Source: a virus | DNA length: 64,000 nucleotides | Virus record (IMG/VR): IMGVR_UViG_3300037502_001322 | Coordinates: 39,676 to 103,675 of that record | Strand: one strand, 5' to 3' | Shown here: positions 1 to 64,000 of the stretch, in pieces | Layout: each line of letters opens with the position of its first letter | Numbering within the stretch: the first letter of the stretch is position 1 | Program-made: the position numbers and the translations under genes | The notes under the pieces: model-generated | What the model saw: only the letters and a program-made list of their open reading frames with translations | Told to the model about the DNA's origin: nothing | Databases searched by the model: none

Positions 1-241
1 GGTCTAAATTAACACCGCCTTTCTTGGCCATTTTAGCTCTTTCACGGGACTCTTTCTTTATTCCATCCACAACCTTTCTTTGTTGTTGGACTTGTGTTTT
101 TGCTACTCTGATTGGATTAGAGACTTTATCCATCATCTTCTTTAATCTATAGATCTCTTGTTTTGCTTTCTTAAAACTTGACCTATCAATCTGAGCAACA
201 ACTTTATTAATTAGCTTGCTGGCTATTAATGTCTTTGCCAT
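1..241 (-). CDS. Tape measure protein, N-terminal part (runs off window start)
   Basis: ATG at 241 after GGAGG; open helical Lys/Gln-rich frame MAKTLIASKLINKVVAQIDRSSFKKAKQE...; directly follows the tail assembly chaperone. Confidence 0.75.
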   Translation of the reverse strand, partial: MAKTLIASKLINKVVAQIDRSSFKKAKQEIYRLKKMMDKVSNPIRVAKTQVQQQRKVVDGIKKESRERAKMAKKGGVNLD

Positions 242-430
242 TTAGCTAACCTCCATTGTTTTTATAAGTAAATGATAACAATAATGATTATTGTTTATGA
301 CTTGCTATAGTTTATAACAAAACCCTTTTAATATCAATTCCATAACATTCTTAGGATATTTCGTAAACTATAGATAAAAGAAAAGCCCCACCTTAAAGAT
401 GGAGCGTTATATGGGGTCACGTTTTATATT

Positions 431-772
431 TTAAACGAAAGGCAGTTTTCCTTTCTGATTCTTATTGTTCTCTGCTTGTTTGCTCTGCTTTTCTGATTCT
501 TTATGTTGGACTTCCTGAATATAATCTTGAATATCCAGAAACTCATTCAACTTAAACAAGTACTCCATATCGTACATATTAAGACTATACCTTGTCTCTG
601 ATACTCGTTTATCTGTTATTACACGCAACAATAGAGAATCTAACCACATTAATGAGTTATGTGTGTTAACGTAAGTTAGTGCGTTCTTTAACCCTCGGGA
701 AAGAGTTGTTTCAAGTGTCCCATTGGAAGTGCTGTTTTGAGAAGGCCGAACAAACCTTTTCTCTTGAAAAAA
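431..772 (-). CDS. Tail assembly chaperone, -1 frameshift extension (GT-like product)
   Basis: Slippery T TTT TTC at 772-766 in the chaperone frame (..NYGPFF); the -1 frame is open from there through the 431..649 ORF to its stop. Confidence 0.75.
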   Translation of the reverse strand, partial: FFQEKRFVRPSQNSTSNGTLETTLSRGLKNALTYVNTHNSLMWLDSLLLRVITDKRVSETRYSLNMYDMEYLFKLNEFLDIQDYIQEVQHKESEKQSKQAENNKNQKGKLPFV

Positions 773-1257
773 GGGCCGTAGTTCACCTCCAGAACTTTAA
801 CCGCAAGGTCGATCATTAGGTAAGGCTCACGACCGAACACTTCATTGATTCTATCACCAACAGCAACAGCAGTATTACCCTGAGCATAGGTAGTGGAGAA
901 CAGAATAGAGAAGAACCGATTAATATCTTCTTCCTGCATAGTCTCAAACAATGTTATGATTGCCATCGGAAGAGATTCTGACAGATTGACAGAAGATGCT
1001 GCTTTCTCCAGTTGGTCAATAGAGGCACCCTTCAATTCACTAACAGCAGAGCCAAGAAGAATAGAAATAGGGGTAATAATAAATTTACCAATGATGGGCA
1101 TATTGGACCAAAAACGATCTGGACCCCAGTGGTTAATAGTAAACATTTTCTTTCCGTCTTCAAACTCAATATCAATATTGGTTTGTTTCATAGAAAGAAT
1201 GCCTTGAGGCGGGGATTGCATTTGATTATAATTCTGATTGGAACCTAAAAGACTCAT
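688..1257 (-). CDS. Tail assembly chaperone
   Basis: Between tube and tape measure genes; VNYGPFF motif carrying the slippery heptamer; SD AGGAG. Confidence 0.8.
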   Translation of the reverse strand: MSLLGSNQNYNQMQSPPQGILSMKQTNIDIEFEDGKKMFTINHWGPDRFWSNMPIIGKFIITPISILLGSAVSELKGASIDQLEKAASSVNLSESLPMAIITLFETMQEEDINRFFSILFSTTYAQGNTAVAVGDRINEVFGREPYLMIDLAVKVLEVNYGPFFKRKGLFGLLKTALPMGHLKQLFPEG

Positions 1258-1444
1258 GCGTTCACTCCTGTGAAATATGAATAGTTTGTTTAAATACGTT
1301 TATAATTTAAAGACTAAATTAACCTACATTATGATAATCTATTTTAACTTTAAAGTCAATGCTTAGTCACTACCCTTTTAAATAAAGAGATGCACTTCCT
1401 TGTGCCGCATTAACCTTTCAGTTAATGAAAATCAGATATTGAAA

Positions 1445-1936
1445 TTAACCAAGAGAGTTGGGGGTGATTGAACCGAGAGCACCAAGACCTGCACCAATAG
1501 CAGATTGACCCATAGATGCATTAGATACCCAAATAGTCCATTCAATTACAGGAATACCATCACCATCTACAGTATAGTCACCTTGTTGCATAACGATACC
1601 TACAGGAGAGATAAGACTCAAACCAGTCGGGTCTTCAAAGTAAACAGGGAAACCTACCAAACGGGAAGCTTTAGAAGCAGTTACCCATGAAGCAAGAATA
1701 GCATTAGTTTCTTTCGCAGTTTCTTGGATTTGAATAGTGATAGTGCCGGATTCATTTCGGTTAATACCAACCGAGAATTCACCATCAGCACCAACCATAG
1801 TGTTGAAATGATCTTCGTTTCGAGAAATAGTTATCTTAGAACCTTCTGCGAAACCATAAGGTTGCCACCCACCAAGCAACAACTTGCAGGATGCTGAGTC
1901 GTACGCACGAGGAAGTGTCAGATACGGATTAGCCAT
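1445..1936 (-). CDS. Tail tube protein (DUF3277-like)
   Basis: GFAEGSKITI..VGADGE..N.SGTITI motifs; immediately downstream of the sheath gene. Confidence 0.85.
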   Translation of the reverse strand: MANPYLTLPRAYDSASCKLLLGGWQPYGFAEGSKITISRNEDHFNTMVGADGEFSVGINRNESGTITIQIQETAKETNAILASWVTASKASRLVGFPVYFEDPTGLSLISPVGIVMQQGDYTVDGDGIPVIEWTIWVSNASMGQSAIGAGLGALGSITPNSLG

Positions 1937-2015
1937 ATTATTTAAAACTCCATAATAAAAGGTTGCTGTCTAAGAGCAACCTTGTTAATCTAAATTTATT
2001 TAATTAAACTGACTC

Positions 2016-3380
2016 TTAGCGGTCGAGAATAACACCAGCACGAATCTTGATGTAATGTACAGGAGTGCGATAAACTACTTCAACAAGCAGGTCGCGCCAA
2101 GTACGATTAGCCAGATCATCAGCAGTGATTTGAGAACGGTCGGGGATGATAATCTTAGGACGCAGGTCAGAAGAGCTTCCATCACTATTTTGAATAAGGC
2201 CATTCTTATCACCAAAGATTGCACCGTTAGCGATATCCCGATTCAAGGGATTATCATACAGAGCTTGAGCAATCAGGGCTGCACCATCTTCATCCATAGT
2301 AACCTTGGAAAGGATATCAGACTTACGTTTCAGCAGACCAAACAGAGACTCTTCAACACGAGAAGCGAAGTACAGAGCATAGTGCATATAGTCAAGAAAT
2401 ACACCAGAAGCCATACGACCGTCACGGTAGAAACCAACACCCTTATCCCGCAGGTACAAGTTACCATTCCAAGTTACGATATTAACTTTCTGGGAGTCAC
2501 TCAGTTTATTAGGAGTAATACCAACAAGAGTTTTACCGTGCATAGTGGAAGTGCCGGGGATAGTAGAAGCATATGCACCAATTACAGCAGCTTCAGGAAC
2601 AGTAGTATCCGCATCTGGTGCCCACATTGCAAAACAAGTGTTATTATAAGCCAGTTCAGCAACTTTCTGAAGAGTGTTGTTAAGGGTATTATCTCTAATA
2701 CCAGTGTCTTGAGAAGACCAAACAAAAATCTTACGATTGGTTTCAGCCCAAGCAGCGGCGGCAAGGACATCAACTTCAGTGTGACTATCCTGAGCTACCC
2801 AGAAGAAAGCATTGGTCTCTTCCAGAATATCATTCAGTGCAGTAGTCACACTCTCAAGAGTAGATGTTACACTCATGTTAGCGGTAACAGAAACAGTGAA
2901 AGTTGCATCAGGAGTAACAGTCAGGGTCAGGGTGCTAATACTTACAACAGCAGTAACTTGTGCAGCAAAAGCAGAAGCATCAATCTGATCTTTGATTTCA
3001 CCAAGAATAGTCGCTTCATCTTCAATGGTCGCTGTGAAAGTGAAGTCAGTATCTACAGCACCATCAGTGAAGGTCACAGTATAAGTTTCAGCAGCGGCAG
3101 TAGGAAGAGTAATAACCCATTCATCAACAGACCGTTTACCTACATAAATTTGAGAGGGTTTAGCAACACCGTTGAACATGTGGGTAGCTGCTTGATAAAC
3201 AACACCGTTTACATCAAAACCGTCATCCTCAAGAGCAGCAGTGGATGTGTAAACACGATAACGTTCAGAGAAATTATTATGAGAGGAGAGGAACAAAGGA
3301 ATGTCGAATTGAGCACCTTCAATTGCTGTTGCTCCAAGAAGCAACTGGACGTCAATTACATTAGGTTCAAAAGTAGCCAT
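2016..3380 (-). CDS. Contractile tail sheath protein (DUF3383-like)
   Basis: 454 aa; ERYRVYTS, PGTST.HGKTLVGI and G.MASG.FLD motifs typical of this sheath family. Confidence 0.9.
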   Translation of the reverse strand: MATFEPNVIDVQLLLGATAIEGAQFDIPLFLSSHNNFSERYRVYTSTAALEDDGFDVNGVVYQAATHMFNGVAKPSQIYVGKRSVDEWVITLPTAAAETYTVTFTDGAVDTDFTFTATIEDEATILGEIKDQIDASAFAAQVTAVVSISTLTLTVTPDATFTVSVTANMSVTSTLESVTTALNDILEETNAFFWVAQDSHTEVDVLAAAAWAETNRKIFVWSSQDTGIRDNTLNNTLQKVAELAYNNTCFAMWAPDADTTVPEAAVIGAYASTIPGTSTMHGKTLVGITPNKLSDSQKVNIVTWNGNLYLRDKGVGFYRDGRMASGVFLDYMHYALYFASRVEESLFGLLKRKSDILSKVTMDEDGAALIAQALYDNPLNRDIANGAIFGDKNGLIQNSDGSSSDLRPKIIIPDRSQITADDLANRTWRDLLVEVVYRTPVHYIKIRAGVILDR

Positions 3381-3426
3381 TATTTATAGGACTCCTTAAT
3401 TAAAAAGATAAAATTGTGTAAGTATT

Positions 3427-4101
3427 TTAAACCCACGTAGCTTCCCAAGTACCATCTAAGGGAAGTTCATAGTTAATATGTTCATAAACAAGATTACTGT
3501 AGGTAATTACCTCCGAAGTGACCCAATATATCCATGATGGGTTCACCGTAAAATTTAAAGGATAATTACCTCCTTCTTCTGTTGTTTTAACATTTACAAA
3601 AAGTTTTTCAGCAATTACGGAAGGAATTGGGTCAGCATCTGAAACACCTATATTAAGAACAACCGTCATTCTTGCTCTTAACTCTTTTTCAGCACCATCA
3701 AGAACAGTATCAGCTTTTGCTACAGAGGATACTTGTGAAACCCCTATCCCAAAATCAAGAAGATGTTTTCTCTTCAAATTGATGTGCTCAAAAGAATGAG
3801 TTATCTGCATTAATCTTGAAGTAGGTCTTCCTCTGAAGCTCATTACCTCTAAAAGGACTTCATACCAATTTATCGCAATCTGCCTATCCTGCGTATCCAA
3901 TTGGTCAGGATAAAAAGACCTTCCTGTACGATTAATATTAGTAACTTGAAGTCCTACATACTCTTCTTCGATTCGAGGCCAATCTCTGTCTAACAAGAAC
4001 ATCTTAACACCGGAAGGTGTCTCATCTGATATTGTTGCTTCTTTTATAAACAAACCCATTTGATTAAGTATGGTATCTTCTATATTATAAAATTCAGCCA
4101 T
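3427..4101 (-). CDS. Tail terminator / neck protein
   Basis: Position just upstream of the sheath gene; size and E.RA motif. Confidence 0.6.
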   Translation of the reverse strand: MAEFYNIEDTILNQMGLFIKEATISDETPSGVKMFLLDRDWPRIEEEYVGLQVTNINRTGRSFYPDQLDTQDRQIAINWYEVLLEVMSFRGRPTSRLMQITHSFEHINLKRKHLLDFGIGVSQVSSVAKADTVLDGAEKELRARMTVVLNIGVSDADPIPSVIAEKLFVNVKTTEEGGNYPLNFTVNPSWIYWVTSEVITYSNLVYEHINYELPLDGTWEATWV

Positions 4102-4110
4102 AATTAATCC

Positions 4111-4512
4111 TTATTCATTATTAGGGTCTTTGACAACAACAGCATGATAATGCGGTATTAGCTGATTGTTCCATTTCTTAACACTAATGACTGTGAATAG
4201 GGAAACACCATTGACACCATCTATTTCCAACTGGTCAGAGATTTGATTTGTCCCTTCAACTGCAACAGTTATTGGAGTATTGGTAAAAACGTTATATGCT
4301 TCTTTTGCACGTAACCCCTCATCTAATACTTGTAACTGTTGTCCAGTTAGAGGTTGTACCGTGCAGCGTAATGCAGCAAAAGGTGTGGATGTTGTGCTCT
4401 CTAAGTCATTCTCAAAAACACCACCGGTTTCTTTTACAACAAACCTGTGATATCCTTGAAGTGTTATTCTTGGGATGAATCCGGAATTGCGGAGATAAGT
4501 GAATTGCAACAA
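4111..4512 (-). CDS. Head-closure / head-tail adaptor
   Basis: CTVQPLTGQQLQVLDEGLR..D.L...HYHAVVV pattern; neck cluster. Confidence 0.65.
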   Translation of the reverse strand: MLQFTYLRNSGFIPRITLQGYHRFVVKETGGVFENDLESTTSTPFAALRCTVQPLTGQQLQVLDEGLRAKEAYNVFTNTPITVAVEGTNQISDQLEIDGVNGVSLFTVISVKKWNNQLIPHYHAVVVKDPNNE

Positions 4513-4617
4513 ACCTCCTAAAAGATTTCTAAAGATTTATTAAATTGATTATTGACTTATAATCTCAGGATATTAACTTAACTAAGTTTAACACAATAGT
4601 TAAACAAATTCAACAAT

Positions 4618-5172
4618 TTACCTTTTCTTCTTAAAAGGATTGGATGTAAATGTATACTTATAAGGAGTATTCTTTGTGTAGCCGTAAGTTTTAGCATCAT
4701 ATCTCATTTTCCACCCGAGCCTAAACTTAAGACATTTTCCGGGTAAGGTTTTTATGAATGCCCTTATTTGGTAGTAATGTGTTCCCTTAATATACGTAAA
4801 AGACCACCCTGCTTTATAAGGGTCGTCGTTGCTGTCTAAGTCCCCCTTAACCACAATAGTTTCACCTTGTTCTATATGACAAGCTAAAACACTCCACGAG
4901 AAACCATAAGCAGGATTGCGGATCAACCACAGCATCCTACGGATATATTTAGGCCATCTTAGACTAACTACATTAACAAACCCGGAATCTCCATCTAAAG
5001 GAGCGTCCGGCGTTTGAAACCAAGATAAATAAGTGGGCAGTTTATCTTTACCTATAGCAAACAAAGGTAAGATTGGGCTGAGTAAGTAACACAAGAATAT
5101 CACAGTTAAGTGTATGGGTAGAATTATTATTGATAAAATAAACCCCCAAACAAGTTTAATTGATTGTTTCAT
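4618..5172 (-). CDS. Conserved phage membrane-anchored hypothetical protein
   Basis: N-terminal TM segment; WFQTPD.PLDGD and WL.RNPAYGF motifs. Confidence 0.6.
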   Translation of the reverse strand: MKQSIKLVWGFILSIIILPIHLTVIFLCYLLSPILPLFAIGKDKLPTYLSWFQTPDAPLDGDSGFVNVVSLRWPKYIRRMLWLIRNPAYGFSWSVLACHIEQGETIVVKGDLDSNDDPYKAGWSFTYIKGTHYYQIRAFIKTLPGKCLKFRLGWKMRYDAKTYGYTKNTPYKYTFTSNPFKKKR

Positions 5173-5174
5173 AA

Positions 5175-5645
5175 TTATTCCCCATCACCTTCATCCTTTC
5201 CAACTTTAAACTTAGAATCATTTCTTAATTGTTTTGTGTCAACAAGAATAGTGTCATGTCCTTTCTTAGCCACTGTCTCAGGTTTCAAAGGAATGAAGTC
5301 TTGACTGTCAATGGACTCTGCTATAGCCTTCTGTCCTAATTTGCCAATTTTGGTGTATGCGACATTGGGTTTGATTCCTAAAGCAATAGCATCACCTATA
5401 ACATCTGCAATACGGATATCACCGTACATATTATTACCAGCCATGGTCATAAAAGGACGAGAAGGAATATTATTTTTAGTAGAACCAAATTCATGAATAG
5501 CAGCTAAGTCGCTCATAGCTAATCCGGAAGATTCGTGAGTGTGTTCTTCGAAATATCCTATTTCAACACAGTTTTCTTCAAGTTCTTTTAGGTTATCAAA
5601 TATCTCATCCCATCTATCAAATTCAAAATAAGAGCTACCTTTCAT
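5175..5645 (-). CDS. Tail completion / neck protein
   Basis: AAIHEFG..IPSRPF and T..KKG....L.DT..L motifs. Confidence 0.75.
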   Translation of the reverse strand: MKGSSYFEFDRWDEIFDNLKELEENCVEIGYFEEHTHESSGLAMSDLAAIHEFGSTKNNIPSRPFMTMAGNNMYGDIRIADVIGDAIALGIKPNVAYTKIGKLGQKAIAESIDSQDFIPLKPETVAKKGHDTILVDTKQLRNDSKFKVGKDEGDGE

Positions 5646-5658
5646 AATAGCCTCTTAA

Positions 5659-6507
5659 TTAGAATCCAGCGGGAAGAGGAAGATCAGGGTTTCCTTCATA
5701 CCATGTAATATAAGCAGAGACTTGTTGAGATTGTGTGTCTATACCAACAGAGCTGAAACGCAGGAGATATGATGTGTTAGGTCTCATTATCCGTTCTTTA
5801 CCAACATCACCAGAACCACCAGTAGCTTGGTTTTGAGATGAACCAAAGAAGAAATCATCAGCGAATATTTTAGTTCCTACAGCAGTCACTGTTGGTGCAG
5901 ACAGTAGAGTAACTGTACTGACTTGTGGATTAATATCATTATGGTTTTGGAAGGGGTCTGAAACACCTCCAGTGTAAGTTGGAGAACGTCTGATCTGAGC
6001 AACAAGACCTACACCACTATAACTGAATGACCTTTCTTTAAGAATAACAGGTTTACTTCCAGTAACAAAGATAGAATCTATATTACCTGAGCCCGGAAGA
6101 GTTATCAAACGAGAGGCTTCAAATTGCAGCCCATTTTTGATGTTAGACTCAATATAAAACTGGACATTCATGGCTCTGTTACCATTATATATCCCTGCCG
6201 GGGCTGGTTCACTTCCTATATAATCATCAAGACGTTGAACACTAACTTTACAACCAATATTCTGTGCTTTAAGATAAACTCCTTTAGTCTCAGGAGATAC
6301 AGGGAATGTGTGGTTTACACCAGACCCATAAGGAGATAGAACAATACCACCAACATCTTCAGCTTGAGGTGCGATATCTGAGATATATACAGAAAGATAA
6401 CCAGAACCTTTATTTTGGATAATTAAAGGAAGTCCTTGTGGAAAACCTGTGACTTGATAAACATCAACCCATTGATTAACACCAACAGATATATCTAAAG
6501 TCGCCAT
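5659..6507 (-). CDS. Hypothetical virion-associated protein
   Basis: 282-aa beta-rich ORF in the head-neck module with SD AAGGA. Confidence 0.55.
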   Translation of the reverse strand: MATLDISVGVNQWVDVYQVTGFPQGLPLIIQNKGSGYLSVYISDIAPQAEDVGGIVLSPYGSGVNHTFPVSPETKGVYLKAQNIGCKVSVQRLDDYIGSEPAPAGIYNGNRAMNVQFYIESNIKNGLQFEASRLITLPGSGNIDSIFVTGSKPVILKERSFSYSGVGLVAQIRRSPTYTGGVSDPFQNHNDINPQVSTVTLLSAPTVTAVGTKIFADDFFFGSSQNQATGGSGDVGKERIMRPNTSYLLRFSSVGIDTQSQQVSAYITWYEGNPDLPLPAGF

Positions 6508-6525
6508 AATGTGTTATCCTTATTG

Positions 6526-7044
6526 TTAGTTATAGAATCGACGACGAGGTGATTTAAAGTTTGAACTATAAATGTTATCTGGACAAAACTCGTCAGAGTA
6601 GAACTCTCCTAATGAATATCCGTTGCCACGAGAGTCAAAGTCATTCTTAACGCGAGCAACTTCTTCTTGTGAAACACCACCAACGATAATGTTATTGAAT
6701 GTGGATTTAGTTAGCGATGGGTCAACAATGTTAGGGTTAGCTAAAAGGTACTCTAAGAACTTACGATAACCAGTTGAAGGGTCTGCATCAGTCCTATCAA
6801 TCTGAAGTTGTCCTTCCATCTCATAGTGCCTACCAGAGATAGCTTGTGTGGATAGTTGAAGAATAGTCCAGTTGAGTGTGTCAACCATTGCATTATAAAT
6901 GACGATATAATCATTATCTGGGGTTGACGCCAACTGAGTTTCCCAACGAATGACAAATAAGTTAATCATTGTGTCAGGAATCAGGACTGTGTCAGGAAGA
7001 AAGAGTCGAATATAATCAACTTTCTCTTGTGTGGTGAGAGCCAT
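6526..7044 (-). CDS. Head-tail connector/adaptor
   Basis: First structural gene after the capsid/endonuclease pair; C-terminal GGVS..E motif. Confidence 0.6.
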   Translation of the reverse strand: MALTTQEKVDYIRLFLPDTVLIPDTMINLFVIRWETQLASTPDNDYIVIYNAMVDTLNWTILQLSTQAISGRHYEMEGQLQIDRTDADPSTGYRKFLEYLLANPNIVDPSLTKSTFNNIIVGGVSQEEVARVKNDFDSRGNGYSLGEFYSDEFCPDNIYSSNFKSPRRRFYN

Positions 7045-7199
7045 TATTAACTCCTTGTTTAATAAGAGAGATTATCATTTGATTTGTTATTTAAACAAAC
7101 ATAGTTTAACATATTCTTAAACCAAAAGAAATAAAACACAAAACAATCTGAGGATTGGTTAATGAAATATATTGACTTTCATTTGGATTTGATATAAAA

Positions 7200-7230
7200 G
7201 AAAACCATCTATCGGTTAGGACAGATGGTT
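7200..7230 (-). terminator. Intrinsic terminator
   Basis: AACCATCTGTC-loop-GATAGATGGTT followed by a T-run on the minus strand. Confidence 0.65.
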
Positions 7231-7288
7231 AAGAATGGCAATATAAATTATAGTGTAAATTATAATATTAACTACTGATAGTTTATTA

Positions 7289-8638
7289 TTACTCTTTATA
7301 TTTGTAGTCCTCTGGATTCAAACCGTAGTTAGTTTTAATATAGTCGAGAATCTTGGGTAAATTTTTGACTTGAGTTGTTTCTGTGTACCCATCAGGCATT
7401 GTATTTTTAGTTACAAACTTAGTACCTACCAACTTCTTAATCTCACTCTCCAACTCTCGTATAAATCTTCCATCTGAAGATTTAAACTCATACAATATCC
7501 TTGGAACATATTTAGTGTACCTTCTCTGGTATGAAACCCTACCATTAACATCAAGGTTAGTTATTCCGTATTTTAAGAATGATAAGTTATCTTTATTCCA
7601 CACAACTAAGTACAACGAACCCGGTTTTATATTATTAAACCCTGCTTTTGCATGATTTGGACAGCCACTACCGTTCAAATGAGATGTAGCGGACTGTACA
7701 AAATATTCTGAACAAACTTTACAGTAAATCTCTACTTTATATTTAGCTTGTACGTATATTGTATTTGAGTAATCATACTCGTTATCTGGATGTACTTTCT
7801 TAGCTTTCATTATAAACTCTTCGATATTACTAAGAACTTGTTTCCTTTTAAATTCCTTTAAGCACAACGGGCAGCCTCCATTACCGCTAAGATGAAGGTG
7901 AGGTAGTTGCTCAAACTCATGGGAATGTTTATTACATATAATTTTAACTTTTGTCTTTGTATTAAGATATATAGCATTTCTATAATCATATTTATCACCG
8001 TGCATCTTTACAGCACGACTAATAAAAGACTCGATGTTTCCTCTACAAGAATCTTTTGCACATAAAGGACAGCCTGAACCAAGCAAGTGTTTATTGGGAG
8101 TCTGTAGGAATTCTCCGTGCAATTTACAAACTATAGCTACTTTAGTTGATACGTTTTTATAATCAACTTTAGAATAGTCATATTTGTTATTGTGTATCAC
8201 TGTAGCATCATTTGTAAAAGATTCTGCACTTCTTTTCTTACCGCAAGGATGGCACTTTTTATGATTTGCTCCTTTCAAATGAGAATTAGGAGTTTGCTCA
8301 AAATGTTCTTTACATTTATTACACCAAATAGTAACTTTTGTTCTGGTATTTTTATAGATCACTTCAGAATAATCATATTTACTCCCATGCTTTTTCTTTG
8401 CTTCCTCTATAAAACTTTCCTTATCTACAGCTTTGTACACGTCTCCACAGAGACGACAGCCACTCTTCCCATAAATGTGGCTTGAAGGTGTCTTCTCAAA
8501 GATAATATTGTGTTCAGGACATATTATTTTTACTTTAGTTATATTATTTTTGTACTCTACCAATGAGTAATCATACTTTCCTTTACCGTGAACTTCCTCG
8601 GCGTGTTTGATAAATTCTTCTTTTGTTTTTCTTGTCAC
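7289..8638 (-). CDS. Free-standing homing endonuclease-like protein: five DUF723-type zinc-ribbon repeats plus C-terminal GIY-YIG-like nuclease domain
   Basis: Five repeats FI..A...H..KYDYS...Y.N..TKV.I.C..H..F.Q.P..HL.G.GC..C; tail LYLV..LKYGITN..R..E. Confidence 0.75.
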   Translation of the reverse strand: MTRKTKEEFIKHAEEVHGKGKYDYSLVEYKNNITKVKIICPEHNIIFEKTPSSHIYGKSGCRLCGDVYKAVDKESFIEEAKKKHGSKYDYSEVIYKNTRTKVTIWCNKCKEHFEQTPNSHLKGANHKKCHPCGKKRSAESFTNDATVIHNNKYDYSKVDYKNVSTKVAIVCKLHGEFLQTPNKHLLGSGCPLCAKDSCRGNIESFISRAVKMHGDKYDYRNAIYLNTKTKVKIICNKHSHEFEQLPHLHLSGNGGCPLCLKEFKRKQVLSNIEEFIMKAKKVHPDNEYDYSNTIYVQAKYKVEIYCKVCSEYFVQSATSHLNGSGCPNHAKAGFNNIKPGSLYLVVWNKDNLSFLKYGITNLDVNGRVSYQRRYTKYVPRILYEFKSSDGRFIRELESEIKKLVGTKFVTKNTMPDGYTETTQVKNLPKILDYIKTNYGLNPEDYKYKE

Positions 8639-8654
8639 ACTTTTCTCCTGATAT

Positions 8655-8700
8655 AAAATAACCCTATCCAGAATTATATCTGGATAGGGTTTAATGTCAA
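8655..8700 (-). promoter_or_regulatory. Capsid-gene terminator hairpin with embedded sigma70 promoter for the endonuclease gene
   Basis: 13-bp stem 8660-8672/8679-8691 with loop TATAAT; TTGACA at 8700-8695 (16-bp spacer); ATTTT tail. Confidence 0.7.
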
Positions 8701-8725
8701 GAGTTAAATTGTAATTTCGAAACTA

Positions 8726-10025
8726 TTACACGAGCACTGCGGTACTGTGTACGATAACCTCCGGCTTCACAGGAACAGCAAGAACGGAAGTTTCGCTCTC
8801 CAGTCGGTAAGAACGGTTAAAACTATCTTCCTTATAAAGGAGAGTCAATTCTTGACCGGGCTGGTTAGCCATAGCAGCGTCATCTGCTGGAGCAAAGTAC
8901 AGACGGAACATATCATCGTTAGAGGAAACCCAAGGCATAACTACGGCCTTATCAGCATCCAAATAATCGTTGATAACTTCAATTATAAACAGACCTTTGT
9001 GGCTGAAAGTACGGTTGATAGCGTTACCACCCAGTCGCTTACGCAGAGGGTCTTGTTCACTGGAGTAATACTGGTATGCGGCCTGCACGATAGGATGCTG
9101 AATGAGCTTACTAAAGTAAGATTTACCAGCAAACATAACCAGTTGGTACTCAGTCATCATATCCTGAGCATTTACAGCAATGTGCTGACGAGCTTCTTCC
9201 AAAGTCTCAAAGGGGTCAGTGGTTGCATCAGTCAGATCAACACCAACCTGCTTCTTAGTAACACCAAAAGCGGTGTAGTAATCGTATGCAGGTGTCACAC
9301 CCTCACCTTCATAGGAAGTACCGTTGAAGATACAAGCAGACAGTACGCGCTCTTTCAGTTGAGCGTGCATACGGGTAATACGTTGCATGATGCGGATAAC
9401 TTCATCTTGCAGGGTTTTGGACTCATCACCAGAACCATACTTGCGAAAGTTCTGAATGTCTTCAGGTCGAATGTTACGCCTTTTATTCGAGTAAAGTCGC
9501 TACACTTTACCCCGTTCTCTTATGAACTGCTTATAGTTTCCTATAAGAGTAGACTATATCACGGTCTTCGATTAAAATCGTTAAGACCCCTACCACTTCG
9601 AACACCAATCGCTTGTGTTCTACTCCCACTCACGGGATAGTCGTTGAACCTTCTTCTCTGTGAGAAGCTTGGCTGCTGATTGCCCTCGTCTTGACCGATA
9701 CGTTAGGGGTTTCCAGCAATTCAATAGGTTTTCACTTAATCATTTCTGATAAAGGGGACTGCATTCAATCCAGAGGGAAAAACGGAACGTTGAAGTTCAC
9801 AGTTTGCGCGGTTTCAGAAGAAACGAAATTGCGCTCGCCGCCCCTACTACGTGCAGCAAACAAACCGTTAACTTCTTGAACACGTTCTACTTGGGCGACA
9901 GTAGTAGAAATATTATGAACACTGAACATATCCATACCGGTCAGCAGGGACCAAGTACGTGGCAGTAAATTGATCTCCGAACTATAATCCAAGAGCAGGA
10001 AATCGGATGCGCGGGTAGTTGCCAT
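8726..10025 (-). CDS. Major capsid protein, spliced: exons 10025-9768 and 9478-8726 (336 aa)
   Basis: Removing the group I intron restores ..NVPFFPLD|RNIRPEDIQNFRKYG.., a Phage_cap_E-like sequence; follows the decoration and scaffold genes. Confidence 0.92.
9479..9767 (-). ncRNA. Group I intron (IA-type, ORF-less, 289 nt) in the major capsid gene
   Basis: P1 GGAU|..GUCC with U.G pair; P AAUUGCUGGAAA; Q AAUCAGCAG; R GGUUCAACGACUA; S GAUAUAGUC; P7.1/P7.2 insertion; terminal G; frame restored on splicing. Confidence 0.92.
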
Positions 10026-10101
10026 TATTTAAAACTCCTAAATGAGAAAAGTTTATCTATTGTAGATATCTATTATTGAAATAAAATGCTGTTAATAACT
10101 G

Positions 10102-10527
10102 TTAAGCTTCAACGGCGGCGGCAGTGCCAAACACTTTATCAGTAACTTTGTTAGCACCAGCAGCTTCAAAAGCAGCGATAGCGGTAGCAGAAGCAGCTTT
10201 AGCAGCACCAGTAGTGCCGTCAGCCATCTTCACGTAGTTCTTATTCACGGTAACACCACGCTTAGCAACAACCAGAACATGATCCCCAGCAGCCAGACCG
10301 TCACCTTGGTCAACACGAACGTCAACCAGAACAGCAACAGCGTCAGCTTCAGTGGTAGAGGCGCCATCTACTACGTTAATCAGTTTAGTACCGGAGACTT
10401 CCAGCAGCATACCAGCGGTAGAAGCGGCAGTAACGGTCACAGTAGCTTCTTCGAAAGACCAGCCCAAATCGCTTGACTGAACACCACCGAGAACTACATC
10501 ACTATAAAATTTTTCAAGAGTAGCCAT
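10102..10527 (-). CDS. Head decoration/stabilisation protein
   Basis: 141-aa Ala-rich ORF with high-expression codon bias, directly upstream of the capsid gene. Confidence 0.7.
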   Translation of the reverse strand: MATLEKFYSDVVLGGVQSSDLGWSFEEATVTVTAASTAGMLLEVSGTKLINVVDGASTTEADAVAVLVDVRVDQGDGLAAGDHVLVVAKRGVTVNKNYVKMADGTTGAAKAASATAIAAFEAAGANKVTDKVFGTAAAVEA

Positions 10528-10590
10528 TTAATTAATTTCCTTTATTAACGTTAATATTAGTTTTTTGTTTGACAGGTTTAACCTAAACGA

Positions 10591-11721
10591 TTAAAGCCAT
10601 TCTTTCTGACCAAACTTAGCGGTGATTCGCTCAGCAAGGCTTGATTTCTTAATAGCGGTTTGGTCTTCTTCTTTAGATTCTTCAGCACCAACTTCCGCAC
10701 CCGGATTAGCAATAGCAAACTCTTCTTTTGCTTTATTCAGTTCTTCTTGAGCTTTCTGGAGCAGACCAACCAGAGTGTCCACAACGGGATTGTCAACGTT
10801 TTCCATCAGACCTTTAACCAGTTCATCTTTTTGTTCATCAGCAACAAAGGTCAGAGATTTGGTCAGGGATTGGAAGGACTTTTCCAGATTAGCTTTTTGA
10901 GCTTTTTCAAGTTCCTCAGCACGAGCTGCTTTCTTTTCCAGCTCTTCCATTCGCTTCAGAAGTTCCATATATTCAGCAGATTTGGTGACATCGGAAACAG
11001 GAGCTTCTGTTTTCTCTACTTCAACCTTTTCGGCATCAACTTGAACATCTGCTTTTTCAAGCTCTTGTTCTTGCTTAACTTCAGTTTCAGAACTCATTGA
11101 GTTATCATCCTCTTGTTTTTGAATTTCTTTCTTGGGTTTAGGTTTGTTTGAATAAGATTTAGGTTTCTTAGATTTTTCAATCTCTTCGATTGATTCTTGA
11201 ATCTTCAGACCTTGTTCAAACTTGATTTGAGTTTTAAGAATCTCAAGATATTCTTTAGGGTCAACACCATTAAAGTCTTTGAATGCTTCAAGAGATTTCA
11301 TAAGTTTGATATGAGAAACTTTTTCGTCCAGATATTCCCGATGTTGTTCAGGAGTATGTTCGTAGTGATTCTCTTCTTCATATTCTTCTTGTTCTTTCAG
11401 GTAATACTCAAACTCGGTTTCCATTCCAAGAAGGTGAGTCAGCTTTTCAGCATCACTCCAATAAAGACCAAAGAAACGAACAAGGAACTCTTCCATTGAA
11501 AGTTCGACAGTGACTTGAGACAAAGCTTTAAGAATATCAGCGTTAACCTCAATATCCTCTGACTTCATAAGCAGTGCAATATCTTTCCAACCATTAGCAC
11601 CATGACCTTGTGCTCGGTGGCACACAGCCAGATGGGAACCTTCGTGGTCAAAACTCACATCGGTGATTTCACTAAAATTCTCAAGGTCTTTAAGAATCTT
11701 ACCTTTATTTTTGATTGCCAT
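10591..11721 (-). CDS. Prohead scaffolding protein
   Basis: Glu/Lys-rich coiled coil between the protease and capsid genes. Confidence 0.75.
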   Translation of the reverse strand: MAIKNKGKILKDLENFSEITDVSFDHEGSHLAVCHRAQGHGANGWKDIALLMKSEDIEVNADILKALSQVTVELSMEEFLVRFFGLYWSDAEKLTHLLGMETEFEYYLKEQEEYEEENHYEHTPEQHREYLDEKVSHIKLMKSLEAFKDFNGVDPKEYLEILKTQIKFEQGLKIQESIEEIEKSKKPKSYSNKPKPKKEIQKQEDDNSMSSETEVKQEQELEKADVQVDAEKVEVEKTEAPVSDVTKSAEYMELLKRMEELEKKAARAEELEKAQKANLEKSFQSLTKSLTFVADEQKDELVKGLMENVDNPVVDTLVGLLQKAQEELNKAKEEFAIANPGAEVGAEESKEEDQTAIKKSSLAERITAKFGQKEWL

Positions 11722-11741
11722 TATTTATCCTCTTAACTTAG

Positions 11742-12497
11742 TTATTCTTTGTTATCCTGATTAACTTCAGCACGAGGTTTATGAACAATGCCTTTAGCTC
11801 CAATGCTTAAACCCCCAACCACACCAGCTTTGCGAAGCAACCACAGAGTTTTATCAAGATATTTAATCTCAGCAACCCAAGTTCCTTCTGAAACAGTGAT
11901 AGGGTTATCTTCAGTTCCAAAAGTCATTTCTTCATCAATCACATAAGTCTTAAGGATTTGAATCTGGTCTGGGGCATTCTGTAAATGGAATAGATTAGGT
12001 TGAACTATCCCTTTCTGGAGATTGTAGTTGAAGTTCTCACAAGCTTTAAGGATAGTTTCTTCACTCATCCATTCACCATGAGCATCAGGCTTGTAAGGTT
12101 CATAAACCACTTCAAGTGTTATCTGTTCTTCGTGGTTAACCGCTTTGAATAGATTTAAGTCAGAGGAAAAGCTATTAGATTTAGAATCTTTCTCGTGTTT
12201 GATTATTAAACTTTCATCTTGAGCAGATTGCTCTTGTGAACCATCTTTAATAGCACCGAAGTGATTATCTAAAAAGCTCTCAAACATTTTCAAAAGAGAA
12301 CCTTTATCATTAACCACTTCATTATCATTAGTGTTTATAACTTTTGTCTGTGCTTGTTCTATTTCTTTCTTCTTTAGAAGATTAAGATATTCAATAGATG
12401 AAAGTTTGTTATTAGGAGAATCCAACAAACCTCCATTAAATGTTATATTATTGATATTTATAACTATATCGCTTTTCAACTTTACTAAGTTTAACAT
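11742..12497 (-). CDS. Prohead protease, XkdF-like
   Basis: VVYEP..PDAHGEWMS.E.I.KAC..F, NLFH, GTWV, W...K.G...GLSIGA. Confidence 0.85.
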   Translation of the reverse strand: MLNLVKLKSDIVININNITFNGGLLDSPNNKLSSIEYLNLLKKKEIEQAQTKVINTNDNEVVNDKGSLLKMFESFLDNHFGAIKDGSQEQSAQDESLIIKHEKDSKSNSFSSDLNLFKAVNHEEQITLEVVYEPYKPDAHGEWMSEETILKACENFNYNLQKGIVQPNLFHLQNAPDQIQILKTYVIDEEMTFGTEDNPITVSEGTWVAEIKYLDKTLWLLRKAGVVGGLSIGAKGIVHKPRAEVNQDNKE

Positions 12498-12557
12498 AAT
12501 GGAAAAGTAAAATCAACAACTTATCAAATTGTCAACTAATTTTCCATTATTTTATTA

Positions 12558-14153
12558 TTAACTTTCTAAATTAGCGGCATCGTTATCTTGTCCAGAGTTA
12601 GCTGAACCCGTCCCTGACGGCAGACCCTCACTCATTCCATCACCAGAGCGTGATGTCTTTTCGGGAAGAATTGCATCAAGTTCTTCAGGACTCATATCAT
12701 CAGGAATGCGATATTTAAAGTCCAACCCTTCAAGAACTTCATTAATAAGTTCAGGAACACGGGGCAGGAAACCAACAGCAGCAACACGCTGAACAGCTTT
12801 AGATGTGTTATCGATATCCAAGTCATCCACAAGTCCGGGAAGAATCTTAGGCATATCTGAATCTTTAAGCTTAATTCCATTAAGTGCCAATAGTTGAGGA
12901 ATCAGTTCACGGTTAAAGACTTCAGCGTAGTACTCAATTTTATTCAGAATGATTTGACCATATAATCCTTTCTGCAAATCACCGAGAGCATATGAGCCAC
13001 CTGAACCATTCTGGCCCAGCATAATAAAGCCAGCTCCAAAGCAGTTAAGAATAGCCTTGTGGCGTTGCTCAATCAATTGTGTGGTGTCGAACTGCTTGCC
13101 TGCACCTTCTACGCCCAAGAACTTAATCTCGTACTCTTTAGCGGTTGTAGAGCCTTCCTGAACGTCTGAAGGGAGCATCATATAGGCTTGTTCACCAGCG
13201 TGAAGGTTAGCCACATTCTGTTGCAGCTTCATCAAAGACTTGGCTTCAGGGCCATTAGGATTAGTCACAGCAGCATCGAAGATAGCTTTAGGTGCATGAA
13301 TAACAGGAACACCAGACATATCTTTAGAAACACCAACAACTTCCAAGTCCTCAATAAGGACAATCTCACGCCAAGGTTTATAGGCACCAACTAAAGAGGA
13401 ACGACCTAAAGGATTACCATTAGTTGAACCGGGAGCAAACAGAAGGAACTTATTTCGAGGAATAAAAATGTCTGTGGGATTCTCCACTTGAGTTTCAAAG
13501 AAAAGATTTGACAAAGCATTCAGATTCTTAGTAGACTGGCGACAGCCTAAAATAGTGCGTGTGTCATCATCAAACTTAAAAGGCTTAGTTTCAGATAAAC
13601 TCTTTTGTGCCCTTGGTGACAATCGTTTCAGCTTATAAGGAAACTCAGGATATTCACCAGAAACATTAGCTTCATAAGCTTTAACCAGAATAGAGAATCC
13701 ATATTTCTCCGCAGTCTGAGCTTCGCGAACAGCCGCTCTCATTGATGTTTCCATATTATTGAGACACCAACTAACAAACTCTGTTGCTTTCTTTGACTCT
13801 TCAGACTCAGGATTACCAACGACTTTATATTGACTGAAAGCTTTTTCAATCATAACACGTTGAACTTCAAGAGCAACCCATACTGAAGGGTGGTAGTGCA
13901 TAGCATCGAAGGTTTTAAGACATTGGGGCCAACGAAGGTCAGCCTTCATTTCTTCATTAACAATATCGTTAACAGCTTTGAGACCAAGATACCCAATGTC
14001 ACCAATACGCAAACGAGAGGTTGCTACGCTCATGCTGTTAAGTTTTTCAATTTGACGCTTTACTTCTCGTTGTTGCTTCTCTTCTTCGGATAGAGGCGGT
14101 CTCCCACGCCCCCGTTTCTTGGTTGTTTTATTAACTTCGGTTTCGGAATTCAT
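12558..14153 (-). CDS. Portal protein
   Basis: 531 aa; YGFS..K, GNPLGRS.L..Y.PW, EVVGVSKDMSG.P; follows terminase. Confidence 0.9.
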   Translation of the reverse strand: MNSETEVNKTTKKRGRGRPPLSEEEKQQREVKRQIEKLNSMSVATSRLRIGDIGYLGLKAVNDIVNEEMKADLRWPQCLKTFDAMHYHPSVWVALEVQRVMIEKAFSQYKVVGNPESEESKKATEFVSWCLNNMETSMRAAVREAQTAEKYGFSILVKAYEANVSGEYPEFPYKLKRLSPRAQKSLSETKPFKFDDDTRTILGCRQSTKNLNALSNLFFETQVENPTDIFIPRNKFLLFAPGSTNGNPLGRSSLVGAYKPWREIVLIEDLEVVGVSKDMSGVPVIHAPKAIFDAAVTNPNGPEAKSLMKLQQNVANLHAGEQAYMMLPSDVQEGSTTAKEYEIKFLGVEGAGKQFDTTQLIEQRHKAILNCFGAGFIMLGQNGSGGSYALGDLQKGLYGQIILNKIEYYAEVFNRELIPQLLALNGIKLKDSDMPKILPGLVDDLDIDNTSKAVQRVAAVGFLPRVPELINEVLEGLDFKYRIPDDMSPEELDAILPEKTSRSGDGMSEGLPSGTGSANSGQDNDAANLES

Positions 14154-14247
14154 TGAGTTTTACTCTCCGTTTGATATAATGGTTTTCAGATACGGTTGTT
14201 TGGGTATCAGAATTTACTGACTTTGTTGGACAACTATAATCAGGTTA

Positions 14248-16276
14248 TTAGAAGCTGCTCAACTTTGTCGGGCAGCTATAATCCGGAATAGCTAAGGCAG
14301 TGTGAACTTTAGATGCTGCAAGGAAGTTGAATGCTGAAGCCACAGCATCGGCCCAGTCATCGTGACGATGTGTTGAAGATCTTTCACCATCGAATGCTTC
14401 CAATTCTTTCATTAAGGCTTCATAGGTTTTAGGAGAAAATGTAGATTTAACTATTCTAACAAAACCTTGTTCTGCTGCACTTGCGAACGGTTCAAATCTC
14501 TTAAGTTTGGATTTGTTACCGGGGGTTGGGTCTTTCTTTACTGTATAACCTGTCTCTATTAAAGGTTTAGCAGAATTCTGAAACTCAGATAATCCAGAAG
14601 CACCGGGATCTACAGGAAACACTACAACAGTGTCTGAACCATCATATTCAGCTTGCTTCCTAATAGTGACATCCCTTTCCCCTACTGATTTGCAGAATCT
14701 ACCTCCTGTTTCAGTAACATCGTCATAATTGTCTGGGTGATGGTCGCCTGTAATATAATAGAAACCATCCCGGCATTTATACATCTTACAAGAAGCTGTG
14801 AAGTCTGGGTTTTTATAAGAGACTGTTCGTTCTTTGCCAGCTTTATCCCATGCCCTTACTGATTTACAATGAAGAGGAACTTTATCTACTTCTTTAAGAA
14901 ATTCTCGTTTGAAATATTTAGCACCTTTAGGTCTTGCATCCCAATTACCAAAAAGCAACTGAGCTTTATCTACTGGGTTAAGACCTTCAAGAAATGCAAG
15001 ATAATCAGGATTGCTTTCAAGCATTGGAGGATTATCATATATAAGAGCAGAAATAAACTGAAAGGATATAGGTCGGACATTATCACCGAATTTCTCTTTC
15101 AATTCTTCCGAAGAGTTACCCCAGAAAAACTCGCCATCTCTTGTTATAAACCATCTAACCTTTCCATCACGTTCTGGGTCAGGGAACCCTTCATCATCCA
15201 GATACCAATCAATCAGTTCTCGTATTTTATGATCTGGATCCGGGTTACAAGTTATAACCATGCGTGAAGGGTATTTAGAGTTGGACCTCAAGCGAGACAT
15301 CATATATTCTACATTGTGTTCATGAGTGGGCGCTACACCACTCACCGGGATAGACCCAGCTACATGTTTCCATATAGATCAGACTATATCATCACCTTCA
15401 GCACTATCTGTTCAGGTGTCGTGCGCTTCGAGTGTCAATCGCTTACACTCTACTCCCTTTCGGGATAGTCGTTGAACGTTCTTCTTAAATTAAGAAGCTT
15501 CGCTGCTGATTGCCTTCGTTTATCAACGTTAAGGTTTTCCAGCAATTCACACGATTTTCAATAACACATTTCTGTATTATGCAGCTAGTTTTAACTGAGA
15601 CCACTCAAACTGAGTACCTTCATCTACACCTATCAATGAAAACTGGGCACCTTGTATGTTATACTTATCAGACTCCCTCTCCATATGACTAAACTTTTGT
15701 TTAGCCCCAGATGGCCATATAAACTCAAGAGCTTTTTCTCTAGCTCTTGGTCTTTGGTTTAGAGGTAACTGCATATAAATACTTTTAGCTGTATCCCATA
15801 TCCCTCCTCCAGATGTAATTTGAGGTGTTGTCCTGCGAAACATTATAATGTTAGTGTTAGGGTCATCTACTATAAAAAGAGGTAAAAGTTGTAGCAAGTA
15901 GGATTTACCTGACAGATGTTCAGATTGAGTCGTTAATTCAACCCCGCACCTTTATGTGCTGCTATGCATTTCTGCACAGTTCAGACTATATCATCAACCT
16001 AAACTGAGGTTGCCTCCCGTTTCGAATTCACTTGAACCCTACACCTTACGGTTAGTCGTTGAACCTTCTTCTCATAGAGAAGCTTGGCTGCTGATCGGCT
16101 TAGCTTAAGTTATTAAACCTTAGCGTTCCAGCAATTAAAGAGGTTATTCAATCAGTGTCACCACTGAAGGCGGCCCGTTAACCGGCGGCACCACCTGCTA
16201 CAAGTATTTGTGCTGTAGAATTAAGAATCATTTCCTGCTTCTTGGAAGCAGGGGCAAATAAAGGTTGATTACTCAT
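14248..16276 (-). CDS. terL: Terminase large subunit, spliced: exons 16276-16181, 15912-15594, 15311-14248 (492 aa)
   Basis: Splicing rebuilds Walker A GGAAG|SGKS and IGVDEGTQFEWSQ-L-EYMMSRLRS..TCNP; nuclease motifs RAWD, D.TA, HDD.AD. Confidence 0.93.
15312..15593 (-). ncRNA. Group I intron (IA-type, ORF-less, 282 nt), terL intron 2
   Basis: P1 CAGU|..GCUG with U.G pair; P/Q/R/S elements; P3 UCGUGUG/CGCACGA; ends in G; junction T|TA makes Leu and restores frame. Confidence 0.92.
15913..16180 (-). ncRNA. Group I intron (IA-type, ORF-less, 268 nt), terL intron 1
   Basis: P1 CGGU|..GCCG with U.G pair; AAUUGCUGGAA, GAUCAGCAG, GGUUCAACGACUA, GAUAUAGUC; inserted inside Walker A. Confidence 0.92.
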
Positions 16277-16435
16277 CAAACCTCTCTAATAAATTGTCAA
16301 AAGTTTCTTCTGAATCAAAACCAATCAAAACAGAGCCTCCTAAGTTTCTTCTTATCAACTTTTCAGTTAAACCTAAGAATATTTCAAATTATTCTAAATA
16401 ATTTCATTAAAATATAATTTAACTTTCTAATAAAT

Positions 16436-16464
16436 ATTATATCAGCAAAACCTTTCAAAATCAA
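16436..16464 (-). promoter_or_regulatory. sigma70-type promoter upstream of terL
   Basis: TTGATT-17-TATAAT. Confidence 0.6.
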
Positions 16465-16574
16465 CCTTTAACAAGAATCATTAACATCTTCTTTCCATTA
16501 TCTTACCTATTAATTTCAGATAAAATAAAAGCACCAACCCGTTAAGGAAGGTGCTTCTTATCAACATATCTTAC

Positions 16575-16856
16575 TTATTTCTTATTAAGTTCACGAACAA
16601 TTCGTTCAAACTGTTCGTTATTAACCCAAACAACCTTATCTTGGTTGTTATCAAGACCTTTAAGCTTAACCAATTTAATTGGTCGAGCGAAGTACATCAC
16701 CACAAGAATGAAACAGACTGGCCATACCAAAAGAGTCCACAAAAGATACCAACCCCAATGTGAACCATTGTTCTCTTCACTAATCACTTCATAGCTCTCG
16801 TATGAACTAAGAACCAGATCTTCAGCTTTAACAACTTCGCGCTTTTTGAAAAACAT
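16575..16856 (-). CDS. Small membrane protein
   Basis: SD AAGGAG; one TM segment. Confidence 0.65.
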   Translation of the reverse strand: MFFKKREVVKAEDLVLSSYESYEVISEENNGSHWGWYLLWTLLVWPVCFILVVMYFARPIKLVKLKGLDNNQDKVVWVNNEQFERIVRELNKK

Positions 16857-16919
16857 AATTTATTCTCCTTTGTTTATTTGACTTCTATTTAATCCACTAA
16901 CACTTAATCTTCAATAATC

Positions 16920-17198
16920 TTAACAGCTCTTGAATCGATTTACAACCACTACTTTCACTATTTTCTTATGATATTTATCTTTATAAGTGCAAGTCTTAGT
17001 TGTTCCTTGTGTCTCAATATAAACCTTTCCATCCTTCAACTGCTTACTTGAAGTTGATTTAGCTTGTGCTTCAGAGCTAAACGCTGTTGCTATCAGTAAC
17101 AATGATAGCAGAACAATAACCAACTGCAAAGCCCTTTTTACTCTTGGTGTTAGAACATATGTAACTTTTCTTTTATCATAAACCTTATGACCTTTCAT
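16920..17198 (-). CDS. Secreted/membrane hypothetical protein
   Basis: SD AGGAG; hydrophobic segment ending in AQA. Confidence 0.6.
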   Translation of the reverse strand: MKGHKVYDKRKVTYVLTPRVKRALQLVIVLLSLLLIATAFSSEAQAKSTSSKQLKDGKVYIETQGTTKTCTYKDKYHKKIVKVVVVNRFKSC

Positions 17199-17214
17199 GA
17201 GTGTCTCCTATATT

Positions 17215-17397
17215 TTACTTTGCAATAGCTTCCTTAACTATGCGGTAAATGCAGTATACCCCAAACCCATACCAAAACCACTCAGAAGTTAACATCTCTG
17301 CTATATAGTAAAGATAGCTAACCGGTTCACTGAAGTCTATAATATTGACGTCTTCAACCATATCTTGGAATAGCTTAACAAGTTTTTCTTCTATCAT
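17215..17397 (-). CDS. Small membrane protein
   Basis: SD AAGGAG; C-terminal TM segment. Confidence 0.55.
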   Translation of the reverse strand: MIEEKLVKLFQDMVEDVNIIDFSEPVSYLYYIAEMLTSEWFWYGFGVYCIYRIVKEAIAK

Positions 17398-17427
17398 GTC
17401 AGGTTCTCCTTTTGTCTAACTGGACTA

Positions 17428-17456
17428 ATTATAGAACATTGCCAAGAGACTGTCAA
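17428..17456 (-). promoter_or_regulatory. Consensus sigma70 promoter
   Basis: TTGACA-17-TATAAT. Confidence 0.8.
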
Positions 17457-17496
17457 CACTTAAAACGCTATTTTGATAAATTTAGTGAATTTCAGG

Positions 17497-17524
17497 CAAA
17501 AGAAAACCCGGCACTGAGGCCGGG
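17497..17524 (-). terminator. Intrinsic terminator
   Basis: CCCGGC-loop-GCCGGG followed by TTTTCTTTT. Confidence 0.8.
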
Positions 17525-17788
17525 CGAATAAACATAGGAGAATGTTATGAATGTAAGATATAAGAGATTTAGATAAAGATTTAGATAAAGATTTATATGA
17601 AGATAATCATCAGCATTGCACTGACTTGTTGAGAATGATGATTGTTATTATGAGAGAGGTTTATTATTATTATTTATTATCTTAAATAACTTAAACACAT
17701 TTCAGTTAGTGTAGAGGTAGCGAACCAACTAACCGGAGTAAGTGCGACTCCCACCGTAACATAACGGTCCACGGTGAATTCTTTTATA

Positions 17789-17864
17789 TGGTGCAGGCAA
17801 AAGGCCTCGAACCCTTGACATCCACATTACAAGTGTGGCGCTCTACCGACTGAGCTATACCTGC
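17789..17864 (-). tRNA. tRNA-Thr(UGU)
   Basis: Full cloverleaf, anticodon loop CT-TGT-AA, GGTTCGA T-arm, encoded CCA. Confidence 0.92.
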
Positions 17865-17938
17865 TTATCTATTTTAGATATCGTTGAATCTATATCAACT
17901 AACGTTGGATTTTACAGCTAACGCTGAATCTGTACCAA

Positions 17939-18253
17939 CTAACGTTGGATAGCAACTTTAGAAATCAAAGGAATAGATTCATTAAGAGCAGGAGTTTCAG
18001 AATCTTCTTCCTCTTGCATCATCTCTTCCAGAATCTTATTTCCACGTTCAATGATAAACTTGAATGCTTGTTGTCGTGTGGCGTGTGTTGCATCTTTATC
18101 TGTCATCAAATCAACCATTCCTTGAATGGCATTAAGATAATGAGCAACAATCATTTCATCACCTTGAAGAATAGCTTCCTGAGCTTGACGTTCAAGAGAC
18201 TCTACTCGTGAAGGACGTCCACGGCCTTTCTTTTTCTTTGTGTAAATTCCCAT
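17939..18253 (-). CDS. Putative terminase small subunit
   Basis: 104-aa helical protein with basic GRGRPS N-terminus, upstream of terL; positional inference. Confidence 0.45.
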   Translation of the reverse strand: MGIYTKKKKGRGRPSRVESLERQAQEAILQGDEMIVAHYLNAIQGMVDLMTDKDATHATRQQAFKFIIERGNKILEEMMQEEEDSETPALNESIPLISKVAIQR

Positions 18254-18531
18254 AAAGACTTAAACCTTTAATTTTAATTATAAACTCTAACTGAATAAAG
18301 TTTATCATAAATAAAGTTTAAAATCAATATTTTAGAATTAGGAAAGAATGTTGTTGGAAGTTTCTTTACAACTCCTCGCATACCGAGGGACCTATTACTT
18401 GAGACCTACATTGCCGCTTTTCTTCTTAGTAACGGTTGCATCTTCAAAACCACTTAGCAGTGCACAGACTTGACAACATTCTTTATTAAATATTAAGATA
18501 TTAAGTAGGTATAATATCTTTTTGAATTATT

Positions 18532-18617
18532 TGGTGGCTCGTGAGAGATTCCAACTCTCAATCCCATAGGGCGTTTGGGCTTAAACCAAATGTGTATCGC
18601 AGTTCCACCAACGAGCC
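18532..18617 (-). tRNA. tRNA-Leu(UAA) with C19-G56 swap
   Basis: Cloverleaf with long variable arm, anticodon TAA, encoded CCA; T-loop TTGGAAT. Confidence 0.88.
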
Positions 18618-18633
18618 GATAATCTTTTACAGT

Positions 18634-18710
18634 TGGTCCACCACGCAGGACTCGAACCTTCAACTGTCCGCTTAGAAGGCGGATGCTCTATCCTATTGAA
18701 CTAGTGGTGG
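18634..18710 (-). tRNA. tRNA-Arg(UCU)
   Basis: Cloverleaf, anticodon TCT, encoded CCA; one T-stem mismatch. Confidence 0.9.
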
Positions 18711-18721
18711 TAATAAAACTT

Positions 18722-18749
18722 ATTATACAGAAATCCTTTTCAATGTCAA
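18722..18749 (-). promoter_or_regulatory. tRNA operon promoter
   Basis: TTGACA-16-TATAAT directly upstream of tRNA-Arg. Confidence 0.75.
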
Positions 18750-18758
18750 CATCCTATA

Positions 18759-18926
18759 TTATTTATTTTCTTCTTTGCTTGCCTCAATAGCACGACCTTG
18801 TTCAAGAGCTTTCTTTCTTGCACGTTCTATTGATTCTTTATTTCCTTGCTCGAAAATGTAACAAAATCCCTCAGGCCCCCATTTGAATCCGGGTTTGCCA
18901 TCTTTCTGACAATTTTGAATTGGCAT
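18759..18926 (-). CDS. Conserved small phage protein (55 aa; not in ORF track)
   Basis: MPIQNCQKDGKPGFKWGPEGFCY..A.KKA..QG.AI; SD GGAGG; TAATG overlap with the upstream gene. Confidence 0.7.
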   Translation of the reverse strand: MPIQNCQKDGKPGFKWGPEGFCYIFEQGNKESIERARKKALEQGRAIEASKEENK

Positions 18927-19123
18927 TATTTGTCCTCCTCTTTTTCGTAATAACCTGTTTCCATTCTAACCTTCTCCTGTAAAGATTTCAATACTTCAAA
19001 CATTTCTTCTTTAGTCATTTCTTTAGTTAATGTAGAACCTAAATCTGTTTTAGATTGTCCTCGGCTAAGAAGAACTTCATCCATTCGTTGTTTGTAGTCT
19101 TCCCATTCTTCAAGCATTTGCAA
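18926..19123 (-). CDS. Hypothetical protein
   Basis: Part of a tightly coupled ORF run. Confidence 0.55.
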   Translation of the reverse strand: MQMLEEWEDYKQRMDEVLLSRGQSKTDLGSTLTKEMTKEEMFEVLKSLQEKVRMETGYYEKEEDK

Positions 19124-19307
19124 CGCCTACTGTATAAGTATCTCCATTAAATTCAATAGAACCTTTTACAAAAACTTTAACAGGAAGTTTACTTACATTC
19201 GTTTTAAAAGTTCTAACTTCTTTTGTTCCGCTTAAAATAACTTCCATAAGCTCGTGAGGCTTAGCTTTAATAATTTCTTTGAATCTTTTGCTTGTGTAAG
19301 GTTTCAT
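19110..19307 (-). CDS. Hypothetical protein
   Basis: SD AAGGA; coupled ORF run. Confidence 0.55.
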   Translation of the reverse strand: MKPYTSKRFKEIIKAKPHELMEVILSGTKEVRTFKTNVSKLPVKVFVKGSIEFNGDTYTVGVANA

Positions 19308-19315
19308 AATATTCC

Positions 19316-19558
19316 TTATTTATTCTTGTTAACACCAAACTTAGTTTTCTTGCTGCGACCGAGAAGTTCAAGCAGACTTGCAACAATCAACACCCCGAAC
19401 ATAAATCCAATAACTACCAAGAGAGGTCCATACAGTGGTAGCGAAACAATCCACCAGCTCCAAGTGATATGACCTGTCAATTTCAGTGTCATAAAAATCA
19501 GAAACATTGCTAAAAAGAACCAAGAGCCTGCGCTATTTGTTTGTTTAACTTTAACCAT
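19316..19558 (-). CDS. Small two-TM membrane protein
   Basis: LKLTGHITWSWW.V..P motif common in phage membrane proteins. Confidence 0.7.
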   Translation of the reverse strand: MVKVKQTNSAGSWFFLAMFLIFMTLKLTGHITWSWWIVSLPLYGPLLVVIGFMFGVLIVASLLELLGRSKKTKFGVNKNK

Positions 19559-19623
19559 TATATTTATTCTCCTATAGGTTTAGATGTGACCTTATAATAC
19601 GTATATAGCAATACTCTGTAAAA

Positions 19624-20073
19624 TTACTTTTTATACCTAAACCTATTAGCGCAACTGATTGAACAGAAAGGGCCATTATTACTTCTAGAATATTTTTGGT
19701 CCTTACTTAGTACAAATTCTTTTCCACAATAACAACAAGGTTTGATTACATCAGGACTTCTTTTTCTGACCCGCTTAGAACCCTTTGATATATAAAAAAG
19801 ACACTGGTCTTTTTTAGAAACTACTTTTAAATTCTGAATATCGAAATTATCTAAATTTCCATCAAGATGCACCACACCTTCACTGTTTTTAAGTTTTCTT
19901 TGTAAGAAACTTTCTACTATAGCTTTAGAATAGGACACCTGTTTATTCTTCTTAGGGGAAGAATAAAGGTATACATAAACCCAACCATCAGACCTTTTAT
20001 AGGGACCGCTTACAGATTTATATTCAGGCCACAGCTCTAAAAGGTCTTCAACTATAACCAGATTTTCCATCAC
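19624..20073 (-). CDS. HNH-type endonuclease-like protein with C-terminal zinc finger
   Basis: VVHLDGNLDN....NL; C..CGKEF..FCS.SC. Confidence 0.7.
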   Translation of the reverse strand: MMENLVIVEDLLELWPEYKSVSGPYKRSDGWVYVYLYSSPKKNKQVSYSKAIVESFLQRKLKNSEGVVHLDGNLDNFDIQNLKVVSKKDQCLFYISKGSKRVRKRSPDVIKPCCYCGKEFVLSKDQKYSRSNNGPFCSISCANRFRYKK

Positions 20074-20432
20074 TATTCTCCTATATCTTTAAGGTTAGAA
20101 TGTTCATCCCAAGAATTAGCACCACTATCATCACAAAGATTCCCGTGAACATATTCAGGTTGGTAGGTTGTATCATAAGCAGCACTCAAACAACCTGAAC
20201 ATAAGTCTTCACCTAATTGTGCCACAACAAATCGTTTACCGCAAGCCTGACAACTAAAATAAAACCCATTCTTTTCTTTGTTAGATTCGTGCTTGTACTT
20301 AATTGTTAGACCACGTTCTTTAGTTCGTTTGCTAATCTTAGGTTCAATCACAACTTCATCATCAATATAATCATTAATTGTTTCATTACCAATATCTACT
20401 ATTTCTTTAACTTGTTTTTCATTATCTTGCAT
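20073..20432 (-). CDS. Hypothetical zinc-binding protein
   Basis: CxxC..CxxC. Confidence 0.55.
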   Translation of the reverse strand: MQDNEKQVKEIVDIGNETINDYIDDEVVIEPKISKRTKERGLTIKYKHESNKEKNGFYFSCQACGKRFVVAQLGEDLCSGCLSAAYDTTYQPEYVHGNLCDDSGANSWDEHSNLKDIGE

Positions 20433-20520
20433 CAGTCCCTTCTTTAAAATTAGTTGATTAATTTAACATATGTTTAATCTATCATAGAAGAATTCAAAAT
20501 GCAAGATAAATATTCAATTA

Positions 20521-20985
20521 TCAGTTAAATTTGAAATCTTCGCATGTGTAACAAGCTGCTAAGTTATCACCCTTCTTGCATTTAGCTCTTGCTTCTCTCC
20601 ATTTAGATTTCTGTTCGTACTCGTAGTCATGAACTTTCTTATAGTTCTCTTCGAAATTACCTAACATTGTTTCATCTAAATTATACCTGTTACCTTCATT
20701 TATTTTCTCAATAAGATCTTTAAACTTTTTAGTGTTATATTTGTACCAAGTATTCTTACCCTTAACTCTCCACTTACCTTTCGGTGTGATTATAAACTTA
20801 TCAAACAGTACAAACTGATTAGGCACTGTGTACTCACAGACGTTTTCAGGTTTAACACCACACAGTAAGCTGAGAATCTTAATACTCTCAGTTCGAACGT
20901 AAGACACATCTTTATCGAAGTAATGTTCTTCTAAATAAATTTGATGTTTCACATATTTAGTTACCATTCTCTCTAATTCAGTCAT
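20521..20985 (-). CDS. Hypothetical protein
   Basis: SD AAGGAG; KWRVKGK..WY motif. Confidence 0.6.
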   Translation of the reverse strand: MTELERMVTKYVKHQIYLEEHYFDKDVSYVRTESIKILSLLCGVKPENVCEYTVPNQFVLFDKFIITPKGKWRVKGKNTWYKYNTKKFKDLIEKINEGNRYNLDETMLGNFEENYKKVHDYEYEQKSKWREARAKCKKGDNLAACYTCEDFKFN

Positions 20986-21001
20986 ATCATTTAATCTCCT
21001 T

Positions 21002-22360
21002 TTAATGCTTCTTGTCTATTTTGCAATTCTTATCTGTCTTTAGAACATCTTTATAAGCTTCTCGCATTGTTTCACGGAGCATATCTTCGAGGTGTGCTTT
21101 GACCACGAAACTATCATGCCAAGGAAGGCATATTTCATTTTCCCACAAAAATTTATCCATAATGATTTCAGCAATTTTGCTGTCTATCATCTGAAATTTA
21201 ACACCAACATCCTCAAAGAAGTAATCAGAGATCCTATAATTCAAATCCATAAGCTCTTGACAAATTCTTTTAGTTGATATAGGCCCATCTATCCCATAAT
21301 ACCAACAATTTTCAAGATCCTTCCTATTCCCAGAAATCCATTTAGATTTTCTTTCTTTGCCTATTTCAAACCCTAATGCTCCTGCTGCTTGCTCAATACT
21401 TCCGCTATTGAAACAACACAACAATGCAAACTTACATACATTCCTGAAAGGATCGTAATTAGGTTGGTTAAATTCTTTTCTGAAACTATTAACCTTATTT
21501 TCATCAATGGGTATCAATGATTTGTTAGTAAGACTGTAAGGTTTAAACCCGTCAGGCATTTTATACCCAATCAACTCATAAGCAATACTAGCATGTAAAG
21601 ATGAATAGTCAAGTTCAACAGTAGGTTCATCATCAATCTTAATTAATGGTCTAACTAAAGAACTTATAGTTTGAAGCTTCCCTGTGGTATCATAGAACCT
21701 ACCACCTTTGGTAATATCTTCAGTAAACACACGCTTGTATGAAAGAAGAGGAAGTGTATGTTCACCAAGAGAAATCTTAGTATGCATTAGTTGTTCATTC
21801 TGTTTATCTACCACTCTACGAATCTCCTCTATACCCTTAACACCTTTGGTGGATTTATTAACTTTAGTTTTTCTTTCCCTAATCTCTACACTTTCTATAC
21901 CTTCAAGAAGGTTAACTTTACCTTGTTTAAGATTATCCCATAGTGCTATATACGATTCATTCATTACTGTTACACTGGGTTTAAACTTAATTGCTCTACC
22001 CTTAGCATTGTACTCTACAACACCACCTTTTTCAATAGTAACATAGCCTATATCCTCAAGAATATCTAAGAGAGCTACCATTCTACTATAAGCTAATCCT
22101 TGTTTGTTGTGACTATATTTATTCTTCATTAAAGGGATAATCAAAGATTTAGCATTACCTTTTAATGCTCTTGCTGTGTTAGTTACTAAAGACCTTACTT
22201 CTTTCTCATACTTCTTACTTGAAACAGAAATAAGGTGCATAACTACACTCTCATACCATCTACTCTTATTGTAGAATAAATTAAAGTGAGTAGAATAAAA
22301 GAACATATAACTATAATTATCTTCAAACTCTATCTTATCTTTGTTTATATTCACATTCAA
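21002..22360 (-). CDS. Compact A-family polymerase / single-subunit RNAP-like protein
   Basis: GGRFY..LQ.I...R, motif A VELDYSSLH, motif B R...K..L, Q..DS, motif C WHDSF; no exonuclease domain. Confidence 0.65.
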   Translation of the reverse strand: MNVNINKDKIEFEDNYSYMFFYSTHFNLFYNKSRWYESVVMHLISVSSKKYEKEVRSLVTNTARALKGNAKSLIIPLMKNKYSHNKQGLAYSRMVALLDILEDIGYVTIEKGGVVEYNAKGRAIKFKPSVTVMNESYIALWDNLKQGKVNLLEGIESVEIRERKTKVNKSTKGVKGIEEIRRVVDKQNEQLMHTKISLGEHTLPLLSYKRVFTEDITKGGRFYDTTGKLQTISSLVRPLIKIDDEPTVELDYSSLHASIAYELIGYKMPDGFKPYSLTNKSLIPIDENKVNSFRKEFNQPNYDPFRNVCKFALLCCFNSGSIEQAAGALGFEIGKERKSKWISGNRKDLENCWYYGIDGPISTKRICQELMDLNYRISDYFFEDVGVKFQMIDSKIAEIIMDKFLWENEICLPWHDSFVVKAHLEDMLRETMREAYKDVLKTDKNCKIDKKH

Positions 22361-22533
22361 TATAACTCCTATAATCTATCTAATAATATAATCTAATATA
22401 CCAAAAATATAACACACTACCATAGTAATTAGTACACCTACATCGCGTAAACGTATGATACATAAAGGAAAAACACGATTTGATAGGGGGTTATTCTCCT
22501 AAAAACAACTCCCATTAAAGGCTCATCTAACGT

Positions 22534-22767
22534 TCAAGCCGTATCTTCTTTATACTCAAGAATTACGTCTTCTACAGTCAGGTTTAGCTTACCAAGATAC
22601 TCCTCCAACTTATCTACACTGACTCCTTTACCTTCGGTTTGAAACAGAGCGTAAATCTGTTGCCTATAGGTGACTCCGATCAGTTCACCGAACTTAGCTT
22701 GTGACATACCGAGACGATCCATTTCATCCTTCAGTTTACTTACGATAATTTTCTTAATATTGCTCAA
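22534..22767 (-). CDS. XRE-family HTH regulator
   Basis: MSQAKFGELIGV..QQI..L..VSVDKL. Confidence 0.8.
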   Translation of the reverse strand: MSNIKKIIVSKLKDEMDRLGMSQAKFGELIGVTYRQQIYALFQTEGKGVSVDKLEEYLGKLNLTVEDVILEYKEDTA

Positions 22768-22969
22768 ACTTCCTCCAAAACATTAGGTACACACAGTTTA
22801 TAACAAAACAGGTACAATGTAAAGTATTTTATATGTCAACCTTTAGATTGACTTGATTTAGTCTACAACTAACAACAAGCACAGTCAAGCCAAATTTCTT
22901 GTTGACACTAAAACAGGTTGCGCTATCTTAAGATAAGTTTCTATAACGATAATATGAAGCGATATGACG

Positions 22970-23055
22970 CATTCTGAGAGATTCTAACAGCAACCCTATA
23001 GGTAGGCTTAGGGTAGGGCATAGAAATCGTTTATGGTGCTGTATAACACGCTTAG
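22970..23055 (+). repeat. Dispersed non-coding repeat, copy A
   Basis: ACCCTATA-N4-GGCTTAGGGTAGG..AATCG; related copies at about 23490-23565 and, inverted, 57735-57796. Confidence 0.55.
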
Positions 23056-23082
23056 TCTTAGCTTAAGGAGAAGGTCTAAGGT

Positions 23083-23436
23083 ATGTTCTATGAAGAGTTT
23101 TATGAACCAAACAGAGTGTGGTTGGATAGTGCAACTTCAGAGAAGGTTTCTAAAGGTGCTTACTTTACTGAGTGGAAGTTCTTGACTGAAGGTAGTGATG
23201 CAATTTTCCATGTTTCTCACAGTCCTGCTACGGTAGTCATAGATTTTGAGAACAACGGTAAATATGGTAGGTTTGTGGCTTGTAATTTCAGAGAAGACCC
23301 TACTAACAGAAAACTACTTGCATTGCAATACTTTGAAGACTGGACTAAACCAACTGAACAAGAGAAAGATTACTTTGAGATGATTTATGGTGTTAGAATT
23401 CCTTGGAGTGTTGACACACCTTTTGTTATGATGTAG
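23083..23436 (+). CDS. PTxEExDY-motif family protein 1
   Basis: YFEDWTKPTEQEKDYFEMIYG; SD AAGGAG. Confidence 0.75.
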   Translation: MFYEEFYEPNRVWLDSATSEKVSKGAYFTEWKFLTEGSDAIFHVSHSPATVVIDFENNGKYGRFVACNFREDPTNRKLLALQYFEDWTKPTEQEKDYFEMIYGVRIPWSVDTPFVMM

Positions 23437-23647
23437 AGTATTGTAGATGTTGTGGCACGTTACCGTGTAGTATAGTAATTTACAGTGCGTTTTAAGAGCT
23501 TCTAACGAGTTACAAAGTATACCCTGTGGGGTTGGGTAGGGTAACAATTAGAAATCGTTTTTAGGTTCATTTTAGCCTGAACAAATGCACGCCAATCTGA
23601 CGTTTAGGTCAGACTCTGGATAATATCCTCATAATTAGGAGACAACT

Positions 23648-23842
23648 ATGGATTTTTATGATAGAAAGAAAATACGAACAGAATATTATTTTAAATTTGT
23701 TTACAAGTGGAAACTAAAAGAATGTGTTGCATGTAATGGTTCTGGATGGTACGATAGTTGTGATAAATACGGTGATAGCATTCCCTGCGGAGCTTGTGAA
23801 GGGACAGGCAAAGAGAGATATAAACCGAGTGAGGAGAAATAA
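23648..23842 (+). CDS. Small DnaJ-type zinc-finger protein
   Basis: Two CxxCxGxG motifs; SD AGGAG. Confidence 0.7.
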   Translation: MDFYDRKKIRTEYYFKFVYKWKLKECVACNGSGWYDSCDKYGDSIPCGACEGTGKERYKPSEEK

Positions 23843-24384
23843 TGACAACAGTAATTATTGATACTAAACGTAAGACTATTTACACTGACTCTCAAGCAAC
23901 AAACCAAAATGGAAGAAAAGAGCAGGTCAACAAGGTTGTTAATTTTCACAATATTGCTGTAACCGGTGCAGGTGACTTGAAAGATTTGCATAATGTAGCA
24001 GAAACAATCCGTAGAAGTTCATTTAGGGTTAGTGATTTTACAGAGCTGTATGAACCTTTTAAATTTAAACCTTTCTTTAACAGTATGAGTAGTATATTCG
24101 TAGTGCAAAGGTTAAGTGAAGATTGTTTTAAGTATTATATCGTACAGCAGGAAGTGAAGAAAACTTGGTACGGTAAACGTAAACCAGTTGTTACCTTGAA
24201 GAAAATAGGTCAAACTTGGTCTTGTGCTTACAATGGTTACTATATAACCGGCTCTGGTGCGAGTTATGCGATTCCTTTGTTGGTTGCAACAGGTTCACCC
24301 AAAACAACAATTCGCGTGATTTCTAAGATTGATGCCAACACAGATGATAATGTTAATTCTTTTTGCTATGAGGATATGACTTAA
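23842..24384 (+). CDS. HslV-like Ntn peptidase, paralog 1
   Basis: N-terminal (M)TT, DSQ.T, conserved K, GAG, TGSG..YA, D.NT. Confidence 0.65.
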   Translation: MTTVIIDTKRKTIYTDSQATNQNGRKEQVNKVVNFHNIAVTGAGDLKDLHNVAETIRRSSFRVSDFTELYEPFKFKPFFNSMSSIFVVQRLSEDCFKYYIVQQEVKKTWYGKRKPVVTLKKIGQTWSCAYNGYYITGSGASYAIPLLVATGSPKTTIRVISKIDANTDDNVNSFCYEDMT

Positions 24385-24609
24385 ATGAACAACCAAACTA
24401 AGACTTACAAACCGATGAACAAAGGTACTAAATCAATTGTTGAAATTATTAATGAATTGAAACAAACAAGTTCACGAAATGAAAAAGAATCTATCCTTAA
24501 ACGTGAAGCTAATGTTAATAACGAAGAACTTAAATATGTTCTTTTTATGACTTATGATCCTTCAGTGAACTTCTATATCAAAAAGTCCGTTCTATCTACG
24601 ATTGTGTGA
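24385..24609 (+). CDS. lig: ATP-dependent DNA ligase, N-terminal fragment
   Basis: IINEL..TSSRNEK..IL..L..V..TYDP..FYIKK resembles the T4-type ligase N-terminus; frame breaks near 24585. Confidence 0.75.
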   Translation: MNNQTKTYKPMNKGTKSIVEIINELKQTSSRNEKESILKREANVNNEELKYVLFMTYDPSVNFYIKKSVLSTIV

Positions 24610-25769
24610 CTGCTATTAAAGCTATTGAGGAAGTTATTTGTTCACGATCTAAGACAGGACAAGAAGCTATTGATTATCTTAAAATGGTACTGAGTAACAC
24701 AATCCCAGAAGAGGTTAAGATTGTCGAGTCTGTCGTGAAACGTGACATTGATTGTGGAATTCAAGAAGGATCTATCAACAAAGTGTTTAAAGGTTTGATT
24801 AATAAACCACCATATATGAGTTATTCTTTGTTTAGTGAGAAACTTATTAAAGACTTTAAGTTGCCTTGTTACTCTGAGGTTAAACAAGATGGTGTTTATG
24901 CTGATGTTATTGTAACATCTGATAACATAATTTATATATCTCGTGCAGGTAAAGAGTTTAAATTCAAACTACCAACACACATTGAACAAGAGTTACAGTC
25001 GTTTACTGAAGTCGGTTCTATCTGTGGACAATCTTATGTTCTTCAAGGAGAATTTCTTGTTCTGAAAGAAGATGGTTCAGGTTATGAAGAGAGGACTATC
25101 GGAAATGGTTATCTGAATAGTGATTCAACTGATCCTGAACGAATTGTGTTCGAGTGTTGGGATGTTGTTAGTCTTTCTAAATATAATAAACGTAAATCTG
25201 AGGTTCCTTATAAATTACGTACAATGATGGTTTTGGCAATCGTAGGTAACGTTAATTCTAAACATCTAAAACGAGTAGAACAAAAGTGGTGTGAAACTAC
25301 ACAAGATTTGATTGATCATTTTGTTGAGTGCAGACAGAAAGGTCTTGAAGGGACTGTGGTGAAGCAACCTGATATGCCTTGGAAAGACCACAAGACTAAG
25401 ATGGGTCTAAAGCTCAAGAATCAATTCGATTGTGAGTATATTATCACTGGTGTTCAGGAACACTCTAAGAAGAAAAATCAAGTAGGAGCATTGCTTGTCG
25501 AATCTTCTTGTGGTAAAGTGAAGTTTAAAGTTGGTTCAGGATTGACGGATAAACAAAGAAAAGATTTCTGGTTGACGCAAGGTGATTTGATTGGTAAGAT
25601 AGTCACTGTTCGTGGCAATGATTTGGTTAGCAGTGAATCTAAAGACACATTTTCTGTTTTTCTTCCACGATTGATTGAGATTCGTGTTGACAAGACTAAA
25701 GCAGATGATTACACTAAGATTGTTGAGTCGAAAGATTCTATTCTTGAGTTGTTGAGAAAAGTAAAATAA
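24606..25769 (+). CDS. lig: ATP-dependent DNA ligase, catalytic part
   Basis: EVKQDG, LQGEF, FECWD, EGTVVK, KLK, VGSG, FLPR...R.DK. Confidence 0.9.
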   Translation: MTAIKAIEEVICSRSKTGQEAIDYLKMVLSNTIPEEVKIVESVVKRDIDCGIQEGSINKVFKGLINKPPYMSYSLFSEKLIKDFKLPCYSEVKQDGVYADVIVTSDNIIYISRAGKEFKFKLPTHIEQELQSFTEVGSICGQSYVLQGEFLVLKEDGSGYEERTIGNGYLNSDSTDPERIVFECWDVVSLSKYNKRKSEVPYKLRTMMVLAIVGNVNSKHLKRVEQKWCETTQDLIDHFVECRQKGLEGTVVKQPDMPWKDHKTKMGLKLKNQFDCEYIITGVQEHSKKKNQVGALLVESSCGKVKFKVGSGLTDKQRKDFWLTQGDLIGKIVTVRGNDLVSSESKDTFSVFLPRLIEIRVDKTKADDYTKIVESKDSILELLRKVK

Positions 25770-25779
25770 GGAGAATAAT

Positions 25780-27787
25780 ATGTCTTGGAATTATCGGGTT
25801 GTTTTGGAAGAGGTCAAGGAAGAGCCTCTTAAAGATTGGTTTTACGCTTCAATCTATGAAGTCTACTATGACAAACAAGGAAAACCAGAAGGTTGCACCA
25901 CTAAACCTATCTTGAGTGGAACAGAAGCTCTAACTCAGAAAGATGCTATACTGGAATTGAAAGATTCTCTTGATCTGATGTTGAGTGCTTTTGATAAACC
26001 ATTGTTTGAAATTCCTGAAGATTGGGACAATAAGGAGTGAGTCATGAATCATAAAGAAGGGTGTGAATGGAAGGATGTTTACTTTTCTGTCTACAAAGAA
26101 AGTGATTATGGTCCTGACATGCAATTGACCGTTACTGAAGATTCTATTCAATACGACACTGATGTAAATAGAAGTACAGAAGACTACATTTACATAGGTT
26201 TTAAATTCTGTCCTTTGTGTGGATGTAATTTGAAAGAGGAATAAATTATGGTTCCGGGAGCACCAATGCCTTATGGGTTGTCTGATGATAACAGTGTAGT
26301 CACTACCACAGGCACTTCTCAACCTAAAGTGAAAGAATGTATTGTCGTGGAAGATAAAACTTACTGTGAAGTTAGTCCACATAATGGTGACGCTGAACTA
26401 ACGTTAACTGGAGTAGCTTTGATTGTTGTTTTAGTTGTAGCTTGTGCATTTGTTCTTCTATCGGGGCTACTAAGTAGCATGTATGACAATCCAACATATG
26501 ATATTACTAAAGACCCAAAGTGGCAGCAACACATGAAAGATTATGTAAACAAGTTTTCAAACAAGGGGAAATAATGAATACTTAAAGATTGATTTCCCAA
26601 TTCAATAGAAAGAGTTAGTATATTTGTATTAACTAATCACAGGGTTTTATTATGAATGAGGTAATGAAAGTAGGTTACTATGTTGGTAGGATTGTTAAAC
26701 TTAGAAATAAAAGAGCATTAGTGAGATGTAATGTAAAGAAAGTTAATGGGTGTCTAGCTCAGTTTGACGAAACTAGCCTTGAGATAGAAGGGGATGTGAT
26801 GTGTTACGGTTGGCACAATTTTAAACTTACAGATTTTAGATTCCCTTTGAATGAAAATCCTCCGGGAGGTTATTTTAAATAAAAGAGGGGTTAAATAATG
26901 AATAAAGCAAAGAGAGGTTTGAGTCTGTGGTTTGCAATGATTGGTGGTTTTATGATGATGTTCTGTGTTATGAACTTTGCAGGATTCGGATTTGAATCGG
27001 AGCATGGAGGGTTTGTTTGGTTGATTCTTGGAACATACTCTTTCTATCGAGCCAAAGAAGAGTATAACCTTGAGATTAAAACTTTTCACGAATAAATAAG
27101 GAGAATTTCTGATGGACAAATCTTCTGTTATTTTCTATAGTGATAAGCAAGAAGAGTACTTCGACATTCTTAATTATGAAGGATGGTTGTTTGATTCTCA
27201 ACACAGCAACGGCGTTATCATTATGGTTAAACTTGGTGAAAATGATGAAGGAATCTGTGTAGATGCTGATTGTTATATTCAGAAGGATGGTTCTGTAACT
27301 TATAACGATTTTGATTTCTGAGGACAACTGTATGTGCTCTTCAAAACAGTTTGATTGCATGAAATACGAACAACAACTTGACTCTTATTCAAGGTCAAAC
27401 CGTGATAGGGTTAAACAATCAATAAGAACAGATATGAAGAAAGAACCGGGGTTGAGTGGCTTGCATTTGAATTCAGCTATGAGTATAATTAATGTTCCAA
27501 CTGTGGAGGAAGAAGATATGACAAATAAAGTAGAACTCGTGCTTTCCAAGCATCTTGATGGACAAGAAAATACATATAATCTTGTAGGGTTGACTCAGCA
27601 ACAAGTAGATGAACTTTATCTGGTGCTCGGGTATGTCGTCCCTCGTAATAACTCACTTCTTGATATTTGTGGTGTTCTTGAGAATAATGTCTCTGATAGC
27701 AACTTTGAAGCATTTAATAAAATTAAAGTCAAACCAGACCCTGATTTTCCACAATATTTTAACATTGTGTTTGATTGGGAAGTTTGA
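25780..27787 (+). CDS. Run of small hypothetical genes (25780-26040, 26044-26244, 26248-26574, 26652-26882, 26898-27095, 27112-27321, 27311-27787)
   Basis: Co-oriented, tightly packed ORFs, mostly with SD sequences; MSWNYRV motif in the first. Confidence 0.55.
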
Positions 27788-27824
27788 GAGAGATAAGTTA
27801 ATAAATATTTAAGGAGAATGTTGC

Positions 27825-28502
27825 TTGAAAAATAATAAATTTGATTTTGTTCGTGACACTAATCATCATCTGGATGCATTTCTTGATATGGGTGAAGTTG
27901 ACCTGACTGAAGAACTTGCAGACGTAGTTAAGTTCAATATGATTGCATCTAATGGTTTGATGGACAAATCTCCAAAAAAGTTTGAACTTCAACGAAAACT
28001 TGTTCTTGAGGAAGTAGATGAAACCATTGCTGCACTAATCGACAACAATCTTGTTGAAATTGCTGATGGACTTTGTGATGTTTTTGTAACAGCAGGTTTT
28101 GAAGAAGTTATGAACGGACGAATAGTTGAAGATATTTATGGTTATAAGATGTCCAAAGGCTCATTCCTTGTTTCAGCAACAATGTTGTATGAAGAAGATA
28201 ACGTGTTTCCTGTGGTGTGTTCTATGATTGCTTCTATGAAGAACGGTAAAGAAATGCTTCAAGAAGTTAATCGATCCAACTTGAGTAAATTTGAGAAATA
28301 CCACCCAGAGATGGAACAAGATTTTGATTTAGAATGTAAACAGATTGAAGAACGAAGCAAAGGTCGTTATACTGGTGTTGCTTGGTCTGTGACTGAATAC
28401 GATGGTACTAAGTACGTTGTGTATAAAGATTCAAAAGGAAAGATTATGAAACCTACTTGTTTCAAAGAACCTAACATCAAACAATACATTTATATTAAAT
28501 AA
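27825..28502 (+). CDS. MazG/PRA-PH-like nucleotide pyrophosphohydrolase
   Basis: EEVDE..EIADGLCD; EV.RSN.SK; GKIMKP..F.EP. Confidence 0.8.
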   Translation: MKNNKFDFVRDTNHHLDAFLDMGEVDLTEELADVVKFNMIASNGLMDKSPKKFELQRKLVLEEVDETIAALIDNNLVEIADGLCDVFVTAGFEEVMNGRIVEDIYGYKMSKGSFLVSATMLYEEDNVFPVVCSMIASMKNGKEMLQEVNRSNLSKFEKYHPEMEQDFDLECKQIEERSKGRYTGVAWSVTEYDGTKYVVYKDSKGKIMKPTCFKEPNIKQYIYIK

Positions 28503-28511
28503 GGAGATCTT

Positions 28512-28757
28512 ATGTTTGCAAAGCTGTTTAACGAAACATCTTATGGTCAAATCTTGGTTAAAATTGATCAGAATGACGAAGGTTATCCTGAAATAAGAAC
28601 TTACTTTGAACCAAAAGGACTAGGTGTTTGTAGTTTAGCTTTGAGTTATGAAGATTCTGATGAAGGCTGGGATCAAGCTGAATTAGTGTTTGAGAAGTTT
28701 GAAGTAGAGCAAGCAGAAAAGATTGTTGAATCAGCCCTTAATAGTATTAAACAATAA
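28512..28757 (+). CDS. Hypothetical protein
   Basis: SD AAGGAG; FAKLF..GQILV motif. Confidence 0.65.
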   Translation: MFAKLFNETSYGQILVKIDQNDEGYPEIRTYFEPKGLGVCSLALSYEDSDEGWDQAELVFEKFEVEQAEKIVESALNSIKQ

Positions 28758-28770
28758 GGAGAATATAACA

Positions 28771-29064
28771 ATGACTAAAGATCTAATTTCCACCATCCCT
28801 TCCGACACCCAAGAACGTAAACGTCTGCAAGGTGTCATTAATGAATTGGTTGACTCTATGATGCGAGAAGCTGATGAAAAGGAGAATCAGAAAACTATTG
28901 TTGCTGTAGAAAAAGAAGATAAAGATTACTGTCCCAAATTCATTAAATATCTTGCTAAGATGGAATTTGATAATCGTTACGCTGCTGAGAAAGCTCGTCG
29001 GGCACTTGAAGAGAAGGTTGAGCAACTAACTGAACTTGATATTCTAATGGGTCGTTCTAACTAA
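28771..29064 (+). CDS. DsbA/GapR-like dsDNA-binding protein
   Basis: ATG at 28771 with SD AAGGAG; L...I.E..DSM.R...E helical pattern. Confidence 0.5.
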   Translation: MTKDLISTIPSDTQERKRLQGVINELVDSMMREADEKENQKTIVAVEKEDKDYCPKFIKYLAKMEFDNRYAAEKARRALEEKVEQLTELDILMGRSN

Positions 29065-29132
29065 TAAACTGATGCTGGTAGTAATTATAACCGCCTGAAA
29101 TATGGCGGTTTTGTTTTAAGTTAGGAGGTTTA

Positions 29133-30092
29133 TTGACTAACAATTCAATTTGCATTATTGACGGAGACCTTATTGCGTTTAAGGCTTCTGCGGCAAATGA
29201 AACACGAACCGTACAAGCTAAACACGAACCTTCTGGAAGAGCTAAAATATTCAAACACAGAACTGAATTTAAACAGTCTGTTGATACTGAAAAGTTTCCT
29301 TTAGAATCTTTCACTATCACAGATATTCAAGAAGCAAATGATATATCTGAAGCTTTGCACACAGCTAAGAAAATGATTGAAAGTATTTGTAAAGCGTGTC
29401 ATACTGATAAATATGAGATATATCTCTCAGGTAATGATAACTTCCGTGACAGACTTCCTCTTCCTTCTAAGTATAAAGGGGTTCGTGAAGGATTAATCAG
29501 ACCATTACAATTAACTGAAGTAAAAAACTACTTGATTAAACACCACAATGCTGTTACAGTTAATGGAGAAGCTGATGATATGCTTTCTATTAGGAAATAT
29601 GAAGGTATTCAAACAAACACTAAAATCATTGGATGTTCTACCGATAAAGATGACAATGGCGCATCGGGTTGGTCTTACAATTGGGACACAATGACTGAAC
29701 CCATGTTGATTGAAGGTCTTGGTAAATTATATTTAGATGAAAAAGGTAAGGTACGTGGCTACGGAGATAAATGGAAATATTTTCAATGGATTGTTGGAGA
29801 CAAGATTGATGGACTAAATCCTTGTGAACTTGCAGGAATCAGGTTTGGAGACAAGGGAGGTTATAAGGCTCTTGTTGACCTTGAAACAGATGAAGAGTGT
29901 TGGAAAGCAGTTCACGATCTTTACCTGAAATGGTACCCTGAACCCGTTAATTATGTAGACCAGACTGGGGTAGAAAGAAATGCTGATTATATAGACCTTG
30001 CACAAGTCTACTGGAATGGAGTACATATGTTACGGTGGGAAGGAGATAATGTTGATATTCGAAGTAAAATGAAAAAGTTAGGTTTAATCTAA
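29133..30092 (+). CDS. 5'-3' exonuclease (flap endonuclease family)
   Basis: IIDGD, NFR, YKG.R, EADD, DKD, GD..D. Confidence 0.85.
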   Translation: MTNNSICIIDGDLIAFKASAANETRTVQAKHEPSGRAKIFKHRTEFKQSVDTEKFPLESFTITDIQEANDISEALHTAKKMIESICKACHTDKYEIYLSGNDNFRDRLPLPSKYKGVREGLIRPLQLTEVKNYLIKHHNAVTVNGEADDMLSIRKYEGIQTNTKIIGCSTDKDDNGASGWSYNWDTMTEPMLIEGLGKLYLDEKGKVRGYGDKWKYFQWIVGDKIDGLNPCELAGIRFGDKGGYKALVDLETDEECWKAVHDLYLKWYPEPVNYVDQTGVERNADYIDLAQVYWNGVHMLRWEGDNVDIRSKMKKLGLI

Positions 30093-30105
30093 TAGGAGAA
30101 AATAA

Positions 30106-30489
30106 ATGAAACGCTGGTTTATTAAAGTTGGAATAGATTCTGTTGTATGGACTTTGTTGGTGTCAGGTCTTGTTTTTGGCATTGGTGTGCCATATACAGT
30201 GAATGTAGGGTTACTATTTATTTGGGTGACTATTTGTTTAGGTCTTATTATAATACTAGGTTTGCAAGCTGCTATAAAAATGAATGATCTGGAGTCAATA
30301 CTTGCCGAATGGAAACCATCAACCAAAGCAGATAACTATTATCTTATATTCACTTGTGTTTGTGAGATTGTATTCCTTGCAGCTTTCGGTTATTTTATAA
30401 CAGCACTCTGTTTCACAATAGTGCAAGTGTTTTGGTATATTTCGAAAGGGATGGTTGATGAACAAATGAGTAAAGTCAAAGGAGAGTAA
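30106..30489 (+). CDS. Membrane protein
   Basis: About four hydrophobic segments; SD AGGAG. Confidence 0.65.
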   Translation: MKRWFIKVGIDSVVWTLLVSGLVFGIGVPYTVNVGLLFIWVTICLGLIIILGLQAAIKMNDLESILAEWKPSTKADNYYLIFTCVCEIVFLAAFGYFITALCFTIVQVFWYISKGMVDEQMSKVKGE

Positions 30490-30644
30490 AATGTCAACAG
30501 AATGGTTTTGCATTGATGTTAAGAAAAGGTTTTTATGGTTTGTATTGTTCAATCGTTCTGTGACAATCACAGATCGTAAGGTTAACAAACCTCGTCATTC
30601 AATTAAGAACGGCCCTCGTAAAGAGACATTGCTTTTCAATCGTT

Positions 30645-31163
30645 TTGGTGTTAATATTCAAAAACTTGAGTGATTTAATTGAGAGTATGTTTATGTTTGA
30701 GCCAAAGAACGAAAACGTAGATCATATAAATATCTACTCTAAAAGTAAAACAGAGTTAGGTAGATTATTAACTAATTTTGCAAAAACACCTTTTACTTAT
30801 GAACCTTATGGTAGTTTTCAATCTGTAGAAGGGTTTTGGTATTACTACTTGACAGGATGTAAACACGAAAAGTTTAAAGAACTTTATGGGTTTAAAGCTA
30901 AACAAGAAGGCAAGTTGGTTAGGGAAGATAGGAAAGATACTAATGGTCTTACTGAACAAGACAAAGAGATTCTACTGGAAGCTATACGATGTAAACTAAG
31001 ACAAAATAAATATATTTGTAGAATGTTGAAAGAATCTGAATTACCTTTTGCTCATTATTATTGGTACGGAGAAGAGGACAATCCAAAGGTGTATGAACTT
31101 AATCAGTATCAATGGATTGTCGATGAGTTTGAAAGATTGAGAAAACTTCTTAAAAACAAATAG
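30645..31163 (+). CDS. NADAR-related phage protein
   Basis: HINIYSK..T.LG..L.NFA.TPF..G.F.SVEG.W; start probably near 30687. Confidence 0.5.
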   Translation: MVLIFKNLSDLIESMFMFEPKNENVDHINIYSKSKTELGRLLTNFAKTPFTYEPYGSFQSVEGFWYYYLTGCKHEKFKELYGFKAKQEGKLVREDRKDTNGLTEQDKEILLEAIRCKLRQNKYICRMLKESELPFAHYYWYGEEDNPKVYELNQYQWIVDEFERLRKLLKNK

Positions 31164-31171
31164 GAGGTTCT

Positions 31172-31804
31172 ATTTCATTAATTTTTAGTTGTGACACTTC
31201 CCTTTCAAAGTTTGCTATTGTTGCTTGGAGGGAAGACCCTGACAGTAAATGTGGTTGGTCTCCTGTTGGTTCTCATTTGTTTAGAACAGGTAATTCTAAA
31301 GTTAAACAAAAGTTGAAGTCAGTTAGTTATTTTGATTCAACAGAAGGACAAGTTAACTTCTTGACTAATAGTGTTGTTGCTTATATAAAAGAGATAGGAG
31401 TCCCTAAGAGAGTTTATCTTGAAGGGTTATCCTTTATGTCTAAAGGAGACCAGACACGAAACTTGGCTATGGTTTATGGAGTGTTTGTTGATAAACTTCA
31501 CGAACAGTTTGGTTTAGATTGGAAGGATATAGTTCCTGTAGCACCAACATCAATTAAAGCTGTAACACGCAAGTTTTATAAACCAGAAGACCAGTATAGT
31601 ATTAACACTAAAGGTAAGAAGATTCTCAGACCTATTGGTAAAGAAGAAGTCATAGAAATAGCTGAAACTCTACACCCAGACGTTCTTTATGGGTTAGTTA
31701 AATCAAGTCACTCTGAACGTTCAGGTAAGGAGGATTTAAGTGATGCCCTTATGGTGATGTACGCTGGACTGATTAAAGAGGGACACGAGGTTAGGTTTGA
31801 CTAA
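31172..31804 (+). CDS. RuvC-like Holliday junction resolvase (non-canonical ATT start)
   Basis: IFSCDTSLSKFA lies upstream of the track's TTG start; VYLEG, P.S.K, D.SDA. Confidence 0.7.
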   Translation: MSLIFSCDTSLSKFAIVAWREDPDSKCGWSPVGSHLFRTGNSKVKQKLKSVSYFDSTEGQVNFLTNSVVAYIKEIGVPKRVYLEGLSFMSKGDQTRNLAMVYGVFVDKLHEQFGLDWKDIVPVAPTSIKAVTRKFYKPEDQYSINTKGKKILRPIGKEEVIEIAETLHPDVLYGLVKSSHSERSGKEDLSDALMVMYAGLIKEGHEVRFD

Positions 31805-32348
31805 ACGAAGGAAAGTTAGAAGGTCTCAACCCAAACCTAAATCTCCAAGAGTTTCTCTAGAGTTGTCGAATAAATGGATTAAACCACAACAATATAAGAA
31901 GACCAGAGAAGATTTAATTGACTCTCAGGATGGATTGTGTGCTGTTCTAAGAGCGCCCTTGATTAATCCAGTGCTTGACCATAGCCATAAGGATTGTTTG
32001 CAGGAAGGGTACGTCAGGGGTGTTTTAGAAAGCATTGTTAACTTGGTTGAAGGTCATATTAATAAGCTGTGGAAGAAACATCTTGAAAAGAACACTGAAC
32101 TAAGTCTTCCTGAATTTCTTAGGAATTTAGCTGACTATCTCGACAAAGATGTTTCTGATAATCCTTTGCATTATGGTGTTCTTCTTGAACATAAGAAATG
32201 GATTTCAAGATGGAGAAATGAAACTATCATTAAAAGAATAGTTGATATGGATAGGTCATTAAAAGCAGAAACTTTAAACGAAATGAATAAACAAGAATTG
32301 ACTAAAATGTACCTTGAGCTTATAGCTAAAAGGCTTGAGTCTGAATAA
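31797..32348 (+). CDS. Recombination endonuclease VII-like
   Basis: Q.GLC..LDH.H..VRGVL...N..EG. Confidence 0.8.
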   Translation: MTKRRKVRRSQPKPKSPRVSLELSNKWIKPQQYKKTREDLIDSQDGLCAVLRAPLINPVLDHSHKDCLQEGYVRGVLESIVNLVEGHINKLWKKHLEKNTELSLPEFLRNLADYLDKDVSDNPLHYGVLLEHKKWISRWRNETIIKRIVDMDRSLKAETLNEMNKQELTKMYLELIAKRLESE

Positions 32349-33369
32349 TATAATAGAGGAGAATGTTATAGTGACAACAGAAAATGTTAATTGGGTTGAG
32401 TATGAGAAAGTTATTGATACTATTCTGCAATATAAAGTAGATGGTGTAGGTTCACGAACTATTGGTAAGTATCTCGGTATTGGAAAATCTACTGTAAACA
32501 AGTATTATAACTATTACCTGCAAACCGGCAATAAACAGATTAATCTTGGTTCACGACCTAAGATTCACAATAAAGCTAAAGTCCTGTTTCTTGACTTGGA
32601 AGTCTCTGCATCTATTGTGGCTGCTTTCTCTATGTTTAAACACTTTAGCACGCCCGACCACGTTATTCAGTTTCCTTATATTTTGAGCTACGCATACAAT
32701 TGGTTGCACGAAGATGTGAATGACGTATATGGTCGTAAGCTGGATGATTATGAAACTTTTAAACAAGACCACCATTCCGATTATGAGCTAACTTGTGAAC
32801 TGTGGAAACTTGTAGACGAAGCTGATATTATCTGCATTCAAAATGAGGGATTTGATTCTGGGTGGTTCACACAACGGTTCGCGTATCACGGTTTACCACA
32901 ACCAAGCCCGTTCCGTGTTGTTTGCACACTTAAGGGTTTGAAGAAAGCGATGACACTTCCATCTAATTCTCTTGACTACTCTACACGCTATTTTGGTATT
33001 GAGTTTAACAAGATTAAACACGAAGGTATTAGTCTGTGGATTAAGTGTATGGATGGTGACAAGGACGCTCTTGCAAGGATGCTCCAGTATAACATTGGAG
33101 ACATTCCAACACTGCGTGAGCTTTATTTGAAGATTCGTGCATTTATTCCGAATCATCCTAATGTATCATTGTTTGGGTTGTCTGAGGAAATGACTTGTTC
33201 TGTTTGTGGTTCTGATAACCTGACTGAGATTGAAGATAAGTTTGCTTTCACTAATCTTAGCAAATTTCCTTGCTTCCGTTGCAATGACTGTGGTACAGTT
33301 AAGCGTGGCTCAAAGAGTCTTACAACTAAAGAGCAACGTGAATTATTCCTGAGAAATATAACTAAGTAA
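32335..33369 (+). CDS. RNase H-fold 3'-5' exonuclease with N-terminal HTH and C-terminal zinc ribbon
   Basis: FLDLE, N..FD, SLD, YN.GD; C..CGS..C..CG. Confidence 0.8.
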   Translation: MSLNNIIEENVIVTTENVNWVEYEKVIDTILQYKVDGVGSRTIGKYLGIGKSTVNKYYNYYLQTGNKQINLGSRPKIHNKAKVLFLDLEVSASIVAAFSMFKHFSTPDHVIQFPYILSYAYNWLHEDVNDVYGRKLDDYETFKQDHHSDYELTCELWKLVDEADIICIQNEGFDSGWFTQRFAYHGLPQPSPFRVVCTLKGLKKAMTLPSNSLDYSTRYFGIEFNKIKHEGISLWIKCMDGDKDALARMLQYNIGDIPTLRELYLKIRAFIPNHPNVSLFGLSEEMTCSVCGSDNLTEIEDKFAFTNLSKFPCFRCNDCGTVKRGSKSLTTKEQRELFLRNITK

Positions 33370-33382
33370 TTGGAGGTTAGAT

Positions 33383-33772
33383 TTGGCTTGTAATAAGTGT
33401 ATGAGTATTACATCAGGAGAATCTTTCGGGTTTTCTTCTTGTATGTGTGAACTTAAAAAACAAGATGTTATACCTATTAAATCTGACGGAGGTTCAAGTT
33501 CTTATTATGATCTTCAGTTATCTGATAAAGTTGTTGAGTTTATTAAAGAAAACGGTTACGTTAAAACAGAACAATTGATTCGTGATGTATTTGGTAACGA
33601 TTTTGACTTTGCTAATGCTTTCAAATCTCTTGTACGAGCATATAAGACAACTAAAGGTGTAGGTAAGGAAGGTAATGATATTAAGTATGAGTTGAATAAG
33701 ATTCGATATTCGTGCAATAAGATTGAAGAAGAGTATTGTCTTACGGAAATGCCTAAAGAAATAGAAAGATAA
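33383..33772 (+). CDS. Hypothetical phage protein
   Basis: SDGGSSSYY..N.FK..R..K pattern. Confidence 0.6.
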   Translation: MACNKCMSITSGESFGFSSCMCELKKQDVIPIKSDGGSSSYYDLQLSDKVVEFIKENGYVKTEQLIRDVFGNDFDFANAFKSLVRAYKTTKGVGKEGNDIKYELNKIRYSCNKIEEEYCLTEMPKEIER

Positions 33773-33784
33773 TGAGGAAATTTT

Positions 33785-34156
33785 ATGTCTGAGCTTAACG
33801 TACAAGTAGACGGTGACCACTATAATAAAATGAAAATGCAGACTATAAAACTTGTATATAAACTGAACGCAAGTCCTTGCTTCTGTAAGCTCGCTAAGTA
33901 TCTTACGAGAGAAAAAGGAGATAAACTTATCAATCTAAATAAAGCAAGACACTGTATTGAACTTGAACGAGATTTAGTGTCCAAAGGAGAAGGAAATTAC
34001 GACTTTATTGAACGAGGAGACCCTTCAAAAGTTATTTGCGAGTTTACTGAAAACGAGCATATTCAGAATGCTTTGATTCTGATGTATGACCGATATTATG
34101 AAGACGCAATTTTCTATGTGAATGAAATTATTTCAGAATACAAGGGAAGTGCATAA
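33785..34156 (+). CDS. DUF3310-like protein
   Basis: QV.G.HY..Q.I..KY..R.K..L.KA.H. Confidence 0.65.
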   Translation: MSELNVQVDGDHYNKMKMQTIKLVYKLNASPCFCKLAKYLTREKGDKLINLNKARHCIELERDLVSKGEGNYDFIERGDPSKVICEFTENEHIQNALILMYDRYYEDAIFYVNEIISEYKGSA

Positions 34157-34764
34157 TGATTAATTCAGAAAGAAAAACAATTGGGATTGATGTCGATATA
34201 ACATTAGTTGATGTTATATCTCCAAGAAATGGTTGGTTTGATTGGTTAAATTCTATTTCTGGTTGTAAATTTAAGAATTGGTCAACCTTTCACGAAAGTT
34301 GCTGTGATGTTAACGGTATGCTTGATTATGATTTGATTAAATATTTTCCAGAAGTTACCCAATCCGAGGGGTTTAGTTTCTGGCAACAATATAATCTTTA
34401 TCATAAATTCAAACCTCATCCGGATGCCGTTGAGGTTATTAATGAACTTGCTAGAGATTATAATATCCTGTTTGTTAGCATGTGTCAGTCTGGTCACTTT
34501 AAATCTAAGGTTCAGTTCTTGAAGGATAATTTTGATATTACTAAAGGCCACTTTGGGTTTAATGCAACACACGAGAAACATTTTAGTAAGTTTGATATTC
34601 TGATTGATGATAGGAATAAGTTCTTGAATCAAGTGACAAACCTTAAAATTCCAAAGATTAAGTATAGTTCAATTTATACTCAATGCGAAGAGTTAAAAGT
34701 AAGTGTTGACCTTGAGACTAACAATTGGTACAATATCGGAAATTACATTAAAGAATATCTTTAA
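34156..34764 (+). CDS. HAD-family 5'(3')-deoxyribonucleotidase
   Basis: IGIDVD.TL, K..FL, LIDDR. Confidence 0.8.
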   Translation: MINSERKTIGIDVDITLVDVISPRNGWFDWLNSISGCKFKNWSTFHESCCDVNGMLDYDLIKYFPEVTQSEGFSFWQQYNLYHKFKPHPDAVEVINELARDYNILFVSMCQSGHFKSKVQFLKDNFDITKGHFGFNATHEKHFSKFDILIDDRNKFLNQVTNLKIPKIKYSSIYTQCEELKVSVDLETNNWYNIGNYIKEYL

Positions 34765-34962
34765 ATGAAGAAAAAAGTTAAATATGAATTTCCTGCAAAT
34801 ACAAAAATAAAAGTGATTGACAAAGAAACTGGAGATGTTATCATAGAATCACTTAAGTTAGGCAGGAGTTATTGCAGGAAGTCTTTAAACTTGATGTTAG
34901 CTTTTAAACTAAATTTGAATATTTATAGAATTGAAGTTGTTAAGATATGAGGGGCTTGTAAA

Positions 34963-35226
34963 ATGAAAAAGAAACTTATCGCGACAGTACTCGGTCTTAG
35001 TATGATTAGTATTGCAGGTTGCACAGAAGCACAACGAGCTAATATGACTGTATTTAAACTTGGAGATAAAGCTGAACTAACTTGTTACAATTACGGTAAA
35101 ATTATTTATCAAGGAAAGTCTACAGGTAAAGTAGAAGCAAATGATGGTAATCGTTATATCTTTGTAGAAGAAGGTTCTGAGAAAGTAATCAGTGTAAACA
35201 AAGATAATTGTGTAATGGTTTATTAA
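34963..35226 (+). CDS. Lipoprotein
   Basis: Signal peptide with lipobox IAGC. Confidence 0.7.
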   Translation: MKKKLIATVLGLSMISIAGCTEAQRANMTVFKLGDKAELTCYNYGKIIYQGKSTGKVEANDGNRYIFVEEGSEKVISVNKDNCVMVY

Positions 35227-35239
35227 TAAGGAGAATGAT

Positions 35240-36217
35240 TTGAATTATAAGTATGAAGTTCAAGGGAAAGGTTGTATCTCAGCAAAAATTGTAGCCGATA
35301 GTATTTCAGAACAAGGGCAACGAATCACTACTTTTGAAATTGAATATCCTCGATTCATACTTGCTGAATTGAATACACATCGTTTGTTCTCTCGTAATAG
35401 TATGAGCAGTCGTGCTGTACCTATTAGTAAAATGATTGAACAAGTTCGTGATGCCCCAGCAATGCCTATTCACTGGGGTAAGAATCAAGCAGGTATGCAG
35501 GCAAAAGAAGAGTGTAAAGAGCTTGTAAAAGATAACATTGGGAATGTTTTTCATGTCGAAGATTGGTGGCAACTTTCTGCTGATGAAGCTGCGGATGCAG
35601 CAGAACTAATGGATGAGGCAGGTTATCATAAACAGGTGGTTAATCGACTTCTTGAACCATTCCAAATCATGAAGACTGTAGTAACAGCAACAAGTTTTGA
35701 TAACTTCTTTTACCTTCGTTGTCACGCTGATGCACAACCAGAGATTAAAGAGCTTGCTGATTGTATGCATAAATGTTATGTTAACTCTGTGCCAGAGATT
35801 TTATTTTCTGGAGAATGGCATACACCATATGTTGGTCATAAACGTGACCCAGAACGTAAAAATGAAATTATGTATCGTGTTGGTAAAAGTGAATGGTTTG
35901 CTGATCCAGTAATTGCCTTAAAGATATCCGCATCTTGTTGCGCGCAAGTTAGTTATAGATTGCTTGATAATAGCATCGAAAAAGCTATTATGATTTATGA
36001 TAAATTAGTTGAATCTAAACCCGCACATGCTTCTCCCTTCGAGCATCAGGCAAGTCCTATGAAAAAGCATACAAAACCTTTTAGTGATAGCTCTTGGGAG
36101 AAAGGTGTAACTCACTGTGATGTTAATGGTTATGCTTGGAGTGGAAACTTAAAAGGATGGATTCAGTTCAGGCAAACGCTTGACAATCACACTTGTTGGG
36201 AATACAAAGATGAGTAA
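35240..36217 (+). CDS. thyX: Flavin-dependent thymidylate synthase
   Basis: ELNTHRLFSRNSMSSRA; NFF.LR...AQPEI..LA; HASPFEH. Confidence 0.9.
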   Translation: MNYKYEVQGKGCISAKIVADSISEQGQRITTFEIEYPRFILAELNTHRLFSRNSMSSRAVPISKMIEQVRDAPAMPIHWGKNQAGMQAKEECKELVKDNIGNVFHVEDWWQLSADEAADAAELMDEAGYHKQVVNRLLEPFQIMKTVVTATSFDNFFYLRCHADAQPEIKELADCMHKCYVNSVPEILFSGEWHTPYVGHKRDPERKNEIMYRVGKSEWFADPVIALKISASCCAQVSYRLLDNSIEKAIMIYDKLVESKPAHASPFEHQASPMKKHTKPFSDSSWEKGVTHCDVNGYAWSGNLKGWIQFRQTLDNHTCWEYKDE

Positions 36218-36346
36218 GTTTTTAATGATACTACCAGGGTACTTTAAAGTGGGTTCTGTTTTGTTCACCGTTAATCATTCTTATAGTAAATTTGTATTTG
36301 GCAACAAGGTTGCTAATAAAATTGTCAAAGGAGTTTACTACTTATC

Positions 36347-36925
36347 ATGAACAATGATTTAATGTTTAGTTCAGATAATCATAAATGGGCAACCCGTTGG
36401 GAACATTTTGACCAGATATCAGAATTAACAGGCATAGATTTTAAACTTGACCCTTGTGCTGAAGACAACACTGCTAAATGTAATCCATATTTTACAAAAG
36501 AGGATAATGGCTTAAGTCAATGCTGGAACCTTGACTTCTTTGTTAATCCTCCGTACGGTCGGGAACAAATTAACTGGGTTAAGAAAGCTTTTGAAGAATC
36601 TGAGAAATGGGGAACTAAAGGAGTTCTCCTTATCCCAGCAAGAACTGACACAAACTTGTTTCACAATATTATTTGCAGACGAGCTAAGGAAGTGATATTC
36701 TTTGAAGGTAGGTTGGTGTTCGGGACTGATTCTTTCTGGGAAGATTTTTGGAACAGTGAATACATTGATGGTAAATTGAATAAGAAGTATGGTAAAATTG
36801 GTTCATTCAATGCAGCACCATTCCCATCTATACTGGTTGTGGTAGATAGTGCAAATAAAGTAAATGAGACTAAGTTTACTTATGGTGTAAAAGCAGTTAA
36901 AGCTCAATATCAGTACCAATATTAA
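36347..36925 (+). CDS. DNA N6-adenine methyltransferase (phage Dam family)
   Basis: W.T, LDPCA, NPPY, LIPARTDT, GRL.F, APFPS. Confidence 0.88.
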   Translation: MNNDLMFSSDNHKWATRWEHFDQISELTGIDFKLDPCAEDNTAKCNPYFTKEDNGLSQCWNLDFFVNPPYGREQINWVKKAFEESEKWGTKGVLLIPARTDTNLFHNIICRRAKEVIFFEGRLVFGTDSFWEDFWNSEYIDGKLNKKYGKIGSFNAAPFPSILVVVDSANKVNETKFTYGVKAVKAQYQYQY

Positions 36926-36964
36926 GAACATAAAAGTAGCTTAAATAAAAACATAGGAGAATAT

Positions 36965-37546
36965 ATGGGTGCATCAAAGTGGGGTGTTAAAGAGTTGTAC
37001 GTTCCTGAGAAAAATGACCCGATCTTCATTAACATTGATAGTCGGTTGGTGAAGAAACACAATCTATGGAAAGATAATTTAGAATCTGGTAAAACTGAAC
37101 CATCTTATGAAATCGTTAGTGCAATCCTATATTCAATGGGTTTTGATATTAAAGAAGGCTATAATCATTATCACGAAACAATCAGAGATGTTGGTTGTAA
37201 AACACGAGGGTTTAAAACTAAAGTATACTGTGGTAAGCTGAGGAAAGATTTTCAATATGCTAAATATTATGAAGGGATTGATGTTTTGAGTTTCCCATTG
37301 ACTGATAAAGAGATTGAAAATAAAGAATATGAAGTTGTAGATCTATCTGAATATGGTGTAGAATATTTCACTGACATTAACGGCAAAGGTTCTCCAATGA
37401 CTCGGGGTGTTGGTCGCCGCCACGGACCTTACCGCAAATCTGCTAAGATGATAGAAAAGCAAAAGAAGAAAGATCGAGAGATTATGGACCAATGGGAAAA
37501 GGATAACGAAGATCGTCGAAAGAATGGTGGCTCACGAGTTCGATAG
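36965..37546 (+). CDS. Hypothetical protein
   Basis: SD AGGAG; 193 aa. Confidence 0.6.
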   Translation: MGASKWGVKELYVPEKNDPIFINIDSRLVKKHNLWKDNLESGKTEPSYEIVSAILYSMGFDIKEGYNHYHETIRDVGCKTRGFKTKVYCGKLRKDFQYAKYYEGIDVLSFPLTDKEIENKEYEVVDLSEYGVEYFTDINGKGSPMTRGVGRRHGPYRKSAKMIEKQKKKDREIMDQWEKDNEDRRKNGGSRVR

Positions 37547-37554
37547 GAGGACTT

Positions 37555-37824
37555 ATGTTTGGTGAATATATCCTTTGTTCGAAATGTGGAGTGTTACATG
37601 ACAGTAAACACCAATGCGATTGTTTTAGAAAGATGGCAATTCAGGTTAATAATGAAGAAGATAAAGACTTTTATTTTGAACTGTCTAAACTTTTAGGTAA
37701 TTATGGTTGGGGTTACGTTAATCCAGACCGAAACTCAATACTGTATAAACTAAGAATAGTACTTAATGAATATGACGAGATGAATAATAATCTTAAAAGC
37801 ATCAGAGCAGTATTACAGAAATAA
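37555..37824 (+). CDS. Hypothetical protein
   Basis: SD GGAGG. Confidence 0.55.
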   Translation: MFGEYILCSKCGVLHDSKHQCDCFRKMAIQVNNEEDKDFYFELSKLLGNYGWGYVNPDRNSILYKLRIVLNEYDEMNNNLKSIRAVLQK

Positions 37825-37972
37825 TTAACAGAGATAACTTATCATAAAGATTCAACTGATAGATTTAAACGAACAATATAGTTTAGTTTGTCAATTGAAT
37901 TTATCTGATATTTCGGTTAAACTTATTAACCTTTTCGTAAGTAAGAATTAATAGAGAGGAGTTATTAGCACA

Positions 37973-40210
37973 ATGATTAAAACCGTAATCAAACGGGACG
38001 GAAGTAAAGAACCTTTTCAAGCTGAAAAGCTTAACCGATGGGCTGAATATGCAACAAAAATGGGAGGAAGTTGGTCTGAGATAGCTCAAAAAACATTCAA
38101 ACGACTGACAGATCCGTGTACATCTAAAGACATCCACGATATTATGGTTGACGTTTGTCTTGAAAAGCAAACAATGGAATATAGTCGAATTGCTGCTCGA
38201 CTTGAGTTTGCAGAAATTAGAAAAGGCATGCAACATATTTTTGGTGTTGATGATAATAATAGTTTCAAGGAGATTTTCGATAAACTTATTGGTCATGGTT
38301 TGTGGGACAAGTCCTCACTTCCTGAATATAATGTTCTATGGGAAGACTGGTATCAAGAATTACGGCAAACAAGGATGGAATATTGGCAAATTAAACAGTG
38401 GGCGGATAAGTATGCTGTACGACATAATGATGTTGTAGTAGAAACTCCTCATATAGGATTGATGGGGATCGCTTTAGCACTTTACGGAGATACTCAAGAA
38501 TCTTTCGATTATGCTAAAGCTCTTGTTGAAGGTAAAGTGAATCTACCTACCCCCGCCCTGAATGGTTTGCGTAACGGAGACTGGGACACTATTAGCTGCT
38601 GTGTTATTAGTGGTGGAGATACTGTAGACAGTATTGGTGTAGCGGATTATCTAGCATATCGTATGACTGCGAAAAAGAGTGGGATTGGTATTGAATTTAC
38701 TACACGATCTAAAGGAGACAGTGTTAAAAATGGAAGGGTTAAGCACTTAGGGAAGTGGAATATCTATAAGATGGTAGACCGTTCGGTGAAAGCAATGACT
38801 CAGGTTACGCGAGGAGGCAACGCCACAGTCACAGTTCTTGCAATTGATCCAGAGATTGAGAATATCTTATTTTGGAAATCACAACGGGTAGACATAGAGC
38901 AACGTATAGATAAATTAGATTACGAATTTGGATATAATGACGCATTCTTTCAGGCTGTAGTAAAGAATGAACCTTGGTACCTTTTCGGACTAACTGACGC
39001 ACCTGATTTATATGATCTATTCTATTATGCTAAAGCTGATACTTATAATGAAGCAGTTAATAATCACTTAAATAAAGGAACAAAACATAAAAAAATAAGT
39101 GCCAGAGACCTTCTTTCTAAGTTCCTAACGGTGAGGCAAGAAACAGGAAGATTCTATGACCATAACTTGACACGTACAAACGAACATACACCTTTCACTG
39201 ATATTATTAGGCAAAGTAATCTTTGCGAAGAGATCTGTCTGCCTACTAAACCGTATGAAAGTATGCAAGACCTTCTTTCAGAACAATCTATAGGTGAAAC
39301 AGCATTTTGTTCTTTGAGTGCACTAAACGTTGCCAAAATCTCTTTTGAAGAATATGATCGTGTGGCGTACCTTGCATTAAAAGCTGTTGATATTATGATT
39401 GATAAAGCTCCTATGCTCACTAAATCTATGAAGAATTCTATTATGGACCGACGTTCAGTTGGTATTGGTATCACAGGAATGGCAAGTGCATTATACAAGA
39501 ATGGTTTTGACTACGATGGCAGTAAAGGCTCTTTAGATTTTGTACAAAAAATAGCAGAATATCATTACTACTATTTACTCAAGGCTAGCCAGAAAATGAG
39601 TGAAGAAGATGGTATTGTGGTTAAGGGTGTTAAAAAGGATTGGTTACCTATTGACACTGCTATAAACAAAAGTGTAACAGATTTGGATTGGGAAAGTATT
39701 AGGGGTAAAGGACGGAAACATAGTGTATTGGTTGCGCATATGCCGACGGAAGCAAGTTCACTACTAAGCGGATCAGCCAACTCGTTGTATCCTTTACGGA
39801 AAAAAGTAATTAACAAACGTAGTCGTAAAGGATTAGTGCAATTCATTTGCGAAGAATTCGACGAAGCTAAACACAAAACTGCGTGGGATGTAGATAATAT
39901 TTGTCTATCTAAGTATTATGCCCGTGTTCAAGATTTTACAGACCAAGCTATTAGTTGTGATTTTTATGTAGTACCAAGTAAATACCCCGGTGGAAAGGTG
40001 AGCATGGCTCAATTGATGAAGGAATGGGTTGCTCATTCACAATTAGGAAATAAAACAAAGTATTACTTGAACACTAACGATAGTAATGGTGGTTCAATAC
40101 AAGATATTAAGCGTACAACAACCAAAAGTAATTTTAATACTACAACACCCAATACTGTGATTAATGAAGTAGAAGAAGAGGAAGATGGTTGCGAGAGTTG
40201 CAAGTTATAA
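37973..40210 (+). CDS. nrdA: Ribonucleotide reductase class Ia, alpha subunit
   Basis: ATP cone VIKRDG, PTP, SCC, SNLCEEI, YY, C-terminal CESCKL. Confidence 0.95.
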   Translation: MIKTVIKRDGSKEPFQAEKLNRWAEYATKMGGSWSEIAQKTFKRLTDPCTSKDIHDIMVDVCLEKQTMEYSRIAARLEFAEIRKGMQHIFGVDDNNSFKEIFDKLIGHGLWDKSSLPEYNVLWEDWYQELRQTRMEYWQIKQWADKYAVRHNDVVVETPHIGLMGIALALYGDTQESFDYAKALVEGKVNLPTPALNGLRNGDWDTISCCVISGGDTVDSIGVADYLAYRMTAKKSGIGIEFTTRSKGDSVKNGRVKHLGKWNIYKMVDRSVKAMTQVTRGGNATVTVLAIDPEIENILFWKSQRVDIEQRIDKLDYEFGYNDAFFQAVVKNEPWYLFGLTDAPDLYDLFYYAKADTYNEAVNNHLNKGTKHKKISARDLLSKFLTVRQETGRFYDHNLTRTNEHTPFTDIIRQSNLCEEICLPTKPYESMQDLLSEQSIGETAFCSLSALNVAKISFEEYDRVAYLALKAVDIMIDKAPMLTKSMKNSIMDRRSVGIGITGMASALYKNGFDYDGSKGSLDFVQKIAEYHYYYLLKASQKMSEEDGIVVKGVKKDWLPIDTAINKSVTDLDWESIRGKGRKHSVLVAHMPTEASSLLSGSANSLYPLRKKVINKRSRKGLVQFICEEFDEAKHKTAWDVDNICLSKYYARVQDFTDQAISCDFYVVPSKYPGGKVSMAQLMKEWVAHSQLGNKTKYYLNTNDSNGGSIQDIKRTTTKSNFNTTTPNTVINEVEEEEDGCESCKL

Positions 40211-40283
40211 GAGTTAAACGTACTCAAAATTAAATGTTTAAGTTTAGGAGGGTATATTTCAACCCTCCTTAGAAGGAGAATAG

Positions 40284-41357
40284 ATGACAGTATTTAATGT
40301 AAACAATAAAGGTCACCTCACTAAGAAATATCCCTTGTTCTTCGGAGAAGATATGGGAATTTTCGATACAGTAAATATTTGCTATCCAGAGATTGAACAA
40401 CTTTACCAGCAGCAAATGGCTCAAATTTGGAATGAGTTTGAAGTGGATTTGACCCAAGACAGGATGGACATGCAAACACTGCCGGCTGGCGTTGTTGATC
40501 TTATGGTTAAGACGTTAGGGTGGCAGTTCGTGGCGGATTCTGTTGCATCAAGATCTATTGCGGAACTCCTTCTCCCTTTCTGCACTAATAATGAGCTGGA
40601 AGGAATGTTGACTGCACAGAGCCTTTTTGAAGTAGTTCATAGTAGAAGCTATAGTCACATAGTTAAACAGACTTTTACCGATCCTAATCAAATGATTAGT
40701 GATATTTATAACAACACACACACACTTGTCCGATCAGAAGCTATTGTGAAAGCATTTGACTCTCTACAAGAACTTTCTAAAGATGCTTCTCTTGCAGAGA
40801 AGCAGAAATCACTGATTAAAGCTTTTGCAGCGCTGTTTGCACTTGAAGGTATTGCTTTCATGGCTTCCTTCGCTGTCACTTTTGCTATTTCTGAAACAGA
40901 TGTGTTCCAAGGCATAGGAGCAATGGTAGCTCTGATTTGTAGAGATGAGGTATTACACACGAGAATGGATTATACCGTACTCGATATACTTCTCCGAGAT
41001 AAAGATTTCGAACAAACAGTTAAAGATTGTTATGGAGATATTAAGGAGATATTAGATAGTGTAGTAGGACAAGAACTTGACTGGTCTGACTATCTTTTTA
41101 GTGAAGGTCGTCAGGTAGTTGGTCTTAATTCTGAACTTCTTAAAGAGTATGTTCGTTATATGGCTAAACCAATCTATGATGCTCTTGGGGTAAGTTTTGA
41201 CTATGACGTAGTAGCAGATAATCCACTGCCGTATATGGACAAATATATTGATCCGAGTCAAATGCAATCCGCAGCACAGGAGATTAATATAACTAGTTAT
41301 AATATTGGTGCTATTGAAAATGATGCAAATGACGTTGATTTGTCTTTTGAATTTTAA
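40284..41357 (+). CDS. nrdB: Ribonucleotide reductase class Ia, beta subunit
   Basis: W...E, D, E.VHSRSY, LEGI.F..SF, RDE.LH. Confidence 0.95.
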   Translation: MTVFNVNNKGHLTKKYPLFFGEDMGIFDTVNICYPEIEQLYQQQMAQIWNEFEVDLTQDRMDMQTLPAGVVDLMVKTLGWQFVADSVASRSIAELLLPFCTNNELEGMLTAQSLFEVVHSRSYSHIVKQTFTDPNQMISDIYNNTHTLVRSEAIVKAFDSLQELSKDASLAEKQKSLIKAFAALFALEGIAFMASFAVTFAISETDVFQGIGAMVALICRDEVLHTRMDYTVLDILLRDKDFEQTVKDCYGDIKEILDSVVGQELDWSDYLFSEGRQVVGLNSELLKEYVRYMAKPIYDALGVSFDYDVVADNPLPYMDKYIDPSQMQSAAQEINITSYNIGAIENDANDVDLSFEF

Positions 41358-41365
41358 AAGAGAGG

Positions 41366-41656
41366 GTGAACTTGATTTCTAAATATATTGTTTATGGTAA
41401 ACAGAACTGTCCTTTTTGTGATAAAGCTAAATATCTTCTAACCAAAGAGAATCTTCCGTTTGAATATAATCAAATTGAAACTCAAGAAGATAAAGAATAT
41501 CTGATGCAGTTGATGAGTAAATTTAATGTAATACCTCGAACAGTTCCTCAGATTATATCTATTGGCATTGATGCTAATATGGGTTATATTGGTGGTTATG
41601 AACAACTGGTCAAATTTATTGAAATCAACAAAGAGGAAATAGTTAATGCAGTTTAA
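41366..41656 (+). CDS. grx: Glutaredoxin
   Basis: CPFC, TVPQI, IGG. Confidence 0.9.
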   Translation: MNLISKYIVYGKQNCPFCDKAKYLLTKENLPFEYNQIETQEDKEYLMQLMSKFNVIPRTVPQIISIGIDANMGYIGGYEQLVKFIEINKEEIVNAV

Positions 41657-42386
41657 AGTTAAAGAAGATAAGAAAACCATTCATTGTTATAATCGTGTGG
41701 GTTTGATGCAAGTTATTGCTTCACTCGTTCCGGAGCCTTACGATATCAAGAAGTCTTGCTTTGCCCCAGATTTCCATTGGTTCTTTGGTGACGTTGGTAA
41801 AATCTACCACCCCAACCTTCAGTGGTTCCTGATGGAAATTAATAAGCAGTTTGGGACTTGTTTTGATGCTAAGCGTTGTTATTCGAATGGTGCTGGTTAT
41901 ATTGTAAGTTTTGACAAACCTGTTAAACTCAAAGACGTTGATTTTGATTCTCTACTGAAACCTAAACACAGGAAAGAAGAGTCAAAACAACAAGAAATTA
42001 TTATCAAAGATTATAAAGAAACTAAAGTTATTGAAACTGCTGAAATTACTGAAGCACCTCAAAAGGAGATTAAAAATGAGCAACAAGAAGTGGAAGAAAA
42101 TCTACAAGACCGAGTTGGCAAAAGCTCTGAAGGAAAAGAGCAAGAAGGCCAATCCGAAAAGGAATCCGTCACAGGAAGCGGAAATGTTGAGTCAAATTCA
42201 TCAGAACGAGATGTGGTGACTGATAGTTTAGTTTATCCTGATTTTGACTCAATGGTTCCTCCTCAGTGGTCAAAGAAGAAAGTAGCAGAAGAAGCAGCTA
42301 AGTTTGGAATTGAAGTTGACTCTACCAAAAAGATGAAAGAAATGGTTGTAGAGTTTAAAGAAAAATATGAAAATCAAGGTAAGTAG
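41646..42386 (+). CDS. Hypothetical protein with C-terminal HeH/LEM-like motif
   Basis: Acidic linker, then K..A..FGIE.D..K....M. Confidence 0.55.
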   Translation: MQFKVKEDKKTIHCYNRVGLMQVIASLVPEPYDIKKSCFAPDFHWFFGDVGKIYHPNLQWFLMEINKQFGTCFDAKRCYSNGAGYIVSFDKPVKLKDVDFDSLLKPKHRKEESKQQEIIIKDYKETKVIETAEITEAPQKEIKNEQQEVEENLQDRVGKSSEGKEQEGQSEKESVTGSGNVESNSSERDVVTDSLVYPDFDSMVPPQWSKKKVAEEAAKFGIEVDSTKKMKEMVVEFKEKYENQGK

Positions 42387-42473
42387 AACTTGATTTAAAC
42401 GATAAGGTCTGATACTATTAAGAGGTTCTATCAAAGAACCTCTTTTATTTTAACTAAAATTTGAGGAAATGTT

Positions 42474-42998
42474 ATGACTGACAAGAAAGAGATTGAAGTG
42501 AACCAACAAGCGGAAGTTGAACAGAAAGCAAAAACCGCACGAACTAAAAAACCTGCAAAACCTACTGTTGATATTAAAGAAGCAGCACTGACTTCCATTG
42601 GATACAAAGATGTTAATGAGGAGTGTGAACTGTGGCAAACTGAGTACGAACAGTTCATTGAAGCTATCGCTGTAGAAGAGCCTGTTAAAATGACTGAACC
42701 TGAGTTGGTTGAGAAATACCCAACACTTCAGTTTCTTAAAGCAATGACCGACACTACTAATCAGGAATGGCGTTGCAATCGTTATGTGGATTTGGTTAAA
42801 GAATCTCTAACTGATAAACAAATTCGTGATTATTATCAGTTTGTAATGATTGGGGAAAAACTGAAGGATGCTTGGTCTCAAGCTGCTAAAGAGTTGGATG
42901 AGCATTTGATGCACAAGTACAACCTCGATTCTAAAGATGTTGGTGGTCCGGTTCTTGAAGAGGATAAGGGTTATATTCCGGGTAAGTTTGATGCTTAG
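42474..42998 (+). CDS. Hypothetical protein
   Basis: SD GAGG; upstream promoter TTGATT-17-TACTAT. Confidence 0.6.
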   Translation: MTDKKEIEVNQQAEVEQKAKTARTKKPAKPTVDIKEAALTSIGYKDVNEECELWQTEYEQFIEAIAVEEPVKMTEPELVEKYPTLQFLKAMTDTTNQEWRCNRYVDLVKESLTDKQIRDYYQFVMIGEKLKDAWSQAAKELDEHLMHKYNLDSKDVGGPVLEEDKGYIPGKFDA

Positions 42999-43110
42999 TA
43001 TTTAATTAGTGTTTTAACATTTAATGTTTAGTTTTTTAATAATTAATGTTCATGGTTGTAGTGTGTTCATGAATCATGAACTTTGTTAAAAGTGTGAACG
43101 GAGGTATGAT

Positions 43111-43632
43111 GTGGTGACAGAAAATACTAAAGACCTTCAGTACGAGGATGACGATTGGTTTTCTATTTATTCAGTAACACCGGAGTACCAGATTTATAAT
43201 AAACTCTGTGATGTGTTTAATGACAAGATAGACGACGAGAAGTTTGTTAAAATCTATAATATGGTTAGTCAACTAAACCAACAAGGGGAAGGGGAGAGTA
43301 GTTATTGGTTCATTCCCGATGGAAGCAAAGAGTTCTTAGTTAACTGCTTTATGGGAATGGTTCATTGGTACGATGACACCAAAGAGGAAGAGTCTCACCA
43401 GAATCTGTTAGCTTTAAAAGAGAGACTTTACAAAGAATATCTTTATATCAAAGAATTAGATAAGAGTGTTAATACTGATAAATATGTCTTGACTTATCTT
43501 TACGATATATGCTATGGTGTAGTTATGGACTTACACAAAAACGGGAAAATCAATGATAGTGAAATGACATTGCTAAGGGATTACTTTAGAGTTATGTTTG
43601 TGAAGTGTTCAGAATATTGTTTGCCGTTTTAA
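43111..43632 (+). CDS. Hypothetical protein
   Basis: SD GGAGG. Confidence 0.55.
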   Translation: MVTENTKDLQYEDDDWFSIYSVTPEYQIYNKLCDVFNDKIDDEKFVKIYNMVSQLNQQGEGESSYWFIPDGSKEFLVNCFMGMVHWYDDTKEEESHQNLLALKERLYKEYLYIKELDKSVNTDKYVLTYLYDICYGVVMDLHKNGKINDSEMTLLRDYFRVMFVKCSEYCLPF

Positions 43633-43643
43633 GGAGATAATCT

Positions 43644-44426
43644 ATGAGTGGTGAAAATCGGCGAAGAAAACAAGATCGGGAAATGAGTCGGCAAGAGCGT
43701 AGACAACATATAGGAGCACAGCAATTGGCAGAAGACCAGAAGAATAAAGAGTTTGTAAAAGATTGGAATCTTGGTTGGTTTAATCCTAAAGGAAACCAGC
43801 AGTTTATTGTACAAAGTTTTAAAGAAAACCTTTTCACTATTGTTGATGGTCCAAGTGGTTGCGGAAAAACAACTACAGCTTTATGGTTAGCACTGAATGC
43901 ACTCCGTTCAGGCGACATTCGTCAGTTAGTATTTATTAAAACTCCTGTTGAAGTAGGGGATGACCAAATCGGTTTTCTCAGTGGAAGCGAAAACGACAAA
44001 CTAAAGAGTCATATGGATACCACCAAACGCATCTTCCACGAGTTTATGGCAAAAAATAAACTTGAGAATGACATCAACAATGATAAGATCCGGCTGACTA
44101 TCCCTAACTATCTGCTCGGTACTACATTTGAGAACTGTGTTGTTATTCTGGAAGAGTCTCAGTTATTCAGTGAGAATACTATGAAGCTCTTGACTGAGCG
44201 TATGGGTAAGAATACTAAATATATTATTTTGGGAGATAGTTCTCAGCGATATGCAGCTAAGAAGCGCACAGATGGGTTCAATGACTTCATTGAGCGTACC
44301 ACTGTTGTACATCAAGGCATTAAGATCAGTAAGTTCCCGTCTTATGTTGGTTACGTTAAACTTATTCGTGATGATAATCAACGTTCAGAAGGCAGTAAAT
44401 TTATTAACAAACTCTATGAAGGGTAA
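43644..44426 (+). CDS. phoH: PhoH-like ATPase
   Basis: GPSGCGKT, IGFL.G, G.TF.N..ILEE.Q, GD..Q. Confidence 0.9.
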   Translation: MSGENRRRKQDREMSRQERRQHIGAQQLAEDQKNKEFVKDWNLGWFNPKGNQQFIVQSFKENLFTIVDGPSGCGKTTTALWLALNALRSGDIRQLVFIKTPVEVGDDQIGFLSGSENDKLKSHMDTTKRIFHEFMAKNKLENDINNDKIRLTIPNYLLGTTFENCVVILEESQLFSENTMKLLTERMGKNTKYIILGDSSQRYAAKKRTDGFNDFIERTTVVHQGIKISKFPSYVGYVKLIRDDNQRSEGSKFINKLYEG

Positions 44427-44470
44427 TTTAATTATGAGGGGATGTTATCCCCTCTTTTTGAAGGGTATAT

Positions 44471-45262
44471 ATGAGAACTAATAAATACAATGTAGTAGAG
44501 GGAGAAAAGTATGAAAGTAATTACTGTGGATGGTTTGAAGTAATAAAATACAATAGTTCTACTGATGTGGATATTAGGTTTTGTTATTCAGGTTATAAAA
44601 GAAAAACTACAGTCAATTACATAAAGAAAGGTGTGGTATACGACCCTTATTACCCTAAAGTGAAGGGTGTTGGTTTCATAGGTGAAGGGATACATAAGCC
44701 GAAGATAAATGGTAAGATGAGTAAATGTCATTCTGTTTGGTTTCAAATGCTCCGCAGGTGTTATGACAGTGAATATAAAAGTTACGAAGGGTATGGATCA
44801 AAAGGAGTGACTGTTTGTGAAGATTGGCATAACTATCAAAATTTTGCTGAATGGTATTATGCTAATCATAAAGAAGGTTTAGCTATTGATAAAGATATTC
44901 TACGAAGAGGAAATAAAATATATGGGCCTGAATTCTGCAGGTTTGTTCCAGTAAGGATTAACAGTCTACTGACTCCAAGATCCAAATGTAGAGGAGATTT
45001 ACCTATTGGTGTTCATAGGAGAAAGAATAGTTCAGGAGAGGTTGTAAGTTATGTTGCTTCTATATCGGGAGGTACAACTACTTCAGTAATTTTCCTTGGA
45101 CATCACAAAACCCCTGAACTTGCTTTTGAAGCTTATAAAGAAACTAAATTAAAACATATAAAAGAAGTAGCGTCTGAAGAATTTCTTGCAGGGAATATAA
45201 CTGAAGATATTTATCATGCACTACTTAACTGGGAAGTGGTACCTTATCCAGAGAAGCTATGA
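44471..45262 (+). CDS. HNH/AP2-type homing endonuclease
   Basis: W..ML.RCY..Y..VC..W..YQNF..W, DKD, N..Y.P..C.FVP..IN, PIGV, LG...T.E.A..AY. Confidence 0.8.
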   Translation: MRTNKYNVVEGEKYESNYCGWFEVIKYNSSTDVDIRFCYSGYKRKTTVNYIKKGVVYDPYYPKVKGVGFIGEGIHKPKINGKMSKCHSVWFQMLRRCYDSEYKSYEGYGSKGVTVCEDWHNYQNFAEWYYANHKEGLAIDKDILRRGNKIYGPEFCRFVPVRINSLLTPRSKCRGDLPIGVHRRKNSSGEVVSYVASISGGTTTSVIFLGHHKTPELAFEAYKETKLKHIKEVASEEFLAGNITEDIYHALLNWEVVPYPEKL

Positions 45263-46641
45263 AACTATCTAAACAGCACTACGAAACAGAGGTTGACAAT
45301 ATAACCACTTCGTATTATCCTGAGTTAGTGGAGTGGTTAAGTCAAAAGTTAGATGTACCAAAACACCACATTGAGATTAGAGATTGGTACGATAACGATA
45401 TAATCTATGTGAAACATAAGAATAAGAAAGAGTTTGAGTTTTATGATTATGTGGACTACACTATAGAGGAAATGATTTATGGAGCAGAAGAGGAGTAAAT
45501 ATTATGAGTTCCCGTTCAATGTCAAACATGAATGTCTCAGTAAAAATTACTGAGCAACACAAGAAACTTATTTGTGAATGTTTTCACTATGGTCTTATTC
45601 GACCTAATGAGTTTTCTGTTATTAAAGATTATCTAATGGATCAAGAGATTAATATCCGTAAAATGCACCACTCTGATAAATGGTTTGGTCTTTACGGGAA
45701 AATCTACTCATTTAAAGAAGAGATGGAACTGAGCAATGCGTACAGACAGTTGAATAAATACAAATTTAGTTTATTTAACATTGTTAAATATCAAGTGTCT
45801 GATTTGTATAATGCTAACCGTTTCTATTCTAAAACCTATGCTGTTCGTAGGGCTTCGGATATGCTGAAAGAAACAGATGAAGTTTATGTTGACAGTGATG
45901 TTATCCGTAGTCTACAATGGTTGGTAGATAACCGGCAACATGTTTATGATTTGCTGGAACGTTACCAGCACTGTTTGAGACCAAGTTGATACTACCGGAG
46001 TAATTGTGAGAGAGTTTATTGTAGGTATAGTCATAGGTGCTGTCATTTCTTTTATATTGACAGGGATGATGTTAGACACACATAACATAGAGATTGGTAA
46101 TGCAAATAAAGCTTGTAAAAATATCCAAGGTGTATTAATCTCTTTTGATTATTTTACAGCAACTTGTAGGGTTGGTGATGTTACAGTAAAAGTTGATAAC
46201 AACTGAGGACAAAGCAATGAACAAATCATCAAATGATTTAGTTGTAGAAGTACACAAAGCAGTTGACCCAGTAACACAAGAAGTGATAGAATCTTTTAAG
46301 TATTTCTTGGTGTACAAATCAAAGGAGGTTGAATCTGGAGAATTGAAAACAATGTTTGAGTGTGAACAAGAAGCAGCTAAGTTGTTTGGTGTTAATAATT
46401 ACCACGTTACTATTGAATATAAGTAAGAATCTTTAATCAAAGAAGGAGAATGAATATGTACGTAAACAAAAACGATATCGCTAAACTGAATGGTGAACTG
46501 AAGTTTGTAGTAGAAGCTCTGTCCAAAGACGAGACTGTATGGGAGTATTCAGACCCACGAGATGGTTGGGTTAAAACTCAACAAATCAATATATTTAAAT
46601 CAGCGCAAGAATATCACGTTGGTGATAACGAACCACAGTAA
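45259..46641 (+). CDS. Run of small hypothetical genes (45259-45498, 45504-45989, 46006-46206, 46193-46426, 46450-46641)
   Basis: Co-oriented, tightly packed ORFs. Confidence 0.55.
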
Positions 46642-46654
46642 CAAGAGGTAAACT

Positions 46655-47467
46655 TTGCCAGTAAAACCTATTCAACAAAAAGATTCATTGGATAGATTTT
46701 ACACCAAACCTGAAGTTGCTACATTGTGTGTCAATCAATTAAAACAAGCACTCTCTGATTATAATATTAATGTGAGTGTTTGGGTTGAACCTTCGGCAGG
46801 ATGTGGTAACTTCAGTTCTTTGGTCGATTGTTTATCTTTTGATATAAAACCACAAAACTCAGAGATAACAGAACAGGATTGGTTGTCCTATAATGAATTT
46901 CATCCTAATTGTTTGGTGTTTGGGAACCCACCTTTCGGTAACAGGAATAAACTAAGTAGAGCTTTTATAACGAAAGCTATTTCAGTGGGTGCATCAGTCA
47001 TTGCGTTTATTCTACCAGCAACATATAATAAACTAACAACACAAAAAGTATTTCCTCATAATTGGAAATTACTATATGTGAATAAGCTTGAGAATAATTC
47101 ATTCCTATTAGAAGAGGAGTCATATCATGTACCTTGCATTTTCCAGATATGGGTTGACTCTAACCAACATCAATTGAACACAGACCTAAGAGAAAAGTCG
47201 GTAGATTTAACTAACGAGTATTTTGAGTTTACAACAAAAGATAAAGCTGATATATTTGTGTTTGGGGCAGCACCCAACAAAGTTGTAACCCCAGAGGAAG
47301 TTAATAAAAATAATCGTGGATATTACTTGCAATGCAAAAAGGAAGTTGATACAATAATTTCCAAGTTCAAGGAAATAGATTGGAAGTCAAAAGGTAACTC
47401 ATCAGTGAGTGGTGGTGTTGCTTGGTTTTCAAAACAAGAGATTGTGAAAATAATAAAAGGAGATTAA
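46655..47467 (+). CDS. DNA amino-methyltransferase (NPPF type)
   Basis: LD.FYT, EPSAG.G.F, D..P, GNPPFG, IAFILP. Confidence 0.85.
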   Translation: MPVKPIQQKDSLDRFYTKPEVATLCVNQLKQALSDYNINVSVWVEPSAGCGNFSSLVDCLSFDIKPQNSEITEQDWLSYNEFHPNCLVFGNPPFGNRNKLSRAFITKAISVGASVIAFILPATYNKLTTQKVFPHNWKLLYVNKLENNSFLLEEESYHVPCIFQIWVDSNQHQLNTDLREKSVDLTNEYFEFTTKDKADIFVFGAAPNKVVTPEEVNKNNRGYYLQCKKEVDTIISKFKEIDWKSKGNSSVSGGVAWFSKQEIVKIIKGD

Positions 47468-47468
47468 A

Positions 47469-47765
47469 ATGAGTGCAAACAACGAATCTCGGAAATTCGC
47501 TAACCAGTTGGCTAATGCCTTCGGTTGGGAGAAAGAAGGTAATGGGAATTTCTTTCGTACTCGTAGTGGAGCAAAAGTAAACATCACAATGACAACATCA
47601 GGTAAGATTGAATCTCGTCAGTTCACTCTCGATTGTGACTATCTCGCTTGCTATGATGTTACATCTAAAAAGATTGCAGTCCATAAGAAGGAAGATTTGA
47701 GCATAGGCAATGTTACACGAATTAATAGTAAGGGTGTGATGTTCTACCAAGCTTCATTGAAGTAA
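47469..47765 (+). CDS. Hypothetical protein
   Basis: SD AGGAG; coupled to the MTase gene. Confidence 0.6.
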   Translation: MSANNESRKFANQLANAFGWEKEGNGNFFRTRSGAKVNITMTTSGKIESRQFTLDCDYLACYDVTSKKIAVHKKEDLSIGNVTRINSKGVMFYQASLK

Positions 47766-47825
47766 ATTTCAATAGGTGCGGGATAGATGTTCCGCACTTT
47801 AACTATCTGAATAGGAGAAACAATA

Positions 47826-48896
47826 TTGACTACAATCGCACTTAAAGATAATTGCATGGCTTCAGACGGCCAAGTCACTCTGGGGAATCGTATTGACTCC
47901 TATAACCAACGTAAAGTATTTGAGGTTGCTGGGTGTCTTGTGGGGTTCGCTGGTCGGTTCAGCTCAGCTCTAAGATTTTTGGCTTGGTTTAAAGATTATA
48001 TGCAATCTGTCTCAGCTCAAAATATGCACCCAGAAGTTATAGTTTCTATTCCTGAGAATCTGATTGACGAAGATTTTCAAGCTGTTGTTGTCTACCCTGA
48101 TGGTGAGACTTATCTATTTGAGGGTGGAGATAGAGCCTTTAAGATTGAACAACCATACTCCATTGGTAGTGGTGCTGATTACGCAGTAGCGGCTATGAAA
48201 GCAGGAGCTACAGCAGAAGAAGCTATCAATATTGCTAAAGACCTTGACGTATATTCTGGAGGTGAAACGTTTGTTGTTGAACTTGCTGAAGAAGAACCTG
48301 AGCTGACCCGTGAAGACCTTGAAGAAATGACAAAAGAAGAACTCATCGATCTTCTCTTTCCCGAAGATTGTGAGTGTGAAGATAAAGATGAAGAAAAGGA
48401 GTCCGAACCTGAACAAGTCGAAGAAACGAAACCTAAATCGTCAAAACTCGCAGAGGCGATTAAAGAGGTTTATGGACTTGAAGAAGAATGCTCAGATGAT
48501 ATCGACGCCAACGACTACTTCGGAGTTAAGCAACAAGGAACACAAGAAGAGATCAAACAAGCAGGACGATTGAGCAAAGAAGCTAAGATTAATGAAGCAC
48601 TAAAAGAGTATGGAGTAGTTTATAACAAGACGGCTGGTGTTTACACCAAAGGAATGATTGAGCTTGACTACAAAGACTCTTGCTTTAAATTTACAGGGAG
48701 TTCGGTGTGGTTTAAGATTAATGAGGATACCGTTGACCTTATGGTATCACATATGACGCTTAGTGAACTTAAAGGTGTGTGCGATTCATTGGATATCAAT
48801 TACAGTACCAAAGTTAATAAAGCTATTCTTGCTGAAAGGATTATGTTTGACATTGAAACTTGGACCTGTGTGATGGACGAAATCTCTTTTGAATGA
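47826..48896 (+). CDS. HslV-like Ntn peptidase, paralog 2, with acidic linker and C-terminal Rho-N/HeH-like motifs
   Basis: (M)TTIA..ASD.Q.T..K..VGFAG..IGSG..YA.AAM.AGA.AEEA..IA..LD.YSGG. Confidence 0.85.
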   Translation: MTTIALKDNCMASDGQVTLGNRIDSYNQRKVFEVAGCLVGFAGRFSSALRFLAWFKDYMQSVSAQNMHPEVIVSIPENLIDEDFQAVVVYPDGETYLFEGGDRAFKIEQPYSIGSGADYAVAAMKAGATAEEAINIAKDLDVYSGGETFVVELAEEEPELTREDLEEMTKEELIDLLFPEDCECEDKDEEKESEPEQVEETKPKSSKLAEAIKEVYGLEEECSDDIDANDYFGVKQQGTQEEIKQAGRLSKEAKINEALKEYGVVYNKTAGVYTKGMIELDYKDSCFKFTGSSVWFKINEDTVDLMVSHMTLSELKGVCDSLDINYSTKVNKAILAERIMFDIETWTCVMDEISFE

Positions 48897-49128
48897 TATG
48901 CAGGACAACTTAACAATAAAGGAAGTCGTTACTAATGATATACCACACAAGAAATCCTCTTGGGACGAAGTGTTCAGGTATGCTCTTGATAAATACAAAG
49001 GGAATGAAGAAAGAGCTGTGAAGTTCTGTCGTGGCTGGTTCTCTGCTGGAGAAGTTATGAAAGCTAATAAAGATAAATAGTGTTTGACAATATAGGCTAA
49101 GTGAATTATAATCTCTACATCTTAACTG

Positions 49129-49671
49129 GTGTGGAGATTTTGTTTTATGGACTTAGCTATAGTAGAAGCTGTAATAATATCTTTAACAATAACAGCTATT
49201 GTTTACTATTCAGTATGCGGGTTTGTTAAGTACAGCGAATTACGGCAGTTAAAGAAAGATTTAGATTCATACTATTTTGTCGTGCAAATAGAAAAGAGCT
49301 TATATTTAGACGAGAGTTTCAGATTTAGAGATCTTAATCTGCCGTTTATAGCTCGGCAAATAAAATTAAATCATTATTGTGGTAACAACACATATATTAG
49401 ATCTGATGTAGCTAAGAAGTATAAAGAGAAAGGTATTTTAAATTATTCGGAACAGCAGAAAGTATATACTAAAGATTTTATCTCAGACTATGCAAGATTT
49501 AAACATCACATACCTAAGCTACCTAAATATGAGTATTACTTGATTTATAAACCATTATCAGATTTGAAAGAATATTTTGAAGATGTTGACAAACCTACAC
49601 AAGATGAAATAAACTACGTCAAGATGGTTTTACCTGAAAAAGAACAAAAATACTATAAGGAGTTAGACTAA
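49129..49671 (+). CDS. PTxEExDY-motif family protein 2 (N-terminal TM)
   Basis: YFEDVDKPTQDEINYVKMVLP; upstream promoter-like TTGACA..TATAAT. Confidence 0.7.
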   Translation: MWRFCFMDLAIVEAVIISLTITAIVYYSVCGFVKYSELRQLKKDLDSYYFVVQIEKSLYLDESFRFRDLNLPFIARQIKLNHYCGNNTYIRSDVAKKYKEKGILNYSEQQKVYTKDFISDYARFKHHIPKLPKYEYYLIYKPLSDLKEYFEDVDKPTQDEINYVKMVLPEKEQKYYKELD

Positions 49672-49799
49672 TGATAACTGCACTAATCTTTATACTGCTG
49701 GAACAATTCGTAGCGGACTATACTGGATGGTTACTTGTCCTTCCTGTTTTGTTTGACTTAGTGTTAATAAGCAAACTTGATAAATAAGGAGAATAAATA

Positions 49800-50300
49800 A
49801 TGAATAATTTTGAACTGCATGAAGAAGCTGAACTGCTTGCTGACACTAAATCCAGTTATGAGCTTGCAAGACAACTTGTAAAAGTCTCTCATGAATTAAA
49901 TAATATTAAGAACAAACCATTGAAAGATACACAGAAACTACAAATGCAGTGTTTGAATAAATTCTTAGATGATTTAGGTTTTTATAAAGATATTTTGGCC
50001 TCTCACGACACTTATATTAATGAGTGTAATAATAACACTGAGGAAGAGATTAAAATAACTTTTAACAACGCAGTTAAACTCTATAACCTAACGCAACCTT
50101 ATTTGTTGGCTGGTGTTAAAGGTAAAGTGATCATTAATGGATCTTCAGTTCAAGAACTAAAGAACATGATAACCAAATACAAGATTTCAGTTTTCGCATT
50201 AGAAGAAGCCATGAATAATAAGGCAATCAAGAGAATTTATCTTCAACATAAGAAGAAAACTAATAAGGTTATCTGTCAGAAGCATTTAGTGGAGTTCTAA
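49800..50300 (+). CDS. Hypothetical protein
   Basis: SD AAGGAG. Confidence 0.6.
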   Translation: MNNFELHEEAELLADTKSSYELARQLVKVSHELNNIKNKPLKDTQKLQMQCLNKFLDDLGFYKDILASHDTYINECNNNTEEEIKITFNNAVKLYNLTQPYLLAGVKGKVIINGSSVQELKNMITKYKISVFALEEAMNNKAIKRIYLQHKKKTNKVICQKHLVEF

Positions 50301-50695
50301 TGGTATATTCACATTTTGGTACTTTTTTGACGATTCTCAAAACAAAAGATTGGGCTTTGGCTGATGTTGCTGTGCATAAAGGTAAATTTGTTTTCGGTAT
50401 TACATCAAAACGATTGCCTGCTAGTTTAGGAATTATTTATTTAGAATTATTAAATGACAAGACTTCTGTGGTTGTGTATGAGAGCTTCTATTTTAAACCA
50501 ATGTCAACTTGCTTTGAGTTTTTCGGAGACTATTTTGAGAGCTGGGCTAAACCTACTGAACAAGAGAAAGATTATTTAGACATGATGTTCCCTGAAATGG
50601 AAGCCAGCAAGTATTTGTTTTCCTCAAGCATAGAAGATATCTTAAAAGAAGAGTTATGCTGTGTTACTAAAGTGTTTTCAAAGTTTGGAAACTAA
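50300..50695 (+). CDS. PTxEExDY-motif family protein 3
   Basis: YFESWAKPTEQEKDYLDMMFP. Confidence 0.75.
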   Translation: MVYSHFGTFLTILKTKDWALADVAVHKGKFVFGITSKRLPASLGIIYLELLNDKTSVVVYESFYFKPMSTCFEFFGDYFESWAKPTEQEKDYLDMMFPEMEASKYLFSSSIEDILKEELCCVTKVFSKFGN

Positions 50696-50698
50696 GTT

Positions 50699-51210
50699 AT
50701 GAAAAACAATAAAGATATTAAAGAGACATACAAATACGAATGTCATTCTTTTCTTCCACTAAAAGGTGTAGGTAAACTATATTGTGTTTACTGTGGATTA
50801 GTTAACCTTAATAATGACCCTACCAGATGGGCAGTTAAAATGGGTTGCAACTATAAAGACCATGTTTCTTACAGAAATAAAATGAAGAAAGGGATAAAAT
50901 GAAAAGAAAGCTAATTAAAAGAAACAAACAGAATTACACAAGACTGATACAGAAAGCTAAGAGTTATGGTTTCAGTCTTAGCATACTGTCAGGAATCTTA
51001 GAGGGTAATAAAGAATTGAAATATTACACTCGAATGCGAAAACGTTATGGTGAAGTCTTTCGCTGGGATTTAGTTGTCTATAAGGATTCCTCTAAATTCA
51101 GAGGCTCAGAGATTGTAAGTGTTCCTATTTATACACCTAAACCACACAACAAATTCTTGAACATGTGGGTCTGGTGTGATATAAAAGATAAACCAGATAA
51201 TGAGGATTAA
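50699..51210 (+). CDS. Two small hypothetical genes (50699-50902, 50899-51210)
   Basis: ATGA-coupled ORFs. Confidence 0.55.
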
Positions 51211-51375
51211 TGATGCCTTATAATACGAACATTTCTCTTTCTATAATAAGAAAAGCACTTAAAGCTTTTAAAGAAGGAAAATCTATAGATGATTATGACA
51301 TACCTAATAATATAAAAGAGTCAATAAAGAGAAGAAAATACTCGAGAGAAGAGTTAAGTAGATACTGGAGGAAAG

Positions 51376-51552
51376 ATGGGACTTGATGAAACTAGGATAA
51401 TTATTAAGTATGAAGAGTTTGAAGGTGAAAATTTGTTTATCGGAAAAATAAAAGGACTTAATGACATAACTGAGTTTGCAGATACCTATGAACAATGTTA
51501 TAATCTGTGTCTGTCAACATTAGAAACTTATGAGGAGTTTAATGGTGCATGA
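51376..51552 (+). CDS. Stand-alone HicB-like antitoxin domain (58 aa; not in ORF track)
   Basis: SD GGAGG; RIIIKYEEFEGENLFIGKIKGL.DI.EFADTYE....L....LE. Confidence 0.55.
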   Translation: MGLDETRIIIKYEEFEGENLFIGKIKGLNDITEFADTYEQCYNLCLSTLETYEEFNGA

Positions 51553-51922
51553 ATTGGTTCCGAGTTGTGTAGACGTTTATATACTCACTCAAGAAATAAA
51601 CCGCAAATTTACACAAGGTAAGGTGTGCATTGTATTCCACCCTAATAAGTATACATACTTCAAATACTTACTTGTGGGAGGGACTAGATCATACAAATAC
51701 GGTAAGCTTAGGTTTCATTCTTCAGATTATTTAAATCTTCCTATTATTCCAATAAAAAGCTATTTCTTAAACATGACTAACCCCACTAAAGAGGAATTAG
51801 ATTATATAAATATGACCCACCCCAACATATCTCTCGAATATGTCAACACTTATAGCAAGGATATTAAAAACATAGGGGAAAGTCTTTATTGGGATAATGT
51901 GATTAAATTTTTATTTAGATGA
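51530..51922 (+). CDS. PTxEExDY-motif family protein 4 (start probably 51542)
   Basis: YFLNMTNPTKEELDYINMTHP. Confidence 0.72.
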   Translation: MRSLMVHELVPSCVDVYILTQEINRKFTQGKVCIVFHPNKYTYFKYLLVGGTRSYKYGKLRFHSSDYLNLPIIPIKSYFLNMTNPTKEELDYINMTHPNISLEYVNTYSKDIKNIGESLYWDNVIKFLFR

Positions 51923-52022
51923 TTAAGGAGAGTTACGCACATCAGATTAACTCTTTTAAAGAAGAGACTAAAGCAACTAAGTGGGTGAAATCTAAATATA
52001 AACGATAGGGGACAAATAAACA

Positions 52023-52391
52023 ATGATAGTTAATGGTGAACGTAGAAATAGATTGTGGGACCATGCAACAAACCAGCCTTGGAGTATGTTGTATGATAGA
52101 GGTTGCCCATCAAAGTCGTATCAATACTACTCAGAACTATTTAACATTGGAGGTAGATACTATTTCGTCACGCCATCAGTGTTTAAAGATTACATGGGAG
52201 ATATCTTTAATCCGACAGAAGACGAGAAGAATTATCTTAAACTTCTCATGGATGAACTTGTTTGGTGTTACTGGTTTGATTGGGATAAATTTAAAGAGTT
52301 AGCAAGAAATGATATTAAAACACGTCAGTATGCAACAAACAAATTTTACACGAGAAGGTGTAAAATATTGCACGAATATGGTTGGGAGTAA
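52023..52391 (+). CDS. PTxEExDY-motif family protein 5
   Basis: YMGDIFNPTEDEKNYLKLLMD. Confidence 0.68.
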   Translation: MIVNGERRNRLWDHATNQPWSMLYDRGCPSKSYQYYSELFNIGGRYYFVTPSVFKDYMGDIFNPTEDEKNYLKLLMDELVWCYWFDWDKFKELARNDIKTRQYATNKFYTRRCKILHEYGWE

Positions 52392-52394
52392 TAA

Positions 52395-52931
52395 ATGAAA
52401 GATGAATTTTATTTAGTTAGAAGACTGCTTCTATCAGGGGAATATGATTATAGAGTTACAGTGTCCCCTGATATTTTTGCTGATGTGGTCTGTGAGTTAA
52501 CTGAATATATTAAAGATTACAGCATTCCTGTACAAGAAGAGTTAGATTACTTCGAGTTAATATACGGAGAACAAGCAAGGGTTAGTGTTGAAACCTCAAT
52601 AAGGCATAGGAACCACGCTATTAATATTCTTAATAAGATAAAGGAGAGTAAAAAAAAAAAAATGAGAACAAGAGTGAATAGTTTATGGTTATCAAGAGTA
52701 AGCAGGAGTTATAAAAGAGATAGTATATATGTAGGACAGATATCACCTGTATTGGCTTATAGTGTAGAGAATATATTACCCTACTTTGAAGATGTTAATA
52801 ATATAAAACAAGAAGAAATAGATTATTTCAGATTGACTCACACAGAACAAGAAACTGAAGCTTTGATTATATTTATTAAACAGGAGAATAGATTAGATGA
52901 GCATTATAGAGATACTTATAGAGTCACTTAG
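52395..52931 (+). CDS. PTxEExDY-motif family protein 6 (two units joined through an A13 tract)
   Basis: YIKDYSIPVQEELDYFELIYG and YFEDVNNIKQEEIDYFRLTHT. Confidence 0.72.
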   Translation: MKDEFYLVRRLLLSGEYDYRVTVSPDIFADVVCELTEYIKDYSIPVQEELDYFELIYGEQARVSVETSIRHRNHAINILNKIKESKKKKMRTRVNSLWLSRVSRSYKRDSIYVGQISPVLAYSVENILPYFEDVNNIKQEEIDYFRLTHTEQETEALIIFIKQENRLDEHYRDTYRVT

Positions 52932-52963
52932 CTTCATGTTATTAATAAGATAAAGGAGAATAA

Positions 52964-53233
52964 ATGGAAAGAATATTCTTAATAAAAGCTTTACACGAAG
53001 AAAGCAGAAATCCTTATAAAGTGACTTTAGATACATCTTTACAATACAGAGGAAGTGTGTACGAGAAGCCTATGGAGATAACGCAACACTTCAAAAACTG
53101 GCAACACCCGTCTGTAGAAGAGTTAGAGTATTTTAATATTGTTTACGGAGAGTTGGCTCTTGAAGCTTATGGAATTTTCTTAGACACCTTTAGAGAAATA
53201 TTGAAAAGATTTATGGAGGATAGAGAGTTATGA
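52964..53233 (+). CDS. PTxEExDY-motif family protein 7
   Basis: HFKNWQHPSVEELEYFNIVYG; SD AAGGAG. Confidence 0.72.
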   Translation: MERIFLIKALHEESRNPYKVTLDTSLQYRGSVYEKPMEITQHFKNWQHPSVEELEYFNIVYGELALEAYGIFLDTFREILKRFMEDREL

Positions 53234-53502
53234 GTCAAGTTAAGTACTACTGCTTAAAATGTAGAAGAACTAACAATTGTTTGTGCGGAACAACTGAACT
53301 CAGGTTTACTATATCACCTAAACTTAGAGTACCTTCATCAGAGAACAAGGTTAAGTTTCGTAAATTTTTGGATGACTGCCCGATATTTCCTAACTGTGTA
53401 CCGGACAAGCTTAAACCTTTGTTCTTAGAGTTACTGAGAGAAGTGAAGTATTTTAATAAAATAATCAACAGGCTTAAATGGACTTACTTGGAGAAGAAAT
53501 GA
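53230..53502 (+). CDS. Cys-rich hypothetical protein
   Basis: ATGA-coupled; CxxC..CxC. Confidence 0.55.
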   Translation: MSQVKYYCLKCRRTNNCLCGTTELRFTISPKLRVPSSENKVKFRKFLDDCPIFPNCVPDKLKPLFLELLREVKYFNKIINRLKWTYLEKK

Positions 53503-54029
53503 ACAATAAGTTAAAGATTTATACAGGAATAGGTTCACGTAATACACCTGAAGATATTGGTGATATAATGAAGAAGTTAGCTTCTAAGCTTGAACAAGAA
53601 GGTTGGAAGCTTCGCAGTGGTGGAGCTGGTGGGGCAGACTCTTTCTTTGAAGCAGGAGTAACTTGTATTAATAACAAACAGATATACATTCCATGGAAAT
53701 CCTTCGGTGGACTAACACACAGTATTGTTGTCCCTGGTGATTATAAAACCAAAGCTGAACAAATAGCTTCTGAAATTCACCCGGCTTGGAATAAGTGCTC
53801 AAGAGGAGCTAAAGCTTTACACACGAGGAATGTGTGCCAAGTGTTAGGAGCTGATTTACAAACACCATCTAAGTTTCTTGTGTGTTGGGCAGAATCTTCA
53901 GGTGACTCAATTAAAGGTGGAACAAGAACTGCTTGGGAGATAGCTAAGATGCACAACATTCCTTGCTTTAACTTAAAGAATGAATTAGATTATGTTAGGC
54001 TTATGAGTTACATGGAGAATTATGAATGA
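53499..54029 (+). CDS. DprA/Smf-like (SLOG) Rossmann-fold protein
   Basis: YTGIGSR.TP, LRSGGA.GAD..FE, RN..QVLG, GGT..A. Confidence 0.8.
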   Translation: MNNKLKIYTGIGSRNTPEDIGDIMKKLASKLEQEGWKLRSGGAGGADSFFEAGVTCINNKQIYIPWKSFGGLTHSIVVPGDYKTKAEQIASEIHPAWNKCSRGAKALHTRNVCQVLGADLQTPSKFLVCWAESSGDSIKGGTRTAWEIAKMHNIPCFNLKNELDYVRLMSYMENYE

Positions 54030-54310
54030 AACCAGAAAGTCTTTACTTGAGAGAAGACGTTATCACGTCGACTAAACACCCAATTAAAGTTGTGAGCACA
54101 GCAAATGTCGTTTGGAAAGAAACAGGACTGACCTTTGCAAACTTGACTCTAAATTTTGAAAATATTATTGATTACTTCAGTGATTGCACACAACCAACAC
54201 AGCAAGAATTAGATTACTTTGAATTGAATCATGGTGTTGATGCAAGAAAAGCTTTTGATGCATGGTTAGATAAACACGATACACAGCTCAACTATAGTGT
54301 TCCTATTTAA
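54026..54310 (+). CDS. PTxEExDY-motif family protein 8
   Basis: YFSDCTQPTQQELDYFELNHG. Confidence 0.75.
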   Translation: MKPESLYLREDVITSTKHPIKVVSTANVVWKETGLTFANLTLNFENIIDYFSDCTQPTQQELDYFELNHGVDARKAFDAWLDKHDTQLNYSVPI

Positions 54311-54757
54311 AAACAGAATATTTTCTATGCTATGGTGTGTTATTAGGTCTTTCTCCGCCACAAACATAACACACCAATTTATATTCATAATTTGTCTCAG
54401 CCCACAACATACCAAAGCATTAAGTTCATTCTGCACTAAACCTCTCATAAACTGCACTCAGTTAAAATCCTGTAAATAACAACCTGCAATCAGCACTATT
54501 CAGGTGATGTTCAAACACTGTTCAAACACTATTCAACCCTGAGAATATCTGCACTCAGAACAATTCAGCTTACCTACTCTTCTCCTTTCAGTCGCCTTGA
54601 TGGTGGCTGCACTCTGTACAAATTATATCGAACTGTTGAGACTGCAATTTGTGCAGATTGACATAAAATATCAAAACTTTATGCAGTGTCTTGCTTTTGG
54701 TCTAACCTCTATGTATAATACTCTTACCGCTTAATATATATTGTGATAGGAGTGTAA

Positions 54758-55936
54758 ATGAAAAACAATGGTGTGGAGAAGTGGACTGAAGTAGTTGAAG
54801 AGGGTTTTGAGGGAAGGTATATGATTAGTAACTTCTCTAGGGTATATGACACTAAAACTGAGAAGTTTGTTGCTCAAGTTCTGACAGGTAATCCGAGCTA
54901 CTGGTATGCTAACTTATCTCCAACACAAGAAGGGTTTAGGCGCAAGTTGTTCAGAGTGCACAGACTTATGATGTTGTCTTGGGAACCTATAGATTCTCCA
55001 GAAAGTTTTGTGGTTGATCATATAGATATTAACCCTTATAACAACTCATTGTATAATCTCAGATGGGTAACCAAACGGCAAAACACAAATAATTCCAGAT
55101 GTACGGTTTATGTAGACTACAAAGGAATATCTACTCCACTCTCTTATGCTGTAGAGCAAGAACTGGGAAGCAATTATAAAACAGGTTTAATTTCTATTTA
55201 CTCTAAAATCGTAGAGAAAGGCATGACGTTCAGTGCGGCTATAGCAGACTATAAAGCTTATCTTAACGGAGATAAGGAAATCAAAATCACACACCAACAC
55301 AAAGAACACAACCTGAAGGATTTCTGTGAGCAGTATGAGTTAGATTACAAACTGTCAAAATCGAGATTGGATTATGGATGGAAGTCTCACGAAATATTGT
55401 CAGGATACTCTGATTTTAAAGGTGAGGGGTATAGCTTCTACGTCGAAGAACAAGAAAAAGGGATGTGGTTTCCTAATAAAGCTAGTCTTCTTAGGTACGT
55501 TGGGACTCCTCATTCTGATAAAATTGCAGGAGATGTAAATGAAGACAAACTAAAGGAATTGTATGTCAAGCACGTAATACACAAAGGTAGAGAGTTTAAG
55601 CATATAGTTATAAATAATCACCAATACACTTACTATAATATTAACCATCTACTAGAGCAAATTGGGATCAGTAGAGGAAGATTTGACGCTGTTAATGATG
55701 TATGTAAAGACTTATGTCAGACCATCACTGAATGTCTTAATACTAAACCAAGCAGAATCAGGTTTGTTGAACTGGACGGTGTATATATGTCAGTAAAAGA
55801 TTTATACACTCACTTCGGGATAAACCCTAAAGCCGCTAATAACTTAAAGTCAAAGAACAGATTAACAATAGAACAAACACTACAACGATATGGTGTTGAT
55901 ACTAACAGTATAGAAATAAAAGAAGCCACTAAATAA
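54758..55936 (+). CDS. NUMOD4-HNH homing endonuclease
   Basis: W..V..Y.ISN..RV; VHRL..VDHID.N..NN...NLRWVT..QN. Confidence 0.85.
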   Translation: MKNNGVEKWTEVVEEGFEGRYMISNFSRVYDTKTEKFVAQVLTGNPSYWYANLSPTQEGFRRKLFRVHRLMMLSWEPIDSPESFVVDHIDINPYNNSLYNLRWVTKRQNTNNSRCTVYVDYKGISTPLSYAVEQELGSNYKTGLISIYSKIVEKGMTFSAAIADYKAYLNGDKEIKITHQHKEHNLKDFCEQYELDYKLSKSRLDYGWKSHEILSGYSDFKGEGYSFYVEEQEKGMWFPNKASLLRYVGTPHSDKIAGDVNEDKLKELYVKHVIHKGREFKHIVINNHQYTYYNINHLLEQIGISRGRFDAVNDVCKDLCQTITECLNTKPSRIRFVELDGVYMSVKDLYTHFGINPKAANNLKSKNRLTIEQTLQRYGVDTNSIEIKEATK

Positions 55937-58016
55937 TTCAATTGAGCTACTACATATTTCATATATGTTTTAGCTCTTTTTATTTGATTTAATTTTAATA
56001 TCCTCTCCACAATTACACAACTCAATCAGCGCAGTTTCTTTCTTTATGATTAATTAAGTTTCATCAGTTTCATACCTTTCTGTACGTCTTATACAAACCA
56101 TACTATACCCTTTCCAAATATAAATTCTGCCCAACCCCCCATTTTCAAGATTCACTTTTAGAACCCTTCTCTGTGCAATTTCCTGAGAAATATCAATAGT
56201 ATCAATAACTTATATAGTTGTAGCTTGTTGATATAATCTTTCTATTTAATCTTATCAGCTCTACGTCCGAATCGTTAAGTCCTTGCGGTACGTGACCCAT
56301 GCAGAACCTTAAGTTTTCTCGAATATCAAGCACTCTCTTATACCATTTAAGCATAGACCTTCATTACTTAGAACTTATTAAAAATTCTATTGACAAACGG
56401 TGTAAATGCGCATACCCAGCCCCTTTCAAAGTTATTTATCAAGAATTTCTTGTCAGCATTTTATATGGTTTCACCTTAAAACACAGGCATTACATTAGGA
56501 AGCTCTAATTGAACATAACTCTATCTTATACGTGTTATAGCTTTATCTAAATTAGAGATTACTTAAGAACAAGAACATTATGCTGTGGTGTTGAATGATA
56601 ACTAATCTGCCGTGAACAAAAGCATTAATCTAAACAATAACTATTCTCATTTAGATTTGCATTTAGTTTCACTCTAACATTCAGCTATGATTCAAATGAT
56701 ATTGATTATCATTAAGTTTCTCACTTAGTTTGTGATTAATGAAGCCTGTAGGCTTCGGTGCTCCAGCACCTTTACATTTATATTTCAATTTGAAAGTATT
56801 TTTATAGCCGACTTGCGCTGAATGTTCCTTGGGAATCAATTGATAGGGTGATGAAAGGGATTTGTTTAACAAATAACAACAAATGAAACAAACAGTAACA
56901 AATTATAACAAATAGATAAGAGAATGAATGATTACAATACAAATGAAACAAGTTATAACAAACAAATAGCTAATGAATTTAATAACAAATAGATTACATA
57001 GATTACTTCGAATTAATATAAACAAGACATGATAAAGAATGTTCAAGAGATAACTTTCAATAAATAGCTTTACAATTTAATTTAATCGTGAATTCATTGT
57101 TTAATTACATTGTTTGAACCTCATTGTTAAAATTAAGTTAAATTATGAAGTTAACTTGTTAACAAATTGAATTAGCTTGTTAACAAATAGCTAACATATA
57201 AGGCAGAGAATTAGCTAATGCTAATTCATTAACAGCCGAATGGCTTGTTACTGCCTTATATGTTGCGCCCTGCGCAAGCTTGGGCGCAACATCAAGCCAT
57301 TGCGCCGTTGGCGCTGGCTTAGGTTATCTTATAAAAGACTACGGAAAGGGTACGAAAATAATATTAAAAGGTTTTGACTTTATAAGTTAACTGTGAGTGT
57401 AGGATTGATTAATTCAATGATGTTTTTATTTCTTGTTTTCTCTTTTGTTTTGTATTAGCTGTTATGAACCCCGATTGTCTTTATTTAAAAGGAATTATGA
57501 CTTGATTGACATTCAGTTAGTTTATGTTTTGTCAATAGATTAATGCTTGTTTATTGTCATTTATTTGATGCTGACTGTGACTATCTGGTGTTCTTATGGT
57601 GTTGAATAACCAACGAATAACCGTTAATTTGTTATTCACTTATAAACCTATATTCAAATAGTTATTCATTTATTTTAGTTGCTCTATTCACTTCACTGCA
57701 TAAACCTTAGTTTCCTTTGTTTGTTGGTTAGCGTTAAACGCTCTATAACTCATCCTAAGCGATTGTAGTCCTACCCTAAGCCAGTGTATAGGGTGCCTTT
57801 GCATATGCTCACAGGAAGCGATTGAGAGCCTATCTTTTTATTCATTTTTAGTGTATAGATAGTTAATTTATTTTGGCATTAATCTTGCAACATGTTTGTA
57901 GCGCGGTTGACTGAATTATCACTGAATTAATATTAACAATAATGCAAATGATAGTAATAATCGTTTAGATTATCATTTAAGGTTATAGGTAAATAAAAAG
58001 CCCCGAGGGGCTTTTG
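55937..58016. other. 2-kb non-coding convergence region with phased repeats and hairpins (candidate origin or genome-end region)
   Basis: No credible ORFs; AACAAA repeats on the left, TTTGTT-rich on the right; central inverted repeats at 57193-57300. Confidence 0.5.
57995..58015. terminator. Bidirectional intrinsic terminator
   Basis: AAAAGCCCC-GA-GGGGCTTTT. Confidence 0.75.
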
Positions 58017-58328
58017 TTAGCAATGAGACGGCATATGGTTTTCGGTGCAATATTTGCATAAGGCGGGAACATCCGCAGCCCAGATAGGCATAACACCCTT
58101 TGCTGATTTGTACTGCTCTAAGGCTACTGCTTGGATAAAGTACTTAACATCCTCTGTGGAAGGCTTCAGGGTAGTCCTGAGGTGATTGTAATACTCATAA
58201 GCAGAAGAAAAACCATTATCCTTGAAGTATCGCATCCGGTGCTCAGCTTCAGATTTTGCATTCTCCCGAACTTTCCACATAACGGCGGTTTGGACATCAG
58301 AAGGAAGAGAAGAAAATTTAACGATCAT
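58017..58328 (-). CDS. Early hypothetical protein
   Basis: ATG at 58328 after AAGGTG; upstream promoter TTGCAC-17-TATTAT. Confidence 0.55.
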   Translation of the reverse strand: MIVKFSSLPSDVQTAVMWKVRENAKSEAEHRMRYFKDNGFSSAYEYYNHLRTTLKPSTEDVKYFIQAVALEQYKSAKGVMPIWAADVPALCKYCTENHMPSHC

Positions 58329-58666
58329 GATAGTCACCTTAGAATCTCCGCCTCGGGTCCGTTCCCCTTGGCTATGTGTTAATAATAGCAAAGCCCCGCA
58401 CAGGGTGCAAGGCTTTTTAAAGATATTTATTAAATTATTTGTTTTTAGTTTATCAATGTTGTGCTTGATTAACTTAGTTCACCCACTGCCGACCCCTGGC
58501 TTTCTTCCTTTCTTGTCGTTTGTTCTTCTCCTGAATCTTTTCTTGTTTGGTCATCGGTTGTTTATGTTTGCTGTCGTATGATTTAGCCATTGTCTTTATT
58601 CCTTGTTTATCAGTGTTGAATTATGTTTCAGTTATTAAACGGGGCATTTACCTTCCCGTTAGGGTT

Positions 58667-59113
58667 TTAATTACTTTTAATTTCTACATCGCTTTCAAAG
58701 TCTTGTTTGGTATATTTCAAGATTTCTCCATCCTCAGTAAAGTAAAGGTAAATATACCGATTATCCTTATCATCCACAATGCAGTGCCAGTCCCTTACTG
58801 TATGATCCTTAAGGATGCGAACAGTTAGTGCGTCCCCTTCATTTACGTTATTCCAATTAGCTTGAATATACATAGTTTAACCTTTTAAAGTTAGTTCTAA
58901 TAGTTGTTCGATCTGTCCTTTTGTACCTTCAAGGCTTATAAAAGGCTCCATCTCTAACATCGCAGCACCACAGAAGAAAGCTTCCTTTTGTGTGCTATCT
59001 AACACTGGGGTCTTGTGTGTTGTCCGCTCTCCTGTCTTTTTGTCTTGTGAGTAATAACCAACGACATAAAAACGCGGTTTATTCATTTCTTTAAGCTTTT
59101 TGAAAAGTGACAT
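58667..59113 (-). CDS. Two early hypothetical genes (58667-58873, 58877-59113)
   Basis: Packed minus-strand ORFs with AGGT SD. Confidence 0.55.
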
Positions 59114-59174
59114 AATGTTAACCTGTTATTTGGTGATGGTCGGAGTATTCCGGCCTTGTTAATTAACCTGTCAG

Positions 59175-59627
59175 TTAACCTACACAGAAAACTGTATATT
59201 CTCCGGTATCCTCTTCTGAGCCGTCATATCTTGAAAAGTGATGTCCAGCTCCATCTGCTGAAATGTATTTCTTAACCAATTCGGATAACATTTCGTCATT
59301 AGCAGCGATAATCATTCCTAACGCTTCGTGACAATCCGCCGCCTGAATCTTTTCAATTGCTTCTGCCGGGATACTCATTACATCCGCCAAAAACCAAGCA
59401 TTGAAGCAACCCAAAATATATTCATCGTTTGAAAGTTCATCTTTCATAACTGACTCAATTTCGGAGTTTTCAATAATCCGATAATCCCGGCCGTCAAAAC
59501 TAACTTCAAAATCATAACCGAACTCAGACTCCACAGTTTCAATAAGTTCCTTAACTTCACTGTAAGTGTACTCACCGCCAACATGAGAAACAATAGCTTT
59601 AACAACGGCTTTGATTTGAGTTTTCAT
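59175..59627 (-). CDS. Early hypothetical protein
   Basis: Own promoter; acidic; ADG.GH.F..YDG.E motif. Confidence 0.65.
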   Translation of the reverse strand: MKTQIKAVVKAIVSHVGGEYTYSEVKELIETVESEFGYDFEVSFDGRDYRIIENSEIESVMKDELSNDEYILGCFNAWFLADVMSIPAEAIEKIQAADCHEALGMIIAANDEMLSELVKKYISADGAGHHFSRYDGSEEDTGEYTVFCVG

Positions 59628-59685
59628 AATGGTTCACCTTCGTTTGGTTGATATGCCTGACAATCAGGCGGTTAAATCTTAATTT

Positions 59686-59747
59686 GGTTTTCCTTAACAA
59701 GTGAACCTATTATAAAGGCTCACTCAGTAAAGATCAACAGTTATTTT
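59686..59747 (-). promoter_or_regulatory. Repeated early promoter with -10 in a hairpin loop (copy 1)
   Basis: TTGATC-17-TATAAT; GTGAGCCT/AGGTTCAC arms; near-identical to 63151-63211. Confidence 0.75.
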
Positions 59748-59760
59748 CCTTGTCTTCAAT

Positions 59761-60051
59761 TTAAAGATGATAAAGGTTAGGTTTACGTCCTTTTCCTTGC
59801 TTGTCCACTTTTCCAACAATCTGACAACCAATAGCCTTAATCATGTTGTTAAGCTCCGATTCGATATGCTTAACCGAGCCGTTACCTTGCCATTGTTTGA
59901 TTTGCAATGCAAGGCTTTTCTTAACATCAGATACTGTAAACTTCTTGTCAGCATAAACCTTTTGCAAGTGCTTTTGAAGAGTGTTAAGCCGCTTTTGTCG
60001 TGCTTCTTTGTTATAAGAGCGTTTCTCTGTTTGAGTATGCATAGTAATCAC
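59761..60051 (-). CDS. Basic winged-helix-like early protein
   Basis: C-terminal GKGRKP.LY. Confidence 0.55.
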   Translation of the reverse strand: MITMHTQTEKRSYNKEARQKRLNTLQKHLQKVYADKKFTVSDVKKSLALQIKQWQGNGSVKHIESELNNMIKAIGCQIVGKVDKQGKGRKPNLYHL

Positions 60052-60081
60052 CTCTTAATTGTATTTTGGGTTTAACAAAGT

Positions 60082-60618
60082 TTATTCATTAATTTCTAGT
60101 GGTTCTGCGTTAATCACTTCACAAAAATAGACACCGTTGAACTTTTGCTCCATGACTCCAATATTAAGAATCTGTTTTACAATCATACACTCTTCAGGCG
60201 TTTCATACACATATTGACTATGTGTTTCGACGGTACCATTTAGGTTAAAAGTTACAACCAACATATAAAGAAATTTCATAATAATCACCTTTCAGGTTAG
60301 AGCGGGGACCTAATTTCCCGCTTAATGTTGATTTCTGTTATCTAATATAAACTAACTGGTTTTCCGTTGCAAGCTTTTATTTGATTTATTTTAAATTATT
60401 TTCGATTTAGTGTTATAAGTAATAACTTCTACTTTCGAACCTTTTGCATTTTCCAAAACGCTGATCCGTTTGTCTTGGTTAGACCGACTAACAACATCTG
60501 ACAGATCCCGAGCCCAACGTTTAGTTGCCAGTTGCCCATGGTCATGCTGCTGGCCGAAATTAACAGAGCGCATCTTTTGACGTGAAGAGAAAAATATTTT
60601 CATAACTTTACACTCCAA
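60082..60618 (-). CDS. Two early hypothetical genes (60082-60288, 60391-60618)
   Basis: Minus-strand array; promoter TTGCAA-17-TATATT between them. Confidence 0.5.
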
Positions 60619-61169
60619 AGAAATTAATCAAATAAACCCAAACAACAATTGACATTGCGAAGATTACAGGACCGATGAATATTTCCGTATAATCTTTAAA
60701 CCTAAGCTTATCCGCAGTTTTATGATTGTGCAAGTTATTTTTAAAGGTATTATTGTTAAAATCAAGCTTCTGTAAATTATCATATTTTGTCAACATGATG
60801 TCACCTTTATTGAATGATCCAATATTAAGGATTCTATCAGAACGGGCCGGAGCCCGCAAGTTATTATTTCTTATCTTGTGAGTCACAAATGCTTTGTTTA
60901 TTCAGTTCAGCACAACGAGCCAGATATTTCTTCTCATCACGGCCTTGTTTTAACCCAAACTACAACAGCACCAGTGACTACCATAACAGATAACATCATC
61001 ATAACAAAGGGCAGGGCGTTGATAGTGAATTCGAACATTGTCTTATCTCCAGTGGTTGGTGTATCCCGTTTCGTTAAAGTAACTATAACAAAGCATAAGA
61101 CAGGGTGCAAGGACTTCTAAAGAAATTTCTTAAAATTCTATAACGATTGACGGTTAACCTGTCACTAAC

Positions 61170-61715
61170 CTAAACTAACACGTTGATTTTGTTCAACAAT
61201 TCAACATCAAGCCAGCCCGGCGCTTTCTGATGAAATTGTACTTTGATCGGCTTGTCCCTTGATAGCCACTCTTTGAACTTGTAATTTAGGTATCTCTGAT
61301 ATGCCAATGGTGCCTTGAAAGGATCGAAAACAGCCAACGCTTTGAACTGGTCTGGTGCTGCTACTGGGGGAGGAACAAAATCAACGTCCTTGATATGCTT
61401 GGGTAACGTCTGTAAACGTTCGAAAGTTGAGTGTGAACCGTGAACCTTGCCTGTGCGTTCACTGTAAAGCCTCAGAAGCTCGCCAGTGCAATCTAACAAC
61501 CATTCATAATGATATACACTCGAACGGCACCAGACTGTAGACGGATGCAAATGATGAGTTTTCTTGTATATCCCATCAATAGCCTGATCGCCATCTAAAA
61601 CGTGATGGGCGGTGGATAAGAGTTGGCAATGTTCTATGATCATTTTGTTCTGTAAAACCAGGCAATGATCACGGGCAGTCAAAAGAGGATTGTCGTTTGT
61701 GTAAAAGATATTCAT
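61170..61715 (-). CDS. Pyrimidine-dimer DNA glycosylase / endonuclease V family
   Basis: MNIF....P...A..HC....KM..E..QLLSTAH..Y..TH..HP..W.R.S...Y.WL. Confidence 0.8.
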   Translation of the reverse strand: MNIFYTNDNPLLTARDHCLVLQNKMIIEHCQLLSTAHHVLDGDQAIDGIYKKTHHLHPSTVWCRSSVYHYEWLLDCTGELLRLYSERTGKVHGSHSTFERLQTLPKHIKDVDFVPPPVAAPDQFKALAVFDPFKAPLAYQRYLNYKFKEWLSRDKPIKVQFHQKAPGWLDVELLNKINVLV

Positions 61716-61793
61716 ATTAGATAATCCTAGAGATAAAGAAAACGATCTGAAATAGCCTATAAAACATAAGACTATAACAGATCGTTAATATAA

Positions 61794-63501
61794 TCAAGAA
61801 TTTTTAGATAATAAAGACACACTTTCACCTGATTGTATAAAATACGCTCTCTGATAAAATGTAAAACTCTGATTATTGAAATTATCAAGGTTTAACCATT
61901 GGTCTTTTTCTTGTTTCATTTGAATAACATATTCAGTTAATTCGTTAACTCGTACTTTTCCCGATAAAGCCTCCTCAATACAATCTTGACAATTATCAGC
62001 AAACCATAATGCAGTTTTCTTCAACGTTTCTTTAGTCAAAATAACATCTTTTCCGTAAACTTTTAAAGTGATCATAATGTTACCTTTTATTAGTCTTGTT
62101 TAACTTTTATTTGATAACCTTCACGGCAAAGCGTAACTTCTTTAAACTGTTTCGGGCTTGTCGCTTTACTCTCTAATACCTTAGCAAATGAACCTCTTAT
62201 ACCGTAGGAAATAACCCAACCACGATAACCTTTATATTGCTTTTTCATTTCAACAGTTGCCAGCTTATTCCCATAACTTACACCCAAAACAAAACCATAG
62301 TAACAGCTTTTAGAGTAAATATCGATCAGATCTTGAGCTGAATTAAAGTCATGTTCTATGACTCTATGCACGTTTATGGTTGTCATGTTATTACCCTTTA
62401 CAGTTTGTTAAATGTTAGACCGTTTTCCTTAAGGAATGGCGCTATAAAGTGAATAATAATATTCTATAACGCCATATTTTAAAGATCAACAATTATTATT
62501 CTCTACAATCCACATATAATCAACACCATGCCGCTCATGCTCGAAATAAATACGACATTTCTTTAATGAACCTTTCTTCTTGTATCCCGTATTTTTATAG
62601 ATATTTACCATAGACTTAACATCTTCTCTGACTCTTTTCAAAGCCTCTCTTTTTGTTTTATAAAATTGTTGACAAGGTACAGAACATTTTCCGTAAAAAG
62701 TAACAACATAACTCATAACATATATCTCCAATTTAAAGATCAAATTATTTTAAAGGTTAAAACCGGAGTAAGTTACATTAACGCCGTTTTCATCGTATTC
62801 CTGTAAATTTTGCATAATGTAATTTATAAGATAGCGATCATCTGTTTTAATCTTACAAAGAAGGTCATTCATTCTTTTAACTTCTCCTTTTCTCCTTGGT
62901 TTTAAGTTTGTGATATAAGCGTTTAAACTTAAACCTTCTTTATCTCTATAACTTTTCAGGATTTCACGGGAAAACTTGATCCGCTCCTCTTTTAAAACTC
63001 TCTTTTGGGTAATCATGTCAAGCTGGAAAAGATGGAACCTTTCTTTTTCTTTTAAAAAGATCAAGTAATCTGAATTATGGTATTTACAATAAACTGTTTT
63101 CATTTCTTTTAGTAAATTTTCAATGCTCATAAATCACCTCTATGTTGTCGGGTTTTCCTTAACAAGTGAGCCTATTATAAAGGCTCACCCAGTAAAGATC
63201 AACTGTTATTTTGAATCTCTAAAGCGAATTGCACACAAAGGCTGGCTTTAGGATAACGACTGGCCGGCCATGGTTCTTGACATTTCAGATCCTTATGCGA
63301 AGGGTAACAATAAAAATCACCCGGCCCATATTTGCGAACTGTAAACGTTGTTTGTTCTGCCAGTTCGTTAACCTTGTCAAACAGCGCCGGATCTTGTTTG
63401 ATCATGTCTTTCATGACTTTTGTGCAAACTTTAGGATCTGCTACACGTTGCGAATTCATGGCTTTTGCGTGTTTCTGGTATGATTCTTTAACGTTGAACA
63501 T
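61794..63501 (-). CDS. Early hypothetical genes (61794-62075, 62090-62386, 62486-62743, 62750-63130, 63199-63501)
   Basis: Minus-strand ORFs with AGGT/GGAG SD and interspersed promoters. Confidence 0.55.
63151..63211 (-). promoter_or_regulatory. Repeated early promoter with -10 in a hairpin loop (copy 2)
   Basis: TTGATC-17-TATAAT; perfect GTGAGCCT/AGGCTCAC arms. Confidence 0.75.
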
Positions 63502-63591
63502 AAATCACCTTTTTGTTGTTGGTTTGTCTCTTAATCTGTGTTCATTATAAGGGACGTTTCGCCGTCCCGTCAACAATTATTTTAAAGTATT

Positions 63592-63753
63592 TTAAATGAT
63601 TTTTCCTTCTGTCATTGTGCGGTTTGTTTGCAAGTATTCTTTCACCCCTTGCACAGCTTGATCATAATCCTTTGCCTTATAATCGATCCATTTTGTGCGC
63701 CATTCATTAGTGTGAACATCAACAAAACCGATCTTGAAGGTGAAAGTCTGCAT
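63592..63753 (-). CDS. Small early protein (53 aa; not in ORF track)
   Basis: SD AAGGA; MQTFTFKIGFVDVHTNEW.. Confidence 0.5.
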   Translation of the reverse strand: MQTFTFKIGFVDVHTNEWRTKWIDYKAKDYDQAVQGVKEYLQTNRTMTEGKII

Positions 63754-63844
63754 GGTAGTTATCCTTTGTTTACCTTAACTGTATTCAATATAAATCACCT
63801 TTTAAACCCTGTCAACTACTTTTGTTATATGCTTTTAGTAGGGT

Positions 63845-64000
63845 ACAGCCTGGCAAAGCCAGGTGATACTCTGACAGCCTGGCAAAGCCAGGTGATACTC
63901 TGACAGCCTGGCAAAGCCAGGTGATACTCTGACAGCCTGGCAAAGCCAGGTGATACTCTGACAGCCTGGCAAAGCCAGGTGATACTCTGACAGCCTGGCA
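63845..64000. repeat. 29-bp perfect tandem repeat, at least 5.4 copies, truncated by the window edge
   Basis: Unit ACAGCCTGGCAAAGCCAGGTGATACTCTG with internal CCTGGC-AAA-GCCAGG hairpin. Confidence 0.95.

Follow-up and report, generated by a model that had tools for sequence, protein, structure and literature searches.

The phage represented by IMG/VR record IMGVR_UViG_3300037502_001322 carries five group I introns of one family, which interrupt three late virion genes: two lie in the terminase gene terL, one in the major capsid gene mcp and two in the tape-measure gene. Three of the five fall in the window, the stretch of 64,000 nucleotides that we analysed (positions 39,676 to 103,675 of the 103.7-kb record). 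Judged by their sequences, these three elements are intact, ORF-less introns of subgroup IA. We consider it very likely that one joint reading holds, namely a five-intron set in the late module, genes that depend on splicing, a widespread intron family and arrival driven by homing. Anatomy and exon junctions can be read directly from the DNA; splicing and the route of acquisition we infer. The initial annotation had counted three introns confined to capsid and packaging genes, a tally that fell short because the window edge cuts off those of the tape-measure gene. The record is a single metagenomic contig estimated to be 74% complete, and more introns may therefore exist in the missing part.

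The Rfam covariance model RF00028, a check of the kind proposed in the initial annotation, matched all three positions on the minus strand. Scores were well above the gathering threshold of 50 bits, reaching 103.4 bits for terL intron 2 (15360-15603), 92.8 bits for terL intron 1 (15962-16194) and 88.9 bits for the capsid intron (9530-9776). The matches stop ~48 nt short of the actual 3' ends, since an extra P9.1/P9.2 extension is present throughout the family. Each intron ends on a G, at 15312, 15913 and 9479, respectively. With lengths of 282, 268 and 289 nt, the introns are too short for an endonuclease gene; none contains an ORF, and so none encodes a homing endonuclease of its own.

In all three, the final U of the 5' exon pairs with a G in a short P1. 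The minimum-free-energy fold places this U.G pair at the splice site of the capsid intron (GGAU/UG with CAGUCC; the slash marks the splice site or junction throughout) and of terL intron 2 (CAGU/UA with UAGCUG). In the case of terL intron 1, folding the P1 segment in isolation gives a minimum-free-energy helix that lacks the U.G pair; the pair belongs instead to an alternative 5-bp helix whose G occupies a conserved column of the family alignment. That alignment, of 43 sequences, contains compensatory changes in 47 of 55 predicted pairs, in helices including P2, P3, P5, P6, P7.1, P7.2, P8, P9 and P9.2. The P7 pseudoknot is paired at all four positions in every one of the 43 sequences, with six compensatory switches. 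P7.1 and P7.2 (alignment columns 193-195/228-230 and 244-247/261-264) covary strongly and lie inside the P3 closure (columns 43-48/270-275), the arrangement that defines subgroup IA. The ribozyme cores retain every family-invariant position and all pairings. The position, subgroup, U.G pair, terminal G and lack of an endonuclease that had been proposed for each window intron thus stand.

We reconstructed the interrupted genes exon by exon, all on the minus strand. Exon 1 of terL (16181..16276) provides 32 codons and ends ...GGAAG inside Walker A, as seen from its translation and an alignment with CR8 TerL. Intron 1 (15913..16180) is inserted within this motif and opens with an in-frame TAA. 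Exon 2 (15594..15912; 106 codons plus 1 nt) runs from SGKS... to ...VDEGTQFEWSQ and covers positions 177-280 of phrog_979 and 8-109 of PF03237. Intron 2 (15312..15593) is in phase 1, has an in-frame stop five codons in and lies nine codons past the Walker B DE, so that both insertion sites agree with the initial annotation. Exon 3 (14248..15311; 2 nt, 353 codons and a stop) starts (L)EYMMSRLRS and covers phrog_979 positions 282-621 and the PF17289 nuclease domain. Spliced terL would measure 1479 nt and encode 493 aa, with a terminal stop only. Its predicted ligated junctions are GCCGGT/TCAGGT for intron 1 and CTCAGT/TAGAAT for intron 2. Across the corresponding residues (GGAAG/SGKS and EWSQ/LEYM) the protein aligns gap-free with TerL of CR8 and DP, and the Pfam and PHROG profile coordinates are continuous over both junctions. 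At the intron 2 site, P0008, a TerL relative with 80% identity, has an uninterrupted reading frame; the intron is missing from P0008 and from all named relatives, none of which is close enough to reveal a recent gain. The P0008 ORF call begins at a Met equivalent to M56, a start that hints at an intron in Walker A but is only suggestive.

The capsid gene is repaired in the same way. Exon 1 of mcp (9768..10025; 86 codons) ends ...FFPLD and covers positions 8-76 of PF03864 and 25-106 of phrog_29. The intron (9479..9767) opens with an in-frame TGA, and exon 2 (8726..9478; 250 codons and a stop) starts RNIRPEDIQ and covers PF03864 positions 79-328 and phrog_29 positions 108-357. Splicing at the predicted junction CTGGAT/CGTAAC would give 1011 nt and 337 aa, again with a terminal stop only. 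This product is gap-free against the GEC_vB_MG capsid protein across FFPLD/RNIRP, with Pfam and PHROG coordinates continuous over the junction. The exact limits and frame repair put forward for terL and mcp are thus borne out by alignment with uninterrupted Vequintavirinae homologues. Directly downstream of the capsid gene is a free-standing endonuclease-like gene (7289..8638, minus strand). Its 449-aa product matches phrog_681 (E 1.6e-100) and phrog_559 (HNH) and contains DUF4379 zinc fingers.

Beyond the window, 0.9-2.1 kb ahead of its first position, the tape-measure gene contains two further introns, A and B. The fourth intron of the set was found as an Rfam match, and the fifth by a motif scan and inspection by eye. 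Introns A and B flank a micro-exon of 32 nt, which together with the start of exon 3 covers positions 107-124 of the PF20155 profile. Intron A holds an HNH gene in its P6 loop, with a sigma-70 promoter (12/12) upstream; the gene matches I-HmuI (PDB 1u3e, E 2e-5) and phrog_59. The local intron set is therefore not free of endonucleases. All five introns have a common architecture and the same 3' extension, and in-frame stops occur 0, 0, 5, 0 and 8 codons into them. Apart from GGAU in two of the 5' exons, the five intron-less junctions showed no common motif when compared by eye. The genes nrdA, nrdB and thyX of this phage are uninterrupted, as first noted.

Could a single ribozyme lineage have multiplied in this genome, reaching new sites through ectopic homing or reverse splicing and leaving copies more closely related to one another than to any other intron? 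The initial annotation had read long sequence blocks shared by the three window introns in this sense. The blocks exist but are not particular to the trio: they are the core of a family present in 260-307 isolated phages, and identical copies of them occur in over 113 further viral contigs of IMG/VR. Mutual identity among the three is 70.5-71.3%, compared with 75-80% to their best relatives in unrelated contigs. The likeness of all five introns in architecture and 3' extension favours multiplication within the genome, as does the 80% identity of terL intron 1 to its closest in-genome relative, the HNH-bearing tape-measure intron A. A maximum-likelihood tree, built on 265 columns that hold too little signal, groups terL intron 1 with introns A and B (support 86/92), but it joins the capsid intron to introns of four unrelated contigs (92/83) and places terL intron 2 apart from both groups. 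An approximately unbiased (AU) test did not reject a single clade, either for all five introns (p 0.47) or for the three window introns (p 0.28). With the three window introns no closer to one another than to introns of unrelated contigs, and with an undecisive tree and AU test, spread of one lineage within the genome is unproven, and we regard it as a doubtful account of the set.

A second possibility is that splicing has been lost and that each gene yields several polypeptides, to be assembled post-translationally. Split, unspliced phage genes do exist. No splicing was reported for one intron of phage CB7, and separate polypeptides were suggested for one of its genes (PMC7344957); nrdA of Aeromonas phage Aeh1, split by mobE, is cited in the same paper as yielding separate polypeptides. 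We consider this very improbable for the genes studied here. The ribozyme cores are intact, and separate translation would yield a 32-aa TerL fragment cut within the P-loop. Moreover, start codons are lacking at the junctions of terL exons 2 and 3 and mcp exon 2, and from the 32-nt tape-measure exon. A chimeric joining of intron-like sequence during assembly, conceivable for a single metagenome contig with no close IMG/VR relative, is vanishingly improbable, since removal of any of the five insertions recovers both frame and homology to the exact nucleotide and every P1 fits its own 5' exon, matches that chimeras would not give.

Relatives of the host genes were sparse. The best identities in IMG/VR were at most 62% for TerL and 35% for the capsid protein, and capsid exon 2, searched against 5.8 billion proteins, matched nothing but the ORF of the window itself. 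By tblastn we compared the proteins of all three interrupted genes with 119 loci, 113 of which are intron-bearing viral contigs. There was no homologue of the capsid gene, and the viral contigs contained just five of terL, interrupted at other sites.

The closest parallels are in terL. CB7 and phiTE (Certrevirus, Vequintavirinae) have an intron in the orthologous gene, whose protein is ~63% identical, and splicing of the CB7 terL intron was demonstrated by RT-PCR (PMC7344957). As here, the CB7 intron interrupts the ATPase domain beside Walker B and has a P9.1/P9.2 tail, and it belongs to the family by the match of its 3' half to the profile (E 2e-14). It differs in site (VD/EG, 27 nt upstream of our terL intron 2) and in carrying an HNH gene, whereas both terL introns here are ORF-less. 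CB7 also has a single terL intron, with none in Walker A and none reported in the capsid or tape-measure genes. In Escherichia phage RudolfGeigy (Vequintavirus), the orthologous terL contains a pair of same-family introns, likewise ORF-less, and is deposited as a three-piece join CDS. Compared with the five introns of our phage, RudolfGeigy intron 2 shows 69-75% identity, and it has the best profile score (155 bits); the RudolfGeigy insertion sites, DEG/TQF and ALI/YDNPP, are both unused in our phage. Introns in virion genes also have precedents outside this group. Cluster J mycobacteriophages LittleE and BAKA carry them in the gene for the major capsid protein and in a tail gene, one with an endonuclease ORF and one without, and splicing was demonstrated for a very abundant late mRNA; the same paper cites a capsid intron in lactococcal phage Tuc2009 (PMC3706429). 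These three phages are unrelated to ours, with another capsid fold family, other intron sequences and one intron per gene.

Classic hosts of phage introns are genes of nucleotide metabolism and replication; in our phage such genes are intron-free and late virion genes are interrupted instead. Phage introns of subgroup IA with HNH genes include those of SPO1, of Twort and of T4 td, nrdB and nrdD. They share with ours the subgroup and a stop near the 5' splice site. The SPO1 DNA polymerase intron encodes I-HmuI, and the ORF of tape-measure intron A is a homologue of I-HmuI.

The reading we favour, a splicing-dependent late module populated by homing, would work as follows. The two terminase introns and the capsid intron would reside in late transcripts. 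Each would pair its 5' exon in a short P1 of ~6 bp, using four exon nucleotides ending in U.G, and would fold into the conserved P3-P9 core with its P9.1/P9.2 extension and final G. Ribosomes that pass the 5' splice site of an unspliced transcript would meet an in-frame stop immediately or within eight codons and would thus be kept out of the ribozyme, and full-length TerL, capsid and tape-measure proteins would require exon ligation. The dependence on splicing first proposed for TerL and the capsid protein thus holds in outline, with five events in place of three and the tape-measure gene included. The most likely route of arrival is homing into conserved motifs driven by an endonuclease, after which the endonuclease ORF may have been lost or mobilisation may have proceeded in trans. 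Collaborative homing, in which ORF-less introns stay mobile in trans through adjacent free-standing endonucleases, seems quite unlikely to us. Endonuclease genes of the phrog_681 type do adjoin structural genes with introns in three lineages, which are separate: they lie next to the capsid gene in our phage, to the tape-measure gene in phage nepoznato and to terL in contig L125. The 449-aa protein is a candidate trans-acting homing enzyme, a role that is only inferred. If collaborative homing did operate, the ATPase motifs of terL would be contested ground in this clade of phages.

The introns described here belong to a common, already known phage intron family, with terL introns known at other sites in CB7 and RudolfGeigy, and our findings leave the current understanding of group I introns unchanged. 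They matter for annotation and for the biology of the group. Gene callers fragment the terL, capsid and tape-measure genes of this phage and miss the 32-nt exon altogether. The family is also unannotated in deposited genomes, as in the tape-measure gene of phage nepoznato, where the ORFs flanking a same-family intron are called hypothetical. Three essential late virion genes would require five splicing events, while nrdA, nrdB and thyX are clean. Across orthologous terL genes there are at least six distinct intron sites; compared with one another, these genes reveal repeated invasion of the TerL ATPase motifs in rV5-like phages, at different nucleotides. In 56 of 119 TerL homologue clusters (47%), the ORF call begins more than 20 residues in. 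Given this repeated invasion and these late-starting calls, the clade should be useful for studying how introns and endonucleases choose their sites.

The three minus-strand introns in the window, one in the capsid gene mcp (9479–9767) and two in terL (intron 1, 15913–16180; intron 2, 15312–15593), are real and precisely delimited. A covariance-model search, proposed alongside the initial annotation, recovered all three with the Rfam group I intron model RF00028 (gathering score 50). Matches on the minus strand covered 15360–15603 for terL intron 2 (103.4 bits), 15962–16194 for terL intron 1 (92.8 bits) and 9530–9776 for the capsid intron (88.9 bits). They end ~48 nt before the true intron 3′ ends because this family of phage subgroup IA introns adds a P9.1/P9.2 extension. 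We spliced both genes in silico at the limits set in the initial annotation, obtaining a terL of 1479 nt (493 aa) and an mcp of 1011 nt (337 aa), neither frame containing a stop other than the terminal one. Spliced TerL aligns without gaps to the uninterrupted TerL of CR8 and DP over GGAAG|SGKS and EWSQ|LEYM, as does the spliced capsid protein to its uninterrupted GEC_vB_MG counterpart over FFPLD|RNIRP. Profile coordinates likewise run on over the junctions, both in the capsid protein (PF03864, 8–76 then 79–328) and in TerL (phrog_979, 177–280 then 282–621). The limits, said to restore the reading frame, are therefore exact.

All three are very probably functional group I introns of subgroup IA. 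Each has a short P1 hairpin of ~6 bp, in which four exon nucleotides, the last forming the U.G pair, are followed by two intron pairs and a tetraloop. The U.G-containing P1 of the initial annotation is the minimum-free-energy fold in the capsid intron and terL intron 2, and the family-aligned alternative fold in terL intron 1. In a consensus fold derived from 43 aligned family members, compensatory changes occur in 47 of 55 pairs, and covarying helices include P2, P3, P5, P6, P8, P9 and P9.2. All four positions of the P7 pseudoknot are paired in 43/43 sequences, with six double substitutions. The interval separating P7 from the 3′ strand of P3 holds two more covarying helices (alignment columns 193–195/228–230 and 244–247/261–264), P7.1 and P7.2, which mark subgroup IA and substantiate the earlier assignment to group IA. 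No ORF was found in the capsid intron (289 nt), terL intron 1 (268 nt) or terL intron 2 (282 nt). The capsid intron opens with an in-frame stop codon (TGA), as does terL intron 1 (TAA), and terL intron 2 reaches one after five codons. In T4 introns, stops near the 5′ splice site keep ribosomes away from the folding ribozyme. As first read, nrdA (745 aa), nrdB (357 aa) and thyX are all uninterrupted.

Beyond the window edge, the same record holds two further introns. A whole-record Rfam scan located a fourth 1.7–2.1 kb before the window start; a fifth is visible in the sequence nearby and presumably escaped the scan because its core is split by an ORF. Searching the record for exact copies of three core motifs gave five occurrences and no more, every one on the minus strand. 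The additional pair interrupts the tape-measure gene (minus strand) at 1451–2668 of L007, the locus preceding the window (G000:C1:37601–38818, 857–2074 nt before the window start). Between intron A (L007:1808–2668, 861 nt) and intron B (L007:1451–1775, 325 nt) sits a 32-nt micro-exon (L007:1776–1807) that encodes EELNNQLGDR plus two nucleotides and is invisible to ORF callers. In silico splicing yields a continuous 755-aa protein, in which the micro-exon and first exon 3 residues supply the 18 profile positions absent between the flanking exons (PF20155, phrog_2335). The P6 loop of intron A holds a 206-aa HNH ORF matching phrog_59 (E 8e-30) and the solved structure of I-HmuI, 1u3e (E 2e-5). 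This ORF overlaps the ribozyme core, starting on the P5′/P4′ block and ending on P6′/P7/P7.1. It is preceded, in the P5 loop, by a perfect 12/12 sigma-70 promoter (TTGACA-17-TATAAT; L007:2590–2618, minus) and a Shine-Dalgarno sequence. The initial picture, of three introns found only in capsid and packaging genes and lacking endonucleases, thus describes the window correctly, but the phage has five, two of them in the tape-measure gene and one encoding an I-HmuI-like protein.

These introns are new members of a large, known phage family, in genes and a phage group with prior intron reports. The shared blocks from which the spread of one ribozyme lineage had been proposed are family-wide, with the pattern AATTGCTGG...ATCAGCAGC...GTTCAACGA present in more than 113 IMG/VR contigs. 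By blastn, the introns match 260–307 isolated phages of Staphylococcus, Vibrio, Pseudomonas, Escherichia, Bacillus, Campylobacter and others at ~70% identity. The five introns share 69–80% pairwise identity; the three in the window share 70.5–71.3% among themselves, versus 75–80% with their best matches in unrelated contigs. A maximum-likelihood tree of 59 family members groups the capsid intron with four metagenomic introns (support 92/83), places terL intron 2 elsewhere and clusters terL intron 1 with introns A and B (86/92). An AU test did not reject monophyly, either of all five (p 0.47) or of the three window introns (p 0.28). Given how little signal so short a ribozyme carries, spread within the genome is possible, most plausibly among terL intron 1 and introns A and B, although outside relatives are nearer to the window introns than these are to one another.

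The record spans 103,675 bp, of which the window is bases 39676–103675, and is an estimated 74% complete (CheckV). Structural genes place the phage as a distant relative of the rV5-like myoviruses (Vequintavirinae), with ~63% identity between TerL exon 3 and Certrevirus TerL and ~45% between its capsid protein and those of Seunavirus. No closer relative was found in IMG/VR (best identity 62% for TerL, 35% for capsid). Upstream of the terL region are two minus-strand tRNA genes (17792–17864, Rfam 67 bits; 18637–18710, 56 bits).

Related phages carry terL introns at other positions. In CB7 and phiTE, terL harbours an intron with an HNH gene, and RT-PCR has demonstrated its splicing (PMC7344957); we read the CB7 insertion site as VD|EG, which lies 27 nt upstream of where terL intron 2 is inserted, and the 3′ half of the CB7 intron matches our family profile. 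The terL of Escherichia phage RudolfGeigy, deposited as a three-piece join, has two ORF-less introns, at DEG|TQF and ALI|YDNPP. In the viral locus L125 (IMGVR_UViG_3300020407_000019), whose TerL is 52% identical to ours, a plus-strand group I intron (1620–1876) lies at GGA|AGSGKS, 6 nt upstream of the terL intron 1 site, apparently inserted independently into the same Walker A motif. Introns in orthologous terL genes therefore occupy no fewer than six distinct insertion points, which cluster at the Walker A and Walker B motifs. Among 119 TerL homologue clusters, the ORF call begins more than 20 residues in for 56, with starts concentrated near residues 31–32, 41–47, 56, 122–132, 142–143 and 156–158, just after the two Walker motifs. 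This suggests widespread unannotated interruptions in the clade, with some late starts being contig ends. The closest TerL relative, P0008 (Logan-derived, 80% identity), is uninterrupted at the position of terL intron 2.

The intron-bearing capsid gene is followed immediately downstream by a 449-aa endonuclease-like ORF (7289–8638, minus) matching phrog_681 (E 1.6e-100), phrog_559 (HNH) and DUF4379 zinc fingers. One homologue adjoins an unannotated ORF-less group I intron in the tape-measure gene of Escherichia phage nepoznato (MN850571.1; L123:2385–2697, minus; RF00028 92.9 bits). That intron is directly upstream of tape-measure ORF nepoznato_256, and the CDSs on its two sides carry only the label hypothetical protein in the deposited record. 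In L125, another homologue lies just upstream of terL, the gene that carries the intron there. Because these loci form a biased sample, mobilization of introns in trans by a free-standing endonuclease may be taken as a lead rather than a finding.

Elsewhere, introns in capsid and tail genes are known from Tuc2009 and, backed by RT-PCR, from Cluster J mycobacteriophages (PMC3706429). Three to six family matches within a few kilobases occur in each of seven IMG/VR loci (L035, with several inside ~5 kb, L096, L060, L059, L058, L113 and L067), so phage genes with several introns seem to be common in metagenomes. Notable here are the intron density, with three essential late genes holding five introns and including a 32-nt micro-exon, the new insertion sites and the hot-spot pattern in TerL.

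Follow-up and report, generated by a model that had tools for sequence, protein, structure and literature searches.

Genes with a common motif in the window

The window, a 64,000-nt stretch of the 103,675-bp record of an uncultured tailed phage from a subsurface metagenome run, contains nine copies of a short motif, which align without gaps and are distributed over eight ORFs on the plus strand (Table 1). The copies had been listed in the initial annotation; all strings were found again in the respective ORFs. Two translation starts were revised. For member B, ATG 49147 is most likely used instead of GTG 49129, and member D most likely starts at ATG 51542, which is preceded by GAGGAG 8–10 nt upstream, instead of at 51530.

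Table 1. Motif genes and neighboring features in the window (window coordinates; each motif is encoded by 63 nt)
Feature	Position	Strand	Product	Motif	Remarks
Member A	23083–23436	+	117 aa	23329–23391	motif followed by ...GVRIPWSVDTPFVMM tail; NxxWL...WWNG subfamily
HslV-family gene	23842–24384				phrog_1040; adjoins motif gene
HslV-family gene	47826–48896				phrog_1040; adjoins motif gene
Promoter-like site	49084–49139	+			TTGACA-17-TATAAT at 49084–49112; perfect sigma-70 consensus as a sequence match (12/12)
Hairpin	49110–49139	+			12 bp and T-run; overlaps promoter-like site, just upstream of the first cluster gene
Member B	49147–49671	+	174 aa	49573–49635	hydrophobic N-terminal anchor
Member C	50300–50695	+	131 aa	50531–50593	
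Member D	51542–51922	+	126 aa	51761–51823	ORF opens at 51530
Member E	52023–52391	+	122 aa	52191–52253	
Member F	52395–52931	+	178 aa	52506–52568, 52782–52844	units F1 (52395–52661) and F2 (52662–52931)
Member G	52964–53233	+	89 aa	53087–53149	52% identity to P0019
DprA/SLOG-like gene	53478–54029				stop overlaps start of member H
Member H	54026–54310	+	94 aa	54173–54235	

The genes of the cluster share the same strand, and stop and start codons overlap; their neighbors are nucleotide-metabolism and small genes, none of them structural. Based on the consensus promoter match and this gene context, the cluster is probably an early-expressed operon. Because similar-sized genes follow each other head to tail, tandem duplication and subsequent divergence would be the simplest origin of the cluster.

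The two units of member F (roughly 89 aa each) are joined in frame via a run of 13 A (52650–52662). With 12 A in this place, the sequence would encode two ATGA-coupled genes, the second with its own Shine–Dalgarno sequence, and the fusion may be due to an incorrect length of this run in the assembly or to slippage. If the module were a self-association element, the paralogs would form homo- or hetero-oligomers and F1–F2 would represent a single-chain dimer. The fusion of two units in one reading frame and the amphipathic, aromatic helix of the module are consistent with this role, but it appears highly improbable, considering that the fusion depends on a homopolymer of possibly incorrect or variable length. 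The homodimer prediction for member G (score 0.01) speaks neither for nor against self-association.

Size and distribution of the family

As suggested in the initial annotation, an HMM (29 columns) was built from the nine window copies and used to search the complete set of six-frame ORFs in the 103,675-bp record. It retrieved 17 copies in 16 ORFs (E ≤ 1.6e-5), and the first match below the family had an E-value of 0.57. The genuine copies scored at least 20.9 bits, compared to a maximum of 7.3 bits for decoys, i.e., reversed and shuffled ORFs amounting to six times the ORF set. The proposed family of eight genes therefore describes the window correctly, but not the whole record. Seven further motif genes lie beyond the window at genome positions 235–10834 (window coordinate = genome coordinate minus 39675), a region that also encodes a MoxR-like ATPase (genome 5530–6681). 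BLASTP did not align the member at genome 2717–3007 with the tail-tube-like ORF at window 1445–1936, even at E ≤ 100.

When 1.84 billion representative proteins were searched with a profile, 58 matches were obtained, about 14 of which came from the phage's own genome. The family is real and rare, and probably lineage-specific. No RNA data set is listed among the sequencing runs that contain the phage. A megablast search of the cluster against GenBank phages gave no match, and tblastn with H, A, P0024, P0018, and P0019 returned only a module protein of Vequintavirinae or chance matches to tape-measure genes. Viral contigs were scanned at both the protein level and the DNA level (degenerate pattern), and no relatives were detected. 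In pattern scans of other contigs, three metagenome matches were obtained, in which the full module was absent, and two genome matches (an archaeal MAG and an Anaerolineae MAG), which are probably due to chance. No relevant account of a phage family with such an architecture was found in the literature.

Conservation and composition of the module

The alignment of 60 units resulted in the consensus h-x-x-Y-F-x-D-W-x-x-P-T-x-x-E-x-D-Y-F-x-M-h-x-G. Glu12 is present in all 60 units and is replaced neither by Asp nor by Gln. Pro8 (59/60), Phe2 (58/60), Thr9 (52/60), and Met18 (50/60) are also highly conserved, while flanking positions are nearly random. The motif is followed by a PW-SEE-PF tail (G-x-R-(L/I)-P-W-S-E-E-x-P-F) or by an amphipathic helix; member A ends with PFVMM. 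Together, these elements constitute an aromatic and acidic C-terminal mini-domain of about 35 to 45 residues, which is common to all members. With a median pI of 4.8, the proteins are acidic, and the module has a net charge of about −4 and an aromatic content of about 19%.

Where residues are identical among the motif copies, the same codon is used in only 49% of the cases. Since synonymous codons are free to vary, selection acts at the protein level; a DNA-level repeat or a mobile element was ruled out, because the codons differ freely at conserved residues.

The Pro-Thr-x-x-Glu element corresponds to a classical helix capping box. Tyr1, Phe2, Trp5, Tyr15, Phe16, and Met18 are residues of the hydrophobic-core type, and the motif could be a mere folding nucleus. 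The invariance of Glu12, however, seems to exceed the demand of a helix cap alone.

Predicted structure and searches for known domains

The AF2 model of member G is compact (pTM 0.79) and comprises two beta strands, a turn, and two helices (residues 51–61 and 63–87). The motif forms the turn and the first helix inside one compact domain. For member A, the prediction was confident only for residues 80–117. The module reached pLDDT values of 81–92 even where the N-terminal part was poorly modeled.

No known fold was recognized. PDB sequences searched with the family profile gave a best E-value of 0.77, and a Foldseek search of the PDB with the G model one of 1.7. No fold match was obtained with VIA-align wide (best Z 3.6) or in the BFVD (best E 0.29), and the ESM Atlas contained no usable match for the 89-aa member or the module alone.

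On the sequence level, none of the eight window proteins came near the Pfam-A cut-off (best 17.7 bits compared to 26.3 bits), and the 58 family members gave two chance-level matches only (E = 0.003–0.006). The sole PADLOC match of ten members tested was similarly poor (E = 0.028, 11.9 bits). The initial annotation, which did not recognize the motif as a named domain and regarded a match to a characterized domain of other function as an argument against its proposal, is in agreement with these searches.

Architecture of the proteins

In all 60 proteins, the motif ends 6 to 45 residues before the C-terminus. It had been described as lying in the C-terminal half of each unit, and in fact it always adjoins the C-terminus. 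The N-terminal parts, which comprise 13 to 278 aa, were grouped into 35 clusters by BLAST. The membrane anchor proposed for one member corresponds to a hydrophobic stretch of about 24 residues at the N-terminus of the 49147 protein.

The N-terminal parts had been considered unrelated, and full-length homology was expected to indicate a simple duplicated family. For most paralogs, no relationship was found: the N-terminal parts of B, C, D, E, F1, F2, G, H, K, L, and O could not be linked to any other paralog in an iterative profile search of a tiny database. Member A (23083), in contrast, is homologous over its full length to the out-of-window paralogs J, M, and N and to about 20 metagenome proteins; this subfamily is characterized by the N-terminal NxxWL...WWNG signature. 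The metagenome protein P0041 has an N-terminal part related to that of E and is likely its ortholog. F1 and G show a weak similarity to the P0018 class that extends 30–40 aa upstream of the motif. A weak LLxG..Y pattern upstream of the motif indicates that the short members may have an entire domain of about 60–90 aa in common. The assumed combination of a constant and a variable module thus applies to the C-terminal position and to the fronts of 13–278 aa, but is blurred by the full-length subfamily and by the compact 89-aa domain of member G.

The latter observations raise the question of a plain duplicated family derived from one gene of about 60–90 aa. Its motif would be a folding nucleus, and paralog-specific targets would be bound via variable surfaces with no common hub. 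Besides the A/J/M/N homology and the upstream similarity, the head-to-tail arrangement of the similar-sized D, E, F1, F2, G, and H, the tandem units of F, the inclusion of the N-terminal strands in the single domain of the G model, and the mainly aromatic or aliphatic nature of the conserved residues next to the capping box are consistent with this origin. Nevertheless, we regard it as rather unlikely, because the N-terminal parts of B–H, K, L, and O were not connected by the profile search, their lengths vary widely with one of them bearing a membrane anchor, Glu12 is invariant without Asp or Gln, and the strict C-terminal position would be left unexplained.

A module homolog in Vequintavirinae

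One copy of the module each was found in three Vequintavirinae from GenBank, namely, Acinetobacter phage ABPH49 and the Serratia phages Kashira and ChuuTotoro. The hypothetical protein AXN57872.1 of ABPH49 (about 260 aa) has this module (IFVDWTKPTKEEGDLFQMIYP) at a distance of 13 residues to the C-terminus. It is similar to phrog_12463, labeled as unknown function, in the module region (positions 207–249 of 279, E = 1.3e-9). The window proteins match this PHROG only at positions 196–249 of 279 (E = 0.0062 for C and 0.14 for A); judged by these alignments, the relation is confined to the module, and no full-length PHROG match was obtained. The match between the 260-aa Vequintavirinae protein and a 231-aa member of the window phage likewise covers only 29 residues. 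In contrast to the multigene family described here, the module protein of Vequintavirinae is present as a single copy, and its N-terminal part is unrelated to that of any window-phage member.

Possible roles of the module

The constant C-terminal position and the two HslV-family genes next to motif genes would also be compatible with a sorting or fate signal, i.e., a degradation tag recognized by the two HslV-like peptidases of the phage or by host HslUV, an HslV-docking tail, or a capsid-loading signal for ejection. The C-terminal tail of HslU docks into HslV, and one subfamily of the motif proteins has S-E-E-x-P-F-I-L-like tails, some of them exactly C-terminal, which loosely resemble the end of E. 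coli HslU (...EDLSRFIL). The likeness, acidic residues followed by P-F-I-L-like ones, amounts to 3–4 residues. Most tails of this type continue for 1–10 residues after the hydrophobic triad, and those of the window cluster are helical instead of PF-I-L. An HslU-tail-like HslV ligand was rejected, since members B–H end in helical or other tails and only a few metagenome members end at the triad. Furthermore, seven members are encoded far from any HslV-like gene, and the module-containing Vequintavirinae lack a phrog_1040 match (two of the three were checked). Known degradation tags are short, unlike the folded module of 35 residues. Promoter and gene context appear early instead of late or structural. 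Altogether, a function as a fate signal seems quite improbable.

A comparable situation is known from the internal proteins of T4-type phages, which evolve fast, are otherwise unrelated, and are directed to a common fate by one short conserved segment. The capsid-targeting sequence of T4 comprises about 10 residues, is located at the N-terminus, and is removed by the prohead protease. The motif proteins differ in that a folded module of about 35 residues is located at the C-terminus (60/60) and that their cluster looks early and non-structural. The C-terminal element and the sigma-70 consensus among non-structural genes argue against internal proteins of this type.

We favor, with a probability of roughly 0.45, the interpretation that the motif genes encode small acidic phage proteins of a duplicated early family, in which a C-terminal mini-domain, combined with a fast-diverging front, docks on one partner. 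The front may be missing altogether, short or long, or anchored in the membrane. The module would begin with a short hydrophobic strand or turn (h-x-x-Y-F-x-D-W), followed by Pro-Thr-x-x-Glu opening an amphipathic aromatic helix (D-Y-F-x-M-h-x-G) and then by either the tail G-x-R-(L/I)-P-W-S-E-E-x-P-F or another amphipathic helix. Folded on its own aromatic core, the mini-domain might provide one contact, shared by all paralogs, to the same partner from the host or the phage; Glu12 and the acidic and aromatic face would be located at the interface. The variable fronts could provide each paralog with its own second target or direct it to its own location. Host-takeover and anti-defense functions are repeatedly found in multigene families of small early phage proteins, and the family described here might comprise adaptors or inhibitors of such a kind.

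The most far-reaching version of a docking function, the principle of which was outlined in the initial annotation, is a portable docking domain that would plug 16 or more different fronts, one of them membrane-anchored, into one host or phage hub. It would be a bacteriophage counterpart of the eukaryotic F-box adaptors and of the poxvirus ankyrin/PRANC (F-box-like) proteins, a multigene virus family with a constant C-terminal docking element. The analogy lies in the short constant C-terminal element, the variable target-binding front, and the multigene character, and the idea of adaptors for one hub fits the architecture. To our knowledge, there is no SCF ligase in bacteria. The members gave no Pfam match, and no F-box protein was among the fold matches of the G model, although such an absence does not exclude the fold. 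In this strict form, we consider the proposal unlikely.

Under either a docking or a folding function, the module represents a new domain family that could enter the databases. One invariant module contrasts strikingly with free-running fronts, in proteins for which no relative was found in Pfam, among named PHROGs, or in the PDB. With a single hub, the family would illustrate the re-targeting of one host machine to many substrates by a phage, and the paralogs would provide a natural variant set for mapping specificity. If portable docking is true, the expansion and the rapid N-terminal turnover would be traces of an arms race with targets or defenses of the host. If the motif is a folding nucleus only, the family would still represent a new small fold, whose aromatic core is compact and probably folds by itself.

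In a soil-metagenome relative, contigs match parts of the cluster at about 85–93% identity; the region of 51.9–53.0 kb is uncovered, which is not evidence of absence. Members located on equally long contigs suggest that metagenome relatives carry 2–3 members per contig. The genome of the phage itself is put at about 140 kb, and the family makes up about one tenth of its genes.

Family size and gene boundaries

All eight open reading frames (ORFs) and nine motif strings of the initial annotation were found in the sequence. A 29-column HMM built from these nine copies was run on all six-frame ORFs of the whole record, a linear virus of 103,675 bp (74% complete according to CheckV) whose source run is a subsurface metagenome. 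The motif, YFxDxxxPTxEExDYFxxx[YH]G, was detected in 17 copies in 16 ORFs at E <= 1.6e-5, with the next match at E = 0.57; decoys made by reversal and shuffling, six times as many as the ORFs, reached at most 7.3 bits versus 20.9 bits for the weakest real copy. The window (bases 39676-103675 of the record) leaves out seven members, which are located on both strands at genome 235-10834 (see table). The 21-residue motif was gap-free in 16 of 16 copies aligned at the codon level, a set without the motif of the second unit in ORF 52395-52931. Since identical amino acids shared the same codon at only 49% of the positions, the motif is conserved as protein, and a DNA repeat was ruled out.

Some gene boundaries had to be revised. 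The first gene of the cluster (members B to H), initially assigned the start codon GTG 49129, most likely begins at ATG 49147, and the ORF at 51530 probably starts at ATG 51542, which has GAGGAG upstream. ORF 52395-52931 (178 aa) consists of two units of about 89 aa, which are kept in frame by a run of 13 A at 52650-52662. With 12 A, the first unit ends at a TGA overlapping the ATG of the second, resulting in two ATGA-coupled genes; this ATG is preceded by its own Shine-Dalgarno sequence (AAGGAG). Compared with a 113-aa metagenome relative (P0018), the member at genome 10536-10834 shows a frameshift near 10649-10655, with the N-terminal 40 aa and the module half in different frames; a pseudogene, an assembly error and slippage are all conceivable. 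A 260-aa ORF (genome 2098-2880) shares approximately 160 nt with the member at 2717-3007, which is encoded by the same strand but in a different frame.

Family members outside the window and genes of interest near family members
Feature	Position	Strand	Match	Context
Family member	genome 235-930	-		
Family member	genome 2717-3007	-		
Family member	genome 4442-4828	-		
Family member	genome 5081-5425	-		
Family member	genome 7974-8498	-		
Family member	genome 9440-9832	+		
Family member	genome 10536-10834	+		
MoxR-like AAA ATPase	genome 5530-6681		phrog_1297; Pfam bpMoxR just under cut-off	adjoins member 5081-5425
HslV-family peptidase	window 23842-24384			two genes after member A
HslV-family peptidase	window 47826-48896		acidic linker and extra C-terminal domain	ends 230 bp upstream of cluster
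DUF7390 protein	window 49800-50300		E = 1e-18	interleaved with family genes
UPF0150/HicB-like ORF, 58 aa	window 51376-51552		E = 4e-4, under Pfam cut-off	interleaved with family genes

Conservation and predicted structure of the module

Residue counts over 60 units revealed an invariant Glu12 (60/60), followed by Pro8 (59/60), Phe2 (58/60), Thr9 (52/60), Met18 (50/60), Phe16 (47/60), Tyr1 (46/60), Gly21 (45/60), Trp5 and Asp14 (42/60 each). Position 4 is Asp (44/60) or Asn (12/60), position 15 Tyr (46/60) or Met (12/60), and position -2 is hydrophobic in most units. Two main types of sequence follow Gly21: x-R-(L/I)-P-W-S-E-E-x-P-F-(I/V), seen in A and the majority of the metagenome members, and an amphipathic helix, seen in most members of the cluster. 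The distance from the end of the motif to the C-terminus is 6-45 residues in each of the 60 proteins, and the N-terminal part comprises 13-278 residues. These proteins are acidic, with a median pI of 4.8 and values below 6 in 93%; the module has a net charge of about -4 and is approximately 19% aromatic.

Both the family and its architecture are genuine, and they are unusual in degree. Of two competing readings, a shared function of the module is favored by the complete conservation of Glu12 and the almost complete conservation of Pro8 and Phe2 in paralogs that otherwise cannot be aligned, by the strict C-terminal placement, and by the presence of the module on clearly unrelated long proteins. 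An expanded family whose C-terminal mini-domain makes a putative common contact is ranked first among the explanations, with a probability of 0.45. Self-association through the module, ranked fourth, is very improbable.

By the established helix-capping rules, Pro-Thr-x-x-Glu is a classical helix capping box, and the Tyr, Phe, Met and Ile positions lie on one face of the following helix. In the AlphaFold2 model of member G (89 aa; 25-row family alignment; pLDDT 88, pTM 0.79), two N-terminal strands are accompanied by a turn, which corresponds to the first half of the motif, by helix 51-61, which corresponds to the second half, and by helix 63-87. Member A (117 aa) was modeled confidently only at residues 80-117, the module (pLDDT 81-92), which may simply reflect the alignment information available there. 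No convincing fold match was obtained with Foldseek against the PDB (best E 1.7), in BFVD (best E 0.29), with VIA-align wide (best Z 3.6) or by PDB sequence profile (best E 0.77).

Relationship of the N-terminal parts

Using the N-terminal parts alone, BLAST separated the 60 proteins into 35 clusters, and the only match within the genome was between the members at genome 5081 and 4442. In iterative profile searches, the N-termini of the cluster members (B, C, D, E, F1, F2, G and H) had no relatives other than their own orthologs. The initial description of otherwise unrelated N-termini does not apply to A and the out-of-window paralogs J, M and N, which are connected with about 20 metagenome proteins via NxxWL...WWNG and therefore belong to a full-length homologous subfamily. 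A weak LLxG..Y pattern, not significant alone, occurs 25-35 residues upstream of the motif in several short members.

This subfamily, the tandem gene arrangement, the compact model of G and the nature of most of the conserved residues favor the competing reading, a plain family of duplicated small domains with the motif as their folding nucleus. Ranked second, this explanation is less probable than the first.

Genomic context

The genes of the cluster form a single run on the plus strand; their stop and start codons overlap, and Shine-Dalgarno sequences can mostly be recognized. Directly upstream, at 49084-49112, TTGACA-17-TATAAT matches the sigma-70 consensus at 12 of 12 positions. A 12-bp hairpin, with a T-run behind it up to 49139, contains the -10 box in its 5' arm. 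Small non-family genes interleaved in the cluster also include zinc-ribbon-like ORFs and a DprA/SLOG-like gene. In a contig of a soil-metagenome relative, 24 other letters separate 53502 from 54040; the DprA/SLOG-like gene located between the 90-aa ORF and member H is thus missing from this relative. The out-of-window members neighbor genes for HNH endonucleases, a MoxR-like ATPase, an endolysin and a Dda-like helicase.

For the two HslV-family genes, no HslU-type ATPase was seen. The tail of one subfamily loosely resembles the end of E. coli HslU (EDLSRFIL), a lead only. The module might be a fate signal or have a link to HslV. No HslV-family match was found in two Vequintavirinae genomes tested, indicating that the module is not tied to phage HslV; this third-ranked explanation is improbable.

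Distribution and relatives

A 16-unit profile searched against 1.84 billion representative proteins (E <= 1e-3) matched 58 proteins of 56-231 aa, about 14 of them from this genome. Twenty metagenome members looked up represent clusters of one or two sequences, with a second sequence in only 2 of 20. Contigs of equal size suggest that several metagenome contigs carry two or three members each. Pfam assigned no family to any of the 58 members, PADLOC gave no match for the members scanned, and PHROGs matches were marginal, confined to the motif and to families of unknown function. The members fall in no described family. Poxvirus PRANC and F-box proteins and T4 internal proteins are analogous in architecture, but the phage family was not assigned to either group; we regard it as a multigene family specific to this phage lineage, its members sharing a short module.

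The genome carries tail sheath, portal, terminase, ribonucleotide reductase, ligase and HslV-like genes, and the phage is therefore a large myovirus, distantly related to Vequintavirinae and to Phapecoctavirus-type phages. Among 50,697 GenBank phage records, the module is present in only three phages, all Vequintavirinae: Acinetobacter phage ABPH49 and Serratia phages Kashira and ChuuTotoro. Each encodes one copy, on a protein of about 260 aa without assigned function; the Vequintavirinae protein and the 231-aa member of the window phage have only 29 residues in common. In Kashira, a gene with the annotation putative metallopeptidase lies approximately 2 kb away from that of the module protein.
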